Shown: in pieces, positions 1 to 64,000 of the stretch
How the letters are laid out: every line of letters begins with the position of its first letter
Position numbering within the stretch: the first letter of the stretch is position 1
Source of the DNA: a virus
Taxonomy: Duplodnaviria > Caudoviricetes
Strand: one strand, 5' to 3'
Virus record (IMG/VR): IMGVR_UViG_3300020049_011034
Span: 416 to 64,415 of that record
DNA: 64,000 nucleotides
Translations under genes and position numbers: made by a program
Notes under the pieces: model-generated
The model's input: the letters and a program-made list of their open reading frames with translations, nothing else
What the model was told of the DNA's origin: nothing
The model's database searches: none

Positions 1-1
1 T

Positions 2-493
2 ATACAGATTGTAACGGGGTCGAAGCAGGCTTTTTTTAAACTCATTGGAGACTATGCGGAAAACATAAAAGATGTAATAGTGTGGCACAAGGGAGACGGG
101 CAACCATCCATGCACCCGGACGTGTTGAACGCCTCGCACGAACTTATTTTAGTTTTGGAGGCTGACAAAAAATGTGGGAGAGCGATAACAAACTCGTACT
201 TTGATCGGGGCAGGATGTCAAACCTATGGACAATAATCAACAAAAAACAAGAGGCGGATGGCCATGGGGCGGCGTTCCCGCTGCAACTCGCAGAAAAGAT
301 AGTTGTTAATTTTTCTAAAAAAGGGGGCTTGGTATATGACCCTTTTGGCGGAACTGGAACAACCGCAATAGCATCCATCAAAAACGAAAGGCGCTGGATT
401 TTAAGTGAGTTAACGGCTGAATACGCGCTATCTTCTGAAAAGCGCGTTTCCCAACATTTGCAGCAACCGTATTTATTTTCTAATTGCGTTTAA
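2..493 (+). CDS. DNA methyltransferase, N4-C/N6-A (beta-class) type, 5'-truncated by the window edge
   Basis: Frame is open from base 2. Contains GHGAAFPLQLAEKIV and the SAM-binding motif VYDPFGGTGTTAIA, then ILSEL. Locally AT-rich. Confidence 0.85.
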   Translation: MQIVTGSKQAFFKLIGDYAENIKDVIVWHKGDGQPSMHPDVLNASHELILVLEADKKCGRAITNSYFDRGRMSNLWTIINKKQEADGHGAAFPLQLAEKIVVNFSKKGGLVYDPFGGTGTTAIASIKNERRWILSELTAEYALSSEKRVSQHLQQPYLFSNCV

Positions 494-551
494 CTCCAAG
501 CCTGACGAAGTCCGACCGCATGGGAGGATTGCCGGCAGGCGACAGTTATAC
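488..551. other. attC-like recombination hairpin (site C)
   Basis: GTTTAAC...GCCTG...CAGGC...GTTATAC, 64 bp. The methyltransferase stop TAA (491-493) lies inside the RYYYAAC-like box. Confidence 0.5.
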
Positions 552-576
552 GGCTTGCATATCTCAAAAAACCGAC

Positions 577-584
577 TATCTTTG
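577..584 (+). promoter_or_regulatory. Bacteroidota sigma-A-type -7 box
   Basis: TATCTTTG, with TTG 19 nt upstream (555-557). Confidence 0.6.
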
Positions 585-589
585 TGCAA

Positions 590-695
590 ACTTTTCATGA
601 GATTATTATACGGGAAATCCGGACGCGGGCCGCAAATGAGCAGCCCGCGTTTTTATTTGTCGCCACTCTCCACCGCAATAGGCGCGTTTTTTGTT
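590..695 (+). ncRNA. candidate small RNA or structured leader upstream of terS
   Basis: Lies between two promoter boxes. 8-bp stem ACGCGGGC(623-630)/GCCCGCGT(643-650); CGCC/GGCG stem followed by a T-run at 687-692. Confidence 0.3.
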
Positions 696-710
696 TGTGG
701 GTGTCGTAAT

Positions 711-718
711 TACCTTTG
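711..718 (+). promoter_or_regulatory. -7 box for the packaging operon
   Basis: TACCTTTG ending 27 nt before the terS ATG. Confidence 0.55.
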
Positions 719-745
719 CCGCAGCGACATCTGCAATTTACTGCC

Positions 746-1252
746 ATGGCAAAACAACAGAAAAGTAAGGCCGGAAATCCCAACCTGAAAAAGGGTGTAA
801 ATCCACAGGGATTCAAAAAGGGCTACGACCCGCGCCGCAATCTTGACGGCGCCCCACCGAAGCCGACGCGCCTCCAGGTGCTCGAAGCGGCGTTGGGCGG
901 GCCTATCGAACCTGAGTTCGAGCGCGGTATCACTATCAAAACCCTGCGCTGGCTCTGCGAGATGACGCCGGCAGAACTCAAGGTACTGGTCAAGCGAACC
1001 GACCTTGCGGCATTCGTGATACTGTACGCAAAGCGAATCCTGAAGGCAATCGATGACAAGGACACAAAGGCGATGGAGGAGATATTCGACCGCGCATACG
1101 GCAAGCCCACATCCCGCGTAGCGCTCACCGATACCGAAGGCAACGACAAGGAAGGCCCCGGTATCGTCATCTACCTGCCCGACAACGGGCGCGAAGACCG
1201 GGACAAACAAAATTTGGCCCATGGCACTATGGATAATCAGGAAGTCAAATAG
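746..1252 (+). CDS. terS: terminase small subunit
   Basis: Directly upstream of TerL. Basic N-terminus NPNLKKGVNPQGFKKGYDPRRN, then EEIFDRAYGKP and C-terminal GIVIYLPDNGR. Confidence 0.75.
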   Translation: MAKQQKSKAGNPNLKKGVNPQGFKKGYDPRRNLDGAPPKPTRLQVLEAALGGPIEPEFERGITIKTLRWLCEMTPAELKVLVKRTDLAAFVILYAKRILKAIDDKDTKAMEEIFDRAYGKPTSRVALTDTEGNDKEGPGIVIYLPDNGREDRDKQNLAHGTMDNQEVK

Positions 1253-1278
1253 CCTTTCACCCAAACAAAGTTTCGATC

Positions 1279-2757
1279 ATGGGTGCAATCAGCCGGGTAT
1301 ATCCGCAGGAAGGTTTTCAGATGAAGTACCTGTCAAGCAGGGCGGATATAGTCATCGGTGGCGGCGCGGCTGGCGCTGGCAAGTCATTCGCGCTACTGCT
1401 CGAACCCACACGACACATTGAAAACCCAAAATTCGGCGCGGTGATTTTCCGCCGAACCATGCCCCAGATCAGGAATGAGGGTGGTTTGTGGGATACATCA
1501 AGCAGCGTATACTCTGCTTTGCTCAAGGCTTGGCGTCCTCGTCCGCTCGAACACAGTGCCGCATGGACATTCCCATCGGGCGCGCGGGTAAAGTTCAGCC
1601 ACATGCAATACGAGAAGGACATGTACACGTGGATGGGAAGCCAGATACCCCTTATCGGATTCGACGAACTTACCCACTTCCTTGCCAACCAGTTCTGGTT
1701 TATGCTCACCCGAAACCGCGACGGATCCGATTGCGGCGTTCGGCCCTATATGCGCTGCACGACCAACCCACAAAGTCGCGGCTGGGTAAAGGACCTTATT
1801 CAGTGGTGGCTATACCCTGATGACTACCCCAACGAAAAAATGAGGGGCTTTCCTATCCCCGAACGTGACGGCACTGTACGCTTTGTGACGCGCTACAAAA
1901 AGCGCCTGCTGTGGGGGGACACGCCTGAGCAGGTGATTATCCAGTTGCCGGGTTCCGAGCAGTCGAAGTACGACGAGCACTCCATCAAGTCGCTGACATT
2001 CATCGGCGGCACATTGGATGGTAACCGGGCGCTGACGGCCCGTGACCCATCGTATCGAGCCAACCTGCTCGCCCAGGATGAAAACACGGCCATGCAACTG
2101 CTCGACGGCAGGTGGTATGCTACCGGCGATGACAACGAACTATTTGACTACACCGCACTTGGCGACTTGTTTGACAACGAGTTTGTCCCTGGAGGCGAGA
2201 AGTATATGACAGCCGATATAGCGATGGAGGGGAATGACCTGTTTGTGGTGGTCGTATGGGACGGGTGGAGAGCAACGCACACCTACACGTTCGAGAAGTC
2301 GGACGGTAGGGCGGTGCTTGACAAGATGTTGGAGATCAAAAACAGGCACAGCATACCAGGCAGCAACATCGCGTTCGACAGCGCCGGCGTCGGCAATTTC
2401 CTGCGCGGCTGGCTCAAGTCGGCAATAGACTTTCGCGGTGGTGATCCGGCCGAAAAAGACGACCGGGTGAAAGTGATGTACAAAAACCTGAAAACCCAGT
2501 GCGCTTACCACTTCGCGCAGCGGGTAAAAGATTATGCCGTGTTTGTCAACGTACAGGATGAGGACGTCCAGGAGCGAATCAAGGAAGAGTTTGACAAGCA
2601 CAGGAAAAAAGGATTCGACGCATCAAACCGGCTCACCATGTCGGACAAAGACGAGGTGAAAGCCGAACTCGGTTACAGCCCGGACTACTTCGATGCCTAT
2701 ACTATGCGCTCCGTATTTGAGGTAAAAAAGAAGCGCAGAAAGCGCAGTAGTAAATAA
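1279..2757 (+). CDS. terL: terminase large subunit
   Basis: Walker A GGAAGAGKS, Walker B IGFDE, coupling motif CTTNP, RNase H-like nuclease motifs TADIAMEGND and PDYFDA. Confidence 0.95.
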   Translation: MGAISRVYPQEGFQMKYLSSRADIVIGGGAAGAGKSFALLLEPTRHIENPKFGAVIFRRTMPQIRNEGGLWDTSSSVYSALLKAWRPRPLEHSAAWTFPSGARVKFSHMQYEKDMYTWMGSQIPLIGFDELTHFLANQFWFMLTRNRDGSDCGVRPYMRCTTNPQSRGWVKDLIQWWLYPDDYPNEKMRGFPIPERDGTVRFVTRYKKRLLWGDTPEQVIIQLPGSEQSKYDEHSIKSLTFIGGTLDGNRALTARDPSYRANLLAQDENTAMQLLDGRWYATGDDNELFDYTALGDLFDNEFVPGGEKYMTADIAMEGNDLFVVVVWDGWRATHTYTFEKSDGRAVLDKMLEIKNRHSIPGSNIAFDSAGVGNFLRGWLKSAIDFRGGDPAEKDDRVKVMYKNLKTQCAYHFAQRVKDYAVFVNVQDEDVQERIKEEFDKHRKKGFDASNRLTMSDKDEVKAELGYSPDYFDAYTMRSVFEVKKKRRKRSSK

Positions 2758-2794
2758 ATTTTGAGGCTTCTATTTTTTATTTGAATAATGCCTT

Positions 2795-2802
2795 TATATT
2801 TG
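2795..2802 (+). promoter_or_regulatory. -7 box
   Basis: TATATTTG in the AT-rich gap after terL. Confidence 0.5.
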
Positions 2803-2808
2803 TGCCGT

Positions 2809-3002
2809 TGTTCATTGTACTACACGGGGCTGCGGCCTCAATCGGTTGAGGGCTCCCGTCAAGATACCGTTACGCGTTACGCCCGGCCTCATATTTGCTG
2901 ACCCAAATAGAGGCCGGGTCGTGGTGCTTTTACAAAGAATTGTTTTCATTTGGTTTTTTGGGGTTTAATAGCGTCGGCTGCGCAAGCAATCGGCGCTTTT
3001 TT
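2809..3002 (+). ncRNA. candidate multi-hairpin small RNA ending in an intrinsic terminator
   Basis: Stems CCTCAA/TTGAGG (2836-2851) and CCCGGCCTC-TATTTG/CAAATA-GAGGCCGGG (2882-2918); terminator stem 2970-2997 plus T-run; no + strand ORF. Confidence 0.4.
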
Positions 3003-3081
3003 GTTGGTATAAATTAACCTCGGCTTTAAATCTATCTGCATACCTTTCGGCACACATTTTATTCACTAAAACTGTACATCA

Positions 3082-3474
3082 ATGGCAGACTTGCAAAACA
3101 TCATTGACGGTTTGGGTAACCAGATCGATTTCAAAAACGACGAACTGGAAGGGGTTGTCAAAGCCGCGTTCAACGCCGGCGGTCGCTGTCAGGCAGCACT
3201 GTTGACGGTCGAAAAACTGGCCCCTGGTGAAAACCTCGAGGAATACACCACGGGTATTCTTGAGGTCACCAATCCCATCGGCCAATTCCTCGATGATCTG
3301 ACGGAAGATCAGGAGGCAGCATACCGCGCGGGCTTGAAAAAAGTCATCCGTCACGAAATCCCCGAAGTCGAAACCGCATTAGAGGCTTTTGCCGATGCAT
3401 CGCTCGATCTGACCGCCGCCATCAAGGCCATGAACGAACAGATCGATTCGCTGGAAGCCGGCAACGAAGCCTGA
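3082..3474 (+). CDS. hypothetical acidic helical protein (moron-like)
   Basis: 130-aa ORF with its own promoter-like TACCTTTCG at 3041-3049. Confidence 0.7.
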   Translation: MADLQNIIDGLGNQIDFKNDELEGVVKAAFNAGGRCQAALLTVEKLAPGENLEEYTTGILEVTNPIGQFLDDLTEDQEAAYRAGLKKVIRHEIPEVETALEAFADASLDLTAAIKAMNEQIDSLEAGNEA

Positions 3475-3584
3475 TCCATAGCCGTTTTGTTTTTAGTGGG
3501 TTGTTTTGCGCCACGTCTCCATTTTGTGGGTCGTGGCGTTTTTCGTTGAAAGTGTTACATTTGCCCCATCACAACTGCAACATT

Positions 3585-4067
3585 ATGACCAGCAACGGAC
3601 AACACCAGCCACACCAAAAACCAAGATTCAGCATGACCGCCGACATTGCCGCGCAGATCAAGTCGATAGCCAGCCGCCTGCGGCCTTGCTGCGAGGAATA
3701 CAACATCACCACCGCGGTGAGCGGCCTTGAACTCCAAAACCAAGGCGTGTTCGAGATAAAGCGCAACGGCCTGATACAGCCGGTGGAGATTGCGCAGATG
3801 TACGAAATGCCAGGCGTGGCCCTGCGTGACATGAACCATGCGTTCAAACTGCGCAAGTTCTATTACGCTAACGGTATCATCGGCGTACACGATTACCTGA
3901 CCCAACTACCCGGATACGAGGCTACGATGCGCGGACAATACCCGTCGCTGTGGAAAGATGGCACATATATTGGGGTCAAAGAGGGCACACAGTTGCCGGT
4001 TGATCCGGAGTGGCTGCAAAAAATGCAGGACATTGACAAAATACAATCAAACATCCAACAGCAATAA
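3585..4067 (+). CDS. hypothetical protein (moron-like)
   Basis: ATG follows a CAA-rich leader; TACATTTG box at 3556-3563. Confidence 0.65.
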   Translation: MTSNGQHQPHQKPRFSMTADIAAQIKSIASRLRPCCEEYNITTAVSGLELQNQGVFEIKRNGLIQPVEIAQMYEMPGVALRDMNHAFKLRKFYYANGIIGVHDYLTQLPGYEATMRGQYPSLWKDGTYIGVKEGTQLPVDPEWLQKMQDIDKIQSNIQQQ

Positions 4068-4068
4068 T

Positions 4069-4587
4069 ATGGACACTTCCACCCTCGTCGGCCTGCTCGA
4101 ACAATCGTTTGAGTCCGCAAGCCAACTCCAACACCACAAGGCCCGAACGGTGCAGATGCACCTTCAACGCGCCGTCGCCGAACTCGACCCGAACAAGGCA
4201 CTCGAACTGCGAGGCAGACTCGCCAGCGGTGGCCGCGAAGTTGAAAGCGCCGCCGTCGTAAAAACAACTGGCAGCGCGCAAGGCCGATTCAACACGGTTC
4301 CCCCGCAACAGATATTCGCAGACCCCACGAAGGCCGCAGGTACGACGACCGCCACTGCTCAACCTGCGGCTCATACTGAAAACCCTGAAAAGGAAGATAA
4401 TCTTCGTGGCCTCTACGAGAAGATTGTGAAGATGTCGCCCAACCAGATCATCCAGACCTACAATGAGGGCGGCGTAGTCGGCATGATTAAAGCCCTTGAT
4501 GGCGATCCCGAAGCCGCCAAGAAGCCGAACCAAAAAGCAGCCTACCTGCAATCCCTCATCCGCAAACACCTCAACATCGAGGAATGA
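4069..4587 (+). CDS. hypothetical protein
   Basis: ORF coupled to both neighbours (ATGA overlap at 4584-4587). Confidence 0.65.
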   Translation: MDTSTLVGLLEQSFESASQLQHHKARTVQMHLQRAVAELDPNKALELRGRLASGGREVESAAVVKTTGSAQGRFNTVPPQQIFADPTKAAGTTTATAQPAAHTENPEKEDNLRGLYEKIVKMSPNQIIQTYNEGGVVGMIKALDGDPEAAKKPNQKAAYLQSLIRKHLNIEE

Positions 4588-5462
4588 ATGTATTTGAGGT
4601 CACAATAGCCACCTCCAAGATGGAAGGCGGCAGAGAGGTACTGCGCTCCGAGCGCAAGGAGTTTCGTTTTCCGCAATCGGCAGACGAGATAACCATGCGT
4701 CAATGGACAGACTTCCAGTTGCGCAAAAACGAGACACCGGAGTGGTTCCGGCAGTTGGAGCGCGATGATCAGGTCAAGCGTGAGGAAACCATGAAGGCAT
4801 GGGATGAGGAGCGATGGGGCGAGTTTTTTTACACCATTGCCGACCTTCTGACCTGCGTTGTGGATTCGACCGCCGCTGACATCCTGAAAGCCTTCCCGCC
4901 CCTGGCTGATGGCAAAACCGCGTTGGCCACGCTGTATATCCAGTTGAATTCCATCATAAACGGGTACCAGCCCAAAGAACGTAACACGTTCGAGTGGAAG
5001 GGGAATACCTACGTGTGGCCGCAAAAGGTGGTGGATAACATGGGGCACCAGTGGTGGGGGCAAGAGTTGACGACTGCTGAGGCGATTGAGGCGCTGCAAA
5101 TCGAGCACGTGTACAGTGCGAAGGACAAGAACGGCGAGTACATACTTGCCGATCGGAAATACCACGTTGATGTGGCCTTACTGGCAGTCCTTTCGCACAA
5201 GGTACTGAAGGAAGGCAATATAGAACAAGTGCCGCTCGAATACAACGCCCGGCGTAAATTCGTAGAGCGCAGGATCGAGGAGTTTTCCAAAGCGCCTATG
5301 TCGGTTTGCCTCGATATGGCTTTTTTTTTGAAAACTTCAAAGATTCGATTGGCCGTCACCCATATATCGCGTACGCGTTCCACACCTACGTCAACGACAT
5401 CAAGGAAGCGCGGGCGCTCAAAAACGCGCACGCGAAGTGGACGGTCTGGGGCTGGTACATAG
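4584..5462 (+). CDS. tail assembly chaperone (gpG-like), 0-frame product
   Basis: Slippery T9 run at 5321-5329, followed by a low-complexity S/T/R tail in the 0 frame. Confidence 0.6.
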   Translation: MNVFEVTIATSKMEGGREVLRSERKEFRFPQSADEITMRQWTDFQLRKNETPEWFRQLERDDQVKREETMKAWDEERWGEFFYTIADLLTCVVDSTAADILKAFPPLADGKTALATLYIQLNSIINGYQPKERNTFEWKGNTYVWPQKVVDNMGHQWWGQELTTAEAIEALQIEHVYSAKDKNGEYILADRKYHVDVALLAVLSHKVLKEGNIEQVPLEYNARRKFVERRIEEFSKAPMSVCLDMAFFLKTSKIRLAVTHISRTRSTPTSTTSRKRGRSKTRTRSGRSGAGT

Positions 5463-5608
5463 TCCTGGATTCGATTGCGGAGGGTGACCGGTTCGGGCGG
5501 CCAGACCTGACAAAGATGGAAGGGGCTCTATTGTCGAATTTCTACGAAGCAATGATATGGGTCGGAAAGCAGCGGCATCTGCAATCCGACGAAACAAAAG
5601 GAACATGA
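5321..5608 (+). CDS. -1 frameshift extension of the tail chaperone (gpGT-like)
   Basis: The -1 frame after GCT TTT TTT TTG reads FFFENFKDSIGRHPY...WGWYIVLDSIA and its stop overlaps the next ATG (ATGA 5605-5608). Confidence 0.65.
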   Translation, partial: FFFENFKDSIGRHPYIAYAFHTYVNDIKEARALKNAHAKWTVWGWYIVLDSIAEGDRFGRPDLTKMEGALLSNFYEAMIWVGKQRHLQSDETKGT

Positions 5609-6366
5609 CCGACCCAACCGAATTCTACGGCATTGCCAGCGCCATGGTGAAAGCATGGCCGGCCACATATCCGAACGCCGACGCGCACGAGTATGTGGCC
5701 AAGCGCCCCAACACGTTCGCTGTTCTGCGCTCCCTCAACGAGTTGGAGGCTGACAACCTGGCCAAGACTATAGAGGCCGCGCGGCCTCCCTACCTGTTTA
5801 TCCGCAGCTACGACTCCAACGCCTACCGGTCCGGCGTCAAAATTGAGTATCCGCTGATAGGATGCGCTGAGGATACCATGCGCTTTTTCAACCCCATCAC
5901 CAAAGGGGCAAAAAAGCAACGCCACAAAATCAACCTATTTGTGGTCGACCAGTTGCCGTACCCCGGCACATCCTATTCCGACCAGTACAGCATGAACCGA
6001 GCCATTGAGGAAGTGGGTAGGGACTTGCGGCAGATCATGCTGAGGTACCTGAACTCCCTTCGCCGCTGGGCCCGGGTGGAATTTCTGTCAGGCCCCTACG
6101 CAGACGGCTGGCATGATGTGGAGTGGCTGAAAGCGCACGGCGCTACGGCCACGTGGGAAGTCATAGAGTCGCTTACGGATGTCATCGTGGGATCGAGCGA
6201 ACCCGACGGCGATTTGATATATCAGGGCAGCGATAACACTGCAATCCTGATTACCAACATTTACATCGAGACGGACTACTGCCCGGCGCCAGTGGATTTT
6301 AACTTCGTGTACGGCGATGACGGCATTCTTGTGCCGCCTGTCGAAAAATGGCTGTATGACAAATGA
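5605..6366 (+). CDS. putative tail completion/terminator-like structural protein
   Basis: Position within the tail operon; ATGA-coupled on both sides. Confidence 0.4.
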   Translation: MTDPTEFYGIASAMVKAWPATYPNADAHEYVAKRPNTFAVLRSLNELEADNLAKTIEAARPPYLFIRSYDSNAYRSGVKIEYPLIGCAEDTMRFFNPITKGAKKQRHKINLFVVDQLPYPGTSYSDQYSMNRAIEEVGRDLRQIMLRYLNSLRRWARVEFLSGPYADGWHDVEWLKAHGATATWEVIESLTDVIVGSSEPDGDLIYQGSDNTAILITNIYIETDYCPAPVDFNFVYGDDGILVPPVEKWLYDK

Positions 6367-6941
6367 CCATCGAGCAGGCACGGCAAACTTTTTTGAAGCG
6401 ATACGATGAGTTTGCTTCTGATATGGCTATTCTGTTCGTGGAGGAACTGGAAGCGCAAGGCCACCGCGCAACGGGAAAACTGATTGCATCAGTGGTGGCG
6501 AAGGTGAAAACAATGCTGGATAACATCGAGGTGCAGATGTCGCACCTGGACTACGGAATAATTGTAAATACCGGCCTGTCACCGGAGCGCGTTCCATATA
6601 GCCGGGGTAGTGGCGCAAAGACTTCGAAGTTTATCGAGGCGCTCATGGGATGGATACGATTAAAGGGAATAGGCGGGGGCCTGGACAAGACAGTGAGGGG
6701 TATTGCATTTGCTATGGCCACGACGATGAAGCGCGAAGGGGTACCGACAAAGGGTAGTTACCGATTTACGTCCAACGGTAGGCGTACCCAGTGGATAGAC
6801 TACATCTATAACCGGTACAATGTGGAGTGGCAGGACAGGATTGCGGATATTTCGGGCGACTACATGGAAGATGTGTTTGACGCCATGTTGGAGCAAACCG
6901 CCCGGGCATACAGCCCATACATTCAGTTTTCCAAAAATTGA
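6363..6941 (+). CDS. putative neck/head-tail joining protein (HK97 gp10-like)
   Basis: ATGKLIAS...DYGIIVNTG...ALMGWIRLKG...AFAMATTMKREG pattern and size. Confidence 0.5.
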   Translation: MTIEQARQTFLKRYDEFASDMAILFVEELEAQGHRATGKLIASVVAKVKTMLDNIEVQMSHLDYGIIVNTGLSPERVPYSRGSGAKTSKFIEALMGWIRLKGIGGGLDKTVRGIAFAMATTMKREGVPTKGSYRFTSNGRRTQWIDYIYNRYNVEWQDRIADISGDYMEDVFDAMLEQTARAYSPYIQFSKN

Positions 6942-7005
6942 CGTTCGTTCGATTCTCTGGTTTTGGGCATGAGAATCGAACGAACGTCACCAACACAAAT
7001 AGCAC

Positions 7006-8286
7006 ATGGCACTCGTAGTATCGGATGCACCGATCGGCGGACTTCTGTACGCAGCGTATGTATCCCAGACATTCATTGTCACGGAGACGGTCACGACCGG
7101 CCAGCCACCGGCTGCCCTCGAAGTCGTGGTGAAAAACGAGGGCACAGTGATCGAAACGCTGTACTATGAGGCCATCGAGGTAACCAGTGCCAGCGGCACC
7201 GACACCTGTACGTTCAAGTTTGATATTAGGGAAGTGGTACAGCAACTGTTTGTACCGCGCGACATGCTTCCTGTGTATGGCGCAGGATCTGGCGCTCAGG
7301 CTGTATATGGATCGCCGCAGGTTGCATTCATAGAGTGCGATTTGACGCCGTGGAAACCCAACACTGCGGGTTTGCTTGAGCGCGATGCCGGCAGTACAGA
7401 AAACACACTCGGCTACCGGGTCATAAACGCCGTCCGTGTGGAGGAGGAGGAACCGGCAATGCAGGATTTCTGGGCGGCTACCGGTCGGCGCTTTCTTACC
7501 TCGAAGACACTGCGAGGATACACCGACCTTTTCTCCAACGAATTCCTGTACATGTACAACCGCGATGACGTAGAAATATCGTGGATTGTAGAGTTCAGGC
7601 AGAATTCCGGCATATTCTCCGGGTTTCTCCGCTCCTGGGGCCGCGTACTACCTACCGACGATGAAAACAAAATCCTTCGGTTGGGCGTGGGCGGCTTGAA
7701 CATCCTGAACATGGCGTGGGATGAGGAGCACATTATTGGCGGTGGCACAGAAATGGGGCTCGAAAACAATGACATCACATATTATGAGGTCTACGGCGCT
7801 GCGGTCGGCTCAACCGATGCTATAACCGAAGTGCGCCGGTACTATGTGCAATGGGAGCCTACCATTTGTGTATCTTACCGGATACACTTCCTGAACCGCT
7901 ATGGTGTGTGGGATTTTTTCCCGGTTACATCGCAGCCTGGCGACAACCTGAAATTGACCGACGATCCATACGAAAAGAAACTCCCGGATGATTTTGTGTT
8001 CGGGTCATCGCCGATCACACGCAGCCATGTTCGGATGCGCGGGCAGGTGCGCGGTGACAAAGGCTTCGAAGTAGAGGTAGGTGGATTTAGCGACAAGCAG
8101 GCGGTTTGGCTACAAGAACTTGCCATGTCTCCCCTGGCCTTTATCGAGAAGGAGCCGGCAGATCAGCCCGGGGCGCCGACGCGGTTCTACCCCATTGTGA
8201 TCCAGACAGACGAATTCGACATCACCGAAAGGAAATTCACCTTCACGGTGATCTATTCAAAACAGCGATTCAGCCAACGCGTGTAA
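7006..8286 (+). CDS. minor tail/baseplate protein
   Basis: 426 aa, beta-rich, C-terminal IHFLNRYGVWDFF motif; in the tail operon. Confidence 0.55.
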   Translation: MALVVSDAPIGGLLYAAYVSQTFIVTETVTTGQPPAALEVVVKNEGTVIETLYYEAIEVTSASGTDTCTFKFDIREVVQQLFVPRDMLPVYGAGSGAQAVYGSPQVAFIECDLTPWKPNTAGLLERDAGSTENTLGYRVINAVRVEEEEPAMQDFWAATGRRFLTSKTLRGYTDLFSNEFLYMYNRDDVEISWIVEFRQNSGIFSGFLRSWGRVLPTDDENKILRLGVGGLNILNMAWDEEHIIGGGTEMGLENNDITYYEVYGAAVGSTDAITEVRRYYVQWEPTICVSYRIHFLNRYGVWDFFPVTSQPGDNLKLTDDPYEKKLPDDFVFGSSPITRSHVRMRGQVRGDKGFEVEVGGFSDKQAVWLQELAMSPLAFIEKEPADQPGAPTRFYPIVIQTDEFDITERKFTFTVIYSKQRFSQRV

Positions 8287-10577
8287 TGCGACAAGTAGAA
8301 CTATACATCAACAACCTTACGATCGACTACAACGAGTTAAAGTCGATACCCGCGAGCATCCGTAAACGCACGGACAAGTTCCTGGAAATTGTGGGCGCTG
8401 ACGGCGCCGAGGTTGACAATGTGCTCAAGTCGCTGGTTATCCCCGATACCCCCGGCAACCAATCGAAACTGCAAACCCTGATGACACAAGGGGTGCTGGG
8501 TCGCGGATCGACCCGGGTAAGCGTGAAGATGGTTGTCAACGGCATTATGATATTTGCCGGCCCCGGCATCCTGAAAAAAGCCACGAAGCGCAGCGGCGCG
8601 GCGGCCTCACACCTGCTCGAACTTCTTGGCGATGGGCTGAGTCTGTGGGAAAAGTTGGAAGGCGTTTCCCTGCGGTCGCTGGACCTTGGAGAAATCGCGT
8701 GGAGTTTTGCCAACATCCTTTCAAACTGGAACGACACAGACTTTTCTATTTTCAAGGCATGGTTTTGCCCGGTGGTGTACGGATCGGAGCGCGGAACCGG
8801 CGTGTTCGATATAAAGGACTTCCGGCCATCGGTAGGATTTAAGCCGATCGTTGATGCCATATTCCAGGGGCAGGGCTACACCGTGGTGTCGGAATTTTTC
8901 GACACCTACTTTTTCCGGCGCCATGCGCATACGTTTGGCGTTGGTGATCTGTGGAAACTCCACGACCCGGACTGGCAGACCGCGTACATCAAGGCCAGTT
9001 TCGGCGCTCAAACATGCTGGACCATCGGGTTTGTATCCGGTATCTATATCATCTACGAGCCTGACGATGATCCGAGTACGATGTACTTCGAGAACGGGCA
9101 ACCTCAATTCGAGGTCAGCCCGCCGAATTTCGTCAACCAGAACTACGTCAACTACATCGAGGCGCAAATACCCGGATACTACAAGGTCAAGGTAACCATC
9201 AATTCGGAGGATGATATAGACCAACTGACTTTGTTTGTATTAAGGCCCGGTAATCCCACACCGATATTCGAGCCTACGTTTGCCGTGACCGCCACGGCAA
9301 TAGACAGCCCCGGCGTATTGGTCGAGGCTGAGTTCCTGTTGGAAGCGGGAGATCAAATACACATTATCTGCCTGACCGAAGTCACGCCAAGCGGATTCGA
9401 GGTGAACATCCGTTCGGTGAAAGTCCATGTGTACATGCTCAACAAGCCGTTCATAGGGTCGGATATTGATGTGGCATCCTGCCTGCCGGACGAGGAGGTA
9501 AAATCTTTCCTGCGCGGCATCTCGCACATGTTCTGCCTGGCCTGGGCAATTGACGATGTGACAAAGCGCGTGTTCTGTGAGCCGCGTTTCGATTACACCC
9601 TGATCGAAGATGGGGCGCCGATTGTTCGTAAAGGTTTCTACCGGCGTGACTGGCCGCTCAAAACTTTCGAGGTAGACGCTGAGGAGGTTGAAGTCGAATA
9701 CGTGTCGCCATTCGGTGAGTCGCTGAAACTTGCATACAAAGAGGACAGCAACGACCCGATGGAAAAAGCAACTTTGGCCGCGCTACAACGAGCCAACACC
9801 AAGAAGATACCGCCGTACTACACCGACATTGATTTGTACGACCGGGGCGCAAAGGCGGAGACTTCGCAAAACCCCTACTTCGCTACGCTGTACCAAAGCC
9901 AGCCCAGCGACATCGAATTGCGCGAGGATGCGTACCTGCCCACGATATTGCCATCCTCGTACAAACGAGGCGACAAACTTCCCGGCATCATCTGGACGCC
10001 GTTTGGACAGCCACAGAAGCGGGAAGAAATGCCGACGTATGAGGGCAATCCAAAGTGCGGCATCATGTTCCCGGATGCGCTTTCCTTCGCGTTTCACTAC
10101 GACGATACCGAAACGACTTATTTCAGCGAAGGCGCCCGCGCCCCGTGGATCACGCAGCATAAGTGGATCGACATCGGCGGCGGTCCTGCGCTGGCAGACT
10201 GGGACTTTGCGCCGGCGTACCCTGACCTGGTATCGAAGGATGCAGACCGGAATATCAGGGGGCTGGTATCCACATTCTACCCGACTTACATCAGCACCAT
10301 AAAGGAGGGGCAGGTATTGAGTGGGCGCATAAACATTCCGCTGCCATCAGTAGCCGCACTGAATTACCGGGAAATGCGGCGAATGCCGTACGATGCCAAC
10401 GAATCGGTGTGGATATTGCTGGAACTGTCTGGATACAAACCCCTGATCGGTGATGAGTGTGATGCTCAACTTGTCAAGTATGTGACAGCCAGGCAGGAAG
10501 ACATGGACGCCGTGACATACGATGACCCCGACATTGACCCCATCGTGCCGGATATTGCACCCGAAAATATTGAATAA
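8286..10577 (+). CDS. baseplate hub/tail-tip-like protein
   Basis: About 763 aa starting MRQVELYIN; directly upstream of the tape measure gene and coupled to it. Confidence 0.55.
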   Translation: MRQVELYINNLTIDYNELKSIPASIRKRTDKFLEIVGADGAEVDNVLKSLVIPDTPGNQSKLQTLMTQGVLGRGSTRVSVKMVVNGIMIFAGPGILKKATKRSGAAASHLLELLGDGLSLWEKLEGVSLRSLDLGEIAWSFANILSNWNDTDFSIFKAWFCPVVYGSERGTGVFDIKDFRPSVGFKPIVDAIFQGQGYTVVSEFFDTYFFRRHAHTFGVGDLWKLHDPDWQTAYIKASFGAQTCWTIGFVSGIYIIYEPDDDPSTMYFENGQPQFEVSPPNFVNQNYVNYIEAQIPGYYKVKVTINSEDDIDQLTLFVLRPGNPTPIFEPTFAVTATAIDSPGVLVEAEFLLEAGDQIHIICLTEVTPSGFEVNIRSVKVHVYMLNKPFIGSDIDVASCLPDEEVKSFLRGISHMFCLAWAIDDVTKRVFCEPRFDYTLIEDGAPIVRKGFYRRDWPLKTFEVDAEEVEVEYVSPFGESLKLAYKEDSNDPMEKATLAALQRANTKKIPPYYTDIDLYDRGAKAETSQNPYFATLYQSQPSDIELREDAYLPTILPSSYKRGDKLPGIIWTPFGQPQKREEMPTYEGNPKCGIMFPDALSFAFHYDDTETTYFSEGARAPWITQHKWIDIGGGPALADWDFAPAYPDLVSKDADRNIRGLVSTFYPTYISTIKEGQVLSGRINIPLPSVAALNYREMRRMPYDANESVWILLELSGYKPLIGDECDAQLVKYVTARQEDMDAVTYDDPDIDPIVPDIAPENIE

Positions 10578-13500
10578 TGGGATCCGAAAGAGTCATATCG
10601 CTACGCCTGCAACTCAAAGGCGAAGACCAGGTAATCGCTTCCTTGGGCGAGGTGAACGCCACGCTTGAAGAATCGGGGCAAATCCTGAAGGACATAAACG
10701 AGAAGTCGCGGGCGCTCGACACGCTTACCCGGAAACTCAAGGACATGTCCGCCGAACTGGAGTCGGTATCCCGGAGGTTGGCCGCTGCCCAGGCCGGTAC
10801 AGGCACGGGTAATGTCACGCAGTTGGAGCAGCAACAAAAGCGGCTGCGCAACGAGATCAACCAGACCAAAGAAAGCGTAGCCGACCTGCGCAAACAACTT
10901 GCCGGTGTCGAGCAGGGGTCAGACGCATACACTGACATCATACGGAAAATCGCGGCGGCGAAGGGTGAGCAGAAGTTGTTGAACGATGAAATCCGAAAGC
11001 AGCAGGTCGCTTTTGAGCGGACGAAAGTTGCAGCCGGTTCATACCGAGACCTTGAACTGCAACTGCAACAACTGCGCGGCGAATACCGGCAACTTGGAGA
11101 AGCACAAATAAAGGCCGGGCTGGGCGACAACCTGCTAAAGCAGATCGGGCAACTGGATAAGCAGTTGAAATCTATTGATGCCAACATGGGCATCTATACG
11201 CGCAACGTGGGCAACTACGCCAGCGCGTTCGACGGCCTTGTGGGGGTTACACAGCGCCTTGCACCAATAATCGGCCTGACGGTAGGTGTAACCGAATTCA
11301 TACAGGCCAACGCGCAGGCAAGCGACGCAGTGGCCGACGTAGCAAAAACCGCCAACGCCTCGATACCGGCCATACAGCGGCTCCAGGAAGAGTTGAAGTT
11401 TCGCAATACGCGCACTTCGCTGGTTGACCAGTTGCAGATCGCCGAGATCGGCGGCCAGTTGGGTGTGGTAGAGAATGATTTGAAAGCCTTCACCGAAGCG
11501 ACCGACGTGGTGACGGTAGCCCTGAAGGACGAGTTCGGCGGATCCGTCGAGGAGGTTACCAAGCAGGTAGCAACCCTGCGAAATGTAATACCGGGTTTGA
11601 AGACAGAAGATGTGGCCACAGACATCTTGCAGATCGGCAATGCGCTGAACTTCCTTTCTTCGTCCGGCAACGCTACGGCGCCGTCCATTGCGGATTTTGT
11701 GAATCGCCTATCCGGTGTAGCCGGCCCCCTGAATGTCTCCAAGGCGTCTATATTCGGCTTGTCCGCGACGCTCGACGAACTGGGCGTGTCGGCTGAGCGC
11801 GGCGCCACTGCGGTTCAGAACACACTATTCAAGATCGGCGAGGCGCCGGACAAGTTTGCGGCCATCGCGGGCAAGGGTGCTGCCGAGTTCAGACAGTTGG
11901 TAGAGCGCGACATCGTGGCAGCCTTTGGGCTTGTCACGAAAGGGGCTGCGGAAAGCAGTGAAAAAAATACTGAATTCATCAAGTTACTTGGTGAATTTGG
12001 CATAGAGGGCGCCCGCGAGATTGAGACATTTGGCAAACTCGGTGAGAATTACGACATACTTACCCAGCGCATCCAGCAGGCCGGCGAAGCCCTGGAAGAT
12101 ACAGCGTCGGTACAGCAGGAGTTCGAGAAGAAAAACAACAATTTCGCAGCGTCGGTGGACAAAGTAAAAAACGCGGTCATCAACCTGACGGTGAACACCG
12201 ATCTGCAGGACTTCTTATCGGGAGCGCTCAGCGGCGTGGCTTCGCTCATCAATGCGCTGGCGCTGCTACCCCGAATCCTGGCCGAAAACAAAACCGAGTT
12301 TGTGGCGCTGGCGCTGGCCATTGCTGCGTTCAACCGGGAGGCCATACTTGCAACCGTTGCGAGCATCAGACAATCGGCTGCATACTTACTGCTCACGGAT
12401 GCCACGCGCCGGCAGGCGCTGGCACAGGGCATTTTGAACACGGTAACCAAGGCGTTCCCACTGCTGGCGATTATCGCCGTTGTGTATGCCGGCGTGAAGG
12501 CTTACCAGGCACTCACAGAATCCACTGACGCGGCAACCCGCGCATCAGAGCGCCTGAGTGATGCACAAAAGGAAATCGCGGAGGAATCTGCCCGCGAAGC
12601 ATCGGTACTCAACAAGAACATCGAAATACTGAAAAGTGCATCGTCGAGCACCAAGGAACGCGCCGATGCCATCAAGGCCCTGCAGGAAGCATACCCTGAA
12701 TACTTGCGCGGTATGGACCTGGAAAAACTGTCGGTGTCTGAACTTACCAGTCTGCAAAAGCGCCTCACCGATGAGATAATCCGCAGCGTAGCCGAGCGCA
12801 AAAAGGCAGCCGCGCAAGATGAGGTGGCTACCAAGATCATCGAAAAACAATTGCGCATCCAGGAGATACGCACGCAAGGCCAAGACGCCATCGGCTTTTT
12901 CGAGCAGATACGCCTTGGCTCCGGGGGTACCGACATTGAAAAGAACGTGCAGACGGTGATCGGAAACCTGGAAAAAGAGTTGAAGGACCTGCAAAAGGAA
13001 TTTGATGAGACCGGCAAAAAGTTTGACGAGGCGTTCCAACTGCGCCGAACCGGTACAGAAGAAATCGCAGCATCGGCGGTAAACGAGGTGCTGGCCGAGC
13101 AGGCAGAAAAAGCCCGGAAGGTTCAGACCGACCTGCGCAAACTCACCATCGAGCAACTCAAAGCGCTTGACACCGATGCGGCCAAGGCCGAAATCGAGCG
13201 CAGGGAGAAAGCGGACAAGCGGCTCAAGGAACTGGCTGAGCAGCGGGCAAAAGACGAAAAGGCCGCGGCGGAAAACATCTACAAACTCCAACAGGACCTG
13301 ATAAAGCGCACGTTCGAGGGCCGCATCCAGTTGGCAAAAAACGAAACCGCCAACGCGATATCCGCGCTGGTCGGAACGCCACAGCAGATCGAAGCCCAGC
13401 GAGCGCTGTTGCAGGAAAAACTCAAGCAGACGATTGCCGAAATCGAAAAGGAGCGGTCGGCGGCACAAACAAAGGCGCTTGCAGACATCGAGGCATTTCG

Positions 13501-14998
13501 CGTGGCCGCCGAGGAAGCCCGCGCCCGCAATGCCGCTGACAGCAGTGGCAGGCAGTTGGAGACAATACGCAACCTCAACCAAATTGACGAGACCAAGGCC
13601 CAAGGCTTTTTCACGCTCGAACAACAGCGACTTGATGAGCAGTTCAGGCAGGGCCTTATCTCGCAGGAAGACTACAACGAGCGCTCACAAATCCTGGAAC
13701 TACAACACCAACGGGCAATCTTCGAGATACGCAACGAGTCCGCAGTCGCAGAAAAGACCGTTATCGTACAGCAGCAGCAGGAAAAGTTGGCGGCGCTCGC
13801 TGCCGGCTTCCAGCAGGAACTTGCGCAGATCAACGAGCAGGAAGCCGCCCGACGCGCATTACTGGATGGACAACTCGAAACCGGGGCCATCGACCAACCC
13901 ACGTTCGACACTGCCGTTGCGGAAAACGAAGCGGCAGCGCGACAAGCCCGTCTTGATGCCGAGCGGGAATTCCGTGAGGAGCAGGCTATCATCATCCAGG
14001 ATGCCTCACAACAAATCCTCGATACTGAGGTGGAGTTGGCTGAACAATCCCTGCAACTCCAACAAGACACTGATGCACAAAAACTGGAATCCGCACGGCG
14101 TACGGCAGAGCAAATAAATGCTCTGCAAAACGCGCAACTGGATTCGGTCAGCGAGTTCATTGGCGGTGTATCGCGCCTGCTACAGCAGGATGTGGAGAAT
14201 CGGCGCAAGTACGGCGTCATCCTAAAAACGCTGGCGCTGGCAGAAATTGCCATCAACCTGCGCAAGGAGCTGTCGGCAATCTCGCTGGCCGCTATACAGG
14301 CCGGCGCGGCTACCGGTCCTTTCGGCGTGTTTGCGGCGGGCGGTATCTACGCAGCCCAGGCAGCGGCGGCCATCATTCGCGCGGCGTTCAACTCAGCGCA
14401 GGTACTGTTGCAAAAGTTCGAGTATGGCGGCGTGATACCCACGCAGCAGTCTATTGCAGAGGTCGAGGGCGGGCATATCCCTGGCGAATCGGGAGAGATC
14501 AAGGGGCGCCCACACAGCAAAGGCGGGGTGAAGGCAGTGTACAACGGGCGACTTGTCGAGTTTGAGGGGGGGGAATATCACCTGAGAAACGGCAAAGAGA
14601 CGTACATCATCAACAAGAAATCCACGCAGCGATTCAAGGAAACATTGCTGCGGATCAGCGACGGGCCCAAACGGTTCAGCCGCGCCCGGAAAGAAATTGC
14701 CTCGAAAATCAACGCCTACGGCGGATGGGGCAAGAAATTTGCTACCGGTGGCATAGCGCCGTCACCGCTTGACGTGAATCCGCTGGCAGCCCCGCAGGTA
14801 ACCACGCAGTCGGAAATGGTGCTCAATGCCGCGAGCCGCGAAGACCTGGACGCTGTACTGCAGGTCGCTAAAGGAGCGCTTGCAATGGCAGCAGCAACAA
14901 GCACCCGAATTGATAATATCCGGGTAATAAACGACCCGCTGGAAACCATAGAGCGCGGAACGGAGCAACAGGAGATTAAAGCTGTCAGGACATTATGA
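10577..14998 (+). CDS. tail tape measure protein
   Basis: 1473 aa, Ala/Glu/Gln-rich coiled coil with a TP901-like core (IAEIGGQLG...FVNRLSGVA), hydrophobic segments, and C-terminal KFEYGGVI...GRPHSKGGV. Confidence 0.9.
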   Translation: MGSERVISLRLQLKGEDQVIASLGEVNATLEESGQILKDINEKSRALDTLTRKLKDMSAELESVSRRLAAAQAGTGTGNVTQLEQQQKRLRNEINQTKESVADLRKQLAGVEQGSDAYTDIIRKIAAAKGEQKLLNDEIRKQQVAFERTKVAAGSYRDLELQLQQLRGEYRQLGEAQIKAGLGDNLLKQIGQLDKQLKSIDANMGIYTRNVGNYASAFDGLVGVTQRLAPIIGLTVGVTEFIQANAQASDAVADVAKTANASIPAIQRLQEELKFRNTRTSLVDQLQIAEIGGQLGVVENDLKAFTEATDVVTVALKDEFGGSVEEVTKQVATLRNVIPGLKTEDVATDILQIGNALNFLSSSGNATAPSIADFVNRLSGVAGPLNVSKASIFGLSATLDELGVSAERGATAVQNTLFKIGEAPDKFAAIAGKGAAEFRQLVERDIVAAFGLVTKGAAESSEKNTEFIKLLGEFGIEGAREIETFGKLGENYDILTQRIQQAGEALEDTASVQQEFEKKNNNFAASVDKVKNAVINLTVNTDLQDFLSGALSGVASLINALALLPRILAENKTEFVALALAIAAFNREAILATVASIRQSAAYLLLTDATRRQALAQGILNTVTKAFPLLAIIAVVYAGVKAYQALTESTDAATRASERLSDAQKEIAEESAREASVLNKNIEILKSASSSTKERADAIKALQEAYPEYLRGMDLEKLSVSELTSLQKRLTDEIIRSVAERKKAAAQDEVATKIIEKQLRIQEIRTQGQDAIGFFEQIRLGSGGTDIEKNVQTVIGNLEKELKDLQKEFDETGKKFDEAFQLRRTGTEEIAASAVNEVLAEQAEKARKVQTDLRKLTIEQLKALDTDAAKAEIERREKADKRLKELAEQRAKDEKAAAENIYKLQQDLIKRTFEGRIQLAKNETANAISALVGTPQQIEAQRALLQEKLKQTIAEIEKERSAAQTKALADIEAFRVAAEEARARNAADSSGRQLETIRNLNQIDETKAQGFFTLEQQRLDEQFRQGLISQEDYNERSQILELQHQRAIFEIRNESAVAEKTVIVQQQQEKLAALAAGFQQELAQINEQEAARRALLDGQLETGAIDQPTFDTAVAENEAAARQARLDAEREFREEQAIIIQDASQQILDTEVELAEQSLQLQQDTDAQKLESARRTAEQINALQNAQLDSVSEFIGGVSRLLQQDVENRRKYGVILKTLALAEIAINLRKELSAISLAAIQAGAATGPFGVFAAGGIYAAQAAAAIIRAAFNSAQVLLQKFEYGGVIPTQQSIAEVEGGHIPGESGEIKGRPHSKGGVKAVYNGRLVEFEGGEYHLRNGKETYIINKKSTQRFKETLLRISDGPKRFSRARKEIASKINAYGGWGKKFATGGIAPSPLDVNPLAAPQVTTQSEMVLNAASREDLDAVLQVAKGALAMAAATSTRIDNIRVINDPLETIERGTEQQEIKAVRTL

Positions 14999-15228
14999 TC
15001 GTAATTGCAAACTATTCGGAGCGCGATGTACGCCTGTACAAAATACCCGGCGAGCATCATAGCGAAATCCAGGAAGCCTACGAGCGGGCAGAATGGCTGT
15101 GGCTCATCAAAAGATGGAACGAGCACGAGGTTACCCACGTGCGTCTTTGTTCCACTTGCCCCGATAGTATCCGCGTTGTGAAGGCCTTTATACCGCTTCT
15201 ATGGCAAGAGTCAACCTCAACGAAATAA
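14995..15228 (+). CDS. hypothetical protein
   Basis: 77-aa ORF, ATGA-coupled to the tape measure gene. Confidence 0.55.
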   Translation: MIVIANYSERDVRLYKIPGEHHSEIQEAYERAEWLWLIKRWNEHEVTHVRLCSTCPDSIRVVKAFIPLLWQESTSTK

Positions 15229-15548
15229 TCCGGGACGGGCGCGGCGCCACCCGGCAGGAAAAGAACATGTTGTTCATGGATTATGTCTGTGAAACAACCT
15301 GCATCCGCGTCATCAAATTAATGTCGGAGCATGAGATAAACCGCATCTTGGCACTGCATTTGTTTGATTTCCACGTACTGCAACTCAATCGCGACAGGGG
15401 TTTAATGATTCGGCACATAGGGCTTGCCCTCGGCGTTACCAAATCAACGATGTATCGTTGGTTTCCTGCCAGCGCCGATCGAGAATCAGTTTACGACGAA
15501 CCTCAACGCGATGCCCAAATTTCTCCAGCACCTCAACGAAATTATTGA
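15201..15548 (+). CDS. putative helix-turn-helix protein
   Basis: IRHIGLALGVTKSTMYRW resembles an HTH recognition helix. Confidence 0.45.
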   Translation: MARVNLNEIIRDGRGATRQEKNMLFMDYVCETTCIRVIKLMSEHEINRILALHLFDFHVLQLNRDRGLMIRHIGLALGVTKSTMYRWFPASADRESVYDEPQRDAQISPAPQRNY

Positions 15549-15846
15549 CTCCTCCGCTGTCGCGCTGCTCAGCGCCCTTTCCCGTGTGCTGTTTATGTCC
15601 GGCAATGACTTCAAGGCCCGGGCCGCTACATTTGTGGCCTCAATCTGCGTCGGCCTTGTCTCCGGCATCATAGTGTCCAACTTTGAGTCGCTTCAATCGT
15701 GGAGCGACCTGGTTGTTTGCGTCGGCGCCCTGTGCGCCCGCGAAACGATTGACTGGATCGCGAAAAAGATGGCCAATCCTTTGGCGTTTTTTTGGGAACT
15801 TCGCAGCCAAAAGCAACCCGATGACAAAGATTCTGACCGTACTTAA
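15511..15846 (+). CDS. holin-like membrane protein
   Basis: Up to three hydrophobic segments and a charged C-terminal tail. Confidence 0.5.
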   Translation: MPKFLQHLNEIIDSSAVALLSALSRVLFMSGNDFKARAATFVASICVGLVSGIIVSNFESLQSWSDLVVCVGALCARETIDWIAKKMANPLAFFWELRSQKQPDDKDSDRT

Positions 15847-16099
15847 CCTTGTAGGAAGCGCCTCAGCGTTCATCTATTTGCTGTGGTGTATGCGCACGAC
15901 AACCCGCGATGACGCTCACCCACTGCTGATTAAGTTCGAGTGGGGGCTACTCACGGCCCTCGGCCTCACATTTCTGCACCAACTTCGGGTGCTCGTCGGT
16001 GATGTCCTACCGGCATACATACCTTCCGGCTTTTCGCACCTCACCACATGGATTTCGGCAATTTTATTTGCCCGCTACCTGCGCATGGAATTTAAATAG
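15821..16099 (+). CDS. small membrane protein
   Basis: 92 aa with three hydrophobic stretches. Confidence 0.5.
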   Translation: MTKILTVLNLVGSASAFIYLLWCMRTTTRDDAHPLLIKFEWGLLTALGLTFLHQLRVLVGDVLPAYIPSGFSHLTTWISAILFARYLRMEFK

Positions 16100-16158
16100 G
16101 TTCCCACGATTGGGAATAAAGCGGCGCAACGGCACGGGTGTTGTTTCACCTTTGCATC

Positions 16159-17523
16159 ATGCCAAAGAAATTCGTTTTTGGGAAACAGGCCGTAGCCGCA
16201 TTCGACCGCAAAGGCAAGGCGCTCAATGTAGCGCCGGCCATGAACATCGCAGGCGGTACCGTCAACATCATGATCTGGGGCGAAATCTCAGAGTGGTGGG
16301 GCGTCAACAGCCGCGATGTGTACTGGGCACTCAAAGGCCAGAACATTTCCCAGATCAACGTCTTCATTTCTTCTCCAGGTGGCGAGATCGACCAGGCGTT
16401 CGTAATTCACGACATGCTATTGGGTCACCCGGCCAATGTCACGGCCTATCTCGTAGGCCAGTGCGCCAGCGCCGCCACCATCATCTCCTGCTCAGCCGAC
16501 GAGGTTGTAATGTCCAACCAGTGCATCTACATGATCCACAAGCCGCAATGGATTTGCTGGGGCGATGCGGACGCAATGGGCAAGGCGCAGGAAATACTGA
16601 ACAAGTACCAGTCCCTGATCGTGAATGTATACAAGCGGAAAACAGGCATGGTCGCTGACATTCTCAACGACCTGATGAACGAAGAAACCTGGTTCGAGCC
16701 TACCGAGGCTCTTGCGCTGGGCTTTGTAGACCAGGTCGTGGATACTATAGAAGTTGACTTCCTGTTGCCCACAACTGGCACTGCGCAGATGGACAACCCC
16801 GATACCAACACATTCGACAATACCAATACATACCGGGTCGCTGCGCTTGCAGCCCTTCAAAAGGGATTGACCCCGTACAATAAAGCGGCTGCCCGCAAAC
16901 TATCACGCACAAAATCCAACACCATGTTCGGTAAAGACTTTTTCACCAACATCCTGAATTTCCTGAACGGCGAAAAAGCACTCGCCAAAAATGCCGATGT
17001 CGACGACCTGGCCGAAACACTTGCCGGTGACGAAGACCTGGCCCAAACCCTCCAGAACTCGGCGATTGAAAGCGCTGTGAACACTGCGGTCGCAAAGGTC
17101 AAACCGACCGCCCTGACGATGGAAAGCCTTGTGGCGCTGGTCGAGAAGGCCGGTGACGAAGATAAAGCCAAAATCGCCGCTGCGCTCAACATCAAACCCG
17201 CTGAAGCGAAAAAGCCTGCCGCCAAGAAAACGGAAGGTGAAGATGGCGAAGATGATGAGGACGAGGGCGAGGACGACAACTACACCGCGCTCAAAAACCA
17301 ATTGCAGGGCGCGCTGAACGAAATTGCAAAACTCAAAAAAGGCGGATCACCCACGACCGACACCAACGGAAAGTCCTCTGTGAAGCCGAAAACCGGCGAC
17401 AAAGAAGATGGCAAGATTCCGCAGGCCCAACTGGACATCGCCCTCAACGCGCTCAAGAAAAACCAGATCACCCGCGAGCAATTCAAGAACATAACCGGTC
17501 AGGAAGCGCCGGCGCGGCTTTAA
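16159..17523 (+). CDS. Clp-type prohead protease with scaffold-like C-terminal region
   Basis: ISSPGGEI, CASAATII (catalytic Ser), YMIHKP (His), ETWFEPTEALALGFVD; acidic/low-complexity C-terminal half. Confidence 0.9.
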   Translation: MPKKFVFGKQAVAAFDRKGKALNVAPAMNIAGGTVNIMIWGEISEWWGVNSRDVYWALKGQNISQINVFISSPGGEIDQAFVIHDMLLGHPANVTAYLVGQCASAATIISCSADEVVMSNQCIYMIHKPQWICWGDADAMGKAQEILNKYQSLIVNVYKRKTGMVADILNDLMNEETWFEPTEALALGFVDQVVDTIEVDFLLPTTGTAQMDNPDTNTFDNTNTYRVAALAALQKGLTPYNKAAARKLSRTKSNTMFGKDFFTNILNFLNGEKALAKNADVDDLAETLAGDEDLAQTLQNSAIESAVNTAVAKVKPTALTMESLVALVEKAGDEDKAKIAAALNIKPAEAKKPAAKKTEGEDGEDDEDEGEDDNYTALKNQLQGALNEIAKLKKGGSPTTDTNGKSSVKPKTGDKEDGKIPQAQLDIALNALKKNQITREQFKNITGQEAPARL

Positions 17524-17586
17524 TTCCGCTGCCAGATTCCTGCCTGAACCATAACTACTTCTAATTCACACAAATAAACACAAAGC

Positions 17587-18750
17587 ATGGAACCCATCAT
17601 CCTGCTCGACCTGGACACGCATGACGTCAACGCGCTCGTACTCGAACCCGCGTTCAATTACGACAACGTGTTCCAGCGGAACCTGAACGTCTATAAGTTC
17701 GAGATAGGCGTTACCAAATTCCGCATGACGCACCTGAGCCGTCCGACGAACGTCCTGCAACCCAAACTCGGCTGCGACGACTGGGTGCCTACGGTAAACT
17801 TCTCGCTGCGCCCCTGGGAGATCAGCAGCGTGGAATACGAACTCATGGGCGAACAATGCCCGGACGAGTTCGACCGCGGCTGTGCTCGCAACCTGAAAAA
17901 CAGCGCTGACGAACTCAACCGTCTGGGCGGCTCGAACCCCACGGTGAACGCCATCGAAATGGCAATGGCCATGCAGACCCGTTTCGCGCTGCGCGATTCC
18001 ATCTACAAGGTGGCATGGTTCGGCGACGTGAACTTCTCCGCGAAGGTATCCGCGGGCGCCGTGGACATTTCCGCACTGCCGCTCAAGGAGCAAACCAAAC
18101 TCACCAACATGCTCGAACACCACAACGGATGGTGGAGCGAGATTCAGGCACGTGTTGGCGCCAGTGGTGAGTATGTGAAAATCCGTTACGTGGACACCAA
18201 CGACGGCACATCGGGCGGTAACGCCACCGACCCGGCAAACATTGCCGACTACCTGCGCCAACTGCGCATGTCCGCACACCCGATCCTGCAATTCTGGAAC
18301 CTCGACCGCCCGAAATCTGAATGGCCGGTGTACCTGCTCCAGCGTGGACTGTTTGACGCCCTGTGGCGTTACTACCAGTCGCTGGGCACGGAGATCGCAA
18401 ACCAGTTTCTGATCGATGGCAAGCCTGTGGAAAATGCCCTGATGTTCGACGGGTATGTTTGTCTGCTCATGCCCGAATGGGACATGTTCGACTTCGAGAC
18501 CGGCAAGATGGCTCCCGGTGGCCAGTCGCTCACGCAGCGCGCCATCTTCACGGCGCCGGAAAACCTGTGCGGTATTGCTCACGCCAACTCGCTCGAAGGC
18601 CAACCCGACGCATCGCTCGTCATCCAGAAATCCCCGCTGATCAAGGATAAAGGCAAATCGTGGATGTATGCAAGCCTGGGCATCGGCTTCGGCATCGCGC
18701 AGCCCATCCTGATGACCGTGGGCTATAACTCCTCGGAAACCTACGCGTAA
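17587..18750 (+). CDS. major capsid protein
   Basis: 387 aa directly after the protease/scaffold; size, highly biased codons and C-terminal SLGIGFGIAQP consistent with HK97-fold capsid proteins. Confidence 0.75.
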   Translation: MEPIILLDLDTHDVNALVLEPAFNYDNVFQRNLNVYKFEIGVTKFRMTHLSRPTNVLQPKLGCDDWVPTVNFSLRPWEISSVEYELMGEQCPDEFDRGCARNLKNSADELNRLGGSNPTVNAIEMAMAMQTRFALRDSIYKVAWFGDVNFSAKVSAGAVDISALPLKEQTKLTNMLEHHNGWWSEIQARVGASGEYVKIRYVDTNDGTSGGNATDPANIADYLRQLRMSAHPILQFWNLDRPKSEWPVYLLQRGLFDALWRYYQSLGTEIANQFLIDGKPVENALMFDGYVCLLMPEWDMFDFETGKMAPGGQSLTQRAIFTAPENLCGIAHANSLEGQPDASLVIQKSPLIKDKGKSWMYASLGIGFGIAQPILMTVGYNSSETYA

Positions 18751-18786
18751 GCCACCCGATTCGTTTATCCATAAACTACTTCAACC

Positions 18787-19335
18787 ATGTCGGTAATAAC
18801 CGCTATTACGTTGGCAGAATGTCCCAAAGCGCGGGCAGGGATAAAAACGCTTTGGGCGGCCAACTGCGCCCAGGTGGACACCCTGACTTTCAACGCCTCG
18901 CGACAGATCACAGCCATTACGATGGTCGTGGCTACGCCTGCCAACACCTTCAAAAAGATCGACTTCGAGGAGAACACAGCATTCTTCAACCAGGCCAAAG
19001 TGCGCAACAAATCGGCGGTCAACGTCACACAGACGATTTCGTTTGTGGAGCCGGGCCTTTCGAACACGGTGCGCAATGCCCTCGAAGACCTCAACGGCAA
19101 CTGCTGCCTGCACGTGATCGTCCTGGACAACTCGAATAACTACCACTATGCCGGCATCTCGTTCGACCCGGAAAGTGAGGAGTGGCAGAGCGACAAGATG
19201 AAAACCGGCGAAGGTTCGTCCAACACCAACACCGACCCGACCGCAGACCAGGCAGAGTACATCGAGACGGTTGTCGGCAACTCCTCGTTCTACGCGCCCT
19301 TCTGGACGCTGGGCGAAGCGGGTATACCGGTATAA
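18787..19335 (+). CDS. major tail tube protein (paralogue 1)
   Basis: 182 aa, CPKARAGIKTLW...VTQTISF...VIVLDNSNNYHYAG pattern typical of Bacteroidota phage tail tubes. Confidence 0.6.
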   Translation: MSVITAITLAECPKARAGIKTLWAANCAQVDTLTFNASRQITAITMVVATPANTFKKIDFEENTAFFNQAKVRNKSAVNVTQTISFVEPGLSNTVRNALEDLNGNCCLHVIVLDNSNNYHYAGISFDPESEEWQSDKMKTGEGSSNTNTDPTADQAEYIETVVGNSSFYAPFWTLGEAGIPV

Positions 19336-19394
19336 CCCGGCGTAAGTTCACGGGCGGCTGGCCGCTCAATCATTCAACTGCAACAAATCTACAA

Positions 19395-19667
19395 ATGGCA
19401 GACATCGCAAATACGGAAGTTCAGGCCAAAGGCGCGGCAGGATTCAAACTCGTTCGCCAGGAGGATGGTATCGTATCGATTTGCAAGGCAGGCAAAAAAA
19501 TCGTTTTTCTGAACCACGGTTCGAAGGACGTGGAGTTCCCCTCGAAAGGAAACACCGTGAAGCCCGCCACACAGGACCTCCTGAAGGCAATCTACGACAC
19601 CGATCCGTCCTATGTGCAACTGATCGAAGCCCCCAAAGAATACAAAGCGCCCTGGGAAGGTAAATAA
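19395..19667 (+). CDS. hypothetical structural-operon protein
   Basis: 90-aa ORF after a CAA-rich leader. Confidence 0.6.
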   Translation: MADIANTEVQAKGAAGFKLVRQEDGIVSICKAGKKIVFLNHGSKDVEFPSKGNTVKPATQDLLKAIYDTDPSYVQLIEAPKEYKAPWEGK

Positions 19668-19675
19668 ACTGAACG

Positions 19676-21064
19676 ATGACCCAAGATTTGGCAGCCTACG
19701 AACTTGACGAGAGTTGCGGTTGCCCGGACGAATCGAATCCTAAAAAGACGAGATTCAGCCGGCGCAAAACCGGTGCTTTCGGAGACGTGTATGACCCGGT
19801 TGCCGAGGAGCTGCGCGATACTGATCTCGCGCCCATGATCTACGGCTCGTTCCCTGTAATACCGTTCTTTGACAATTCTGATGCAACCCTTCGTGTCCTT
19901 CGCCGGATGCGCGAGTTGTCGCCGACGCACTCATCGTGCATCAGCAATATCCGTGACTACGTCTTCGGAGGTGAGTTGACAATCCGCCGCTACGTCGAAC
20001 CAGGAATGGCCTTCGACACAGAAGAGGATCAGCCGCTTACCGATGCTGAAAAGGCTACGTTCACGGATTTCGTGCGGTCACTGAACCCTGAATTGACGTT
20101 TGACCAGATACTTGCAGATGCCATCGGTATCTACGAGAATCTGAAAACATACGGCAACGGGTTCTACCGGATCGATGCGGTTCGTGTGGCTGGAAAGTGG
20201 TTTTTCTACTTCGAGTCGCTGGACGCAGAGAAGTGCCGCTACCTGGCTACCAAGCGCGGCGAACAAAAGGTGATTGTGATATCGGCAGAATGGACAGCGA
20301 TGTACATCAACCGGTATCCACCCGAGTTCGTGGACGTATTCCCGGCATGGTCTGACTACGGTGACGGTCGACTTTCGACCATTATCCACATCAAGAATAA
20401 GGTCGTGGGACGTGACTGGTATGGCCTGCCGGATTCTTTCGGATCGCTGTACTGGCAGTACATGGAAGTTCAGCAGGGACAGCACGGCACGGAAGGCTAT
20501 GCCAACGACTTCATTGCCCGCGTTTTCTTCGAGATCACAGCCGAGGAAGACGACGATGGCGACGAGGACGATTTCGACAACGCCGTTCGCCGGACGTTCA
20601 CCAACCAGGCATCGCGCTATGGAGAGCAGCCAAAGCGGTATATAATCCGCAGACGCCTGCCCGATGACAAAGAGGCAATGGTCCACGAGTTCAAATCGAA
20701 CACGGACCACCAGTACCATACCTCGATGTCAGCGCTTGCGGAAAGGGAGGTGCTGAAAACACACAACTGGCACAGCGTTTTGCTGGGCGCTCCGACCCCG
20801 GGGCGCATCGGTCAGAACGAGGAGTTCAAGGAAGTGTACAAACAGAAGTACAACTCCGTGATACGCCAGTGGCAGGAGCGTTCGCTGCGACCGATTATTC
20901 AGGGCTTCCAGGCCTGCGAAATGCTTATGACCGGGCGTATCGATGTGACTTCACAGTATTCATTCGGGCTTTTCAATCTCTATGATGAATACCTGAAAAG
21001 CGATGTGAACGCGCTGAAAAACGAACCGCAGCCAAACCCGCTCGACAATGGCCTTAACGTATGA
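19676..21064 (+). CDS. portal protein
   Basis: 462 aa, SPTHSSCI...YENLKTYGNGFY...IIHIKN...DWYGLPD pattern seen in HK97-type portals. Confidence 0.8.
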   Translation: MTQDLAAYELDESCGCPDESNPKKTRFSRRKTGAFGDVYDPVAEELRDTDLAPMIYGSFPVIPFFDNSDATLRVLRRMRELSPTHSSCISNIRDYVFGGELTIRRYVEPGMAFDTEEDQPLTDAEKATFTDFVRSLNPELTFDQILADAIGIYENLKTYGNGFYRIDAVRVAGKWFFYFESLDAEKCRYLATKRGEQKVIVISAEWTAMYINRYPPEFVDVFPAWSDYGDGRLSTIIHIKNKVVGRDWYGLPDSFGSLYWQYMEVQQGQHGTEGYANDFIARVFFEITAEEDDDGDEDDFDNAVRRTFTNQASRYGEQPKRYIIRRRLPDDKEAMVHEFKSNTDHQYHTSMSALAEREVLKTHNWHSVLLGAPTPGRIGQNEEFKEVYKQKYNSVIRQWQERSLRPIIQGFQACEMLMTGRIDVTSQYSFGLFNLYDEYLKSDVNALKNEPQPNPLDNGLNV

Positions 21065-21755
21065 ATTCGGAAGCGTTGAAACGCTGATAACTCCGCAAGA
21101 GATTGTGGACTTCGCCCCGGTTGACCCGGCGTCGTACGGTGAGCAGCGCATCCCGTTTATAGCGGTGAGGGAGGAAAAGTTGTTCATCAAGTGCATGGGA
21201 ATGGCGATGTACAAGGCGCTCATGGCCGACAAGGTGAAGTACGCAATGACTGCCGGCACAGGCATAACGGTGTACACCAATTTTCAGGCAGGCAACTATT
21301 CATCAGGCGCGGTAGTGCTTTATAAAAACCGGTTATACAAAGCGAAAGCCAACACGACCGGGCAACTGCCGACCGATGAAGGATTCTGGGCGCTGGCGCC
21401 TCGATTTTCAACAGTCGAGTACAACTATTTGTGGGAACGATATTTGCGGACGATACTGGCTTTCACGATTTCAAATGACAGCCTGTTTTACCGCATCGTA
21501 TCCGACACGCCGATGGGCGTTGTACAGAAGTACGAAGGCGACAAATCAAAAGCCCTTGATGTAAAAAGCGCCGGCAGGCTCAAGATGGAATATGTGAAGG
21601 ACATTGACGACATGCTTCATGCCATGGACGTGTTTATCCGGGAAAACCCCGAAGCGTTTCCGGACTATGCGCCACTTGAGGATGCTTGCGTAAATTGCGC
21701 TCCAAAAAAGCGGCACTATGGCTTCAACACGAACAAGCGCAGAGCGACAACCTGA
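21048..21755 (+). CDS. head-tail adaptor-like protein with an inserted carbohydrate-binding-like module
   Basis: Follows the portal; LITPQEIV start; internal YSSGAVVLYKNRLYKAKANTTGQLPTDEGFW. Confidence 0.5.
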   Translation: MALTYEFGSVETLITPQEIVDFAPVDPASYGEQRIPFIAVREEKLFIKCMGMAMYKALMADKVKYAMTAGTGITVYTNFQAGNYSSGAVVLYKNRLYKAKANTTGQLPTDEGFWALAPRFSTVEYNYLWERYLRTILAFTISNDSLFYRIVSDTPMGVVQKYEGDKSKALDVKSAGRLKMEYVKDIDDMLHAMDVFIRENPEAFPDYAPLEDACVNCAPKKRHYGFNTNKRRATT

Positions 21756-22017
21756 ACCCTGCAATAAAGGATTGGCGGACACAGTATCACTCACGCTCCG
21801 ATGGATTGACGATGGATTCAGCCTCGAAAAAGTAGATGAAAAAACATCGGCAATGCGAATTGCCATTTGTGAAGGTTGCACGGAACATTTTATCCAGGAG
21901 GAAAGACGGTGCGATGTGTGCTGTTGCCCTATGGATTTCAAGGTCACATTGAAATACGACCCCATCAAGGGGATAATGAAAAAAACGCTCATCAGTTGTC
22001 CTAAAGACAAGTGGTGA
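21718..22017 (+). CDS. small Cys-rich (zinc-binding-like) protein
   Basis: RIAICEGC...RCDVCCC...SCPKDKW. Confidence 0.55.
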   Translation: MASTRTSAERQPEPCNKGLADTVSLTLRWIDDGFSLEKVDEKTSAMRIAICEGCTEHFIQEERRCDVCCCPMDFKVTLKYDPIKGIMKKTLISCPKDKW

Positions 22018-22040
22018 GATCACACTCAATCAAATTAAAA

Positions 22041-22781
22041 ATGAGCACATCCTACGACGGCTTCATTTTGAAGCGCAACAACCCGGACGCGAATTCAAAC
22101 AACGCGCTCAAATTCAACAACCTGAGCGGACTGTGTTGCGGCGACAAAGCAGCCGCCGTAATCTGCCGCTATACCGCCACCATTGCTTCTGTCTCCGGAA
22201 CGACTGCCGTTGACCAAGTGCGAATCGCCGGGACTACGTACACGCTCGACGGCGCCTACCTGGTCAACCAAGAGCGTGAACGCGACGCGCTGGTGGCTAA
22301 CCTCGAACGTCTGGTAAACAGCCTTGGCTACGACGGCACCGGCAACATCCGCGCAACCCTCACCTCAACCACGCTCACCGTTGACGTGGACTACTCCGAC
22401 CTGGAGTTCGAGTGGCTCGAAGCCGATACCAGCCCCTTCATCCCGACAGCATGCCAAATGATCGGCGACGTGAATACCGGCCAGTGTGACGCCGGCGCGG
22501 CCATCTACAAATCCAGCACCAACCTGATCGTCAAGCCGTACAGCACCGGCGCCATTACCAACGTAACCATCAACGACGGAGGCGGCGCGGTATACAATGG
22601 CGACCTGACGGACGGAACCACCGGCAACGCCACGGTTACCACAGATGCCAGCGGCCAGAAGATCATCACGATTAACGGTGCTTCTGGCGGCGAAAACTGG
22701 TCCGGTTCGATCACCTTTACGGTGACGATCACGCAGGACGGCTGCACGGCATGGAGCCGCGTTCAGAAGTTGGCTTACTAA
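22041..22781 (+). CDS. putative virion structural protein
   Basis: Thr/Gly-rich, beta-strand character. Confidence 0.55.
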   Translation: MSTSYDGFILKRNNPDANSNNALKFNNLSGLCCGDKAAAVICRYTATIASVSGTTAVDQVRIAGTTYTLDGAYLVNQERERDALVANLERLVNSLGYDGTGNIRATLTSTTLTVDVDYSDLEFEWLEADTSPFIPTACQMIGDVNTGQCDAGAAIYKSSTNLIVKPYSTGAITNVTINDGGGAVYNGDLTDGTTGNATVTTDASGQKIITINGASGGENWSGSITFTVTITQDGCTAWSRVQKLAY

Positions 22782-22793
22782 ACCGGCGACTCG

Positions 22794-23402
22794 ATGAGCG
22801 TAGTCACGCCTATAAGCACGGTACTCTGCCCAAGTGCGCGCGCCGGTCTGGTCGCCATTTGGGCAGTGCCTTGTTCAGAGGTCGTTGAAGTACTCATAGA
22901 CCCTGTATTGGGTATGGTGTCGAATGTAATTCTTACGGTAGGCACCGAGTGGACGCGTCTTGAGTTTGAGCCGGATACCGCATACCTGATACAGGAGAAG
23001 TTGGTAGCAAAAGGATATACGGAATACGTCAAGCAGACGATCTACTTCGAGGTGCATGGACTGTCAAATGCGACCAGGAACGCCCTTGAGGACCTGAATG
23101 GGAATTGCTGCATGAACGTGATCGCCGAAGACCTTGCCGGTAACTTTCATTACTGCGGCATTTCAGAGCGCGACGGCGAAGCCTCGAAGGACAACATGAA
23201 AACAGCGGACGGATCCAGCGAGACCGGCGCCGATCCGCGAACGGATGTTGCCCGTTATACCGAAACACTGGCCTGCATCTGCGATTTTTACGCCCTCATC
23301 ACCATTGACCCGAACGACTTCAATCCGCTGTTCTGGACCAAGCCGGACGAAGCCTACTGGACAACACCGGCAGACGAGTTCTGGACGATAAAAGGAAACT
23401 AA
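22794..23402 (+). CDS. tail tube protein paralogue 2
   Basis: Collinear similarity to 18787..19335, including the identical stretch RNALEDLNGNCC. Confidence 0.6.
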   Translation: MSVVTPISTVLCPSARAGLVAIWAVPCSEVVEVLIDPVLGMVSNVILTVGTEWTRLEFEPDTAYLIQEKLVAKGYTEYVKQTIYFEVHGLSNATRNALEDLNGNCCMNVIAEDLAGNFHYCGISERDGEASKDNMKTADGSSETGADPRTDVARYTETLACICDFYALITIDPNDFNPLFWTKPDEAYWTTPADEFWTIKGN

Positions 23403-23764
23403 TGGCAAGCCCGTATCCACACCTTTTCGACAGCATTGGCTTTCTGCACCGACAGACGCAGTTGTACACGCAGCGGCGCCAGAACTCGGAGTTGCCGGAA
23501 AACTATAAGTTCACGGTCGAGGAGTTTATGACGTTCGTGATCGTGGATTTTGGGCTTGTGACGACTTCGGACATCACCTACACGCATACGCAACTCACGC
23601 CCTCGGCCACGTGGACGGTTATCCATAATCTGGGACGTGATGTCCAGGTGAGGTGCGTTGACGATGGGGACAACAACATTGTGGGTGAACCATTCAATGA
23701 TTCGCCCAACCAGATCACTATAACTTTTACAACGCCGGTCGCCGGCATAGCTATCGTAACATGA
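23402..23764 (+). CDS. tail/fibre accessory protein
   Basis: YTHTQLTPSATWTVIHNLGR...VGEP...NQITITF motif common in phage tail accessory proteins. Confidence 0.55.
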   Translation: MASPYPHLFDSIGFLHRQTQLYTQRRQNSELPENYKFTVEEFMTFVIVDFGLVTTSDITYTHTQLTPSATWTVIHNLGRDVQVRCVDDGDNNIVGEPFNDSPNQITITFTTPVAGIAIVT

Positions 23765-24477
23765 AATATCTGCACGAAATTGACGCGAACAAGGCCAACC
23801 GACTGATTGTCCCCATCTTCGCCAACCTCGCCGCGTTTCCTTCGGCGGCATCCTCGGAAGGCTCTTTGGCTTACGCCACCGATACCAACCTTATCTATTA
23901 CTCCAACAGTTCGACCTGGGTGAACATGAGCGCCGTTGCGGGCGCCATGAACTTCAAGGGCGGCATCGCATTCGACGCCACCGAGCCGTCATCTCCGGCC
24001 ACTGGCGACACCTACGTTTTCACAACAGCAGGCTCCAATAGCTGGGAGGGCACCAACGTCGTGGAAATCGGCGACCTCGCCATCTGGGGCGGCTCTGCAT
24101 GGACGTTCGTACAGAACAACATCGGCGCTGCCTCGGAAACCGTGCCTGGTTACGTCGAACTGGCAACCAGCGCGGAGACCATCACCGGTACATCCACGAC
24201 GCTGGCCACGCACCCTGCAGGCGTTACGGCTGCAATCAATGCCAACCGCGTCACATCGGTCGGAGGCACGGGCGGCAACACGCTTACCGGAGACGGCACT
24301 ACGACATCTTTCGCGGTCGTGCACACTGGCAAGAATACGCCGTGCGTTGCTGTCCGGGAAACAACGCTGGGTAACTACGTGGCTGTGGACATCACGTTCA
24401 CGTCGGGCACCGGGTTCAATATCATTTTCGCCATCGCTCCGGCTGCATCGCCGACCTATACCGTCAGCATATCTTAA
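23761..24477 (+). CDS. tail fibre-related protein
   Basis: AMNFKGGI, GDTYVFTTAG, GYVELATSAETITG fibre-like motifs. Confidence 0.6.
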   Translation: MKYLHEIDANKANRLIVPIFANLAAFPSAASSEGSLAYATDTNLIYYSNSSTWVNMSAVAGAMNFKGGIAFDATEPSSPATGDTYVFTTAGSNSWEGTNVVEIGDLAIWGGSAWTFVQNNIGAASETVPGYVELATSAETITGTSTTLATHPAGVTAAINANRVTSVGGTGGNTLTGDGTTTSFAVVHTGKNTPCVAVRETTLGNYVAVDITFTSGTGFNIIFAIAPAASPTYTVSIS

Positions 24478-24486
24478 TTCCGGCAC

Positions 24487-24927
24487 ATGAAGTACCTGTC
24501 TGAAATAGACGGGTCGAAGGCCGGGAGGATGATTGCGCCGACGTACGCCAACAAAGCGGCCTTTCCAACGGCTTCGACCTCCAAAGGCTCGCTCGCTTAC
24601 GACGATGCCCTTGACGACCTGTACCACTCGGACGGGACTTCATGGGTATTGCTGACAAAAGAAAAGACCTTTAGCCTGACGGCTGGGGGGACTGACGAAA
24701 TTGCGATACCGGCCGGTCGGTTGGTATCGCAATTGGTCGTGACTGCCGAAAGCGGCAGCGGAAGCGTCAGTGTTGGCATTACCGATCTTGGTTCGGAGAT
24801 ACTGGAAAACGAATCCTATAACACAAGTGGGCGCCCTTTCACAATCGGTTGGTGGTTTCCAGCCGATTCCACGCTGTTTTTCAGCGTGTTCACAGGCACA
24901 ATCACAGTAAAAATCTTCTACGCATGA
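24487..24927 (+). CDS. tail fibre-related protein; N-terminus paralogous to the previous gene
   Basis: MKYLSEIDGSKAGRMIAPTYANKAAFP versus MKYLHEIDANKANRLIVPIFANLAAFP. Confidence 0.6.
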   Translation: MKYLSEIDGSKAGRMIAPTYANKAAFPTASTSKGSLAYDDALDDLYHSDGTSWVLLTKEKTFSLTAGGTDEIAIPAGRLVSQLVVTAESGSGSVSVGITDLGSEILENESYNTSGRPFTIGWWFPADSTLFFSVFTGTITVKIFYA

Positions 24928-27900
24928 AAAGGCTAATCCTTCTTTGCTCGCTTTTCGCGCTGGCGCTGACATCGAGCGCCCAAACTACCGGTACATGGAA
25001 CAAGGTAACTGCGCGGGACACTTTCGTTTTGTCTGGTCGGCAACTCGCTGAAATTGTATATGTAATCACGTCAGCAGCGCGCAACAACGAATCACCTACG
25101 GCCAAAGCCGTATATGATTATGTGATTGGTCAAAGAACCTTTAGAAGGGTCATAACAAATGGCGATGCGGATCATACCGTTTCAGCATATAGGAGTGGAA
25201 CAACAGGGTTTAGAACCGAAGATACTACGGGGGTGGTGAACCTTGCTTCGGCAGTTGCCGCAAAAAGCACTGTGTCGGTAATCGACGCGGTTGACTTCCT
25301 GCGCTACAAGCGGGGGAATATGCAAGCGTGGTACATACACCAAAAAGCCGTCTCGAACGGCGACGGCACGACAAACAACGTGCTGGAAATAACCTACAAT
25401 CTCCACAACGGCGGCACGGTGGACAACTCCGCCGACGCGGTTTTTGGCGTAAGCATGGAGCCACACTGGATAGCAGCCGACGGCGACACGGTCAGTGAAT
25501 GGCATATTTTCTTCAACGACCAAAAGGGCGGCGTTCACAGGCCCATAACCGGCTTTTTTAACTATCACAAACCGGAGGAAAACTCTTGGGGGTTTTCGGT
25601 TGACAAGTCTTATTTCAACGGGAACCTTGCAAACAAGCGGGCAAAAGTCAGCATAAATATGACGAATGCCTCTCTGGGAGCCTACCCGCTGGAGGTTTAC
25701 AAACACAAAAACACGATAACAACAACGAGCGCAAGTTATACGCGCTCGGAGTTGGACAGTGTCACCACGCTCGTCGTCGGCAACTACAACACGGGCGGGG
25801 AAAGCCCGCAACTTGGGCTATCGAGCCTGATGCGGTGGAGCGCGACGCAAGACCGCCGGGCGCAATTCTACTTGGGCCTTGTGGATATGACAGGCTCCGG
25901 TTTTGATGCCGGAACTGATTTTGTCGGCTACTACCAAAACTCTGGAGTGTTCAAAGAGGCGTTCCGGGTAAGAGACGATTTTGGGTATTTTGGCATAAAA
26001 CTGACTGGCGGCAACCAGCCCACGCAACCTTTGCACGTCAACGGGAACGCCCGTATCACTGGAGCAATATATGACAGCAACAACGACCCCGGAACATCGG
26101 GGCAGGTGTTGAGCAGCACTGGGACGACTACGGATTGGGTATCCCCATCTGGCGTGACCGGAAGCGGCGCTTCGCCACAAGTTGCAACATGGTCGGGTAC
26201 CTCATCGCTGACGGGGAGCAGCAGTCTGCTCTGGGAGAGTAGTATTTTGAAAGTAAAAAACAACAACGCCCTAACTGGCTTTTTAAACAGCAATGCCCAG
26301 CAGAATATACAACTGCTAAATACCGACGCGACGAACAACAACTGGGCTTCAATAACAAATTACACCAGCGCGGGGACGGTAAACGCTGCGCTGGCGTTTC
26401 AGAATGTGAACCAGTCCACCAGAGAAGCGGCAGTTGACATATGGGCGTACTCTGGTGCCTCCTTCCTAAGGATGGCAAGGTTTAAGCATGACGGGATAAC
26501 ATTAGACCGGGCTACGACCATAAGCGGTGCGGCCACGCTTTCCTCCACGTCCGCTTTCAACGGTGCAGCTACATTTAGCGCCGGAATAACTGCCAACACG
26601 GTGGCAAGCAATTTCAACAGCCAGGTGAATGTTGGAAGCTCCTCGGCAGGCAACATTCAGTACAATTGGAACGACTACTCAAATACGTCGGCGGCAGCCT
26701 CTAATGCGTTTGCGGCAATCGTTTTAAAGAATAGAAACGCGACGGCAAATAACTGGACGGCTTTGGAGTGGGATTCACAGTCGGGGCAAATCGCCGGTTC
26801 TATGGCCATGCAGTATCTCGACCACACAAACGGTTATGGGGATATTGCTTTTCATACGCGAGGCTCTGGGACTGGATTTGCTGAAGCATTTAGAATAACA
26901 AGCGAAAAAAGAGTCGGCGTAGGCACTGCATCGCCCGCCTCTAAACTCGACGTGGAAGGCGGTGTCAGCATCGGGGCGACGTACAGCGGCACGACCGCAG
27001 CGCCCACGAACGGTGTCATCATAGAGGGAAGTGTAGGAATTGGAAATAACAGCCCTGGGACTAAACTGCACACTACAGCGGCGACCGGGACGACCACACC
27101 AATTTTAAGAATCGAAAACACGGGCGGCGACGCTGATTTTTTTGTAGCAAACGCAACTCCTGAGGGGGCGATAACCGGAAGCCCGGGAGATATTGCTTTG
27201 CGCACTGATTCTGGCAACGGTAAAATCTATGTAAAGGGTAGTGGAACTGGCAATACCGGATGGCTTGATGTGAGCGCTGGAGGTGGCGTGACCGACCACG
27301 GCGCATTGACCGGCTTGGGAGATGACGACCACACTCAATACCTGCTTTTAGCAGGCAGGGCTACGGGCCAGGTTGCTACTGGTGGAACCGCATCAGGCGA
27401 TGATCTTACGTTGCGGTCCACAACCGACGCAACCAAGGGTGATGTAATTGTACAAGATCAGGGGGGTAATCTGATACTCGGAGGTGGTACAACAGCCGGC
27501 GAACTGCGCTTCATGGAGCCTTCGGGTAGCGGCACGAACTACACTGAAATACAGTGTGGCGCGATGGCCGCAAACCAGTCGTATGTATGGCCAACAGATG
27601 CGCCGTCTGACGGAGAGATTTTGGCGTGGCATACGGGGGGGCTTTTGTCTTGGGACCCGGCTGGTGGTGCTGCTTATTACCAGACGTTGCAGATCGGCGG
27701 AACCGATCAGACACAGCGAGCAAAATTAAACATAAGCCCTACTGCCCAAATAAACGTAAGTTATTCAGATGACGCTGGAAACAACCGGTCAAACCTGGAG
27801 TTTTCTATTGCCGATGATGCAATAGGAACGGTGCAAATAGATGATGGTTCTGTCAGCTCTGCTGACTTAAACCAAATGGGCGCTACTACCGGACAGATAC

Positions 27901-28934
27901 TGAAATGGGACGGCTCATTTTGGGCCGCATCAAATTTTGATGATGACGGCAATATTTCAGACATCACCGGCAATCAAAATAATTACACACCAACAACTTG
28001 GAGCACGGAGAACACCTTTACCATTGGTGCAAACAATCTGTGGGTTATAACTGGTTTTGGAGCATTGCCTGGTGGTACCGAAAGGACTTTTATCAATACG
28101 AGTGGCAATGCTATAATTGTTGCTTCGGGACATCCTGATTCCGACCCATCCAACAGGGTACAAGGCCCGTGCGATTATATAATTGGACCCTATGGTGGGT
28201 CCATTTCAATGCGGTACAGTAACACCTACTCCAAGTGGTATGTTACAAACTGCACCTATAATCCCGGAACGCCGGCAATCAACGGCGCCATGGGGCATTA
28301 CTACAATGCTACCGTGGGTGCCACAACGGGAGGTGACTGGGGGCATATTGGATTTGGTTTGGCGGGTGGAGCAAACGGAACAACTACACCAACAGCTACC
28401 CTTCCTGCGGGCTGGCAACTTGGAACAAGTACATCACCCACCGGCACTGCGACGCTGTATTTTAGCAAGACAGTTTTGAACCCGACGTTTTATTCGTCGG
28501 CATATATGGTTGCAAGTGCTGTTGTTTACATCCCAACGCTTTCTGATGGAACTCAGACCTACACGTTTCAATTTGGCCTTGTACCTTCACCTTCGTCAAC
28601 TACCTTGGCTGTAAACAACAGCATAGGATTCCGTTATAGTAACGGGATAAATTCAGGAGAGTGGGAGGGATTCTCCCGCAACAATTCTGGGACAGAATCA
28701 ACCGCAGACTTGAATATCGCAGTGGCCGCCGATACAAAATACATCCTGACTATGGTCGTAAATAAGGAAAAAACGGAGGCAAGGTTTTTCATTAACGGAA
28801 CTTATACAGGCCGGGTAACAACGAACCTTCCAAATAACGTTGCTGTCGGCACGAGGGCCGCAATAGTGAAATCGGTAGGAACAACATCAAGAACGGTTAC
28901 AATACCCACATACACCTTTTACACGGTATACTGA
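24924..28934 (+). CDS. large tail-fibre/adhesin-like protein with an N-terminal signal peptide
   Basis: About 1336 aa, G/T/S/N-rich; fibre motifs VGVGTASPASKLDV, VGIGNNSP, DHGALTGLGDDDHTQY; starts MKRLILLCSLFALALTSSA-Q. Confidence 0.7.
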   Translation: MKRLILLCSLFALALTSSAQTTGTWNKVTARDTFVLSGRQLAEIVYVITSAARNNESPTAKAVYDYVIGQRTFRRVITNGDADHTVSAYRSGTTGFRTEDTTGVVNLASAVAAKSTVSVIDAVDFLRYKRGNMQAWYIHQKAVSNGDGTTNNVLEITYNLHNGGTVDNSADAVFGVSMEPHWIAADGDTVSEWHIFFNDQKGGVHRPITGFFNYHKPEENSWGFSVDKSYFNGNLANKRAKVSINMTNASLGAYPLEVYKHKNTITTTSASYTRSELDSVTTLVVGNYNTGGESPQLGLSSLMRWSATQDRRAQFYLGLVDMTGSGFDAGTDFVGYYQNSGVFKEAFRVRDDFGYFGIKLTGGNQPTQPLHVNGNARITGAIYDSNNDPGTSGQVLSSTGTTTDWVSPSGVTGSGASPQVATWSGTSSLTGSSSLLWESSILKVKNNNALTGFLNSNAQQNIQLLNTDATNNNWASITNYTSAGTVNAALAFQNVNQSTREAAVDIWAYSGASFLRMARFKHDGITLDRATTISGAATLSSTSAFNGAATFSAGITANTVASNFNSQVNVGSSSAGNIQYNWNDYSNTSAAASNAFAAIVLKNRNATANNWTALEWDSQSGQIAGSMAMQYLDHTNGYGDIAFHTRGSGTGFAEAFRITSEKRVGVGTASPASKLDVEGGVSIGATYSGTTAAPTNGVIIEGSVGIGNNSPGTKLHTTAATGTTTPILRIENTGGDADFFVANATPEGAITGSPGDIALRTDSGNGKIYVKGSGTGNTGWLDVSAGGGVTDHGALTGLGDDDHTQYLLLAGRATGQVATGGTASGDDLTLRSTTDATKGDVIVQDQGGNLILGGGTTAGELRFMEPSGSGTNYTEIQCGAMAANQSYVWPTDAPSDGEILAWHTGGLLSWDPAGGAAYYQTLQIGGTDQTQRAKLNISPTAQINVSYSDDAGNNRSNLEFSIADDAIGTVQIDDGSVSSADLNQMGATTGQILKWDGSFWAASNFDDDGNISDITGNQNNYTPTTWSTENTFTIGANNLWVITGFGALPGGTERTFINTSGNAIIVASGHPDSDPSNRVQGPCDYIIGPYGGSISMRYSNTYSKWYVTNCTYNPGTPAINGAMGHYYNATVGATTGGDWGHIGFGLAGGANGTTTPTATLPAGWQLGTSTSPTGTATLYFSKTVLNPTFYSSAYMVASAVVYIPTLSDGTQTYTFQFGLVPSPSSTTLAVNNSIGFRYSNGINSGEWEGFSRNNSGTESTADLNIAVAADTKYILTMVVNKEKTEARFFINGTYTGRVTTNLPNNVAVGTRAAIVKSVGTTSRTVTIPTYTFYTVY

Positions 28935-29035
28935 TGAAAATTTTTGTCACCAAATACCTGCCGGGAATTTCCATGCTCGGCATCTGGTTCGCTTCCCTGC
29001 TGTGGGTTGTGACCAGGATTTTTTCGACGCTGTGA
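28934..29035 (+). CDS. 33-aa single-transmembrane peptide
   Basis: Start overlaps the fibre stop (TGATG); MKIFVTKYLPGISMLGIWFASLLWVVTRIFSTL; below the ORF-track cutoff. Confidence 0.4.
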   Translation: MKIFVTKYLPGISMLGIWFASLLWVVTRIFSTL

Positions 29036-29097
29036 GCGCCATAACCATGAAGCAAGTGCCCCGCTGAAAATTGATTTTTCATCAAATAAACATTCGT

Positions 29098-29553
29098 ATG
29101 AACTCGAACATCATCACTCAAATCGTGTCCGTCGTGCTGTGGATTTTCGCGCTCGCCGGGCTTCAAATCAACCCCGATGCGACCGCCACCGACGCGGTAG
29201 TTGCTGTCCAGACAGCCAACTGGCCTCTCTTCCTGATGCTGATGATCAACGTCGGCAACTCAATTTGGCAGTGGTCGCTGACGTGGAAAACGAACAAACC
29301 CAATTTCATCCTGTTTCTTCGTTCGCACAATTGGTGGGCCTCCGTCCTCAACGTCGTATTCGCCATTGCCCTGCTCAACGGCATTGTGCTGCCGGCAGAT
29401 GCGGCGCACCGGGTCGTGGAGTACGCCTTCAGCGGCGATTGGTGGGGATTGGCAGGTTACGCACTACCGGCCATCATCGCGCCGATCGTGACGTTCCTGA
29501 CCAAGAAAAAAGCCGACGCTTTGAAGGCAAAGGCAGGAGTTAAAGCAACATGA
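29098..29553 (+). CDS. holin-like multi-pass membrane protein
   Basis: About four hydrophobic segments, Lys-rich C-terminus, at the end of the late operon. Confidence 0.55.
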   Translation: MNSNIITQIVSVVLWIFALAGLQINPDATATDAVVAVQTANWPLFLMLMINVGNSIWQWSLTWKTNKPNFILFLRSHNWWASVLNVVFAIALLNGIVLPADAAHRVVEYAFSGDWWGLAGYALPAIIAPIVTFLTKKKADALKAKAGVKAT

Positions 29554-29726
29554 ACCGCACAAAGGGAATCCAGGCGTTTTTGTCACTGGCCGTTCTGACC
29601 GGAGTTGTCAAGAAAGGCTGGGCGGCATACCGCGCGGCCACCGGCTGGCTACGCTGGGCGATACTGCTCAGCGCGGGCGCGGCGGCTGGAGCCCTCGTTG
29701 CAATCATAATCAGGGCATTGTCCTGA
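29550..29726 (+). CDS. 58-aa membrane peptide
   Basis: ATGA-coupled to the holin-like gene; hydrophobic C-terminal half. Confidence 0.45.
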   Translation: MNRTKGIQAFLSLAVLTGVVKKGWAAYRAATGWLRWAILLSAGAAAGALVAIIIRALS

Positions 29727-29770
29727 CACGCCATCGAATCAACTCAACCCTGTTGTTTTGATGTTGCAGG

Positions 29771-29802
29771 CCCCGGGCGAGAAATCGCTTCGGGGTTTTT
29801 TT
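29771..29802 (+). terminator. intrinsic terminator ending the late operon
   Basis: CCCCG-GCGA-GAAA-TCGC-CGGGG followed by T7. Confidence 0.8.
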
Positions 29803-29842
29803 GTTGAAGTAGTGTTAAAGTTGAAAAATATTTTTTTCAAAG

Positions 29843-29874
29843 TGTTGAAATGTCAACAAAAGAAACTACTTTTG
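29843..29874 (+). promoter_or_regulatory. early promoter with palindromic operator-like element
   Basis: TGTTGA-AATG-TCAACA (29843-29858), 8 nt, then TACTTTTG; same arrangement recurs at 36681-36712. Confidence 0.7.
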
Positions 29875-29917
29875 TAACATCAAAAACAAGTCAACAACAA
29901 CACACAATTTTTCAACA

Positions 29918-30673
29918 ATGAGCAACTCAATCCAACCCGCAACCTCGAACGAAACCAACAACGCCTACATCGCCCGCGCGATGAAGTACACCCAACCCAA
30001 AGACATGACGGAGATCGAACGCGATTGCCACATTGCCATCCGCAACCAGTTCCGTGGGTTCGTCGAAGAAACCGGCGCTCCGAGTGTCAACAAGGCAACC
30101 CCCGAACAACTCAAAGCGGCCATCGAACAGACCTGCACCTACGTTCGCGGAGGGGTTGCCTATGATGGCGGAAAGAAACTCACGACGGCTGATCAGGTAG
30201 TGGTTGCGGCCTGGGCGCTTCGCTTCGAATGCAATGTTGTTTCCAAGGCAGAAGAAATCACAGTGGGCCGCGCCATCGAAAAGTATGTGATCGCAGGCTT
30301 TGACTTCGAAGCCAACTGTGGAAAGAAAAAGGCTGCTCCGGTTAAAGCGACTCCTGCAAAAAAACAGCCGGTTGAATCCGCGCCCGCCGTATTCGGCGAA
30401 TGGGTGGAGCGCCTCGATCTTATTCCGCAACTCGAATTTCACGGGGCCGATTCCCCGGAGCGCGTGGCCGAACTGCTCGAAGCATGGAACCAGGGCGGCG
30501 AATTCCGCCTGATGGTCAAGCGCTCGACCGCCCTGGCCCTGAAAGTTTCCACACTTGATGAGCAGGCCAACCGTCAAACTCTCGTGGCCTTCGATGTGAA
30601 CGGTAAGAAAGTGGGAATGGCCTACATGGACAAACTTACCCAGTACTTCACAGTGGTTGAAAAACAGGCATGA
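29918..30673 (+). CDS. hypothetical early protein
   Basis: 251-aa ORF directly after the promoter. Confidence 0.7.
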   Translation: MSNSIQPATSNETNNAYIARAMKYTQPKDMTEIERDCHIAIRNQFRGFVEETGAPSVNKATPEQLKAAIEQTCTYVRGGVAYDGGKKLTTADQVVVAAWALRFECNVVSKAEEITVGRAIEKYVIAGFDFEANCGKKKAAPVKATPAKKQPVESAPAVFGEWVERLDLIPQLEFHGADSPERVAELLEAWNQGGEFRLMVKRSTALALKVSTLDEQANRQTLVAFDVNGKKVGMAYMDKLTQYFTVVEKQA

Positions 30674-31503
30674 GCGACTACACGACACTCTTTGTGAACG
30701 ACCCGAAGGTTCGGGCGTTCACAAAGCAGTTCGAGCACCAGGCGTACGGTCAAGGTCATTACTCGCAGGTATTCGAGGACTTCTTGGATTTCTGCATTTA
30801 CTACTTGTCGCTCGGACTTGTAAACGAGAACTGGAAGCGTCTCCAAGAAACCTACAAGGATAAAGGGATGGATGGGTTTATGACGCTCTTCGAACTTTTA
30901 GGTGATGCGTCAGATGACTTTAAGGATATGCTTGGAACGGTTTACATGGACATCGCATCGCAACACAAGGCATCGGCAATGGGTCAGTTTTTTACGCCGG
31001 GTAATGTGTCGCACATGATGTCAGAAATGATCCTGGGCGATATGGACACGGAGAAGATAGGGCAGAAAATCAGCGATCCGAGTTGCGGAAGCGGCATCAT
31101 GATCCTGAAAGCGGCCCGAAGGTTCGGAGAGAAAAGGCACCTACAGCACTTCATGGGCGCCGACCTCGACAGGATATGTTGCAAGATGTGCGCCATCAAC
31201 ATGAGCCTGAACACCATCCCGGGAGAAGTCTATCACATGAACAGCCTGAGCCTGCAACATTTCGGAGCCTACTCGCTCGTTCTGGACAGGCTTGACGGCA
31301 AATGGATCACCTGGATAGCGCGTTGGCCGCAGGAGCGGATTGACGCCATCAACGAACGAATCAAACAAGATTTTCAACAATCAGACGAACAGCGGAAAGA
31401 AGCGATAGAGGCTGAACGAGAGCGCCAGCGCGAAGAGCAGATTCAAAAACGGCTCAGAGCGAAGGACGAAAAGAAAGGCTTCGCCGCTACCCTGTTCGAT
31501 TAA
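30670..31503 (+). CDS. HsdM-like N6-adenine methyltransferase fragment (no NPPY/F motif seen)
   Basis: MGQFFTP, ISDPSCGSGIMI, GADLD...KMCAINM; no motif IV follows. Confidence 0.75.
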   Translation: MSDYTTLFVNDPKVRAFTKQFEHQAYGQGHYSQVFEDFLDFCIYYLSLGLVNENWKRLQETYKDKGMDGFMTLFELLGDASDDFKDMLGTVYMDIASQHKASAMGQFFTPGNVSHMMSEMILGDMDTEKIGQKISDPSCGSGIMILKAARRFGEKRHLQHFMGADLDRICCKMCAINMSLNTIPGEVYHMNSLSLQHFGAYSLVLDRLDGKWITWIARWPQERIDAINERIKQDFQQSDEQRKEAIEAERERQREEQIQKRLRAKDEKKGFAATLFD

Positions 31504-31517
31504 ACTGCAACTCAACA

Positions 31518-31970
31518 ATGAAAGAACTTCGCACCGACACAAAAAAACGTCTCTTATGGCTGCTCGCAGAAGCGGCAAAAACATGCGGCAACACCCGAAT
31601 CAACCGCAACACCACTGCTCCTGGCTTCTATGCCAGAATCGCAGACGACAACGAAGTAGGGGTCGAACTGACCGTGTATCCTACGGGCGGCGGCTATCTT
31701 GAAACCGAGTGGGCCTTTCGCGTCATCATCATGAAGGACGTACTTGCGCAGGAACTGCCCGTCTATCCGACCATGTGGCGCGACACAGAAAACGGCCTGC
31801 AACACCTGGTCAACTGGATCACCGGCCTCGATGGTGACGACCAGCAAACGCCCGACCTGATGGCGCCGGCTGAATTTTACGACCAGGCCGTTCAACTTAT
31901 CAATCATCATGTGTCGCGCCTGTGGGCAACACACAACTTACCCGCTCTGAAAGATGAAGTCCACGCTTAA
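31518..31970 (+). CDS. hypothetical protein
   Basis: ORF with a CAA-rich leader. Confidence 0.6.
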   Translation: MKELRTDTKKRLLWLLAEAAKTCGNTRINRNTTAPGFYARIADDNEVGVELTVYPTGGGYLETEWAFRVIIMKDVLAQELPVYPTMWRDTENGLQHLVNWITGLDGDDQQTPDLMAPAEFYDQAVQLINHHVSRLWATHNLPALKDEVHA

Positions 31971-32331
31971 ACAAATAGAATCCGCCGCCCGGTCGCTAAA
32001 ACTCAAACTACCTTTCACACCCGAATGTGACCCCGCACACGACCTGATTGACCGCATCATCCACCTGTGCAGCCAATCTGCGCAGGTGGATCCGGCGCTG
32101 GCGATACTCGAAAAAAATCACGAAGGCGTTGTGGGCGCGTCGGTATGGCAATACGAGGTATCCGGGCGTTGGCTTGCCGTGGGACTTCCACGCCACCAGC
32201 CGTTCAGACAACAGATCGAGTGGTGTGCCCGCAAAGGCGCTACTCTCGTAGACGTGGTTATCGAAATACACACGGACGACAAACGGACGCAATTACATCA
32301 AACATTCAACATCAACCATTTCAAAAAGTAA
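31954..32331 (+). CDS. hypothetical protein
   Basis: ORF in tandem with neighbours. Confidence 0.55.
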   Translation: MKSTLKQIESAARSLKLKLPFTPECDPAHDLIDRIIHLCSQSAQVDPALAILEKNHEGVVGASVWQYEVSGRWLAVGLPRHQPFRQQIEWCARKGATLVDVVIEIHTDDKRTQLHQTFNINHFKK

Positions 32332-32333
32332 CG

Positions 32334-32930
32334 ATGAAAGTAACGGTAAAAACAATCGTCGAAGGATTGCAGGTGTGGGTTGACGGCGAACCCCTGAGCG
32401 TCAGGGATAGCCAAATCCTCTGCAACCACAGTGAAGCCTTCTCCTGGGGCTACGCCGGGTCAGGCCCGGCACAAACGGCGCTCGGAATATGCCTTCACCT
32501 GTTTGGTCCATACATCGCGCCGCAGATATACCATCGCTTCAAATTCGACCACGTAGCGCACTGGCACCGTTGGGATGATGGAGAGCGAAGCGTCAACGTG
32601 GAAAAGTTTTATATTGACCATATCAAGGGCGAAGTGTTGGACAATGCCCTGAGCAGGTATTCCCACAATGTTTATAGCAGGCTGTTTGCCGTGGTCGCCA
32701 GTGATGAGGTGGCTACAGACTTGATAGGGGAAAGTTCGGTTATCAACTCAGAGCACACCCAAACGCGCATCATCATGAGCGCTTTCAACAAGAGCATCGA
32801 GGGAGTGGCTGATGCGATGAACCTTTCCTACATAAACTTCGACGGCAGATGGAATATCATGGGCACGATGCCGACGACCAGGTATTTGCGCCGGATTATG
32901 GCTATTGAAAAAAACATTTTGGAAGTTTGA
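32334..32930 (+). CDS. DUF6166-like protein
   Basis: HSEAFSWGYAGSGPAQTAL motif recalled from that family. Confidence 0.5.
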   Translation: MKVTVKTIVEGLQVWVDGEPLSVRDSQILCNHSEAFSWGYAGSGPAQTALGICLHLFGPYIAPQIYHRFKFDHVAHWHRWDDGERSVNVEKFYIDHIKGEVLDNALSRYSHNVYSRLFAVVASDEVATDLIGESSVINSEHTQTRIIMSAFNKSIEGVADAMNLSYINFDGRWNIMGTMPTTRYLRRIMAIEKNILEV

Positions 32931-33051
32931 AAATTTGTTAACTTTGCAACAAAATAAAAAATTGGGACACTTTCAAAAAACGTTTGCTGAAACGCAGCAA
33001 CTTCTCCTAAAAAAAATCGGTCAGCCTCAGTATCGCGCATCCGGTTTTGGT

Positions 33052-33110
33052 ACAGGCAATCAGCCATGCACCAATGTCACGAAAACAATGGTGCATGGCT
33101 GATTGCCTGT
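33052..33110. repeat. perfect 22-bp inverted repeat (long hairpin)
   Basis: ACAGGCAATCAGCCATGCACCA (33052-33073) and TGGTGCATGGCTGATTGCCTGT (33089-33110); no T-run. Confidence 0.9.
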
Positions 33111-33132
33111 TGCATCGAACTCAACAAAGATT

Positions 33133-33621
33133 ATGGCAGCATCAAAAACGACACCGACGACAATCCTTGACCCTGCGCAGTTTGCCAGGGTAGAATACCA
33201 CACGATAAACGGAAGACCCGATCGCAGCGCAACGCACAAGAGCATGCGCATTGCTGTACCACTTTCCATCCAGAGCGTCGTCAACACCGCCCTGATTTAC
33301 GACCCCCGTAAAATAGGTTCAAAGCCGACAGAGATAGACGTGTATTCGCACTTGGTTGGACTTGGTTACGACGATGTGGAAGAAACCATCAAGGCTATCG
33401 GTCGAATTGGAATACCCGAACAAGCATTGACCGTTCCAGGATGCGATAAAGTTGTACTATGGCTGCCGTTTGACCTGAGCGAAAATGTAAGGCTTCAATT
33501 CAAGCGAATGAACATTGAGCGGCAGGATCACGGATTGCCCAAAATTCGATCTATCGAAGGGTACATCATCGCGCTGCTCTGGCGCGGAATCGCAAAAGCA
33601 AAAACAATAACTGCATCATGA
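33133..33621 (+). CDS. hypothetical protein
   Basis: ORF starting 23 nt after the hairpin; TAACTTTG box at 32939-32946 upstream. Confidence 0.55.
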   Translation: MAASKTTPTTILDPAQFARVEYHTINGRPDRSATHKSMRIAVPLSIQSVVNTALIYDPRKIGSKPTEIDVYSHLVGLGYDDVEETIKAIGRIGIPEQALTVPGCDKVVLWLPFDLSENVRLQFKRMNIERQDHGLPKIRSIEGYIIALLWRGIAKAKTITAS

Positions 33622-33800
33622 ACGATAAACACCTTATCTGGACAAACCCCAACGCGCCGGTGAAAGCAACCACCCCGCGCCGGCGCCGCTCCAAACTGAT
33701 GTTCCAGGATGAGCGCCAACAAATCAACGAAGCCGATGCCGAACAAGACCTATCTGAATACAAACTCAGGCGGGCCGACAAGCGCGGCATCAAATCCTGA
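33618..33800 (+). CDS. hypothetical protein
   Basis: 60 aa, ATGA-coupled. Confidence 0.5.
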   Translation: MNDKHLIWTNPNAPVKATTPRRRRSKLMFQDERQQINEADAEQDLSEYKLRRADKRGIKS

Positions 33801-33834
33801 CATCTATCCACTCATTTAAAATCCATATTGCAAC

Positions 33835-34578
33835 ATGGAAAACAACACCACACCGGGTAACGGTAACAACAATTTCGTCTATCACTCTGCCGACTTTTGG
33901 GAGAGCGCACAGACATCCGAACTTGACGCCGCGCTCGTCAAGTTCAACGCAAAATTCAAGGCCGTCAAGCGCGATGAGACCGTAACCGTGCCGGGACGGG
34001 CCGCCCGTAAATTCGCAAGCCTTGACGAGATCATGATCGAGGTTCGCCCTATACTGGCTGAGAACGGCCTGTACGTTCAGCAGCCCATCACAGGCGACAA
34101 GATCACTACCATCGTCAGGCATGCATCCGGCCAGTTCCGCGCCTTCTCCATGCCGATGGTTGCTTGGCAAGGCCAGGGAACGACGGCCATTCAGAACTTG
34201 GGCGGCGCCATCACCTATATGCGCCGCTACTCCCTGGGCGCCGCGCTGGCCCTCGCCACCGAGGAAGATGATGACGGACAGAACACTGGCAAACTGGACA
34301 TAAAGAAATCTGGCCGTCAGGAGCCCGCCGCGACCGCAAAGCAGCCGGCGATTGATGACGCCATACTGGACGCATGGAATGCCAAGATGAACGAATGCAA
34401 AACCGACGACGACTTTCAGCGGGTATCCAAAGAGGTCGCCGAAATGGAGGAGGGGCCAGTAAAGAAGTTCGTACGGGCAACCATGAAATCCCGGCTGGAA
34501 AAACTGGACATGGAGTATAACCACGACCTGAAAATTTTCCAGAAGAAAATGCCTCAACCCACAGAAAAGCAGGCATGA
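33835..34578 (+). CDS. erf: ERF-family single-strand annealing recombinase
   Basis: FASLDEI...LAENGL...QNLGGAITYMRRYSLGAALALATEEDDDG. Confidence 0.9.
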   Translation: MENNTTPGNGNNNFVYHSADFWESAQTSELDAALVKFNAKFKAVKRDETVTVPGRAARKFASLDEIMIEVRPILAENGLYVQQPITGDKITTIVRHASGQFRAFSMPMVAWQGQGTTAIQNLGGAITYMRRYSLGAALALATEEDDDGQNTGKLDIKKSGRQEPAATAKQPAIDDAILDAWNAKMNECKTDDDFQRVSKEVAEMEEGPVKKFVRATMKSRLEKLDMEYNHDLKIFQKKMPQPTEKQA

Positions 34579-35297
34579 AACAGTCGCTGAAAATATCACC
34601 ATCCACGCTTGAAGATTACCGCAACTGCGTCCTGGGAAACTACCGAAAAACGGTAGAGGACTTTATTGCCAAACTCGACCAGCCGTGGATCAAGACCGAA
34701 GCGCAATCCAAGGGAGAGGCTTACCACAAACTCATTGAGTTGGGGCCTCTCCCCTTTCGGGAAACCGCGCCGGACGCATCTACACGGTACCGGGTGAACG
34801 ACCCGGAAATGAACATCGACTGGATTTTCAACGAGGCCCAGGCCGCGCCCGCGCTGGCCACGCACGTTGATCATCCGAACGTGAAGCGCGAAGTCTGGGG
34901 ACGGCTAAACTTCGACTTGGACAATTACTCCGTTCGCATGAACCTGCGGGTGGATGCGATGGATACAAACGGAAAGTTTGTGATCTGGGACTACAAAACC
35001 ACTGGATCGAAATACGTGCCGCAAAAACAACCATACTACGAAAGCGTCCAGTGGCCGCTTTACATGATGGCTTATCCTGACGCCACGCTTTTTCGCTTCC
35101 GGGTGTTTCACCTGCACGACCAGGTATGTGACCAACACGACTTCCTTTTTGACAAGGACCTGGCCCGGGAAGAATATGCCCGGCGCTGGTTGATACACCT
35201 GGTCAATTTCGCCGAACAAAGGGGGATCATCGAAAAATTCTTTCACTTAACCGAAGGCAACAATGAGTCTGTACGAAATCGAAACACAGTACCGTGA
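34575..35297 (+). CDS. PD-(D/E)XK exonuclease (Cas4/AddB-like)
   Basis: ISPSTL, KGEAYHKLIE, LRVDAM...IWDYKTTG...QWPLY; next to erf. Confidence 0.75.
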   Translation: MKQSLKISPSTLEDYRNCVLGNYRKTVEDFIAKLDQPWIKTEAQSKGEAYHKLIELGPLPFRETAPDASTRYRVNDPEMNIDWIFNEAQAAPALATHVDHPNVKREVWGRLNFDLDNYSVRMNLRVDAMDTNGKFVIWDYKTTGSKYVPQKQPYYESVQWPLYMMAYPDATLFRFRVFHLHDQVCDQHDFLFDKDLAREEYARRWLIHLVNFAEQRGIIEKFFHLTEGNNESVRNRNTVP

Positions 35298-35754
35298 AAC
35301 CGTTGACGCCCTGATCGAGAACGGCGGGGCGCTCACGCCCGAACTGGATGCTGAACTTGCCATCACGGCCGAGATGTTTGAGAAAAAGGCCGAATCATAC
35401 GGTCTGATCATCAAGGAAATGAACGGAGACATCGAGCAACTGGAAAATGTCATCGCCGATCTGCAAAAGCGCAAAAAGCGCATCGAGCAAAGCCGTGACA
35501 ACCTCAAGTCTCGCATTCTGAATGCCATGCTGTTGTTTGACCGGGATAAATTCAAAACCAATATGCTGAGTATGTGGGTTGGCCGGTCTAAAAAACTCGT
35601 GGTGTTGCACGAACATTTGATACCGGAACCCTATCGGCGCGAAGTGATTGAATACAAAATTGACGGCGCCGGCTTGAAAAAAGCCCTGATGGAAGGGGTG
35701 TTTGAAAGCGAATCGGCCTATGTGGCTGAGGAACCAAATCTTCAAATTCGATGA
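35263..35754 (+). CDS. Siphovirus Gp157-like protein
   Basis: MSLYEI...KKAESYGLIIKE...KIDGAGLKKAL...AEEPNLQIR. Confidence 0.75.
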   Translation: MSLYEIETQYRETVDALIENGGALTPELDAELAITAEMFEKKAESYGLIIKEMNGDIEQLENVIADLQKRKKRIEQSRDNLKSRILNAMLLFDRDKFKTNMLSMWVGRSKKLVVLHEHLIPEPYRREVIEYKIDGAGLKKALMEGVFESESAYVAEEPNLQIR

Positions 35755-35755
35755 C

Positions 35756-36025
35756 ATGGCAAAGACAACACAACAGACACTCGCAGATCACCTGCAAAAG
35801 ATGCAGAACCTTCTGACTATGGACTGTATGAAGTACTGGCGCAGCGCAGGTGAAAACCGATTGACACCCGACGAAGCGCTAAAAATACTTGAGACACTCA
35901 AACAGGTGGAGGAAATAGCCAGGTATTCAAAGAATTGCTGCCATCATGTTTTCAATGGGTGGGAAGAAAGAGACGAAACTGCAACATCACACAACCGACA
36001 TAATTATGAAAATCCTGTATTATGA
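35756..36025 (+). CDS. hypothetical protein
   Basis: ORF in tandem with neighbours. Confidence 0.5.
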   Translation: MAKTTQQTLADHLQKMQNLLTMDCMKYWRSAGENRLTPDEALKILETLKQVEEIARYSKNCCHHVFNGWEERDETATSHNRHNYENPVL

Positions 36026-36584
36026 CCTCGAAACAACGGGGCTTGACCACATGCTGCACGCGCCCATTCAATTTGCTGGCTTGCTTGAAATCGACGGCCA
36101 GATCGTTGAAAGCCTGGACTATACCATGAAGCCATACCCCGATGATCTGATCGACGCTGGTGCCCTGCAGGTCAATGGCAGGACGATGGAAGAGATAAGT
36201 ACCTTTGCTGACCCAACTGACGTCCTGGGCTGGATTTGCGAGCGCCTGGACAAACATGTGAACACCCGCAGCAAATCAGACGGCATCTTTCTTTGCGGGT
36301 ATAACAATGTGCATTTTGACGACCAGTTCTTGCGACAGTGGTTCATAAAAGCCGGTTACGACCAGTGGGCCTATATGAACCGCTTTTGGAACGAGAGCCT
36401 TGATATGCGTATCCTGTGCGCGGCGGCGCTGGTACGGGAGCGAAGCGGAATGCCCAACTTCAAACTGACGACAGTTGCACGCCATTTCGGCATAGAAGTT
36501 GACGATGCAAAGGCGCATGAGGCGATGTACGACACCGAACTTGTTCGGGCCTTGTCCCGGAAAGTTGGCGTGGTGCGCCGCTAA
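36006..36584 (+). CDS. DEDDh 3'-5' exonuclease (DnaQ-like)
   Basis: YDLETTGL, GYNNVHFD, AHEAMYD. Confidence 0.9.
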   Translation: MKILYYDLETTGLDHMLHAPIQFAGLLEIDGQIVESLDYTMKPYPDDLIDAGALQVNGRTMEEISTFADPTDVLGWICERLDKHVNTRSKSDGIFLCGYNNVHFDDQFLRQWFIKAGYDQWAYMNRFWNESLDMRILCAAALVRERSGMPNFKLTTVARHFGIEVDDAKAHEAMYDTELVRALSRKVGVVRR

Positions 36585-36611
36585 AGTGCAAAAGGCAGAG
36601 TAACCGTACAT

Positions 36612-36650
36612 AATCGGGACACGACGAAAAGTTGTGTCCCGATTTTTTTT
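36612..36650 (+). terminator. intrinsic terminator
   Basis: ATCGGGACACGAC-GAAAA-GTTGTGTCCCGAT followed by a T-run. Confidence 0.85.
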
Positions 36651-36680
36651 GTAGAAAACCAAAAAATAATTTCTCCGATG

Positions 36681-36712
36681 TGTTGAAATGTCAACAAAAG
36701 AGTTTATCTTTG
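36681..36712 (+). promoter_or_regulatory. second early promoter with the same palindrome
   Basis: TGTTGAAATGTCAACA (36681-36696), 8 nt, then TATCTTTG. Confidence 0.7.
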
Positions 36713-36816
36713 CCTCACCTAATAAAAGCAACAACACACGGACAAGCCGAACACCGTTTTAAGAAGTAGGCAAACAATCGGAATGGGGAAGCCGTAACCA
36801 AGTACCCAAATTTAAG

Positions 36817-37461
36817 ATGAAAGTTCAAGCAATCCGCACCGACAAAGGCAATTTCCTTGCAAACTACAATGGCTATTTTTTCTTCGTTGGAAGCAACAGA
36901 AAAACATTGCTTCGCATGAGCGATGCTTCCGAATGGGAAGCGGCTTTGAAAAATTGGGGGCAAACTCAAGAGCCTCGTCACATTGCCGAAATAACGGAAA
37001 TCATCGAATTGTCGGCTATGTCGGCAAAAATCGGTTGTTACGTTGATGGCATAAACAAAGCCGACCTTTCGGCTCTCGATATCGAAAACTTTGCCGAGCA
37101 ATTTTCCTACGTCAACAATGATTTCAACTACGTCGTTGGCTTTTACGCCAATGGCGAGTATCAAAGGTTTTCGGCAAAGTGCGGCGGCTGCGGCACGTCC
37201 GACTATGGAAATCACGGTACACCGACTTCTTGGGGCGGCGAAACCTACATTGAGACTTTGCAAAGATTTATCGCCGAAACTTCAACTTACCCCGAAGTAA
37301 TGGTGGTTGAAAATTCTAATCACGACAGCCGACAAGGTGACGGCTGGAAGTCCGAAATTCACGCTTACGTCCTACCAAATCAGGAAACCATAGATGCGTT
37401 TTTTGGTAGCGTGTCCGAAGCCTACGAAACGCTGAAAAAAATGCCTGTAACGGTCTCATAG
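36817..37461 (+). CDS. hypothetical early protein
   Basis: 214-aa ORF after the promoter. Confidence 0.65.
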   Translation: MKVQAIRTDKGNFLANYNGYFFFVGSNRKTLLRMSDASEWEAALKNWGQTQEPRHIAEITEIIELSAMSAKIGCYVDGINKADLSALDIENFAEQFSYVNNDFNYVVGFYANGEYQRFSAKCGGCGTSDYGNHGTPTSWGGETYIETLQRFIAETSTYPEVMVVENSNHDSRQGDGWKSEIHAYVLPNQETIDAFFGSVSEAYETLKKMPVTVS

Positions 37462-37463
37462 AT

Positions 37464-38006
37464 ATGAAAGGCTCATATCAAGTGCTTGACAATAACCAGG
37501 AGTTTTTCTGGTCCTTCCGTGTCATCCATAACACCATGTTAGGGCAGGACGTGTGGCAGACAGAAACAATCTCCATGGCCGGCAGTATTCCCGTCCCAGA
37601 CTTTCAGGACCAGAGCGAACCGCTGCTGCTCAATACCATCGAGCGTTGGTGCATCATCAACGGCTTTATCATTCGCAAGGAATTGTTTTTGGAAAAAGGC
37701 GCCGGGAAATATGACGGCTGGACCATCAACGGCGAGCGCGTGTTTCTCTCCATCCGGTGGCTCGTGGACGCGAAGGTTTACCGGCGCCGATCGAAGCGCA
37801 CCCGCATCGAGCACTTTGAGGTGCACAGCGAAAACCGGGAAGATGCCAAGATGCTGGCCGGTCGCAAGTTCAAGGGCGCTGTGGTGAAGGAGTTTCTTTC
37901 GCTCACCCCATCGGACTGGGGGCATTGTTTTTGGCGCGACCGCAAAGGCTTTCCGAATCTCGACCCGGATATTTTGAACCGTTTAAAAATGCCTGAAAAT
38001 CTATAA
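37464..38006 (+). CDS. hypothetical protein
   Basis: 180-aa ORF. Confidence 0.6.
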   Translation: MKGSYQVLDNNQEFFWSFRVIHNTMLGQDVWQTETISMAGSIPVPDFQDQSEPLLLNTIERWCIINGFIIRKELFLEKGAGKYDGWTINGERVFLSIRWLVDAKVYRRRSKRTRIEHFEVHSENREDAKMLAGRKFKGAVVKEFLSLTPSDWGHCFWRDRKGFPNLDPDILNRLKMPENL

Positions 38007-38038
38007 CATCGCAACATCAAAATTCAACTTTAGCAACA

Positions 38039-38764
38039 ATGAAAAAGAAAAAACAAGCCTCCGTCGAAAACGTGATGGAAATCCTCGTAGAAACATTCAA
38101 ACCGCAGGACGGATATGTTCTGTGCTTAAAATCCCTTCCCGCCAATCTCAAAGCATACGGCCAATTTCAGTGGCCTGAAATTGGCCACGTAAAAGCACCA
38201 GACTGGAGACCGATCCAAGATTGTGGTAACGGCCTTCATGCCTTCCTTTGGGGGGCAGGTGATTCAGATTTGGCCTGTTCTGATTCTGACGCCAAGTGGC
38301 TCGTGCTCTTAGTGAAAGAAGAGGGCATGATTGACCTCAGTGGTAAGGTTAAGTTCGAGGAATGCGAAGTAGTGTACTGCGGTGCCCGTGAGACAGCCAT
38401 CGCTATTATACAGGCCCACGCCCCAGCTGGCACAGCTGTCATGTTCTCGACCCTCACCGGCGGCGATGCCTCGACCCTCACCGGCGGCAATCGCTCGACC
38501 CTCACCGGCGGCAATGCCTCGACCCTCACCGGCGGCTATGCCTCGACCCTCACCGGCGGCGATGCCTCGACCCTCACCGGCGGCGATGCCTCGACCCTCA
38601 CCGGCGGCTTATGGACCGTATTGGTCTGGAGGTTTTGGAACAACAAGTCTGAGCAGTATGAGCAAAAATGCGCGATGGTAGATGGAGTAAACTTTCTGCC
38701 TGGCATGAAATATAAATTGAACGATAGTTACGACATCGTTCAGGTAAACGATACAGAAGCATGA
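38039..38764 (+). CDS. DUF7666-like protein with STLTGGxx octapeptide repeats
   Basis: CGNGLH...AKWLVL...GKVKF domain followed by repeats. Confidence 0.6.
   Translation: MKKKKQASVENVMEILVETFKPQDGYVLCLKSLPANLKAYGQFQWPEIGHVKAPDWRPIQDCGNGLHAFLWGAGDSDLACSDSDAKWLVLLVKEEGMIDLSGKVKFEECEVVYCGARETAIAIIQAHAPAGTAVMFSTLTGGDASTLTGGNRSTLTGGNASTLTGGYASTLTGGDASTLTGGDASTLTGGLWTVLVWRFWNNKSEQYEQKCAMVDGVNFLPGMKYKLNDSYDIVQVNDTEA
38447..38608 (+). repeat. 7 tandem copies of a 24-bp coding repeat
   Basis: Constant TCGACCCTCACCGGCGGC plus a variable hexamer at 38447, 38471, 38495, 38519, 38543, 38567, 38591 (last copy partial). Confidence 0.95.
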
Positions 38765-40173
38765 TTTCGCTGCGTCCATATCAGGCAAAGGCGGACGCTG
38801 AAGTAGTTGAAGCTTGGCGCGCTGGCAAAAAGCGCGTGTTGCTTCAACTACCTACTGGGGGGGGCAAGACTGTAATGTTCAACCACCGCGCGGCGGTCGC
38901 TGCGAATAAAGGCAAACGCGTACTGATCATTGCCGATCGCCGCGAACTTATTCAACAAGCATGGCAGCGTCTGTGGCAGGCATCCGGCATACATGCAGGA
39001 ATTATTATGTCCGGGCACCCGGCAGTGTACCAACTTCCGGTTCAAATTGCGTCCATACAAACCCTCAACCGGCGAAACTTCCCGCCCAACATGGACATCG
39101 TAATTATTGACGAGGCCAGAGGGTCCGTGTCAGACAGTTACAAACCGATATTTGAATTTTACAAAGATTCGTACTTCCTGGGCGTTGACGCTACTCCTAT
39201 CCGTACAAATGGCCAGGGGTTCGATCACTTGTACGATCACATGGTACAAGGCCCTACCATCAAGGAACTTGAGGAGATGGGCAGCCTTGTACCAAGCCGC
39301 CCATTTATAAACCCACTGGATCCAAGACTGCTCGACAAAATCAAACTGACTGCAGGAGATTATAACGAAAAGCAGTTGTCCGAAATGATGTCAAACCAGC
39401 AGATGACCGCAGACTTGGTGGCTTCAAAAGTCAAACATGCGCCCGGATTAAAAACCATCGTCTTTGCTGTGTCCATCGAGCACAGTAAACTCATCATAGA
39501 GCAGTATCGACGGGCTGGAATTACGGCTGTGCATGTGGATGGAGAGATGCCGACGCCCGAACGCGAACAAATCTTCAAAGCATACAAGAACGGCAAGTAT
39601 GAGGTGCTGTGTAACGTCGGTATTGCATGCTACGGTTTCGACGAACCATCCATTCGTTGCGTGCAGTTGGCCAGGCCTACTAAGTCCCTGGCGCTGTACC
39701 TGCAACAGATAGGAAGAGGTACCCGGCCATTCCCTGGCAAGGATGCATACATTCTGTTGGATCATGCCAACTGCGTGATAGAGCACGGAATGCCCTCAAC
39801 AGATCGAAAGTGGACGTTGAAGGGAAAGAAAAAGGAAAAAGCCAAGCCGCGCCAGTTTAAAATCAAAATCGGAGAAGAGGAAAAGATTGTAACCGCCCGG
39901 GATTTTCCGCAGCAAATGGAAGGCATGGAGCTGCAGGAGATTGATGAGGTTACACTACGCATGGCTGAATTCGACAGCATGAAAAATGCTGCACAGGAAA
40001 GAGGACACAAACCCTTATCCGCAGTATACCGGTACGTAGATAAGTACCCAGACTGCGGGGCGCTCGAACTGCAATACATTGAAAAGAAACTCGGATTCAA
40101 GTCCGGGTGGTGGAAATACAAATTCAAGGAACTCGAAGAAAAGCGCGGCGTAGTCGCCGCATCAGAAAAATGA
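38761..40173 (+). CDS. superfamily 2 DEAD/DEAH-like helicase
   Basis: LRPYQ, LPTGGGKT, IIDEAR, DATP, YGFDEP, QQIGRGTR. Confidence 0.9.
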   Translation: MISLRPYQAKADAEVVEAWRAGKKRVLLQLPTGGGKTVMFNHRAAVAANKGKRVLIIADRRELIQQAWQRLWQASGIHAGIIMSGHPAVYQLPVQIASIQTLNRRNFPPNMDIVIIDEARGSVSDSYKPIFEFYKDSYFLGVDATPIRTNGQGFDHLYDHMVQGPTIKELEEMGSLVPSRPFINPLDPRLLDKIKLTAGDYNEKQLSEMMSNQQMTADLVASKVKHAPGLKTIVFAVSIEHSKLIIEQYRRAGITAVHVDGEMPTPEREQIFKAYKNGKYEVLCNVGIACYGFDEPSIRCVQLARPTKSLALYLQQIGRGTRPFPGKDAYILLDHANCVIEHGMPSTDRKWTLKGKKKEKAKPRQFKIKIGEEEKIVTARDFPQQMEGMELQEIDEVTLRMAEFDSMKNAAQERGHKPLSAVYRYVDKYPDCGALELQYIEKKLGFKSGWWKYKFKELEEKRGVVAASEK

Positions 40174-40523
40174 AACCATCTTTCGACAACCACAAATGCA
40201 CTCCGTCAGGGCTTCCGGTTCGCGCTATAACATGGCATAAGGCGCGTATCCGTTGGGAGGGTTTGATTTGGAGTGGTGAACTGGAAAAGTTCATAGAGTG
40301 TCACTGGGACGAAAACGGTGCCTGTCCTTATGAGCCAAAATTTGATTTGGTGAGTTCTGGCCGGGCGTGGCGTTCCATTACTGACGTTCATCAGGCTACA
40401 GGCATAGTACGCCACTCCGTTTCAAAGGAGGTGTATATCGTAACAGCCAACTATGGAAGCCGGGCAACGGCAGTAAAAACCGTTGACATCACAAACCCTT
40501 CCGAATGGGAGGTGCTCACATAA
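40170..40523 (+). CDS. hypothetical protein
   Basis: ATGA-coupled to the helicase. Confidence 0.5.
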   Translation: MKPSFDNHKCTPSGLPVRAITWHKARIRWEGLIWSGELEKFIECHWDENGACPYEPKFDLVSSGRAWRSITDVHQATGIVRHSVSKEVYIVTANYGSRATAVKTVDITNPSEWEVLT

Positions 40524-40605
40524 TTCTGAAACCCAATATAGGGTCTATGTTCACCCCATGACCGCAAACATTCAATTTCAATAACTTAACTGCAACATCA
40601 ACAAC

Positions 40606-40764
40606 ATGAATGCTCAGGACATCATCAACCAATGCTACATCCAAGATGGTGTAGTAAAACTCCCGGAGGGGCAACTCGAAAGAAAACTGTACACGGAAGT
40701 TGCTGCCCGATTAGAAGGTATCGGCGGCAAATGGAGGGGCGGCAAAATATTTGGTACGGCATGA
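40606..40764 (+). pseudogene. 52-aa remnant resembling the N-terminus of a phage methyltransferase
   Basis: VVKLPEGQLERKLYTEVAARLEGIGGKWRGGKIFG, then an early stop overlapping the dam-like ATG. Confidence 0.45.
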
Positions 40765-41564
40765 TTGACAGCATAGCGCCATACCTGCCGGCTTGCGACC
40801 ATTACTGCGAGCCGTTCTGTGGATCCATGGCAATGCTGCTCAACCGCGACCCCTCTCCCATCGAGACGGCAAACGACTTGAACGGCGATGTGGTGAACTT
40901 CTTTCGGGTCCTGAAAAAGTACAAGCGGGTATTTGTGACGGAACTGGCGCTGACACCATACAGCCGATACGAGTTTGAGCAGGCATGGCAGGATACAGAC
41001 GACGATTTTGAGCGCGCCAAACGGTTTTTCATCCGGGTGGCCATGGACATAGCAAAGGCCGGAAAGCGCGGCGACCGCTCCTGGAGCGTCAATGTGAAGT
41101 ACCTGCCTGGCGAGCACTCATACGCGCCGCTGAATTTTTTGAAAAAGGTACACGGGCTGCCTGAAATCGTGGCCCGTTTGCGCCGCGTCCAATTGGAGAA
41201 CCGACCGGCCGTGAAAATTATCAAGAAGTTCGACAGGCCCGGGACGCTCTTCTATTGCGACCCGCCGTACATGCACGAAACGCGAACATCGAAGGCAGAT
41301 TACAAATTCGAGATGGACTACAACGCACATGTGGAACTTGCAGCCGCCTTAGGCGGCTGCAAGGGAATGGTGGCACTGTCAGGATACGATCACCCCATAA
41401 TGGATGTGCTGTACGAGGGCTGGCACAAAGTGAAGTTTAAGTCCAAGCAGGTACCCATGAGCAACAACGCCAACCCCAAAAAAGGAACACCCAGGGTAAC
41501 GCAGGAATGCCTGTGGATGAATTACGACATCAACTATATCAACGGTCAACTTAAACTATTCTAA
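40761..41564 (+). CDS. dam: Dam-like (D12-class) DNA adenine methyltransferase lacking the N-terminal GGK motif
   Basis: YCEPFCGS, NDLNGDVVNFF, FYCDPPY, VALSGY. Confidence 0.8.
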   Translation: MIDSIAPYLPACDHYCEPFCGSMAMLLNRDPSPIETANDLNGDVVNFFRVLKKYKRVFVTELALTPYSRYEFEQAWQDTDDDFERAKRFFIRVAMDIAKAGKRGDRSWSVNVKYLPGEHSYAPLNFLKKVHGLPEIVARLRRVQLENRPAVKIIKKFDRPGTLFYCDPPYMHETRTSKADYKFEMDYNAHVELAAALGGCKGMVALSGYDHPIMDVLYEGWHKVKFKSKQVPMSNNANPKKGTPRVTQECLWMNYDINYINGQLKLF

Positions 41565-41953
41565 TGCAACAGGAGACACAGAGTAACCAACCGCTGCCGA
41601 TGGTCCTTGAATTGTTCGGCCATCAGCGCATCGCCGGTCACGTCAGCGAACACAACTTCGCCGGCAGTTCATTCGTCCGCGTGGACGTGCCCGCTGTCGG
41701 CACCACACCGGCTTTCACCAAGATGTTCCACCCCAACGCGGTCTATGCGTTCAACCCGGTGGACGAAGAAACCATGCTGTTCGTCGCCGGCCAATGCAGC
41801 GTCCGACCGCTGACGGTTTTCGACCTTTCGGAAATGCGGCGCAAAATGCAGACAAGCATTCCAGAGAGAGCATTCACGGGCGACCTCGAAGAAGAGGAAG
41901 ATGACGAACGCGAAAAAGGTGACGACGGCGAGGAGGACGAGCAAAAATGGTAG
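41564..41953 (+). CDS. hypothetical phage protein with an acidic tail
   Basis: LELFGHQRIAG...FVRVDVP. Confidence 0.6.
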   Translation: MQQETQSNQPLPMVLELFGHQRIAGHVSEHNFAGSSFVRVDVPAVGTTPAFTKMFHPNAVYAFNPVDEETMLFVAGQCSVRPLTVFDLSEMRRKMQTSIPERAFTGDLEEEEDDEREKGDDGEEDEQKW

Positions 41954-42552
41954 GCGCACTTTTCATATACCCAATGCTCCAAGCCGCCCGTCAATATTTG
42001 AAAACCGAGACGCGCCGCTTCGGAGAAAAACAGAACTGGAAAGTCGGCCAGCGTCTGTACGTCAAAGAGCCTGTCATCCTGATGGGCGATGTCGGCCAGA
42101 CACCGAAAGCGAAGGACGTTATCTGGCAGCAGGGCGAACTCAAGTTCACCCGCGTTCAATACCTGTACGATGACCAGACATTACCGACCGATGACGGAAC
42201 CTTCTGGATCAAGAAACAAAAACTGTTTTGCCCGGAAGCCGCCGCCCGATTCATGATCCAGATTACAAACGTGAAGCGCCAGCGCCTGGGCGATATGCAG
42301 GACTGCGAGTACCGCAACGAAGGTTTGCAGCAACATTTCGCAGTCGCACTCGACGACCGCAGCGCGCCTGGCAAAGAATGGCGCGTAGAAATGGCGAACA
42401 GCCTGATGTTCTCCGACTCCGACCCGGCGAAGGTGTACGCCTACCTGCTCAATGCGACCGCAGGGGGGAAGAAAGTCTATAACCCGGACGCGCTGGTTTG
42501 GGCCTACAAATTCATGTGGCTACCCTACCAGCGGCCAGTAAAGTTGAAGTGA
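41947..42552 (+). CDS. hypothetical protein (possibly ASCH/PUA-like)
   Basis: KTETRR...VGQRLYVKE...RFMIQITNVKRQRLGDM pattern. Confidence 0.4.
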   Translation: MVGALFIYPMLQAARQYLKTETRRFGEKQNWKVGQRLYVKEPVILMGDVGQTPKAKDVIWQQGELKFTRVQYLYDDQTLPTDDGTFWIKKQKLFCPEAAARFMIQITNVKRQRLGDMQDCEYRNEGLQQHFAVALDDRSAPGKEWRVEMANSLMFSDSDPAKVYAYLLNATAGGKKVYNPDALVWAYKFMWLPYQRPVKLK

Positions 42553-43298
42553 TGGAAAACGCACCCGCAAAATGGCTGGAAGTCGAAGAAGACATCCTTC
42601 GCAAATGGTACGAGCGCAACGGCTCCGACTTCTGCGATACCGTTATCGGCGAACTCCTGGGCTGGAAGCGTGGAGCGCGCAACGTAATGCAGAAGGCATG
42701 GAAACTTGGCCTTCGCTACAAAGGCCCACGGCGCGGCGTGTTCAAAAAGGGACTTGTGCCCTTCAACAAGGAGCGCAAGATGCCGGCAGACTTGTATGCT
42801 CAGTGTGCTCCGACGATGTTCAAAAAGGGCCAGAAGCCGCACAACACCAAGCCAGAGGGCGAGGATATTTCAATCCGGTACGATAATCGCGGCGTTGCCG
42901 TGCTGCACAAGAAGATAGCGCTTGGAAAGTGGGTGTACCTTTCGCGGTACAACTACGAAAAATACATCGGCGAGATTCCAAAGGGTCATATCGTCATCCA
43001 TAAGGACGGCAATACCATGAACTGCGACCCCTCGAACCTGGAACTGATGACCCGGGCAGACAATGCGCGAAGGAACTACAGCCGTGAAAAGTTCATGGCC
43101 TGGCACAGAGAACTCACCGACGAATATGTGCTGTGGTATCAGACGCGGTACAAACACGCCGAAGGGATAGACCTTGAGACCGCCCGCGCCAACGGCCTTA
43201 TTGAGATATGGCGCGCCGAAATCCAACTGAAACGCAAAGTTTTAACGGTAAAAAAAGTCAACAACAATGAATATCGCAACAAAAAAGCGCCTCAATGA
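42552..43298 (+). CDS. HNH endonuclease
   Basis: FKKGQKPHN, IPKGHIVIHKDGNTMNCDPSNLELMTRADNARRN. Confidence 0.85.
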   Translation: MENAPAKWLEVEEDILRKWYERNGSDFCDTVIGELLGWKRGARNVMQKAWKLGLRYKGPRRGVFKKGLVPFNKERKMPADLYAQCAPTMFKKGQKPHNTKPEGEDISIRYDNRGVAVLHKKIALGKWVYLSRYNYEKYIGEIPKGHIVIHKDGNTMNCDPSNLELMTRADNARRNYSREKFMAWHRELTDEYVLWYQTRYKHAEGIDLETARANGLIEIWRAEIQLKRKVLTVKKVNNNEYRNKKAPQ

Positions 43299-43533
43299 GG
43301 CCATGAAAAAGCCGTGGGAGTACATGGCTAAAGAGTACACCTTTCAAGCGTGGGACGAGTTAAATGGCAAAGTTATCATCGCCACCGACCTTGATTCCAT
43401 CACGGTTGAACTCGACGACCTGGACATGTTCCTGGCCGGCCTCATCGAAGTGGGCGCAAAAAAAACGGACATAACGGCCACGCGGTCGAGTCGGCAGTGG
43501 AAGCATACCAACCCATCCGGCTCAACACTATGA
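43267..43533 (+). CDS. hypothetical protein
   Basis: ORF in tandem with neighbours. Confidence 0.45.
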   Translation: MNIATKKRLNEAMKKPWEYMAKEYTFQAWDELNGKVIIATDLDSITVELDDLDMFLAGLIEVGAKKTDITATRSSRQWKHTNPSGSTL

Positions 43534-43736
43534 ACGAGGAAACGCAGACATCCATCATCGGCGGCCTGCGGTCAGTGTTCGATGAATTGTCGCAAGCGCA
43601 GTCGCCGGAGAAAATCAAGTCGCTTTCGCTCAAAGCAAGCAACATGGTGAAGATTACGCAGGCCGTCAGCGGCTTGGCGCGGCTCGAACTGGACCTGCAC
43701 AAAGCGGCTCAGGTAAAAAAGTCAAACAAAAGTTAG
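43530..43736 (+). CDS. hypothetical protein
   Basis: ATGA-coupled, helical. Confidence 0.5.
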   Translation: MNEETQTSIIGGLRSVFDELSQAQSPEKIKSLSLKASNMVKITQAVSGLARLELDLHKAAQVKKSNKS

Positions 43737-43756
43737 AAAATCTCGACAGGGTTTTA

Positions 43757-43918
43757 TACTTTTGTGGTGTCAAAAGAGACACGTTGGTGGCACAGCGTAA
43801 TTCAGAAGATTAACAGTTTAGCAAATTTCACAAGCACTCCAAACAGGAGCGGGTGTCCGGGTTTCTTCTGACCGGACTTTGGCTACGCCACAAAAGCCGC
43901 CCGTCCTGTTTGGGGTGT
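43757..43918 (+). promoter_or_regulatory. promoter plus large structured leader of the replication gene
   Basis: TACTTTTG at 43757-43764; GCACTCCAAACAGGA(43834-43848)/TCCTGTTTGGGGTGT(43904-43918) encloses TCCGG/CCGGA and GGCT/AGCC stems. Confidence 0.5.
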
Positions 43919-43947
43919 TTTGTTTTTTAATCATCTACTATCCTAAA

Positions 43948-45015
43948 ATGAAATACACCATACACGTAAACCAGGCTGGGGCAGATGAAGCCGGGCTACG
44001 TGGCAGCATTGACATCATTGACCTGGCTGTATTTGATGCCTTCAAGGACTTCGCAAATAGCAACAGGTGTGAAAAAATGGTGGACGCTGCCGGCAAAGTT
44101 TGGTTCTGGATTGACTATAACTTGGTGATTGATGAGCTCCCATACTGCAACCTGAATACAAAGGATAGCGTATATCGGAGAATGAGGCGCTTGGCTGAGG
44201 CGAAAATCATTGAGTTTAATCCCGACAATCAGAAAATGGGACGGTCATTTTTCAGGTGGTCTGTCAACTACGACACGCTCATAACTACAACTAAACCTAC
44301 GGACGAAAATCCGAAGGGGGTCAAAGACCTACGGACGAAAATCCGAAGGGGTACGGATGAAAATCCGGAGGTCTCCGGAAAAATATCCGAAGGGGGTGCG
44401 GATAAAAATCCGAACTACCATAATACTAATAACCACACCACTAACCACAAAACAAAAGCCAGTACCGCCGCTGTCGCGCCGGACACCGGCCCAACAGTTT
44501 TGGTAATCGAAACCGTAGCGGTAAAAGATGGGAAAAATGGAACGGCTTCAAGGGGGGGCGGGCCGCAAACAAAAAGTTGGACGCGGGTGGCTGCGGAAGT
44601 TTTCGATGAGGTGGCTGCTGAAAAATGCCGGGAAAATATGCTGGACTACCAGCCGTTCAACTGGTCGGTATGCCAAGAGGAAAACTTTCGACAATTGCGC
44701 AACCTTCGAGAGAAGGCCATAGCGCCAGACTTCAAGGCCAAGTTCAGAACCGAACCCACGGAAGAACAAATAATCGGATCGTTTCGGGCTGTGTTCCGCC
44801 TGGCCTGGGACTACTTCCGGAGAATACAAAAAGAGACGGGCGGCGCCTTGCACTATACCCCAACGTCCGTTTACAAATCGTACAACAACATCAAAACAAC
44901 TGCGAAAAATGGCAACATCAATGGCAGTGCAGTCGTCGGCTCGGACGGTAAAACCTACCAGTTCGGCCAGGGAATTAATGACACTGGCACGTTCGATCCG
45001 AAGCGCGGCTACTAA
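43948..45015 (+). CDS. replication initiator (lambda O/DnaD-like architecture)
   Basis: N-terminal wHTH-like KDSVYRRMRRLAEAKII, internal iteron-coded linker, position before helicase-loader-like genes. Confidence 0.7.
   Translation: MKYTIHVNQAGADEAGLRGSIDIIDLAVFDAFKDFANSNRCEKMVDAAGKVWFWIDYNLVIDELPYCNLNTKDSVYRRMRRLAEAKIIEFNPDNQKMGRSFFRWSVNYDTLITTTKPTDENPKGVKDLRTKIRRGTDENPEVSGKISEGGADKNPNYHNTNNHTTNHKTKASTAAVAPDTGPTVLVIETVAVKDGKNGTASRGGGPQTKSWTRVAAEVFDEVAAEKCRENMLDYQPFNWSVCQEENFRQLRNLREKAIAPDFKAKFRTEPTEEQIIGSFRAVFRLAWDYFRRIQKETGGALHYTPTSVYKSYNNIKTTAKNGNINGSAVVGSDGKTYQFGQGINDTGTFDPKRGY
44296..44414. repeat. iterons: probable replication origin inside the initiator gene
   Basis: CCTACGGACGAAAATCCGAAGGGG at 44296 and 44328, plus three variants (CGGA-N-TCCG) to 44414, followed by an A/C-rich tract. 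Confidence 0.75.
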
Positions 45016-45025
45016 CCACTACCAG

Positions 45026-46276
45026 ATGTCTCTGGCCGTCCTGTACGAAAATGCCCCCAAGATTTTCGCAGATGACCGGCTGACAGGGATCAACCCCGCA
45101 GGGTACGAGACGCTTGAGCAGTATGTGACATTCATCCTGCTAAATGGATCACCGGTCCAGCGGTCGGCGCTGCTCGATAACCTGGACACGCTCTCCGATA
45201 TTGCGATGCCGGAAATCAAGTATTTGTCCCGGGCGCCAGGAACGGCGCTGCTTGAAACGTACATCCGTCAAACTTGCCAGGTTATGGGATGTGACTTTAA
45301 AGGGGACTTGGCCACGGTGGTATCAGGCCTGTACGATGATTACGGCGGCATCACAATTATCGAGTGGGCCCGGTTCTTTCAGGGTATCACACAGGGAAAG
45401 TTCAAGGACGAATACCAGTCAGTCAACACGCGCGGCCTGAACGCCGAGTTCTTGCGCGATTGGCTGGACCAGTTCTATGAGCGCCGCGACAAGATTATTG
45501 CCAGCCTGCGCAAGGATATGCAGGCCGCGCCGGCTGAGTCAGGCGAGTTTAACCCTGCGGCCTTTGAGGAGGTAAAGCGGGTGCAGCGCGAATCCTTGGC
45601 GCTCGACGGTGAGGTTCGCGCATGGCGCGTCGAATATGAAAACCGGCTTACTACCACCCGCATGGGAAAAATAGCCGTCACCGAAAAAACGGATGACGGC
45701 AAGGTAATCCAGGTCGAGCAGGATGTACCCCTGATCGAGGACCTTCCCGAAGCAGCATACACACGCTTGTTCGATTTTATAGCCGCTTTCTACGCCTTCG
45801 ACGGGCAGGATGTGAAACAGATAATTTCGGATATGACTGTAACGTGGGAGTTGGAACGGGTGATTGACTTCCCGGACACAGAGGCGAAGGCTTTTTACCG
45901 GTCGCGGGCAAAGATGCTGCTTGCAAACCTGAAACGGTTTGCGACAGCTGCCAATGGACGGCGCCTGCTCGACTTGGCCGTGTGTCGTATTGCAGAAACG
46001 TACCCGCTTACCGGAGACTTCTTTCAGGCTATTACAGGCAAGCCTTACACCGGCGACAAGCCCCACGTGGCCATCGGGCCGCACACCTCGGATGTAGCAT
46101 CGCGTCTGATGCATGAATTTCACGGGGCCTATTCGACAGATGTTCGAAAGGCCATCGAGCAAGGAACGTTTGCTCTGTACCGTGATGAGTATATTTGCCT
46201 TCGCTGCATACACTGGGCGGTCAAGACTGCCGGCATAGAACATCCATTCACTAACATATTCAATCCGCAACAATGA
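45026..46276 (+). CDS. hypothetical replication-associated protein
   Basis: Directly after the initiator; 416 aa. Confidence 0.5.
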   Translation: MSLAVLYENAPKIFADDRLTGINPAGYETLEQYVTFILLNGSPVQRSALLDNLDTLSDIAMPEIKYLSRAPGTALLETYIRQTCQVMGCDFKGDLATVVSGLYDDYGGITIIEWARFFQGITQGKFKDEYQSVNTRGLNAEFLRDWLDQFYERRDKIIASLRKDMQAAPAESGEFNPAAFEEVKRVQRESLALDGEVRAWRVEYENRLTTTRMGKIAVTEKTDDGKVIQVEQDVPLIEDLPEAAYTRLFDFIAAFYAFDGQDVKQIISDMTVTWELERVIDFPDTEAKAFYRSRAKMLLANLKRFATAANGRRLLDLAVCRIAETYPLTGDFFQAITGKPYTGDKPHVAIGPHTSDVASRLMHEFHGAYSTDVRKAIEQGTFALYRDEYICLRCIHWAVKTAGIEHPFTNIFNPQQ

Positions 46277-46908
46277 AACGACAAATGCAACAGCCGTCGA
46301 GAATCACTATCAACAAGGTGAAAATTTCAAACTACGACGAAACGATGGACGCCGAAAACCAGATGACCGGCCTCGAACTGGGCTACTCTGAAGAACTCAT
46401 GGACGCCGATGGCGGGTTTGAGTTTGCGAAGGAGCACCCCAATGTGAAACTCCGAAACTTCCTGTGCCACAATGACCTGATTGCCACGTTTGAAGCGCTG
46501 CGCCCCCACATGGCGTTGCTGTGTGAATACGCCGATGTTGACGATGTGCGTGGCGATGATCTGGCCACGGTGGATTTCCGCAAAATCTACGTCACACAAA
46601 TCACCCTCACCGGACACAATGAAAACGCCGGCGTTGTGATCACCGGCTTTCGATTACTGCAGGATGGATCCAAATTGAACCTCAACACGCCGAATCTTAA
46701 ATTCGAGGTGAGCGAGTACCGTTACTCACAGGAGTTGTCCGAAGCGCTGGATGACCTGACGGCTGAGGCTATGCGCGCACTCACAGAGCGCCGGCGCAAA
46801 GTGGTCCAGGCGGAATTGTTTGAGGATGAGGAAGGAGATGATTTTGGAGACCTGAAAGACGCCGTCCAGCGCGGGGAGATTGAAATAAAAGTGCAGGCTG
46901 CTCGATAA
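46273..46908 (+). CDS. hypothetical protein
   Basis: ATGA-coupled, 211 aa. Confidence 0.6.
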   Translation: MKRQMQQPSRITINKVKISNYDETMDAENQMTGLELGYSEELMDADGGFEFAKEHPNVKLRNFLCHNDLIATFEALRPHMALLCEYADVDDVRGDDLATVDFRKIYVTQITLTGHNENAGVVITGFRLLQDGSKLNLNTPNLKFEVSEYRYSQELSEALDDLTAEAMRALTERRRKVVQAELFEDEEGDDFGDLKDAVQRGEIEIKVQAAR

Positions 46909-46912
46909 CGCC

Positions 46913-47431
46913 ATGGGAAAAGGTAAATGGGATATGGAATCCGTTCGCGCCGTCGCTGCGCGCGGCCTGGTCGTGAAGATGAGCGATGGCGGATCGGTTG
47001 ATTTCACCATGCACGACCCGAAAGACCCAACGTACCAAGGCCACGAGGTGGCGGCGCCCGCGCCGAACAAATTCAGGAACATCATCACCGAGATTGACGG
47101 GATCAAATTCAGGTCAAAACTCGAAGGAAACAGATACCTGCAACTCAAAATGATGTTGAACGCAGGACTGATACACGAATTCAAAAAGCAGGTCCCTTTT
47201 GACCTGAGGGTAAACGGAGTTCATATCACACGCTACATTGCCGACTTTGTGGTAAGATACCCAGACGGAACGGTAGTCGTAGAGGACACGAAAGGTGTCG
47301 AGACTGAGGCGTTCAAGATCAAAAAGAACCTCATGCTCGCTACCATGGGAATCGAAATTCAACTTATTTGCAACATCAACAACAATGGCAACAACAAAAA
47401 AAGCAAAAGCCACCGAACCCGGCGCCACTGA
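46913..47431 (+). CDS. DUF1064-like PD-(D/E)XK endonuclease
   Basis: IDGIKFRSKLEGNRYLQL...QVPFDL...YIADFVV...VEDTKG. Confidence 0.8.
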   Translation: MGKGKWDMESVRAVAARGLVVKMSDGGSVDFTMHDPKDPTYQGHEVAAPAPNKFRNIITEIDGIKFRSKLEGNRYLQLKMMLNAGLIHEFKKQVPFDLRVNGVHITRYIADFVVRYPDGTVVVEDTKGVETEAFKIKKNLMLATMGIEIQLICNINNNGNNKKSKSHRTRRH

Positions 47432-49301
47432 ATCGCCCCATTCGGCGGCAGTGCAAATCGAGATGCTCAGGCTCTCAAACCTTTTCCCTTCGCCTACCAA
47501 CCCGCGCAAAACTTTCCCGGAAGCGGAACTGAGCGAACTGGCAAACTCCATCGCGACCAACGGCCTGATTAACCCCATCACCGTCCGCGCTGTGCCGGCA
47601 GTTCCCGGGCAGTATGAGGTAATATCCGGTGGGCGCCGCTATCGCGCATCCATCATGGCCGGTCTGCTCGAAATTCCGTGCATCGTACGCGAACTGAATG
47701 ACGCGCAGGTGATCGATATGCAGATTGAGGAGAACCTTCACCGGCAGGACGTGCCGGCACTCGAAGAGGCTGAGGCCTTCGAAAGCCTGATAACCGCAGG
47801 GAAACTTACTGTGGCGGAATTGGCCGGGCGGCTCAATAAGTCGGCGGCTTACGTGTACCGGCGCCTGAAACTCAACAACCTTGATGAGAAGTACCGGCCA
47901 TTTATCACGAGCGGCGAACTCGCGCCGGCCACCGCAGAAGTAATTGCCTCTTACCCGCAGGACGTGCAGGTATCTATGTTCAGGAAAGTTACCTATACCA
48001 ACGGTGACAAAACGACATTCGTAGAAACGCGTTCGATGCGCGACAAATTCAAGTGGGAAGCCTGCACCGATCTCAACAAGGCAATCTGGCCGCTGTGGAG
48101 AAATGACCTGCAACCCGGGCTGCAAGCCTGCAACACCTGTGAGAAAAACACAGCGGTTGCAACGCTGCTTTTCCCGGACGGCGAAGCCGAGCCGAAATGC
48201 ACCGACAAAGCCTGTTGGAAGGTGAAGGAATCAGTATGGAAGGCGCTGGCCCTGAAGGAGTGGCAGGCCGAATGCGAAAAACGCGGATTTACCCCGGCCT
48301 TTGCAGACTTGCGGTATTACGAAATGAACGACAAGAAAACGGTGACAAGGGTTCTTGAATACGAACCGGAAGTGATTGGCCGCTATAATTACGAGGTGGT
48401 GGAAGAAGGGACGCCCGGCGCAATTGAGGTGCTTTTCCTGGGTGGGGAACAATGGGACGCTGCCGAGCGCGAAAGAAACTACCGGCGCGGCTGGATCGTA
48501 ATGAAGGAAGCGAAGGGATATCAGAAAGACGGCAACCGCGATTGGGACATGGAGCGCATTGATGCAATGGATATTTCCGAAGAAGAAAAACAGGTGATGC
48601 GCGACAACCTGATCGAGAAACGCCGTCAGCAAAAAGAAGAAGCGGCCAGGTTCACACAGGACAAAAAGTGGATACTGGCGATATTGGAGGCGGTGAACAC
48701 TGCGACGGCCAGTGCCGGCGCCGGACACGAATTGCTTATCCAGATCATGCGGTTGTTTGTCCGTAAGAACATGAGCGGCTACGGGATGCGCAGTTCGTGG
48801 CTTGACGTCTTCCCGGAAGAGGCGAAAAATTGGAAGCCGACATCCTTTGCCATCCGCGTAAACGGCCAGGGAGAAGGACAGGAGCAGAACCCGAAGTGGA
48901 CTAAAGGTTGCGTCGAGGCATGGAACAAAGTGCTGGCAAAGCACCAACAAAAAGGCGACTACCAACCCATGCATGAAATGGCGTGGCAGAACTGGATCAA
49001 CGGCGAAGAAACAGCGGCATGGCTGGATGGAATACTGCTCAATGCTGACAACGACCGCATTATACGACTGTTTGGTTATATCGTACTCGAAGGCGCTTCC
49101 GAATCAGTAAGTCGCACGTACCAGTGGAAAGACGCGATGGCGATTGATTTTTTCACCAGGTTGGCGAGCGCCGCTGTCATCAATTATGAGGCGCTCAAGC
49201 CCGATCTGAACCTTGACGACGAGGAAAACGAGGACTACGATGATGAGGAGGAAGAATACGATGAAGGCCTTGCTCTTGAAGACGAAGAAGGCGAAAGTTG
49301 A
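47385..49301 (+). CDS. ParB/RepB/Spo0J-family protein with a long C-terminal extension
   Basis: NPRKTF...ELANSIATNGLINPITVR...ISGGRRYRAS...IEENLHRQD; HTH LAGRLNKSAAYVYRRLKL. Confidence 0.85.
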   Translation: MATTKKAKATEPGATESPHSAAVQIEMLRLSNLFPSPTNPRKTFPEAELSELANSIATNGLINPITVRAVPAVPGQYEVISGGRRYRASIMAGLLEIPCIVRELNDAQVIDMQIEENLHRQDVPALEEAEAFESLITAGKLTVAELAGRLNKSAAYVYRRLKLNNLDEKYRPFITSGELAPATAEVIASYPQDVQVSMFRKVTYTNGDKTTFVETRSMRDKFKWEACTDLNKAIWPLWRNDLQPGLQACNTCEKNTAVATLLFPDGEAEPKCTDKACWKVKESVWKALALKEWQAECEKRGFTPAFADLRYYEMNDKKTVTRVLEYEPEVIGRYNYEVVEEGTPGAIEVLFLGGEQWDAAERERNYRRGWIVMKEAKGYQKDGNRDWDMERIDAMDISEEEKQVMRDNLIEKRRQQKEEAARFTQDKKWILAILEAVNTATASAGAGHELLIQIMRLFVRKNMSGYGMRSSWLDVFPEEAKNWKPTSFAIRVNGQGEGQEQNPKWTKGCVEAWNKVLAKHQQKGDYQPMHEMAWQNWINGEETAAWLDGILLNADNDRIIRLFGYIVLEGASESVSRTYQWKDAMAIDFFTRLASAAVINYEALKPDLNLDDEENEDYDDEEEEYDEGLALEDEEGES

Positions 49302-49315
49302 TTTCATTGTTGTTG

Positions 49316-49351
49316 CCCGGCGTGGTGGGAAACCATTGCGCCGGGTTTTTT
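49316..49351 (+). terminator. intrinsic terminator
   Basis: CCCGGCG...CGCCGGG followed by T6. Confidence 0.75.
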
Positions 49352-49362
49352 AAATCTCGAAC

Positions 49363-49680
49363 ATGACATACATCATCTTATTCCTGTTTACCTGGTGGGC
49401 ATTCAGTGTAGTGCTGACTTTCAGGAGCGGCATTTTTGTCAAGCGGCTGCAAGAGGAAATACCCGTGTTGTTTATGCTGCCACAATGGTTGTCAATCCTT
49501 TTGCTGATTTTCATCATGGCCGTCATTGCCCCATACGTGATGACCGCGCCGGTGAAACTTGCCCGCCGTTGGATACTACTCAGGCTCATTGTCTGGCGCG
49601 TCCGCAGAATGGCAAGGGGAAAAGAGGCCGGACTTTCCAACGAATTAAAATCAATCTCAAAACGAATAACGAAACTGTAA
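49363..49680 (+). CDS. small membrane protein
   Basis: Two hydrophobic segments and a basic C-terminus. Confidence 0.55.
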   Translation: MTYIILFLFTWWAFSVVLTFRSGIFVKRLQEEIPVLFMLPQWLSILLLIFIMAVIAPYVMTAPVKLARRWILLRLIVWRVRRMARGKEAGLSNELKSISKRITKL

Positions 49681-50489
49681 TGGCATACACCGACCACACC
49701 AATCCCGATACCACAGGCGAGTTTAACCAGGTCGCACCCAAGTATGACAGGCATTTTGATAACCGGTTCGACCGCGCCGAGGAAAACGTTTTGTTCGCCC
49801 GCTTCGGGCATTTGCTGCAAAACGCGGACGTGCTGGACATCGGGTGCGGTACGGGCCTGGTAAAGCGCCTCTCCGATCGGCTGTTATTCTGTCCGCGCAC
49901 ATATACCGGCGTTGACTCCTCTGCAGATATGATTGTAGAAGCGTCAAAAAAATACGGCCTTGCTGATTTGGCTATACCATCGCCAAAAACCAGCCCGTAT
50001 GGAGCATCCGGTTTTGCGATTGATGACATGGTAGAATTTATGTGGGCGCAGCCGCCTGCATCATACGACGTGGTGACGTCGTTCTATTTCCCCATGAACT
50101 ACTGCCAGCAGCACCCACGCGAAGTGTATGAGGCTGTATCGCACGTTCTCCGACCGGGCGGGCATTTCATCAACGTCATGGCATCGAGCCGCTACGCAGT
50201 GCGCGGGTCACACATTGTGCGCGACGCCAACCTGCGACGCTATTTCGAGCCGAATGAATATTACCTGAATGATTGTATTGGACTTCTCAAGCCCATTGCA
50301 ATCGTCGGGTTCAACTACTTCATCGAGCGTTACAGGCGCTGGCTCGAATTTTGCCCGCAATATGTTATCGAGGCAATGTTTCGCTTTGACCAGATTCGGG
50401 GCGAGAAATCACGCATGACGCCGTACTTTTACGGCATCCACTTACAAAAGCCACCGCTTTACTATGAAAAAACTCCTTTGGATATGTAG
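49680..50489 (+). CDS. class I SAM-dependent methyltransferase
   Basis: VLDIGCGTG, YTGVDSSADMI, YDVV, VLRPGGHF. Confidence 0.85.
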   Translation: MAYTDHTNPDTTGEFNQVAPKYDRHFDNRFDRAEENVLFARFGHLLQNADVLDIGCGTGLVKRLSDRLLFCPRTYTGVDSSADMIVEASKKYGLADLAIPSPKTSPYGASGFAIDDMVEFMWAQPPASYDVVTSFYFPMNYCQQHPREVYEAVSHVLRPGGHFINVMASSRYAVRGSHIVRDANLRRYFEPNEYYLNDCIGLLKPIAIVGFNYFIERYRRWLEFCPQYVIEAMFRFDQIRGEKSRMTPYFYGIHLQKPPLYYEKTPLDM

Positions 50490-50913
50490 CATAATTGCCG
50501 TCACCGGCTGCGCGACCGCACAGAAATCCACCGACAACGTGGCGCTGCTATACGCAAAAGACTACGTGGCTTTCCGCTGGCAGGGTGATACGCTCGACAG
50601 TTCGCATTTCCGGACGTTTTTTGAATACATGGGCGAAGACACGGCCTACGCCAATTTGCTGTGTTTCTACTCGATCCAGTACCTTTACCAGCACGGCGCC
50701 GGTGTTGACAGCCTGGACCACATCATGCGCACATCATTTTTCTGGGGCCTCGATGAATACGCCTGTTTCAGCCGGCTCCAGGAAGTCAGAATAAAAGTTA
50801 TCAAAAATGAAACACCTCCTGATTTTAGCCTTGACCCTTTCCTGCCTCCTGTCTGCCTGCAAAGACCAGGACGCCGCCGATACTTACTACGACGCCCGGC
50901 AAATCGAAGGTGA
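50464..50913 (+). CDS. putative lipoprotein
   Basis: MKKLLWICSIIAVTG-C lipobox-like signal. Confidence 0.45.
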   Translation: MKKLLWICSIIAVTGCATAQKSTDNVALLYAKDYVAFRWQGDTLDSSHFRTFFEYMGEDTAYANLLCFYSIQYLYQHGAGVDSLDHIMRTSFFWGLDEYACFSRLQEVRIKVIKNETPPDFSLDPFLPPVCLQRPGRRRYLLRRPANRR

Positions 50914-51181
50914 CTGGATCGGCGCTGAGCACCCGCACTGGCGCCACTGGTTCAGCAATGGCCGGTCAAAGCAGCAGATCATTGATTTTGGCCAGATTAT
51001 CTACGAACTGGAATACCACTACCGGACCAGCGCAGACACGGTATTCCAGCGCGACCTTACCGGCTCGCTCAACTTTGAGCGCGTCTGGACCGTAGAGTTT
51101 CCGGACTACAATACCTGCTATGTGGTGGAGTGGACGCCTTCTGGTGATACATCATTCGTGTTTACCCTGCTGAGACAATGA
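50807..51181 (+). CDS. putative lipoprotein
   Basis: MKHLLILALTLSCLLSA-CKDQD signal. Confidence 0.6.
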   Translation: MKHLLILALTLSCLLSACKDQDAADTYYDARQIEGDWIGAEHPHWRHWFSNGRSKQQIIDFGQIIYELEYHYRTSADTVFQRDLTGSLNFERVWTVEFPDYNTCYVVEWTPSGDTSFVFTLLRQ

Positions 51182-51417
51182 CACCGCTGATCGTCATATT
51201 AGGGCTGTCAGGCAATGTGCATCACTGCACGAGCCACCGCGAAGGCGACTGGATAATCTGGCGCTGCCCGATATGTGCGCACTACGAGCGCCGCTTTAAC
51301 TGGCGCACCGGCCAGATGCAATGTGACAAAGGAGATGTCGGAGATGCAATACACACCGGCTCCAACAGTGCCGCATCCAACATGGAGGCACTCACTCTCA
51401 ACACAAATCCAAATTGA
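51178..51417 (+). CDS. small Cys/His protein
   Basis: CTSHREGDWIIWRCPICAH; ATGA-coupled. Confidence 0.5.
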   Translation: MTPLIVILGLSGNVHHCTSHREGDWIIWRCPICAHYERRFNWRTGQMQCDKGDVGDAIHTGSNSAASNMEALTLNTNPN

Positions 51418-52544
51418 TGGTTAGGGAATACCGTGACGAAACCGTACTGGAGGCTTCGCTTGACCGCTTCCGATACCTGTTTCAAAACGGGCACCCATGC
51501 ATATCCTTTTCAGGCGGCAAAGACTCTACCCTATGCGTAGAACTCGCAATCATGGCCGCGCAGTCCCTGGGGATCACCACACCGGTGGACGTTGTTTACA
51601 GGGACGAAGAGTGCGTAAGCCCGGAAACCACAGCGTTCGCGCTGCGGATGGCCGCCCGGCCAGAAGTCCGCTTTCATTGGTGCATCGCTCACCAACCCAT
51701 TATCAATATCTTCGACCGGAACTGCCCCTATATCTGGACATACGACCCGCTGCTCAACCAGTCCGAGTGGATGCAGCCGATGCCGGATATCGCCGTCGAG
51801 ATACCGGACATGAACATCGAGCGCCTGATAACGCACGAGCGGCTTGGTATACCGAAAGAAACCACCCTGTTTTCGGTCGTCGGCATCCGCACATCGGAGA
51901 GCCTGCGCCGGAAGTTCGCTATCAACAGCGCGAAGGGGTACCTCACCAAGAATATCGGCAACATCGTCAAGGCCCGCTGCGTGTATGATTGGGAAGATGA
52001 CGACGTATGGAAGTTCACTAAAGACTTCCAGATTGATTACAACCACGACTATGACGTGATGTGGCGGCTTGGCATCCCAAAGAAGTCGCTGCGCATTGCC
52101 CCGCTGACGATGTCCACAGCGGGCCTGGGGCAACTTCAGGCAATGGCCAAGGCTTACCCGCGCTGGTTCGACAAACTCGCTGTACGCTGCAAAGGGGTAC
52201 GCGCTGTGGTGAACTTCGGGCGCCGGGCCTGCGAGCCGCTGCGCCGCGCCGGTGAGACCTGGGAGTATTGTTTCAAACGGACTTGTATAACAGATGCGCC
52301 GGCATGGATACGCACCCGCGCTGAGGCCCTGCAGGAAAAATGGATTGCAGCACAGGCAAAACTGACCACCGACCCGCTTCCGCAGAAGGGAGGCCACAAC
52401 TTTAAGGGCATGTCCTGGGAGAAGTTGGCAAAGATTATGTATAACGGTGACCCCTTCTGCATGAAAACCGGCGAACTGCATTACGTCGAGCCGCACGAGT
52501 TCAGGCCGGGCGGCGGCTCCTGGGGCGGCAGGCCGACGTGGTGA
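51417..52544 (+). CDS. PAPS-reductase-like PP-loop protein (IbrA/DndC-like)
   Basis: CISFSGGKDST, VVYRDEE, VVGIRTSESLRR, VYDWEDDDVW. Confidence 0.85.
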   Translation: MVREYRDETVLEASLDRFRYLFQNGHPCISFSGGKDSTLCVELAIMAAQSLGITTPVDVVYRDEECVSPETTAFALRMAARPEVRFHWCIAHQPIINIFDRNCPYIWTYDPLLNQSEWMQPMPDIAVEIPDMNIERLITHERLGIPKETTLFSVVGIRTSESLRRKFAINSAKGYLTKNIGNIVKARCVYDWEDDDVWKFTKDFQIDYNHDYDVMWRLGIPKKSLRIAPLTMSTAGLGQLQAMAKAYPRWFDKLAVRCKGVRAVVNFGRRACEPLRRAGETWEYCFKRTCITDAPAWIRTRAEALQEKWIAAQAKLTTDPLPQKGGHNFKGMSWEKLAKIMYNGDPFCMKTGELHYVEPHEFRPGGGSWGGRPTW

Positions 52545-52606
52545 CAATACGCCTTTCAGGATGATTTAAATTTTGTCCACTATCCTTTGACGAAATTTCC
52601 GACATC

Positions 52607-52810
52607 GTGACGAAAAAACCGACATCCGCCGTCGAAGTCGCCCGTTTGCTGCTTTCGGCAAACACCCTCGAACAGTTGGACGCGCTGCGCCCCCATATTA
52701 CCTTTGCAGAAGTAGCAACATCAGAACTGCTGGCTGAGATATTCAACCACAAGTTCGCCGCCCTATGCAAAAAGTCGCCGCCAACGTCGTCAAGAAAGGC
52801 CAAAAGGTAA
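52607..52810 (+). CDS. hypothetical protein
   Basis: 67-aa ORF between the PP-loop and ParB genes. Confidence 0.4.
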   Translation: MTKKPTSAVEVARLLLSANTLEQLDALRPHITFAEVATSELLAEIFNHKFAALCKKSPPTSSRKAKR

Positions 52811-53676
52811 TAGAGAAAAACTTCAACACGCTCGAAGCCCTTCGCGTGTTCTATATCCCGCACGGGATGATCGCCCCAAACCACTACAATCCGAACCGAC
52901 AAAGCGAGTTTGAATTTGAACTCCTGCTCAAGTCCATGAGCGAGGACGGTTTCACCCAGCCCATTGTCACGCGACCGCTCTTTACCGACGTACAGGCCCG
53001 AGAAGCCCTGGGACTGCCGGCAGACTGCAAGCACAAGGACATTGACTGGCTCGATGCTGCCTACAAACTCAATTCCGGGTTTATGGTAGTGGACGGTGAG
53101 CACCGGTGGAAAGCCGCCCGCGAACTGGGTTACGCCGACGTGCCCTGCGTTGTCACCTACATGACCGATGCCCAGATGCGCATTGCCACACTCCGGCACA
53201 ATCGCGCCAGGGGCACGGAGGATATCGCGCTCACCGCCGAGGTCCTGCGGGACTTGGAAAAACTCGGCGCGCTGGATCACGCCGCCGACTCCCTGCAGAT
53301 GGACGATGTGGAAATCCAAAAACTGCTGTCCGAAGCCACCGCCGTTGACGACCTGGGCCAGAACGAGGATTTCAACAAATCGTGGGAGGTCAACACCGCG
53401 CTTATCCCGTCCGCAAACCCGGGCGACGGGTTCAACGTGGGCATGACGGCCAAGGCCATCGAAGAGCAGCGGCGGATCCAGCGCGCCAATGACGAGGCAA
53501 AGACCAACGAGGAACGGCAGATGGTCCAGAAATCATCCGACCTCGTGCGCATCATGCTCGTATTCCAGGGCGATGAAGCCCGGCTGGTCCAAAAAGTTTT
53601 GGGTAAGCAGCAGGCCGAAAGGCTGCTCGAGCTGTGCCAGCGTGAAATGGCAGCAAATCCCGGTGACTATGAATGA
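52765..53676 (+). CDS. ParB-like nuclease-domain protein (IbrB-like)
   Basis: PNHYNPNRQ...LLKSMSEDGFTQPIV...VVDGEHRW...ATLRHNRARG. Confidence 0.85.
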   Translation: MQKVAANVVKKGQKVIEKNFNTLEALRVFYIPHGMIAPNHYNPNRQSEFEFELLLKSMSEDGFTQPIVTRPLFTDVQAREALGLPADCKHKDIDWLDAAYKLNSGFMVVDGEHRWKAARELGYADVPCVVTYMTDAQMRIATLRHNRARGTEDIALTAEVLRDLEKLGALDHAADSLQMDDVEIQKLLSEATAVDDLGQNEDFNKSWEVNTALIPSANPGDGFNVGMTAKAIEEQRRIQRANDEAKTNEERQMVQKSSDLVRIMLVFQGDEARLVQKVLGKQQAERLLELCQREMAANPGDYE

Positions 53677-54251
53677 AAAACGACACCCGAAACAAGCGGA
53701 CGAAGTTGCAGATTGTGGAGGACCGGGACTTTATCGCCCGGCACTACCTGCGCGGCATCGCGCATCAGCGCATCGCCGATATGCTTGTTATCGAAATGAG
53801 GCGGGACTATGTGCTCACGCGTCAGCAGATTGAGTATGACATCGCCGAAATAGTAAAGGCCCTCGAAGAGCGGTACAAACAACAAATAGGCGTATATTTG
53901 TTTGAGCAACTGCGGAAGGTGGACGAACTGGAAAGCGAAGCATGGGCGGCATGGGAGGCCAGTAAGAAGCCAAAGAAGAAAACGACCATCATCACCAAAA
54001 AGAACCAGGTGAAAGCAGAGGTCGGGGAAGAGCCGCCCAAGGACCCGCAGGATGTCATCATTGAAAGCGCCGATCAGACGGGCGATGTGCGTTACTTCGA
54101 GAAAATCCAGTGGTGCATCGAACTACGCCTAAGGCTCCTGGGCTTTTTCAAAAACAACCAGTATGGCCGAACGCTCGACGATGACGGCAGGAGCAACGAG
54201 GAAGATTCAGGCATCGTAATCTACCTGCCCGACAACGGGCGCGACAAATAG
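53673..54251 (+). CDS. second terminase-small-subunit-like HTH protein
   Basis: IARHYLRGIAHQRIADML...TRQQIEYDI...GDVRYFEKIQWCIELRLRLLG; C-terminal GIVIYLPDNGRDK shared with TerS. Confidence 0.6.
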   Translation: MKNDTRNKRTKLQIVEDRDFIARHYLRGIAHQRIADMLVIEMRRDYVLTRQQIEYDIAEIVKALEERYKQQIGVYLFEQLRKVDELESEAWAAWEASKKPKKKTTIITKKNQVKAEVGEEPPKDPQDVIIESADQTGDVRYFEKIQWCIELRLRLLGFFKNNQYGRTLDDDGRSNEEDSGIVIYLPDNGRDK

Positions 54252-54258
54252 TAACATC

Positions 54259-54468
54259 ATGGCAACTACAATCAGGGAAGAAATCGAGGAGTTGAAAAGA
54301 GAACTCCGCACACGCCGGCAGGTTTACCCCGGATGGCAGGCTACCGGCAAGATAACATCCAAAGAAGCGGAGCACCGCAAGGCCTGTCTTGAATCAACCA
54401 TCGAAAGGCTTGAAGCGCTGGATCGCCAACAAAGCGGCGCTCAGGCCGTTATGTTCGACAATGGGTGA
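54259..54468 (+). CDS. hypothetical phage protein
   Basis: ELKRELRTRRQVYP...QAVMF. Confidence 0.6.
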   Translation: MATTIREEIEELKRELRTRRQVYPGWQATGKITSKEAEHRKACLESTIERLEALDRQQSGAQAVMFDNG

Positions 54469-54982
54469 TGTGAAAAAACGGAAACTCCACCGCCTGTCAT
54501 GGCTTGTGGAGATAAAGGACGGCAAGATGCTGGCGCCTCGCCCGCGCATGGTAAGAGAGATTGCCGAACTTGCCGACGTCCCAGAGGCCGAATTGGTACT
54601 CACGCAAGCAGCCAATCCAAAGACGCACCGTCAACTGAGAACACTCCATGGTCCGATCATCGAGCAGTTGCAGAATTTCTACATGGCAGATGAAGGTGTG
54701 TACAAATCCATTGACCGGATAAAGCATGAACTGAAAGCGCAGTTCCTGCAGCCGGTGAAACGATATTGGGACGACGGCTCGCCAGTGATCCTACGCATCA
54801 CGCACCCGACTAAACGCGGCATAAAGATGGACTGGCATATGGAGGAGTTGCCGTCGCTGGCATCGCTCGACATCGAGCAGATGAATTCGTTCATCGCCGC
54901 GATTGTGGAATACTTCTTGCATGAGCGTGGGTGGGTGATTGAGATTGACCCAGATAAAGCCGACCCGAAATACCACGACTAA
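54461..54982 (+). CDS. NinB-like protein
   Basis: KTHRQLRTLHG...HELKAQFL...SLASLDIEQMNSFI pattern. Confidence 0.4.
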   Translation: MGDVKKRKLHRLSWLVEIKDGKMLAPRPRMVREIAELADVPEAELVLTQAANPKTHRQLRTLHGPIIEQLQNFYMADEGVYKSIDRIKHELKAQFLQPVKRYWDDGSPVILRITHPTKRGIKMDWHMEELPSLASLDIEQMNSFIAAIVEYFLHERGWVIEIDPDKADPKYHD

Positions 54983-55019
54983 GTATTGTTTGTTTTTGTT
55001 GCTCCCCCTTCATCTCCCG

Positions 55020-55090
55020 GGCCGGTGCCGTACAGCATCGGCCTTTTTTGTGCCCACAAAAAAGCCCGCCCTGCATTTCGCGGAGCGGGC
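55020..55090. terminator. convergent pair of intrinsic terminators
   Basis: + strand GGCCG...CGGCC-T6 (55020-55049); - strand A6-GCCCGC...GCGGGC (55058-55090). Confidence 0.7.
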
Positions 55091-55136
55091 CAGAAATATA
55101 ACCCCAAAAAACCTAATGCAAATGTAAGTGTAATTT

Positions 55137-55517
55137 TCAAGTCTTCAACCAGGTGTCACCACTGGACACGTAAATACTGGCATCCTCCTCAATAAAAATA
55201 ATGCTTTGCTTGGCGCCCCTGGGTTCAGGTGCAAGGCCAATGTTTTTAAATCGCGGAATTGACACATCGCGCTGCATCTCTTTTGGTTCAGCATCATTTG
55301 GCAGAATACGTTCAACGGCTACAATCAGGGCAGCAAAGCAGAGAGGAATGATGCAAGCCAGCATCCTCATTTCAAAAAGGATGTCATATCCGTGATGGAA
55401 AGAGTGAATGAATGCGCGCACAAGATTCCAGGCGCCCATCGCGATCAGGTAATATTTCATTTGTCGCATAGTCAGGGAATTGTATAGGTTGCGGTGTTTG
55501 TCCACTTGCGCGTCCAC
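55137..55517 (-). CDS. membrane protein
   Basis: Minus-strand ORF with two hydrophobic segments, in tandem with two others. Confidence 0.45.
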   Translation of the reverse strand: MDAQVDKHRNLYNSLTMRQMKYYLIAMGAWNLVRAFIHSFHHGYDILFEMRMLACIIPLCFAALIVAVERILPNDAEPKEMQRDVSIPRFKNIGLAPEPRGAKQSIIFIEEDASIYVSSGDTWLKT

Positions 55518-55807
55518 CTGCAGTGCATCGCACCGGGAATACGCGACATAGGCGTTTGTTCCAGGTAAGGTTCGCCGCGCTCGCTTTCGGATATGTGAAC
55601 CCTCACGGCGTTGTCAATATGCCGCGCCGCGTTTCCGTCCCGGTCAACTGTCCACAGGGAAATGAAGTGATCGTCTTTCCTGATGGAGCAGTAGGGCGCG
55701 TCCCAGTCAATGCCAAAATAGGAGGCGTGGACGTACCCCTCTTGTTTTTTCTTCTCGACAAACTGCCGGATGATTATCCGCAGCGGGTGTTCATTCGGAT
55801 TTACCAT
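55472..55807 (-). CDS. hypothetical protein
   Basis: Minus-strand ORF overlapping its neighbours. Confidence 0.5.
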   Translation of the reverse strand: MVNPNEHPLRIIIRQFVEKKKQEGYVHASYFGIDWDAPYCSIRKDDHFISLWTVDRDGNAARHIDNAVRVHISESERGEPYLEQTPMSRIPGAMHCRWTRKWTNTATYTIP

Positions 55808-56081
55808 TTTGGTCGGTGTTGATAGTGACGGTCGTCACCCGGTTGAACTCATACTTGTCCGGCGCGAATTCCGTGAGCAGTCTGATGATCCAGTCATCGT
55901 TGAGTTTGCTCGGCTTGCAGGCCAGTTCCTTGCGGCGCTCGCTGATGAGTGCATAGACCCGTTTGTAATTCGGATCGGTCGTGCTCTTGCCTTTGAACAG
56001 AGTTGGAAAGACTTCCGAAATGAAATGGTCGAGGGCTGCCCGAATCGGGTCTAAGTTTGATTCTGATTCTGTTTGATTCAT
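55791..56081 (-). CDS. hypothetical protein, probably leaderless and repressor-position
   Basis: MNQTESE start; minus-strand TATTTTTG box (56086-56093) only 4 nt from the ATG. Confidence 0.55.
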   Translation of the reverse strand: MNQTESESNLDPIRAALDHFISEVFPTLFKGKSTTDPNYKRVYALISERRKELACKPSKLNDDWIIRLLTEFAPDKYEFNRVTTVTINTDQNGKSE

Positions 56082-56190
56082 GGCACAAAAATAGAAACGT
56101 CTGACCGATTCAAAAAATAATTTGAATTTTATTTTGTTGATTCGATTCGATGTTTGAATCTTTGTGAGCAACATTGATTCAACAGAAACG
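56056..56190. promoter_or_regulatory. divergent promoter/operator region
   Basis: Several (TT)GATTC copies and palindrome ATTCAAA-N6-TTTGAAT (56108-56127) between divergent genes. Confidence 0.5.
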
Positions 56191-56192
56191 AA

Positions 56193-56930
56193 ATGACAGT
56201 AACGGGTAAAGAATTGGCCGAGCGTTTGGGGATGCATCCAACCTCGATTCAAAAAGCCGGAATCGGCTTGGCCGACGAATTGGATAGCGATACGCTGATT
56301 CAATTCCTGGCTGGTCGGCGCAAGGCAGCTGGAGCGTGGCGGATTGAAAAAGCCGCGGTCGCCGACGCATGGTACTGCGAACTTACCGGTGCTACGCCTT
56401 CGATCAACGGGGCTTCTGAAATTATACCGACTCTGCCACCTACTGTGCGGCCACAGCGCTCATCGCCTCCCGCCATACTCCCAACACCCTCGAAAGAAGA
56501 GAACGCGGCTCCTGACGCAAATTTGAGGCCCGTCACCAAAGTACATTTCTTGAAATCAGAAGGCTTCATGGTTGCCATGTTGGTACTGGCAATCCTTGCT
56601 CAAGTTCTGCACACGGCCACATTTTTCTATTTCGTCACGCCGATACCGGTTGATATGATTCGATTCGTTGCTGCGGTAGTAGTTGGATTGGCAGTTGATT
56701 CAGCGGCTCTCGTAAAAACGATTCAAAGCGGGCGCCGAATCTACCTCATAGTTTTTGCCATTGTCCACTTTGGAATCAACATGTCTGCGCATTTTCGATT
56801 CGCCAGCAGATTCGAAGAGTTGGACACCGCAGGGTTTCAATTCTGGGTTGATTCATTCATACTTTCATTCGCCGTGGCGTATGCGGTATTTTGCTACGCT
56901 GAGGCTTTTGCGATTCAAAAGGAAAAGTGA
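56193..56930 (+). CDS. N-terminal HTH fused to a multi-pass membrane domain
   Basis: VTGKELAERLGMHPTSIQKA; about four hydrophobic helices in the C-terminal half. Confidence 0.55.
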   Translation: MTVTGKELAERLGMHPTSIQKAGIGLADELDSDTLIQFLAGRRKAAGAWRIEKAAVADAWYCELTGATPSINGASEIIPTLPPTVRPQRSSPPAILPTPSKEENAAPDANLRPVTKVHFLKSEGFMVAMLVLAILAQVLHTATFFYFVTPIPVDMIRFVAAVVVGLAVDSAALVKTIQSGRRIYLIVFAIVHFGINMSAHFRFASRFEELDTAGFQFWVDSFILSFAVAYAVFCYAEAFAIQKEK

Positions 56931-57526
56931 TAACGATGATTCGAGAATTGAAACAACAGGCCCTTGATATTGGAGGTGCGATTCGGGATGTGTTTATTGG
57001 TAAATCGCTCGATCCAAAACGATTTGCTGAAAAGCCACCGAAATGGTGGCACAAAAAGAACGAACGCCCGGAGGCAGAGCCGCCCAAAAAGAAAGAAAGA
57101 AAGGCGCCGACAGATAGCATCGCTGATTCGGCGATGTGGGCAGAGATAATGCAAATGAGCGATGAGGAATGGGTAGTAAAATATGGCGCATTTTCGGCAA
57201 TCCGGTGGAACGAGAAATACAGGGCGTTACAAAATCAACGCTTTTCAAGTCGGGAAGAAATGCTCGACTGGCTTGAAAGCGAAAAAAACGACCCCAGGCA
57301 TGTGTCTGAAATTGATTTTGATGCAGAGGCGCAAAGTGAGTTGACGCGCAGGGAATGCGGCGAACTGCTGGCCTATGTTCCGCGCCTTGATGACTTTGAA
57401 TTGGCGGCCAAGGTGAAGAGGATGAAGGCGCAAGGATTGTCTCTCAAGGCAATATCAGAGCGCACTTTGAAGCCTTATCAAACCATTAAGCACTACTCTT
57501 CTGCGCTTGGAAAGGCGCAGGAATAA
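56927..57526 (+). CDS. hypothetical protein with C-terminal HTH-like segment
   Basis: MKAQGLSLKAISERTLKPYQTIKHY. Confidence 0.5.
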   Translation: MITMIRELKQQALDIGGAIRDVFIGKSLDPKRFAEKPPKWWHKKNERPEAEPPKKKERKAPTDSIADSAMWAEIMQMSDEEWVVKYGAFSAIRWNEKYRALQNQRFSSREEMLDWLESEKNDPRHVSEIDFDAEAQSELTRRECGELLAYVPRLDDFELAAKVKRMKAQGLSLKAISERTLKPYQTIKHYSSALGKAQE

Positions 57527-57616
57527 CTACCGGGTTCAAATAGTTCAGTTCATTGGTTCTCAAACTGATTATCAACGGTTTAAAAAGAACCACAATGGTT
57601 CAAAAACGGTTCAAAA

Positions 57617-58072
57617 ATGCCAGATTCAACTACTATCATTCTGATTTTGATTGCACTTGCCGCTGGATTTGCAATCGCCAATTATTTCAACCGTCAGGAT
57701 GGGTTGACCAAGACGGCTATGTTCTGGGCAAACTACCAGGAACCTTTGATCTACCGGCAACGGGACATCAATGACCGAGACGCCACCATCGCTGCGTATG
57801 ACAATGCGGTTGCCAAACTGAAAGAGCACGGAAATCAACACATAAAATCCGAGCACGTCATGTTATGGATATATGGCGCCGAGGAAGAAAAGATGAACGT
57901 GGACTTTGCCGAGTGGTCGTTTCAGGCGATTGCCCTGGAGCAGAGGATCAGAGAAGAATTCAGAAAGGAAAAGATACGACAGGCCCGGGCTGCAGGAAAC
58001 CAGGCTGACGCGGCCAAACAATTTGCAGGCTACCAAAATGAGGATTTCAATGACATACCGAGACGAAACTGA
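57617..58072 (+). CDS. membrane-anchored coiled-coil protein
   Basis: N-terminal hydrophobic helix IIILILIALAAGFAIA. Confidence 0.6.
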   Translation: MPDSTTIILILIALAAGFAIANYFNRQDGLTKTAMFWANYQEPLIYRQRDINDRDATIAAYDNAVAKLKEHGNQHIKSEHVMLWIYGAEEEKMNVDFAEWSFQAIALEQRIREEFRKEKIRQARAAGNQADAAKQFAGYQNEDFNDIPRRN

Positions 58073-58586
58073 GGCTATAGCCGCCTTTGTGCGGCGATAC
58101 AAAGAAATGCCAGATGCAGAGCGTCAATACGCTCTGCATAAAACAGAGTGTTTATCCGTCTGGCAAGGAACGACATCTCATGTTCGAAAATTCAACGCCA
58201 AATTGCACACCGCTCTGAGTACAGCAGAACGCGACATACAACTGGCTCAAAAGGCTGAGGCACATTCCTCAGTGCAACCGGTAACTGTGCCTACATTTAT
58301 TGAGGTAGCCAAGGGGTTTCGGCCAATAGTTTATTTTGTGGTATGCCTGGGAGGTGTGTCATGGCTTGCTGTGGCCATAGTGTCATTTTTGAAAGGCACG
58401 GCTATGGCTGTTACCGCATGGGCAACTACTTATGGAGGATGGATTTTTGGCGGGGTTCTTGGAACAATTCTGTTGCTCGAACTACCGAAAATCAAATTGC
58501 GCAGGGAGGAGCCAACCACGACTGAAAAATTTGAACAAGAGACTTTTTGGCAAAAAACGTCCTATGAAAAAACAACCAATGGATAA
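58050..58586 (+). CDS. membrane protein
   Basis: Two hydrophobic helices in the C-terminal half. Confidence 0.55.
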   Translation: MTYRDETEAIAAFVRRYKEMPDAERQYALHKTECLSVWQGTTSHVRKFNAKLHTALSTAERDIQLAQKAEAHSSVQPVTVPTFIEVAKGFRPIVYFVVCLGGVSWLAVAIVSFLKGTAMAVTAWATTYGGWIFGGVLGTILLLELPKIKLRREEPTTTEKFEQETFWQKTSYEKTTNG

Positions 58587-58800
58587 ACTTAAAAACGCAC
58601 TGAGCATCACTGCCGCGCTGTCGCTGCCGTTCATCGGCCTTTTTAATCTTCTCGAAATCTGGTCATACTGGCCGGACGAGTTCACGTGGACTGATATTTT
58701 TTCAAAAGCGAAGTACACGCTCATAACCCTGTTTCTTGTATCGCTCATAATGGGCCTGCTTATCCAGGCGGCTGAAAGGGCGCAAAATGTCGAACAGTGA
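58564..58800 (+). CDS. small two-transmembrane protein (holin candidate)
   Basis: Two hydrophobic helices; close to the endolysin gene. Confidence 0.5.
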   Translation: MKKQPMDKLKNALSITAALSLPFIGLFNLLEIWSYWPDEFTWTDIFSKAKYTLITLFLVSLIMGLLIQAAERAQNVEQ

Positions 58801-59219
58801 TAGTTTACCTGATGATACACTTCCCGTTCGTGTGGTGGTGGAAGATAGGCTTCGCCCATTACTCGTTTGTCAAGCGCGCCGTTGCGCTGGACAAGGCCGT
58901 ATTCGGCCTGTTTATTCCGGTCGGTGTAGTCATCATCCCTTTTGCATACCCGGTAGAGCAATGGTTTCACCGAACTTTTAAGCCACTGCATTTTCGGTTT
59001 TATCGTGGTGATGGATCCACAGAGACTTATTGGTTTGTAGTTGCTCCATTGGTTTACGCATTCATGTGCTTTGTATGGTTTGCGTATTTTTATCTTGCGG
59101 GCGAGGTTTTTGGATTTGATGGAGCCTATTATTTTGGCTCATTTATGGAGTGGCAATGGTGTTTTGTGTTGGTTTTGTGGGAAACCCTGAAAGACGTTTA
59201 TCAATTTTTAAACCGATGA
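58797..59219 (+). CDS. hydrophobic, aromatic-rich protein
   Basis: ATGA-coupled on both sides. Confidence 0.5.
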   Translation: MIVYLMIHFPFVWWWKIGFAHYSFVKRAVALDKAVFGLFIPVGVVIIPFAYPVEQWFHRTFKPLHFRFYRGDGSTETYWFVVAPLVYAFMCFVWFAYFYLAGEVFGFDGAYYFGSFMEWQWCFVLVLWETLKDVYQFLNR

Positions 59220-59518
59220 CTTGGATATATCTTGGACTTTTTGCAACTGGCTACATCATACGCCACGTGATCGGCATCGCTTTCAAGCGGATATTCCAAA
59301 AGCGCATGCCTGACATTTTTGCCGGCGCTCAATTCGTCATAGAAAAGTCAGAGGTCAAGGAAATACTTGTATCTTTCGACGCCGGCAGGCAATGGTTTAT
59401 CAGAACGCCAACCGGCTGGGCAAAAGTGAATCACGATTTTATACGCAAAACCCTCGACAAAAATGCTACCGATAACCCGGCAAATCATCAGCCACCCCCT
59501 TACCCGACCGTATCTTAA
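59216..59518 (+). CDS. membrane-anchored hypothetical protein
   Basis: MTWIYLGLFATGYIIRHVIGIAF N-terminal helix. Confidence 0.5.
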   Translation: MTWIYLGLFATGYIIRHVIGIAFKRIFQKRMPDIFAGAQFVIEKSEVKEILVSFDAGRQWFIRTPTGWAKVNHDFIRKTLDKNATDNPANHQPPPYPTVS

Positions 59519-60227
59519 AAACCCTGGCAAATACCAGATTAAAGAGGTGCGAGCAATTGTGGCACATTGGACGGCAAATACATCCAAGGGCGCCAATGCT
59601 GTAGCAAACCGCAACTACTTCAACAATGGGTCTCCTGGCCCGGGCGGGAAGTTGCGCCAGGCGTCGGCTCACTACTGCGTTGATGATCGCACTGTAGTGC
59701 AGTGTCTTCCGGATCATGAAGTGGCCTACCATGTCGGAGCCGCGAGGTACAAGGCTGAAGGCTATGACCTGTTCAGGGATCATCCTGCGTTATCTCCCAA
59801 CTACTTTACTGTGGGCTTTGAAATGTGTGTAAATAGCGACGGCGATTGGGACATGACCCGCGCACATAGCGTTGACCTGGCCGCGCATCTGCTGACCAAG
59901 CACGGGCTTGGAATCGAATGCTTGGTACGGCATTACGACATTACGGGCAAGGACTGCCCACAGATGTTCCTTGAAGAAAAGCCCTGGGCGCTTTTTAAAA
60001 GCGATGTGCTGCTGGTCATGACAGCATACCATGTAGAGGGTGCAAAGCCGATGCGCGCCGGCGCAGAGGGGTTGAATGTCAGAAAAGGCCCTGGCGTCGA
60101 GCACCCGGTAAGATACAGTCTTACAGCAAACGAGTTGGTTGTCGCGTTTCCCGGGAAAAAATACGGTGACTGGATTGTGATTGGCGAACAAGAATGGGTA
60201 AACTCGAAATACCTGGTAGAAGCATGA
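59463..60227 (+). CDS. endolysin: N-acetylmuramoyl-L-alanine amidase (Amidase_2) with C-terminal SH3b-like domain
   Basis: IVAHWTA, SAHYCVDD, VAYHVG, GFEMC, RHYDITGKDCP; LNVRKGPGVEHP. Confidence 0.9.
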   Translation: MLPITRQIISHPLTRPYLKNPGKYQIKEVRAIVAHWTANTSKGANAVANRNYFNNGSPGPGGKLRQASAHYCVDDRTVVQCLPDHEVAYHVGAARYKAEGYDLFRDHPALSPNYFTVGFEMCVNSDGDWDMTRAHSVDLAAHLLTKHGLGIECLVRHYDITGKDCPQMFLEEKPWALFKSDVLLVMTAYHVEGAKPMRAGAEGLNVRKGPGVEHPVRYSLTANELVVAFPGKKYGDWIVIGEQEWVNSKYLVEA

Positions 60228-60559
60228 GCAGGTTCACGCCATCGAGGGGCGGTCGCAATAAACCCGCGCCGCTTAACCTTTTTACCATCGCGCCCAGATC
60301 GCTGGAAGATGAGGTATATGATAAGTTTAGAGCGCTGGCGTTCGATCTGATGGCGAAGGGACTGGGTATGTCAGGCCCCCACGTGACAACCTGCGAGGAT
60401 TGGTGGCGCTCCCGATTCCACGATATGCTATACCCGAAAGCCGCCGCCCCGAAAGATCATGCCGACTGGCTATACCGGCACACCGCAGAAACCAACTGGA
60501 AATTGATTTGGCACCGTTTTCAAACAGACATACTCGATGGTAACCGTACTTCCATATGA
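60224..60559 (+). CDS. hypothetical protein
   Basis: ATGA-coupled. Confidence 0.5.
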   Translation: MSRFTPSRGGRNKPAPLNLFTIAPRSLEDEVYDKFRALAFDLMAKGLGMSGPHVTTCEDWWRSRFHDMLYPKAAAPKDHADWLYRHTAETNWKLIWHRFQTDILDGNRTSI

Positions 60560-60968
60560 TGATAACCACGCTGGTACATGCGGCACAACGGCCAACATTG
60601 CCAGGAAAAAACAACGCAACATGCAAGGCAATATCCCGCCCATTGAGGCCGTAGAATGCCCGACGCTCGAAAAGAGCGAGGAGCAAGCGCTTTTCCTCAC
60701 TATTATGAACCAGTGGGCGTTTAAACTGGACGAAGAATATTTGCTTGAAGTTGCCAAGAAAACGCGACAGCAGGCGCACATGTACGACTCCGCAGCGGTA
60801 TTGAACCGTGGATGGAACGAGCATCACGCTAATGTGCTGTCCGCACAGGCTGATGCGCTTGAGCATATCGCTGGGTACATCCGTGCCAACAAAAACGTGT
60901 CCAAATACAAGGAGATGGAGAGAGACCATATTGAGGCAGCCGATCAACTTGCAAAACTGTTTCAATAA
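60537..60968 (+). CDS. hypothetical protein
   Basis: ORF in tandem with neighbours. Confidence 0.55.
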   Translation: MVTVLPYDDNHAGTCGTTANIARKKQRNMQGNIPPIEAVECPTLEKSEEQALFLTIMNQWAFKLDEEYLLEVAKKTRQQAHMYDSAAVLNRGWNEHHANVLSAQADALEHIAGYIRANKNVSKYKEMERDHIEAADQLAKLFQ

Positions 60969-61168
60969 TGGTACGCCCGCGCCGTGTGAAAGGAAAGGCG
61001 CTCAAGCAGCGCGACTGGCACATGCAGCCAAAGAAGTTTCGCCGTGCCAAGCCTATCAAGGTAACCGCTGCGCCCGCCAAAAAAGAATTCGATTGGTGGA
61101 TAGTTGTTTGGATCGTGCTGGCCGGTGCAGCAGTGGCATTATTATCGCTGTGGTTATACAATGTCTAA
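60968..61168 (+). CDS. small single-transmembrane protein
   Basis: Basic N-terminus, C-terminal hydrophobic helix. Confidence 0.55.
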   Translation: MVRPRRVKGKALKQRDWHMQPKKFRRAKPIKVTAAPAKKEFDWWIVVWIVLAGAAVALLSLWLYNV

Positions 61169-61322
61169 ATTAAAGGTCATAGGTGGCCAGAAGGCCGTAG
61201 GCTCTCCCGATCAGGATGATAAGGGAAGTTTGGCAGCATCACTGCGATGTCTGATTACCTTTGCTCTGATTTGCACCGCACTTATTTCCATCCCAGTCAC
61301 AATATACTACCTACTCACATGA
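61161..61322 (+). CDS. small single-transmembrane protein
   Basis: C-terminal hydrophobic helix; ATGA overlap with the next gene. Confidence 0.5.
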   Translation: MSKLKVIGGQKAVGSPDQDDKGSLAASLRCLITFALICTALISIPVTIYYLLT

Positions 61323-61903
61323 AGCATATCGCTACCTTCCTGATGCTCATCGCGCTGGCCTTTACTGCATCCGCGCAAATAACGCTCACCGTCCTTACAT
61401 TGGATGATAAACAAGCCATTACGACATTCCACACCGGCGACCGCTACAATACCGGCATTGGAACCTTCAGTTCGCCTGACACCACATTTGGAGACACGCT
61501 ATACGTCGTCACAAACGGAGAGCCGCCCAGCATCTTCCAGTTGTCGCGCATTGACAAAACACCTACCCAGCCCGAGCGCAAGTACCTGTTTTTGTTCAAG
61601 CGCCAGAAAACGGCGCAGATCGTAAGCGAGATTGCAGGCTACGCATTCCTTGGATTGGGCGCGTACCTGGGCGGCAAGGCGGAGTACTATTCGCGCTACC
61701 ATGGCACAACGAGCAATTGGGATACCTACCACGTGACGAGGGATGCCGGCTTGGTATCCACAGGCCTGGGCTGCACCCTTGTTGGTTTCGGCCTTGGAAC
61801 CGATGACAAACTCGAACCCTGGGAAATCGGCATAAAGGCGTTCGGGATGCTGCTCGGTTATCGCTCCATCGCGGAGGCCACCTACAACAGCATGAAAAAA
61901 TGA
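61319..61903 (+). CDS. exported/membrane protein with signal peptide
   Basis: MKHIATFLMLIALAFTASA-Q (Bacteroidota Q-rule signal). Confidence 0.65.
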   Translation: MKHIATFLMLIALAFTASAQITLTVLTLDDKQAITTFHTGDRYNTGIGTFSSPDTTFGDTLYVVTNGEPPSIFQLSRIDKTPTQPERKYLFLFKRQKTAQIVSEIAGYAFLGLGAYLGGKAEYYSRYHGTTSNWDTYHVTRDAGLVSTGLGCTLVGFGLGTDDKLEPWEIGIKAFGMLLGYRSIAEATYNSMKK

Positions 61904-62049
61904 TGACCGTCGAGCAGTTGCCACCACTTGCCCAGGTATTATTCTGGTCGCTGTTTCTTGCACCATTCGGCGCCGGGTGGCTGGGCGAGCAGTTTGGCCA
62001 GTGGCTTCGCCGGAAATACGAATCCAGAAAAATCAAAAAACGGGCATAG
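61900..62049 (+). CDS. 49-aa membrane peptide
   Basis: ATGA-coupled; hydrophobic core and basic tail. Confidence 0.45.
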   Translation: MMTVEQLPPLAQVLFWSLFLAPFGAGWLGEQFGQWLRRKYESRKIKKRA

Positions 62050-62102
62050 ATTTTGCCCATAATCCATACCTCCCGATTGTTCACAATTTTCTCATAAAGG
62101 TT

Positions 62103-62516
62103 ATGATTCGCAACATCACAACAGTACTCGCGCTGCTTGCAGCACTCTCGTCCTGTACAGGACAGAACCCTGAAACATTCACCGTTCACGCCGAAATCAT
62201 GGGGGCGCCCTCGTTCTACGATGCGCCTGCCCGCGAAATGGAGACTGCGCCCGCAACGGCCCGCAATATCTCCATCGGCACAAAATCCCTGTACGCGTAC
62301 TACGACAATGCCGAATTCATCCTGTCCTACTGCGGAGAAGTATTCATCGAGGCTGGCGGGCAGGACGGCAAAACAGTCCCCGCCGATGTGTACCAGATTG
62401 AACCGGGCGTATGGATAGCCGAAATACCCGGTGGCCAGTATGTCAAGGTATTCACCGAAAGCGGAAATACCAACACCGATTTGGACGGGGAATTCAGGAC
62501 ATACCACAGAAATTAA
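62103..62516 (+). CDS. putative lipoprotein
   Basis: MIRNITTVLALLAALSS-CTGQ lipobox. Confidence 0.6.
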   Translation: MIRNITTVLALLAALSSCTGQNPETFTVHAEIMGAPSFYDAPAREMETAPATARNISIGTKSLYAYYDNAEFILSYCGEVFIEAGGQDGKTVPADVYQIEPGVWIAEIPGGQYVKVFTESGNTNTDLDGEFRTYHRN

Positions 62517-62609
62517 AAAACCGATAATCCACCGCGCCGGGGCTCAATGCAGCAGTCCCGGCGTTTTTGTTTCCAAATACATATCTTTCGCACTCAAACC
62601 AACCCGGCA

Positions 62610-63389
62610 ATGGAAAAAGGATTCAAGGGGCTTTCGCTCCACGTAGGCATCAACAAATACGACCGCGAATACTACGGCGGCAACATTGACCTCAACCAGT
62701 GCGTGTTCGACGCCGAGCGCCTGCATGATTTCGCCGTCGAGCGCGACTACCAGGCCAACCTGATGACCAACAGCAATGCCACAGTAGCCAGGTTCAGGGA
62801 ATTCATCATAAATGCCGCCAAGACGCTCAAGAAGGGCGACTTCTTTTTCCTGACCAATTCCAGCCACGGCACCTACGATGACAATATCGTGAACGGACAG
62901 ACCAAGCGCATGACTGCGATTTGTCTGCATGACGGTATATTTTGGGATTACGAGTTCCGGGAACTGCTCAAGAAGTTCAAAGCCGGCGTCACCGTGATCT
63001 GGCTCAGCGACTGCTGTTTCGCAGAATCCAACTGGCGATTCATGCGCGGTGAAGACCAGCGGCCATACAACGGCGCCCGCGCCCGTTTTGTCCGTGCTCC
63101 ACAGGCTGTGAATGAGGCGAAGGTTACAGCCACGCAGGGCGATAAGCGCAGCATCAAGGCAAAGATGTTTACCTATTCGTCCAGCAACATCTACCAGGTG
63201 TCCTACGAAGATGACCGTGGCGGCGTATTTACCACGTCCGTGCTGGATGCGTTGACAAAGGAACCTAACCTGTCGTATTACCAACTGTGGCGGCGCACAT
63301 CTGAAATTATCGCGCCGCTGTACCCGCAAAGCCCTGTGTTCGAGAACGTGCGGGCATCGCATCTCACCGGCAACCTGTTTTTGGCCTAA
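62610..63389 (+). CDS. caspase-like (peptidase C14/metacaspase) cysteine protease
   Basis: LHVGINKY...LNQCVFDAERL...FFLTNSSHGT (His)...WLSDCC (Cys)...GGVFT...QSP; promoter-like TATCTTTCG at 62582-62590. Confidence 0.85.
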   Translation: MEKGFKGLSLHVGINKYDREYYGGNIDLNQCVFDAERLHDFAVERDYQANLMTNSNATVARFREFIINAAKTLKKGDFFFLTNSSHGTYDDNIVNGQTKRMTAICLHDGIFWDYEFRELLKKFKAGVTVIWLSDCCFAESNWRFMRGEDQRPYNGARARFVRAPQAVNEAKVTATQGDKRSIKAKMFTYSSSNIYQVSYEDDRGGVFTTSVLDALTKEPNLSYYQLWRRTSEIIAPLYPQSPVFENVRASHLTGNLFLA

Positions 63390-63445
63390 CTGCGGCTTGT
63401 ACACCTTCGCCTAATCGGCGAGCGGCGTACAAGCCGCAGTTAGGC
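63384..63445. other. attC-like recombination hairpin (site A)
   Basis: GCCTAAC...GTTAGGC, 62 bp; perfect 25-bp arms 63378-63402/63427-63451; caspase stop TAA inside the R'' box. Confidence 0.6.
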
Positions 63446-63460
63446 CAAAAAAATGATTCT

Positions 63461-63706
63461 ATGGAAATTGTAAACATTGTAATTGCCGACATCAACCAGA
63501 TAAAGGAGAATATTCTCCGCGATCTGATTGAGAAAATAGAAGGCCGCCCGGCTGAGTTAGCCGATGCAAAAAACCTTGCTCTGATAACCTATCCGCATAA
63601 CTTCCTAAAGGATAGGCAAAGGGTTGTATATCTTGATATTGAACTTGGAGACCTTGAGGTAGACATGATCGAGATGGTTGTCAAGTTTATTCCTATTGTC
63701 GAATAA
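63461..63706 (+). CDS. 81-aa hypothetical protein, cassette-like
   Basis: AT-rich single ORF bounded by attC-like sites A and B. Confidence 0.6.
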   Translation: MEIVNIVIADINQIKENILRDLIEKIEGRPAELADAKNLALITYPHNFLKDRQRVVYLDIELGDLEVDMIEMVVKFIPIVE

Positions 63707-63764
63707 CTGGTGCTTTCCCGCTTTTGACCGCTTAGGGAATATTGGCGGGAAAGCGGGGTTATGC
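63701..63764. other. attC-like recombination hairpin (site B)
   Basis: GAATAAC-TGGT-GCTTTCCCGC...GCGGGAAAGC-GGG-GTTATGC, 64 bp; ORF stop TAA inside TAAC. Confidence 0.55.
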
Positions 63765-63792
63765 GGATTATATCACATTAAATTTTCTAAAA

Positions 63793-64000
63793 ATGGAAGA
63801 CAACGTAAAAAGGATTGCAGGCGAAATAGCCAGCCTAAAAAAAACCATAATCGCCAGAGAAAAGGTGCTGGCAAAACTTCTTAAAGAAAGCGGCGAGCCT
63901 CTGCGCCAAGAAAAACTAAAATCTACTGACCTCGCCCCCTTTTTAGAGGGTGACATAAAAGTAAAATTCGGAAGAGGACAAGATGAATATATCGGACAAT
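63793..64000 (+). CDS. hypothetical protein, 3'-truncated, cassette-like
   Basis: MEDNVKRIAGEIASLKK...; open to the window end; AT-rich. Confidence 0.5.
   Translation, partial: MEDNVKRIAGEIASLKKTIIAREKVLAKLLKESGEPLRQEKLKSTDLAPFLEGDIKVKFGRGQDEYIGQ

Follow-up and report, generated by a model that had tools for sequence, protein, structure and literature searches.

The window analyzed here, a stretch of 64,000 nt of phage DNA, carries what is best explained as an integron-like cassette array, similar to a CALIN, whose units would be moved by a site-specific recombinase acting on a folded DNA strand. We place the probability of this reading at roughly 0.6, because the stems of the sites covary, because the sites fold preferentially on one strand and share one orientation within a locus, because the breakpoints between relatives fall in the core of the sites, and because the two ends of a unit tend to be complementary. 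The window corresponds to bases 416 to 64415 of a contig of 64415 bases, both ends of which fall within the array, and the phage is probably one of Saprospiraceae or Lewinellaceae (phylum Bacteroidota) from activated sludge.

Three hairpins had been proposed in a preliminary description of the DNA, and all three are real, with their positions exact and every statement about their sequences upheld. To score them, we used two covariance models, R1 for the type C sites and R2 for the other types, each of which recovers the sites of the other. Site A (positions 63384 to 63445, plus strand; GCCTAAC-TGCG-GCTTGTAC...GTACAAGC-CGCA-GTTAGGC) is a type A hairpin of unusual form. Its arms make a perfect palindrome that reaches into the 3′ end of the caspase gene (TTTTTGGCC / GGCCAAAAA), compared with other type A sites its interior is inverted, and R2 gives it 43.8 bits on the minus strand against 27.2 bits on the plus strand (single-stranded DNA fold, −37 kcal/mol; z, −11.5). 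Site B (63701 to 63764, plus strand; GAATAAC-TGGT-GCTTTCCCGC...GCGGGAAAGC-GGG-GTTATGC) is a canonical type B hairpin (R2, 70.6 bits, E = 6e-14; fold, −15.5 kcal/mol; z, −4.7) of a kind present in 26 viral stretches. Site C (488 to 551, plus strand; GTTTAAC-TCCAA-GCCTG...CAGGC-GACA-GTTATAC), of type C, is the last in the array and is linked to the terminase side. Its fold (−12.8 kcal/mol; z, −1.6) is by itself no better than those of shuffled sequences, and its validation comes from family membership (R1, 68.6 bits); hairpins like it recur in many phage contigs. A degenerate half-site, D (GGCGGGAAAGC-ATG-GTTAAAC), lies at contig bases 112 to 132. Over the 64-kb window the two models detected no other site, and Rfam at gathering scores returned no family for the sites, with just generic microRNA-hairpin matches to site A at E ≤ 10.

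As had been noted, the TAA of the TAAC motif is the stop codon of the upstream open reading frame (ORF) at each of the three sites, and a new ATG follows soon after sites A and B. The final conserved backbone gene ahead of the array encodes a caspase-like protein (Peptidase_C14; 62547 to 63389, plus strand; Pfam PF00656, E = 1.2e-17) and ends in site A. The cassette headed by site A holds a single small ORF, orf81 (63461 to 63706, plus strand), which begins 15 nt past the site, stops at the TAA of site B, and matches no known family in Pfam or PHROG. Site B heads a cassette whose ORF, orfX, begins 28 nt past the site and is present as its 5′ part (63793 to 64000, plus strand), being truncated by the contig end. 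At the opposite end of the window are the C-terminal two thirds of an N6_N4 DNA methyltransferase (1 to 493, plus strand; PF01555, E = 2.4e-27), which stops in site C. This gene starts at contig base 150, ahead of the window and 18 nt after half-site D, and its cassette, which lies between half-site D and site C, has the complementary ends GTTAAAC and GTTTAAC. The suggestion that the cassette genes are more AT-rich also held, with G+C dropping from 0.50–0.57 to 0.41–0.43 beyond position 63400.

The backbone resumes downstream (716 to 2757, plus strand) with putative small (716 to 1252; phrog_15125) and large (1279 to 2757; PF03237 and phrog_979) terminase genes. Outside the array, the phage has its own recombination module (33835 to 35297, plus strand), consisting of an Erf single-strand annealing protein (PF04404, E = 2e-15) and a PD-(D/E)XK nuclease (PF12705, E = 4.8e-11), which could be a source of single-stranded DNA. 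The majority of cassette genes belong to no known family. Recurrent DNA methyltransferases among them suggest an anti-restriction role for the cargo.

About 125 sites, those of the window included, form a single family, which is spread over 44 contigs of uncultured phages, most of them from wastewater and activated sludge. Each site is an imperfect hairpin of 53 to 80 nt on the gene-sense strand, in which an outer box (xxxTAAC / GTTAxxx) is followed by a small asymmetric unpaired spacer and then by a covarying inner stem of 8 to 11 bp with a partly conserved tip. The spacer is TGnn / nGG (4/3 nt) with conserved letters in types A and B and a nearly invariant TCCAA / GACA (5/4 nt) in type C, the 5′ arm always being longer by one nucleotide. 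Pairing in the inner stem stands at 92%, with changes on both sides at 5 of the 9 pairs, and none of 500 shuffles reached its covariation score. The sense strand folds more stably in 32 of 44 sites and has 73 G.T pairs versus 28 on the other strand, with one such pair kept in 21 of 23 sites. Within any one locus, the sites are always co-oriented (125 sites, 44 loci). Hairpin and ATG are separated by 13 to 35 nt.

The sites had been likened to attC on the basis of RYYYAAC...GTTRRRY ends. The AAC/GTT portion of this motif is present in all sites kept, and TAAC is present in 119 of 125, but the RYYY/RRRY flanks are mostly absent; sites A (GCCTAAC) and C (GTTTAAC) fit, whereas the commonest boxes, GCATAAC and GGCTAAC, do not. 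In integrons, extrahelical G and T bases on the L'' arm of attC set the choice of strand. Here the folded form is indeed strand specific, favoring the sense strand. No clear extrahelical bases were seen: stems of type B pair perfectly, and those of type A have unpaired AA and GG on the 3′ arm, with no conserved G/T bulges.

Beyond these phage contigs, the exact type B pattern was found in just 3 short contigs of metagenome-assembled genomes (MAGs) across 185,579 species genomes, and weakly related hairpins occur in a Lewinellaceae MAG chromosome, adjoining defense-type genes. One complete relative (L008, G004), with a large terminase 71% identical, has no sites, and the arrays are therefore not universal in this phage group.

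Comparison of close relatives indicates that the hairpins bound single-gene units, which are gained, lost, and swapped exactly at the sites, as had been predicted. The window and its relative L005, which are 96% identical, diverge at 63390 and rejoin at 491, in both cases at TAAC. The caspase-like gene is homologous in L005 and in a second relative, L009, as far as the TAAC and not past it; homology with both restarts exactly at the TAAC of site C, and both have different genes in place of the methyltransferase. The orf81 stretch is missing from L005 as well as from a variant in run X7. Breakpoints resolve to T-AAC-T at the 5′ end of the folding strand, a 5-nt core within which the breakpoints between unlike site types also fall; finer resolution is impossible because this core is common to all sites. 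Natural populations show similar turnover. Metagenome contigs from two studies break at 63390 in site A, one metagenome variant lacks 63474 to 63875, and coverage of site B in run X2 is 169- to 241-fold versus approximately 16-fold for the backbone. On a practical note, sites in general stand about 10-fold above phage depth in metagenomes, and assemblies break there; the present contig has both of its ends in the array.

Each hairpin, although it holds the stop codon of the upstream gene, belongs to the gene downstream. In 13 pairs the hairpin interior follows the sequence downstream, and in none does it follow that upstream, and identical cassettes in differing contexts retain their 5′ hairpin, not their 3′ hairpin. 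Since the hairpin travels with the downstream gene, the crossover is to be placed at the 5′ end of the site, within TAA|C, instead of at G|TT in its 3′ end. On the coding strand the breakpoints fall in the 5′ T-AAC-T, which reads G|TT on the complementary strand, and in integron terms this makes the coding strand the recombinogenic "bottom" strand. A canonical integron cassette carries its ORF on the top strand, ahead of its own attC and antisense to the strand that folds. The genes of the phage arrays have the opposite orientation.

In an integron cassette, the two ends can pair, which restores the R box once the cassette is circular, whereas no match is required between the flanks of a single site in the array. 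To look for this relationship, we compared the 3-nt flank after the GTTA of each site with that before the TAAC of the next. Complementarity was perfect in 29 of 57 non-redundant cassettes, versus a permutation expectation of 9.4 ± 2.3 (maximum of 19 in 50,000 trials; p < 2e-5), and the two flanks of one site match in just 17 of 125. Complementary unit ends together with non-matching single-site flanks are the mark of a circularizing cassette.

Under the CALIN-like reading, the mobile unit would run C - hairpin - GTTAxxx - short leader - one (sometimes two) sense ORF - x'x'x'TAA. A site-specific recombinase would recognize the folded strand and cleave within T-AA|C-T, releasing the unit as a circle in which both ends would pair and complete the 7-bp outer box; the unit would then re-enter at another site, whether of that phage or of one co-infecting the cell. 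The circle, the single-stranded state of the substrate, and the enzyme are parts of this model that we infer. Given that the phage encodes no tyrosine recombinase of its own, the reaction is presumably carried out by one from the host, of the IntI or Xer kind.

That no integrase is visible in the window had been remarked on before, and this extends to the whole contig of 64415 bases, in which a search for tyrosine recombinases gave no PF00589 match at E ≤ 1 and a search for resolvases gave none. With no such match, the locus is not a complete integron, with intI, attI, and a Pc promoter next to the array. One complete array-bearing relative likewise has no tyrosine recombinase, Y1 transposase, or resolvase. 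That no recombinase was found in either the contig or this complete relative counts against the CALIN-like reading. Tyrosine recombinases are present in 4 of 37 array-bearing records, most of which are fragments. Among them, the integrase of L108 and L114, whose stop codon overlaps a type C site, was considered as a dedicated recombinase and rejected; it has the ordinary Arm-type layout of Bacteroidota (Arm-binding, SAM-like, and catalytic), and none of 17 closer viral homologues has a convincing adjoining site. A host integron as the source was also rejected, given the three MAG contigs with the exact type B pattern and the finding of no integron integrase above the family cutoff in a Lewinellaceae-binned MAG.

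Several features of the arrays match known integron components. Like attC, the sites are imperfect hairpins of one strand in which AAC and GTT form the outer box and an unpaired spacer separates it from an inner stem, their structure is more conserved than their sequence, and the crossover is at the AAC of the folding strand's 5′ arm, as in integron recombination, which occurs between the A and C of AAC on the 5′ arm of the folded bottom strand (PMC5027507). Like CALINs, the arrays consist of tight, mostly single-ORF cassettes whose ends complete the outer box, with no integrase nearby and with methyltransferases as cargo. Such clusters are already known from phages, often with methyltransferases, and some are recombined by IntI1 (Qi et al. 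2023, PMC9892861). Other features differ and weigh against the reading. Because the folding strand is here the coding strand, a hairpin stands in front of its gene and not behind it; the spacer (4/3 or 5/4 nt) has conserved letters and is shorter than in canonical attC, whose arms each have 5 to 6 unpaired nt of unconserved sequence (PMC5027507); and no clear extrahelical bases are seen. A further difference is the tip, which is variable in attC and partly conserved here. The earlier proposal of a CALIN-like array consequently survives in its recombination-type sites, its unit swaps, and its lack of an integrase, and is corrected as to the gene with which each hairpin is linked and as to the spacer, which is short and conserved. 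The closest published look-alike is P12002L_attC1, from a phage of a Bacteroidota host, which has nearly the same layout as the phage sites here. This one phage site was predicted by HattCI yet was not recombined by IntI1 (PMC9892861), a further point against the CALIN-like reading. Model R2 had no significant match in the Polaribacter phage P12002L (best score, 15.7 bits; E = 0.17), and the likeness is one of layout only.

XerCD acts on the folded single-stranded attP of phage CTX, and Xer-dependent dif modules are found on plasmids. The former may be an analogue of the present arrays, with a host tyrosine recombinase that uses a single-stranded phage hairpin as its substrate, and the latter may be another, with modules bounded by the sites of a host enzyme. 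Activity of Xer on single-stranded substrates has been described (PMC5027507). However, those systems serve to integrate entire phages or to transfer modules between duplex sites of 28 bp, and no dif-like 11-6-11 site was recognized at the array. Tentatively, the arrays could constitute a phage-borne cassette system in its own right rather than stray pieces of integrons, with sites that form a pool apart and are nearly confined to phages, a reactive coding strand, a hairpin and leader heading each gene, and turnover driven by an enzyme so far unrecognized in this role, which would be either an Xer-type protein of the host that works on phage DNA in single-stranded form or a phage protein that lacks annotation.

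An alternative that we consider unlikely, but the most serious, is that the hairpin and leader are mainly an RNA or expression element (for processing, stability, or translation start) before small genes, and that Erf and the nuclease, both encoded by the phage, recombine these repeats between co-infecting phages with no site-specific enzyme. The PeSLs of T4-type phages, which are mobile regulatory cassettes, provide a precedent (PMC2839356, PMC4122927). There too, repeated stem-loops flank small accessory ORFs in variable phage regions and mark the boundaries of insertions, deletions, and replacements between close relatives. Consistent with this alternative, the folding strand is the mRNA-sense strand, with G.U-type pairs, and some exchanges end not at a site but in the leader or first codons of the ORF. 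This is the case for L005 versus L023 and for L065 versus the window, where site B, the 5′ untranslated region, and approximately the first 13 codons of orfX recur before a different ORF body; the conserved module can thus extend past the hairpin. Chimeric sites also exist and suggest crossovers within hairpins. Homology-driven recombination therefore acts here too, which tells against the CALIN-like reading. Homology alone, however, leaves unexplained why unit ends are complementary when the flanks of the same site are not, and breakpoints between unlike site types are confined to a core of 5 nt, much less than homologous recombination needs. A PeSL combines a stem-loop terminator with an early promoter and is exchanged by homology between repeats, whereas the gap of 13 to 35 nt between hairpin and ATG leaves no room for a promoter, and the sites here have a fixed 5-nt crossover core and complementary unit ends.

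It is improbable that the sites are instead substrates of another enzyme for hairpins in single-stranded DNA, be it an HUH (Y1) transposase like those associated with IS200/IS605 elements or REPs, or a protein of phage or host that has yet to be described, with TAAC as a cleavage or target motif by the hairpin. Strand-specific hairpins with a fixed tetranucleotide next to the stem would suit such an enzyme, as would the lack of a tyrosine recombinase in most array-bearing records and the weakly related hairpins near defense-type genes in the Lewinellaceae chromosome. Nevertheless, no Y1 transposase (PF01797) was found above the cutoff in the contig or four relatives, with one weak match below the family cutoff. 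IS200/IS605 elements have distinct subterminal hairpins at their two ends and no complementary unit ends, whereas the units here have one hairpin each, and the layout of box, spacer, and stem, together with the AA|C position, better suits the substrates of tyrosine recombinases. The least probable reading takes up a possibility raised in the preliminary description, that the hairpins serve only to terminate transcription or stabilize RNA, and holds that the gene differences between relatives have nothing to do with them. The hairpins are intergenic and stably folded, but terminators are rejected because T-runs and A-runs are misplaced: the stems are not followed by a T-run, and site A has a T-run before it and an A-run after it. 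The coincidence of breakpoints with sites in many independent comparisons and the complementarity of unit ends contradict this reading as well.

The CALIN-like reading takes the published phage attC clusters from prediction to population-level evidence of turnover. The design of the sites and the polarity of their genes lie outside canonical integron models and bear on the origin of attC-type sites and cassettes. If the proposed mechanism is true, phages of a major group of wastewater bacteria would swap accessory, probably anti-defense, genes as ready-made cassettes through folded single-stranded DNA sites, a route to phage mosaicism distinct from homologous or illegitimate recombination.

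The phage contig, an IMG/VR record, is 64,415 bases long, of the linear class, and estimated to be 78% complete; the window corresponds to its bases 416-64415. On re-reading, the sequences given in the preliminary description for its three hairpins, site A (63384-63445), site B (63701-63764), and site C (488-551), proved exact. In each site, TAAC contains the stop of the ORF before it: a Peptidase_C14 caspase-like gene (62547-63389) for site A, orf81 (63461-63706) for site B, and, for site C, an N6_N4 DNA methyltransferase with its end at 493. The next ATG follows 15 nt past site A and 28 nt past site B, and the AT-richer composition described for these genes was likewise borne out, with G+C down to 0.41-0.43 beyond 63400. 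As single-stranded DNA, site A forms a very stable fold (z = -11.5), and that of site B is clearly nonrandom (z = -4.7); the fold of site C alone is about that of its shuffles (z = -1.6). The methyltransferase starts in the 415 bases preceding the window, and just 5' of this start is a degenerate site, half-site D (GGCGGGAAAGC-ATG-GTTAAAC), whose 3' arm is common with site B. The array thus extends to both contig termini, which fall within it.

Scanning viral contigs with the outer letters of site C showed that many unrelated phage contigs share this element, its inner stems covarying. The common layout consists of a 5' half (xxxTAAC, a 4- to 5-nt spacer, and a GC-closed stem of 8 to 11 bp), a center (an inner stem and a tip such as GnWTA or TTAG), and a 3' half (the return stem, a spacer 1 nt shorter than the 5' spacer, and GTTAxxx). 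Recurring forms include type C (TCCAA GCCT..AGGC GACA), type A (TGCG GCTTGTAC..GTAC GGGCAAGC AGG), and type B (TGnn GCTTTCCCGC..GCGGGAAAGC GGG), and further types exist. The L stem is 92% paired, with change on both sides in 5 of 9 pairs, and its covariation score was reached by 0 of 500 shuffles and 0 slid controls. Covariance model R2, trained without type C sites, detects them at E values of 1e-5 to 1e-3; therefore, all types belong to one family. After a second scan this family comprised 125 sites at 44 loci, in the same orientation within each locus, and no Rfam family matches them. Within the 64-kb window, R2 and the type C model R1 detect sites A, B, and C only. Two other strong palindromes outside the array, at 33052-33110 (26-nt arms, 96% complementarity, 7-nt gap) and 6939-6989 (19-nt perfect arms, 13-nt gap), have no match to the site models.

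Comparison of relatives defined the unit. In a close relative with a 96% identical backbone (L005), the match to the window stops at 63390 and resumes at 491, in each case at TAAC; the stretch between holds another hairpin and another small ORF. A second (L009) shows the same breakpoint pattern, with yet another methyltransferase. Across all site pairs, the hairpin interior was linked to downstream sequence in 13 cases and to upstream sequence in 0. Identical cassettes in differing neighborhoods (L109/L023, L025/L031, and L103/L108/L039) keep the 5' hairpin and differ in the 3' hairpin, their identity beginning and ending inside T-AAC-T. As the hairpin goes with the downstream ORF and breaks fall in T-AAC-T, a unit reads C - hairpin - GTTAxxx - leader - ORF - x'x'x'TAA. 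The crossover had been predicted at G|TT; relatives do differ at the sites, but the position is the 5' T-AAC-T of the coding strand. The gene-sense strand gives the better fold in 32 of 44 sites and has 73 G.T pairs versus 28 for its complement. In types A and B, 2 to 4 such pairs occur on the sense strand and 0 on the opposite one, and one G.T pair is conserved in 21 of 23 sites. For integron attC sites, the substrate is the folded bottom strand, and the crossover point lies in its 5' arm, within AAC, between A and C (PMC5027507). Given this chemistry and breakpoints at the 5' AAC of the sense strand, the phage coding strand is thus the counterpart of the bottom strand.

We then compared the 3 nt after the GTTA of each site with the 3 nt before the TAAC of the next. 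Of 57 nonredundant cassettes, 29 show perfect complementarity between these ends (permutation expectation, 9.4 ± 2.3; maximum, 19 in 50,000 trials), and uncommon pairs match as well (TTT/AAA, GAC/GTC, ACC/GGT, and AAT/ATT). The flanks of one and the same site match in just 17 of 125, about chance. An apparent mismatch in locus L023 arose from an overlooked long site between the two compared. In the window, the methyltransferase unit obeys the complementarity (GTTAAAC ... GTTTAAC); the ends of the orf81 unit are not complementary, probably due to remodelling of site A. Complementary ends are a feature of integron cassettes and, by analogy with these, may mark a circular unit. Were the unit pattern produced by a purely local RNA hairpin, such ends would be hard to obtain.

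They are similarly hard to obtain by homology-driven shuffling, the stronger alternative. The form of site A, chimeric sites, and modules reaching the first codons do, however, indicate homology-driven events alongside the site-specific pattern. Site A is a perfect palindrome whose right arm copies the 3' end of the caspase gene: the inverted repeat (63378-63451) extends 9 nt past TAAC into it (TTTTTGGCC / GGCCAAAAA), and, relative to other type A sites, the interior is reverse-complemented. It looks like a quasi-palindrome perfected through template switching, or else the result of loop flipping between perfect arms. In contig bases 1-159, a 5'-open ORF runs uninterrupted through half-site D, which retains only the type B 3' arm and has an interior resembling the L005 site. 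One site elsewhere (L114:932-995) is chimeric, joining the 5' arm of type A to the 3' arm of type B, and, together with half-site D, points to exchanges inside hairpins as well. Conservation also passes the hairpin (window 63704-63830 versus L065:1581-1703; L005:2729-2833 versus L023:11253-11358). The conserved module may span the hairpin, the 5' UTR, and up to ~13 codons (MEDNVKRIAGE...), the ORF bodies beyond being unrelated; hairpin and leader seem to head different proteins.

Metagenomes from 9 studies contain the phage; they come from activated sludge, wastewater, and, in some cases, freshwater. When contigs from four runs were aligned to 62000-64000, two studies had contigs that break off at 63390, a single variant was missing 63474-63875, and other contigs placed site B next to different neighbors on either side. 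In run X2, the hairpins (63407-63473 and 63675-63808) are covered at 124-241x and the flanking backbone at ~16x. Copies of the sites are therefore spread over many genomes of the community, a repetition that also explains why the assembly ended inside the array.

Cassettes measure 46 to 2,340 bp (typically 200 to 800 bp) and carry 1 or 2 sense ORFs, which start 13 to 35 nt past GTTA and stop in TAAC or ~8 nt upstream of it. Most of these ORFs belong to no known family, and N6_N4 methyltransferases recur. At least four genes of the phage encode methyltransferases: an N6_Mtase, one of the D12 class, one of the SAM-dependent Methyltransf_25 type, and the N6_N4 one of the array; the other three lie at 30670-31503, 40632-41564, and 49395-50489. 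The phage also encodes two ParB-N domain proteins (47295-49301 and 52765-53676) and an HNH endonuclease (42498-43298). Clues to the host are a large terminase nearest to phages of Bacteroidales hosts (30% identity), a match 3' of site C to TAnnTTTG (a Bacteroidota promoter consensus), exact type B sites in small contigs assigned to the bin of a Lewinellaceae metagenome-assembled genome (MAG), and an integrase homologue in a Saprospiraceae MAG. Weaker hairpin relatives (31 to 36 bits) occur on 158- and 108-kb contigs of the Lewinellaceae MAG (L070:8383-8448 and 9505-9570; L068:9487-9551), between chromosomal genes for Fic/DOC, AIPR, ThsA macro domain, D12 methyltransferase, and T9SS-sorted proteins. 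Their gene polarity is opposite to that of the phage arrays, and neither R-box complementarity nor an integron integrase was found.

Consistent with the integrase-less array first described, no tyrosine recombinase was found in the phage's own contig, and searches there for a Y1 transposase and a resolvase were likewise negative; the outcome was the same for all three in one complete relative that bears an array. The phage does encode Erf and a PD-(D/E)XK nuclease. At two other loci (L108:4442-5709 and L114:2-621), a tyrosine recombinase gene is convergent with the array, and its stop codon overlaps a type C site at the GTTA/TAAC end. We rejected it as the array recombinase: its Arm-binding, SAM-like, and catalytic layout is that of an ordinary Bacteroidota integrase, and it scores far under Xer and IntI cutoffs. 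No convincing adjoining sites were found at 17 other viral loci with homologues, and we interpret the gene as encoding a lysogeny integrase. The most economical guess for the array recombinase is a host IntI or Xer.

Qi et al. (2023) described 17 integrase-less attC clusters in cultured phages, with methyltransferases as frequent cargo; IntI1 recombined 5 of 6 phage attC sites tested (PMC9892861). The exception, P12002L_attC1 (TGCTAAC GGCTA CGGCTAAACGG..CCGTTTTAGCC ATT GTTAGGC) (PMC9892861), has the same layout and polarity relative to genes as the window's site family. Compared with canonical attC, this family differs in spacer length and conservation and lacks clear extrahelical bases. The nearest nonintegron analogue, the PeSL cassettes of T4-type phages, lacks the fixed core and complementary ends present here. 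Taken together, these observations partly support the initial proposal: the array is integron-like in operation, but its sites are attC-like rather than demonstrably canonical attC, and its genes are inverted relative to canonical integron cassettes.
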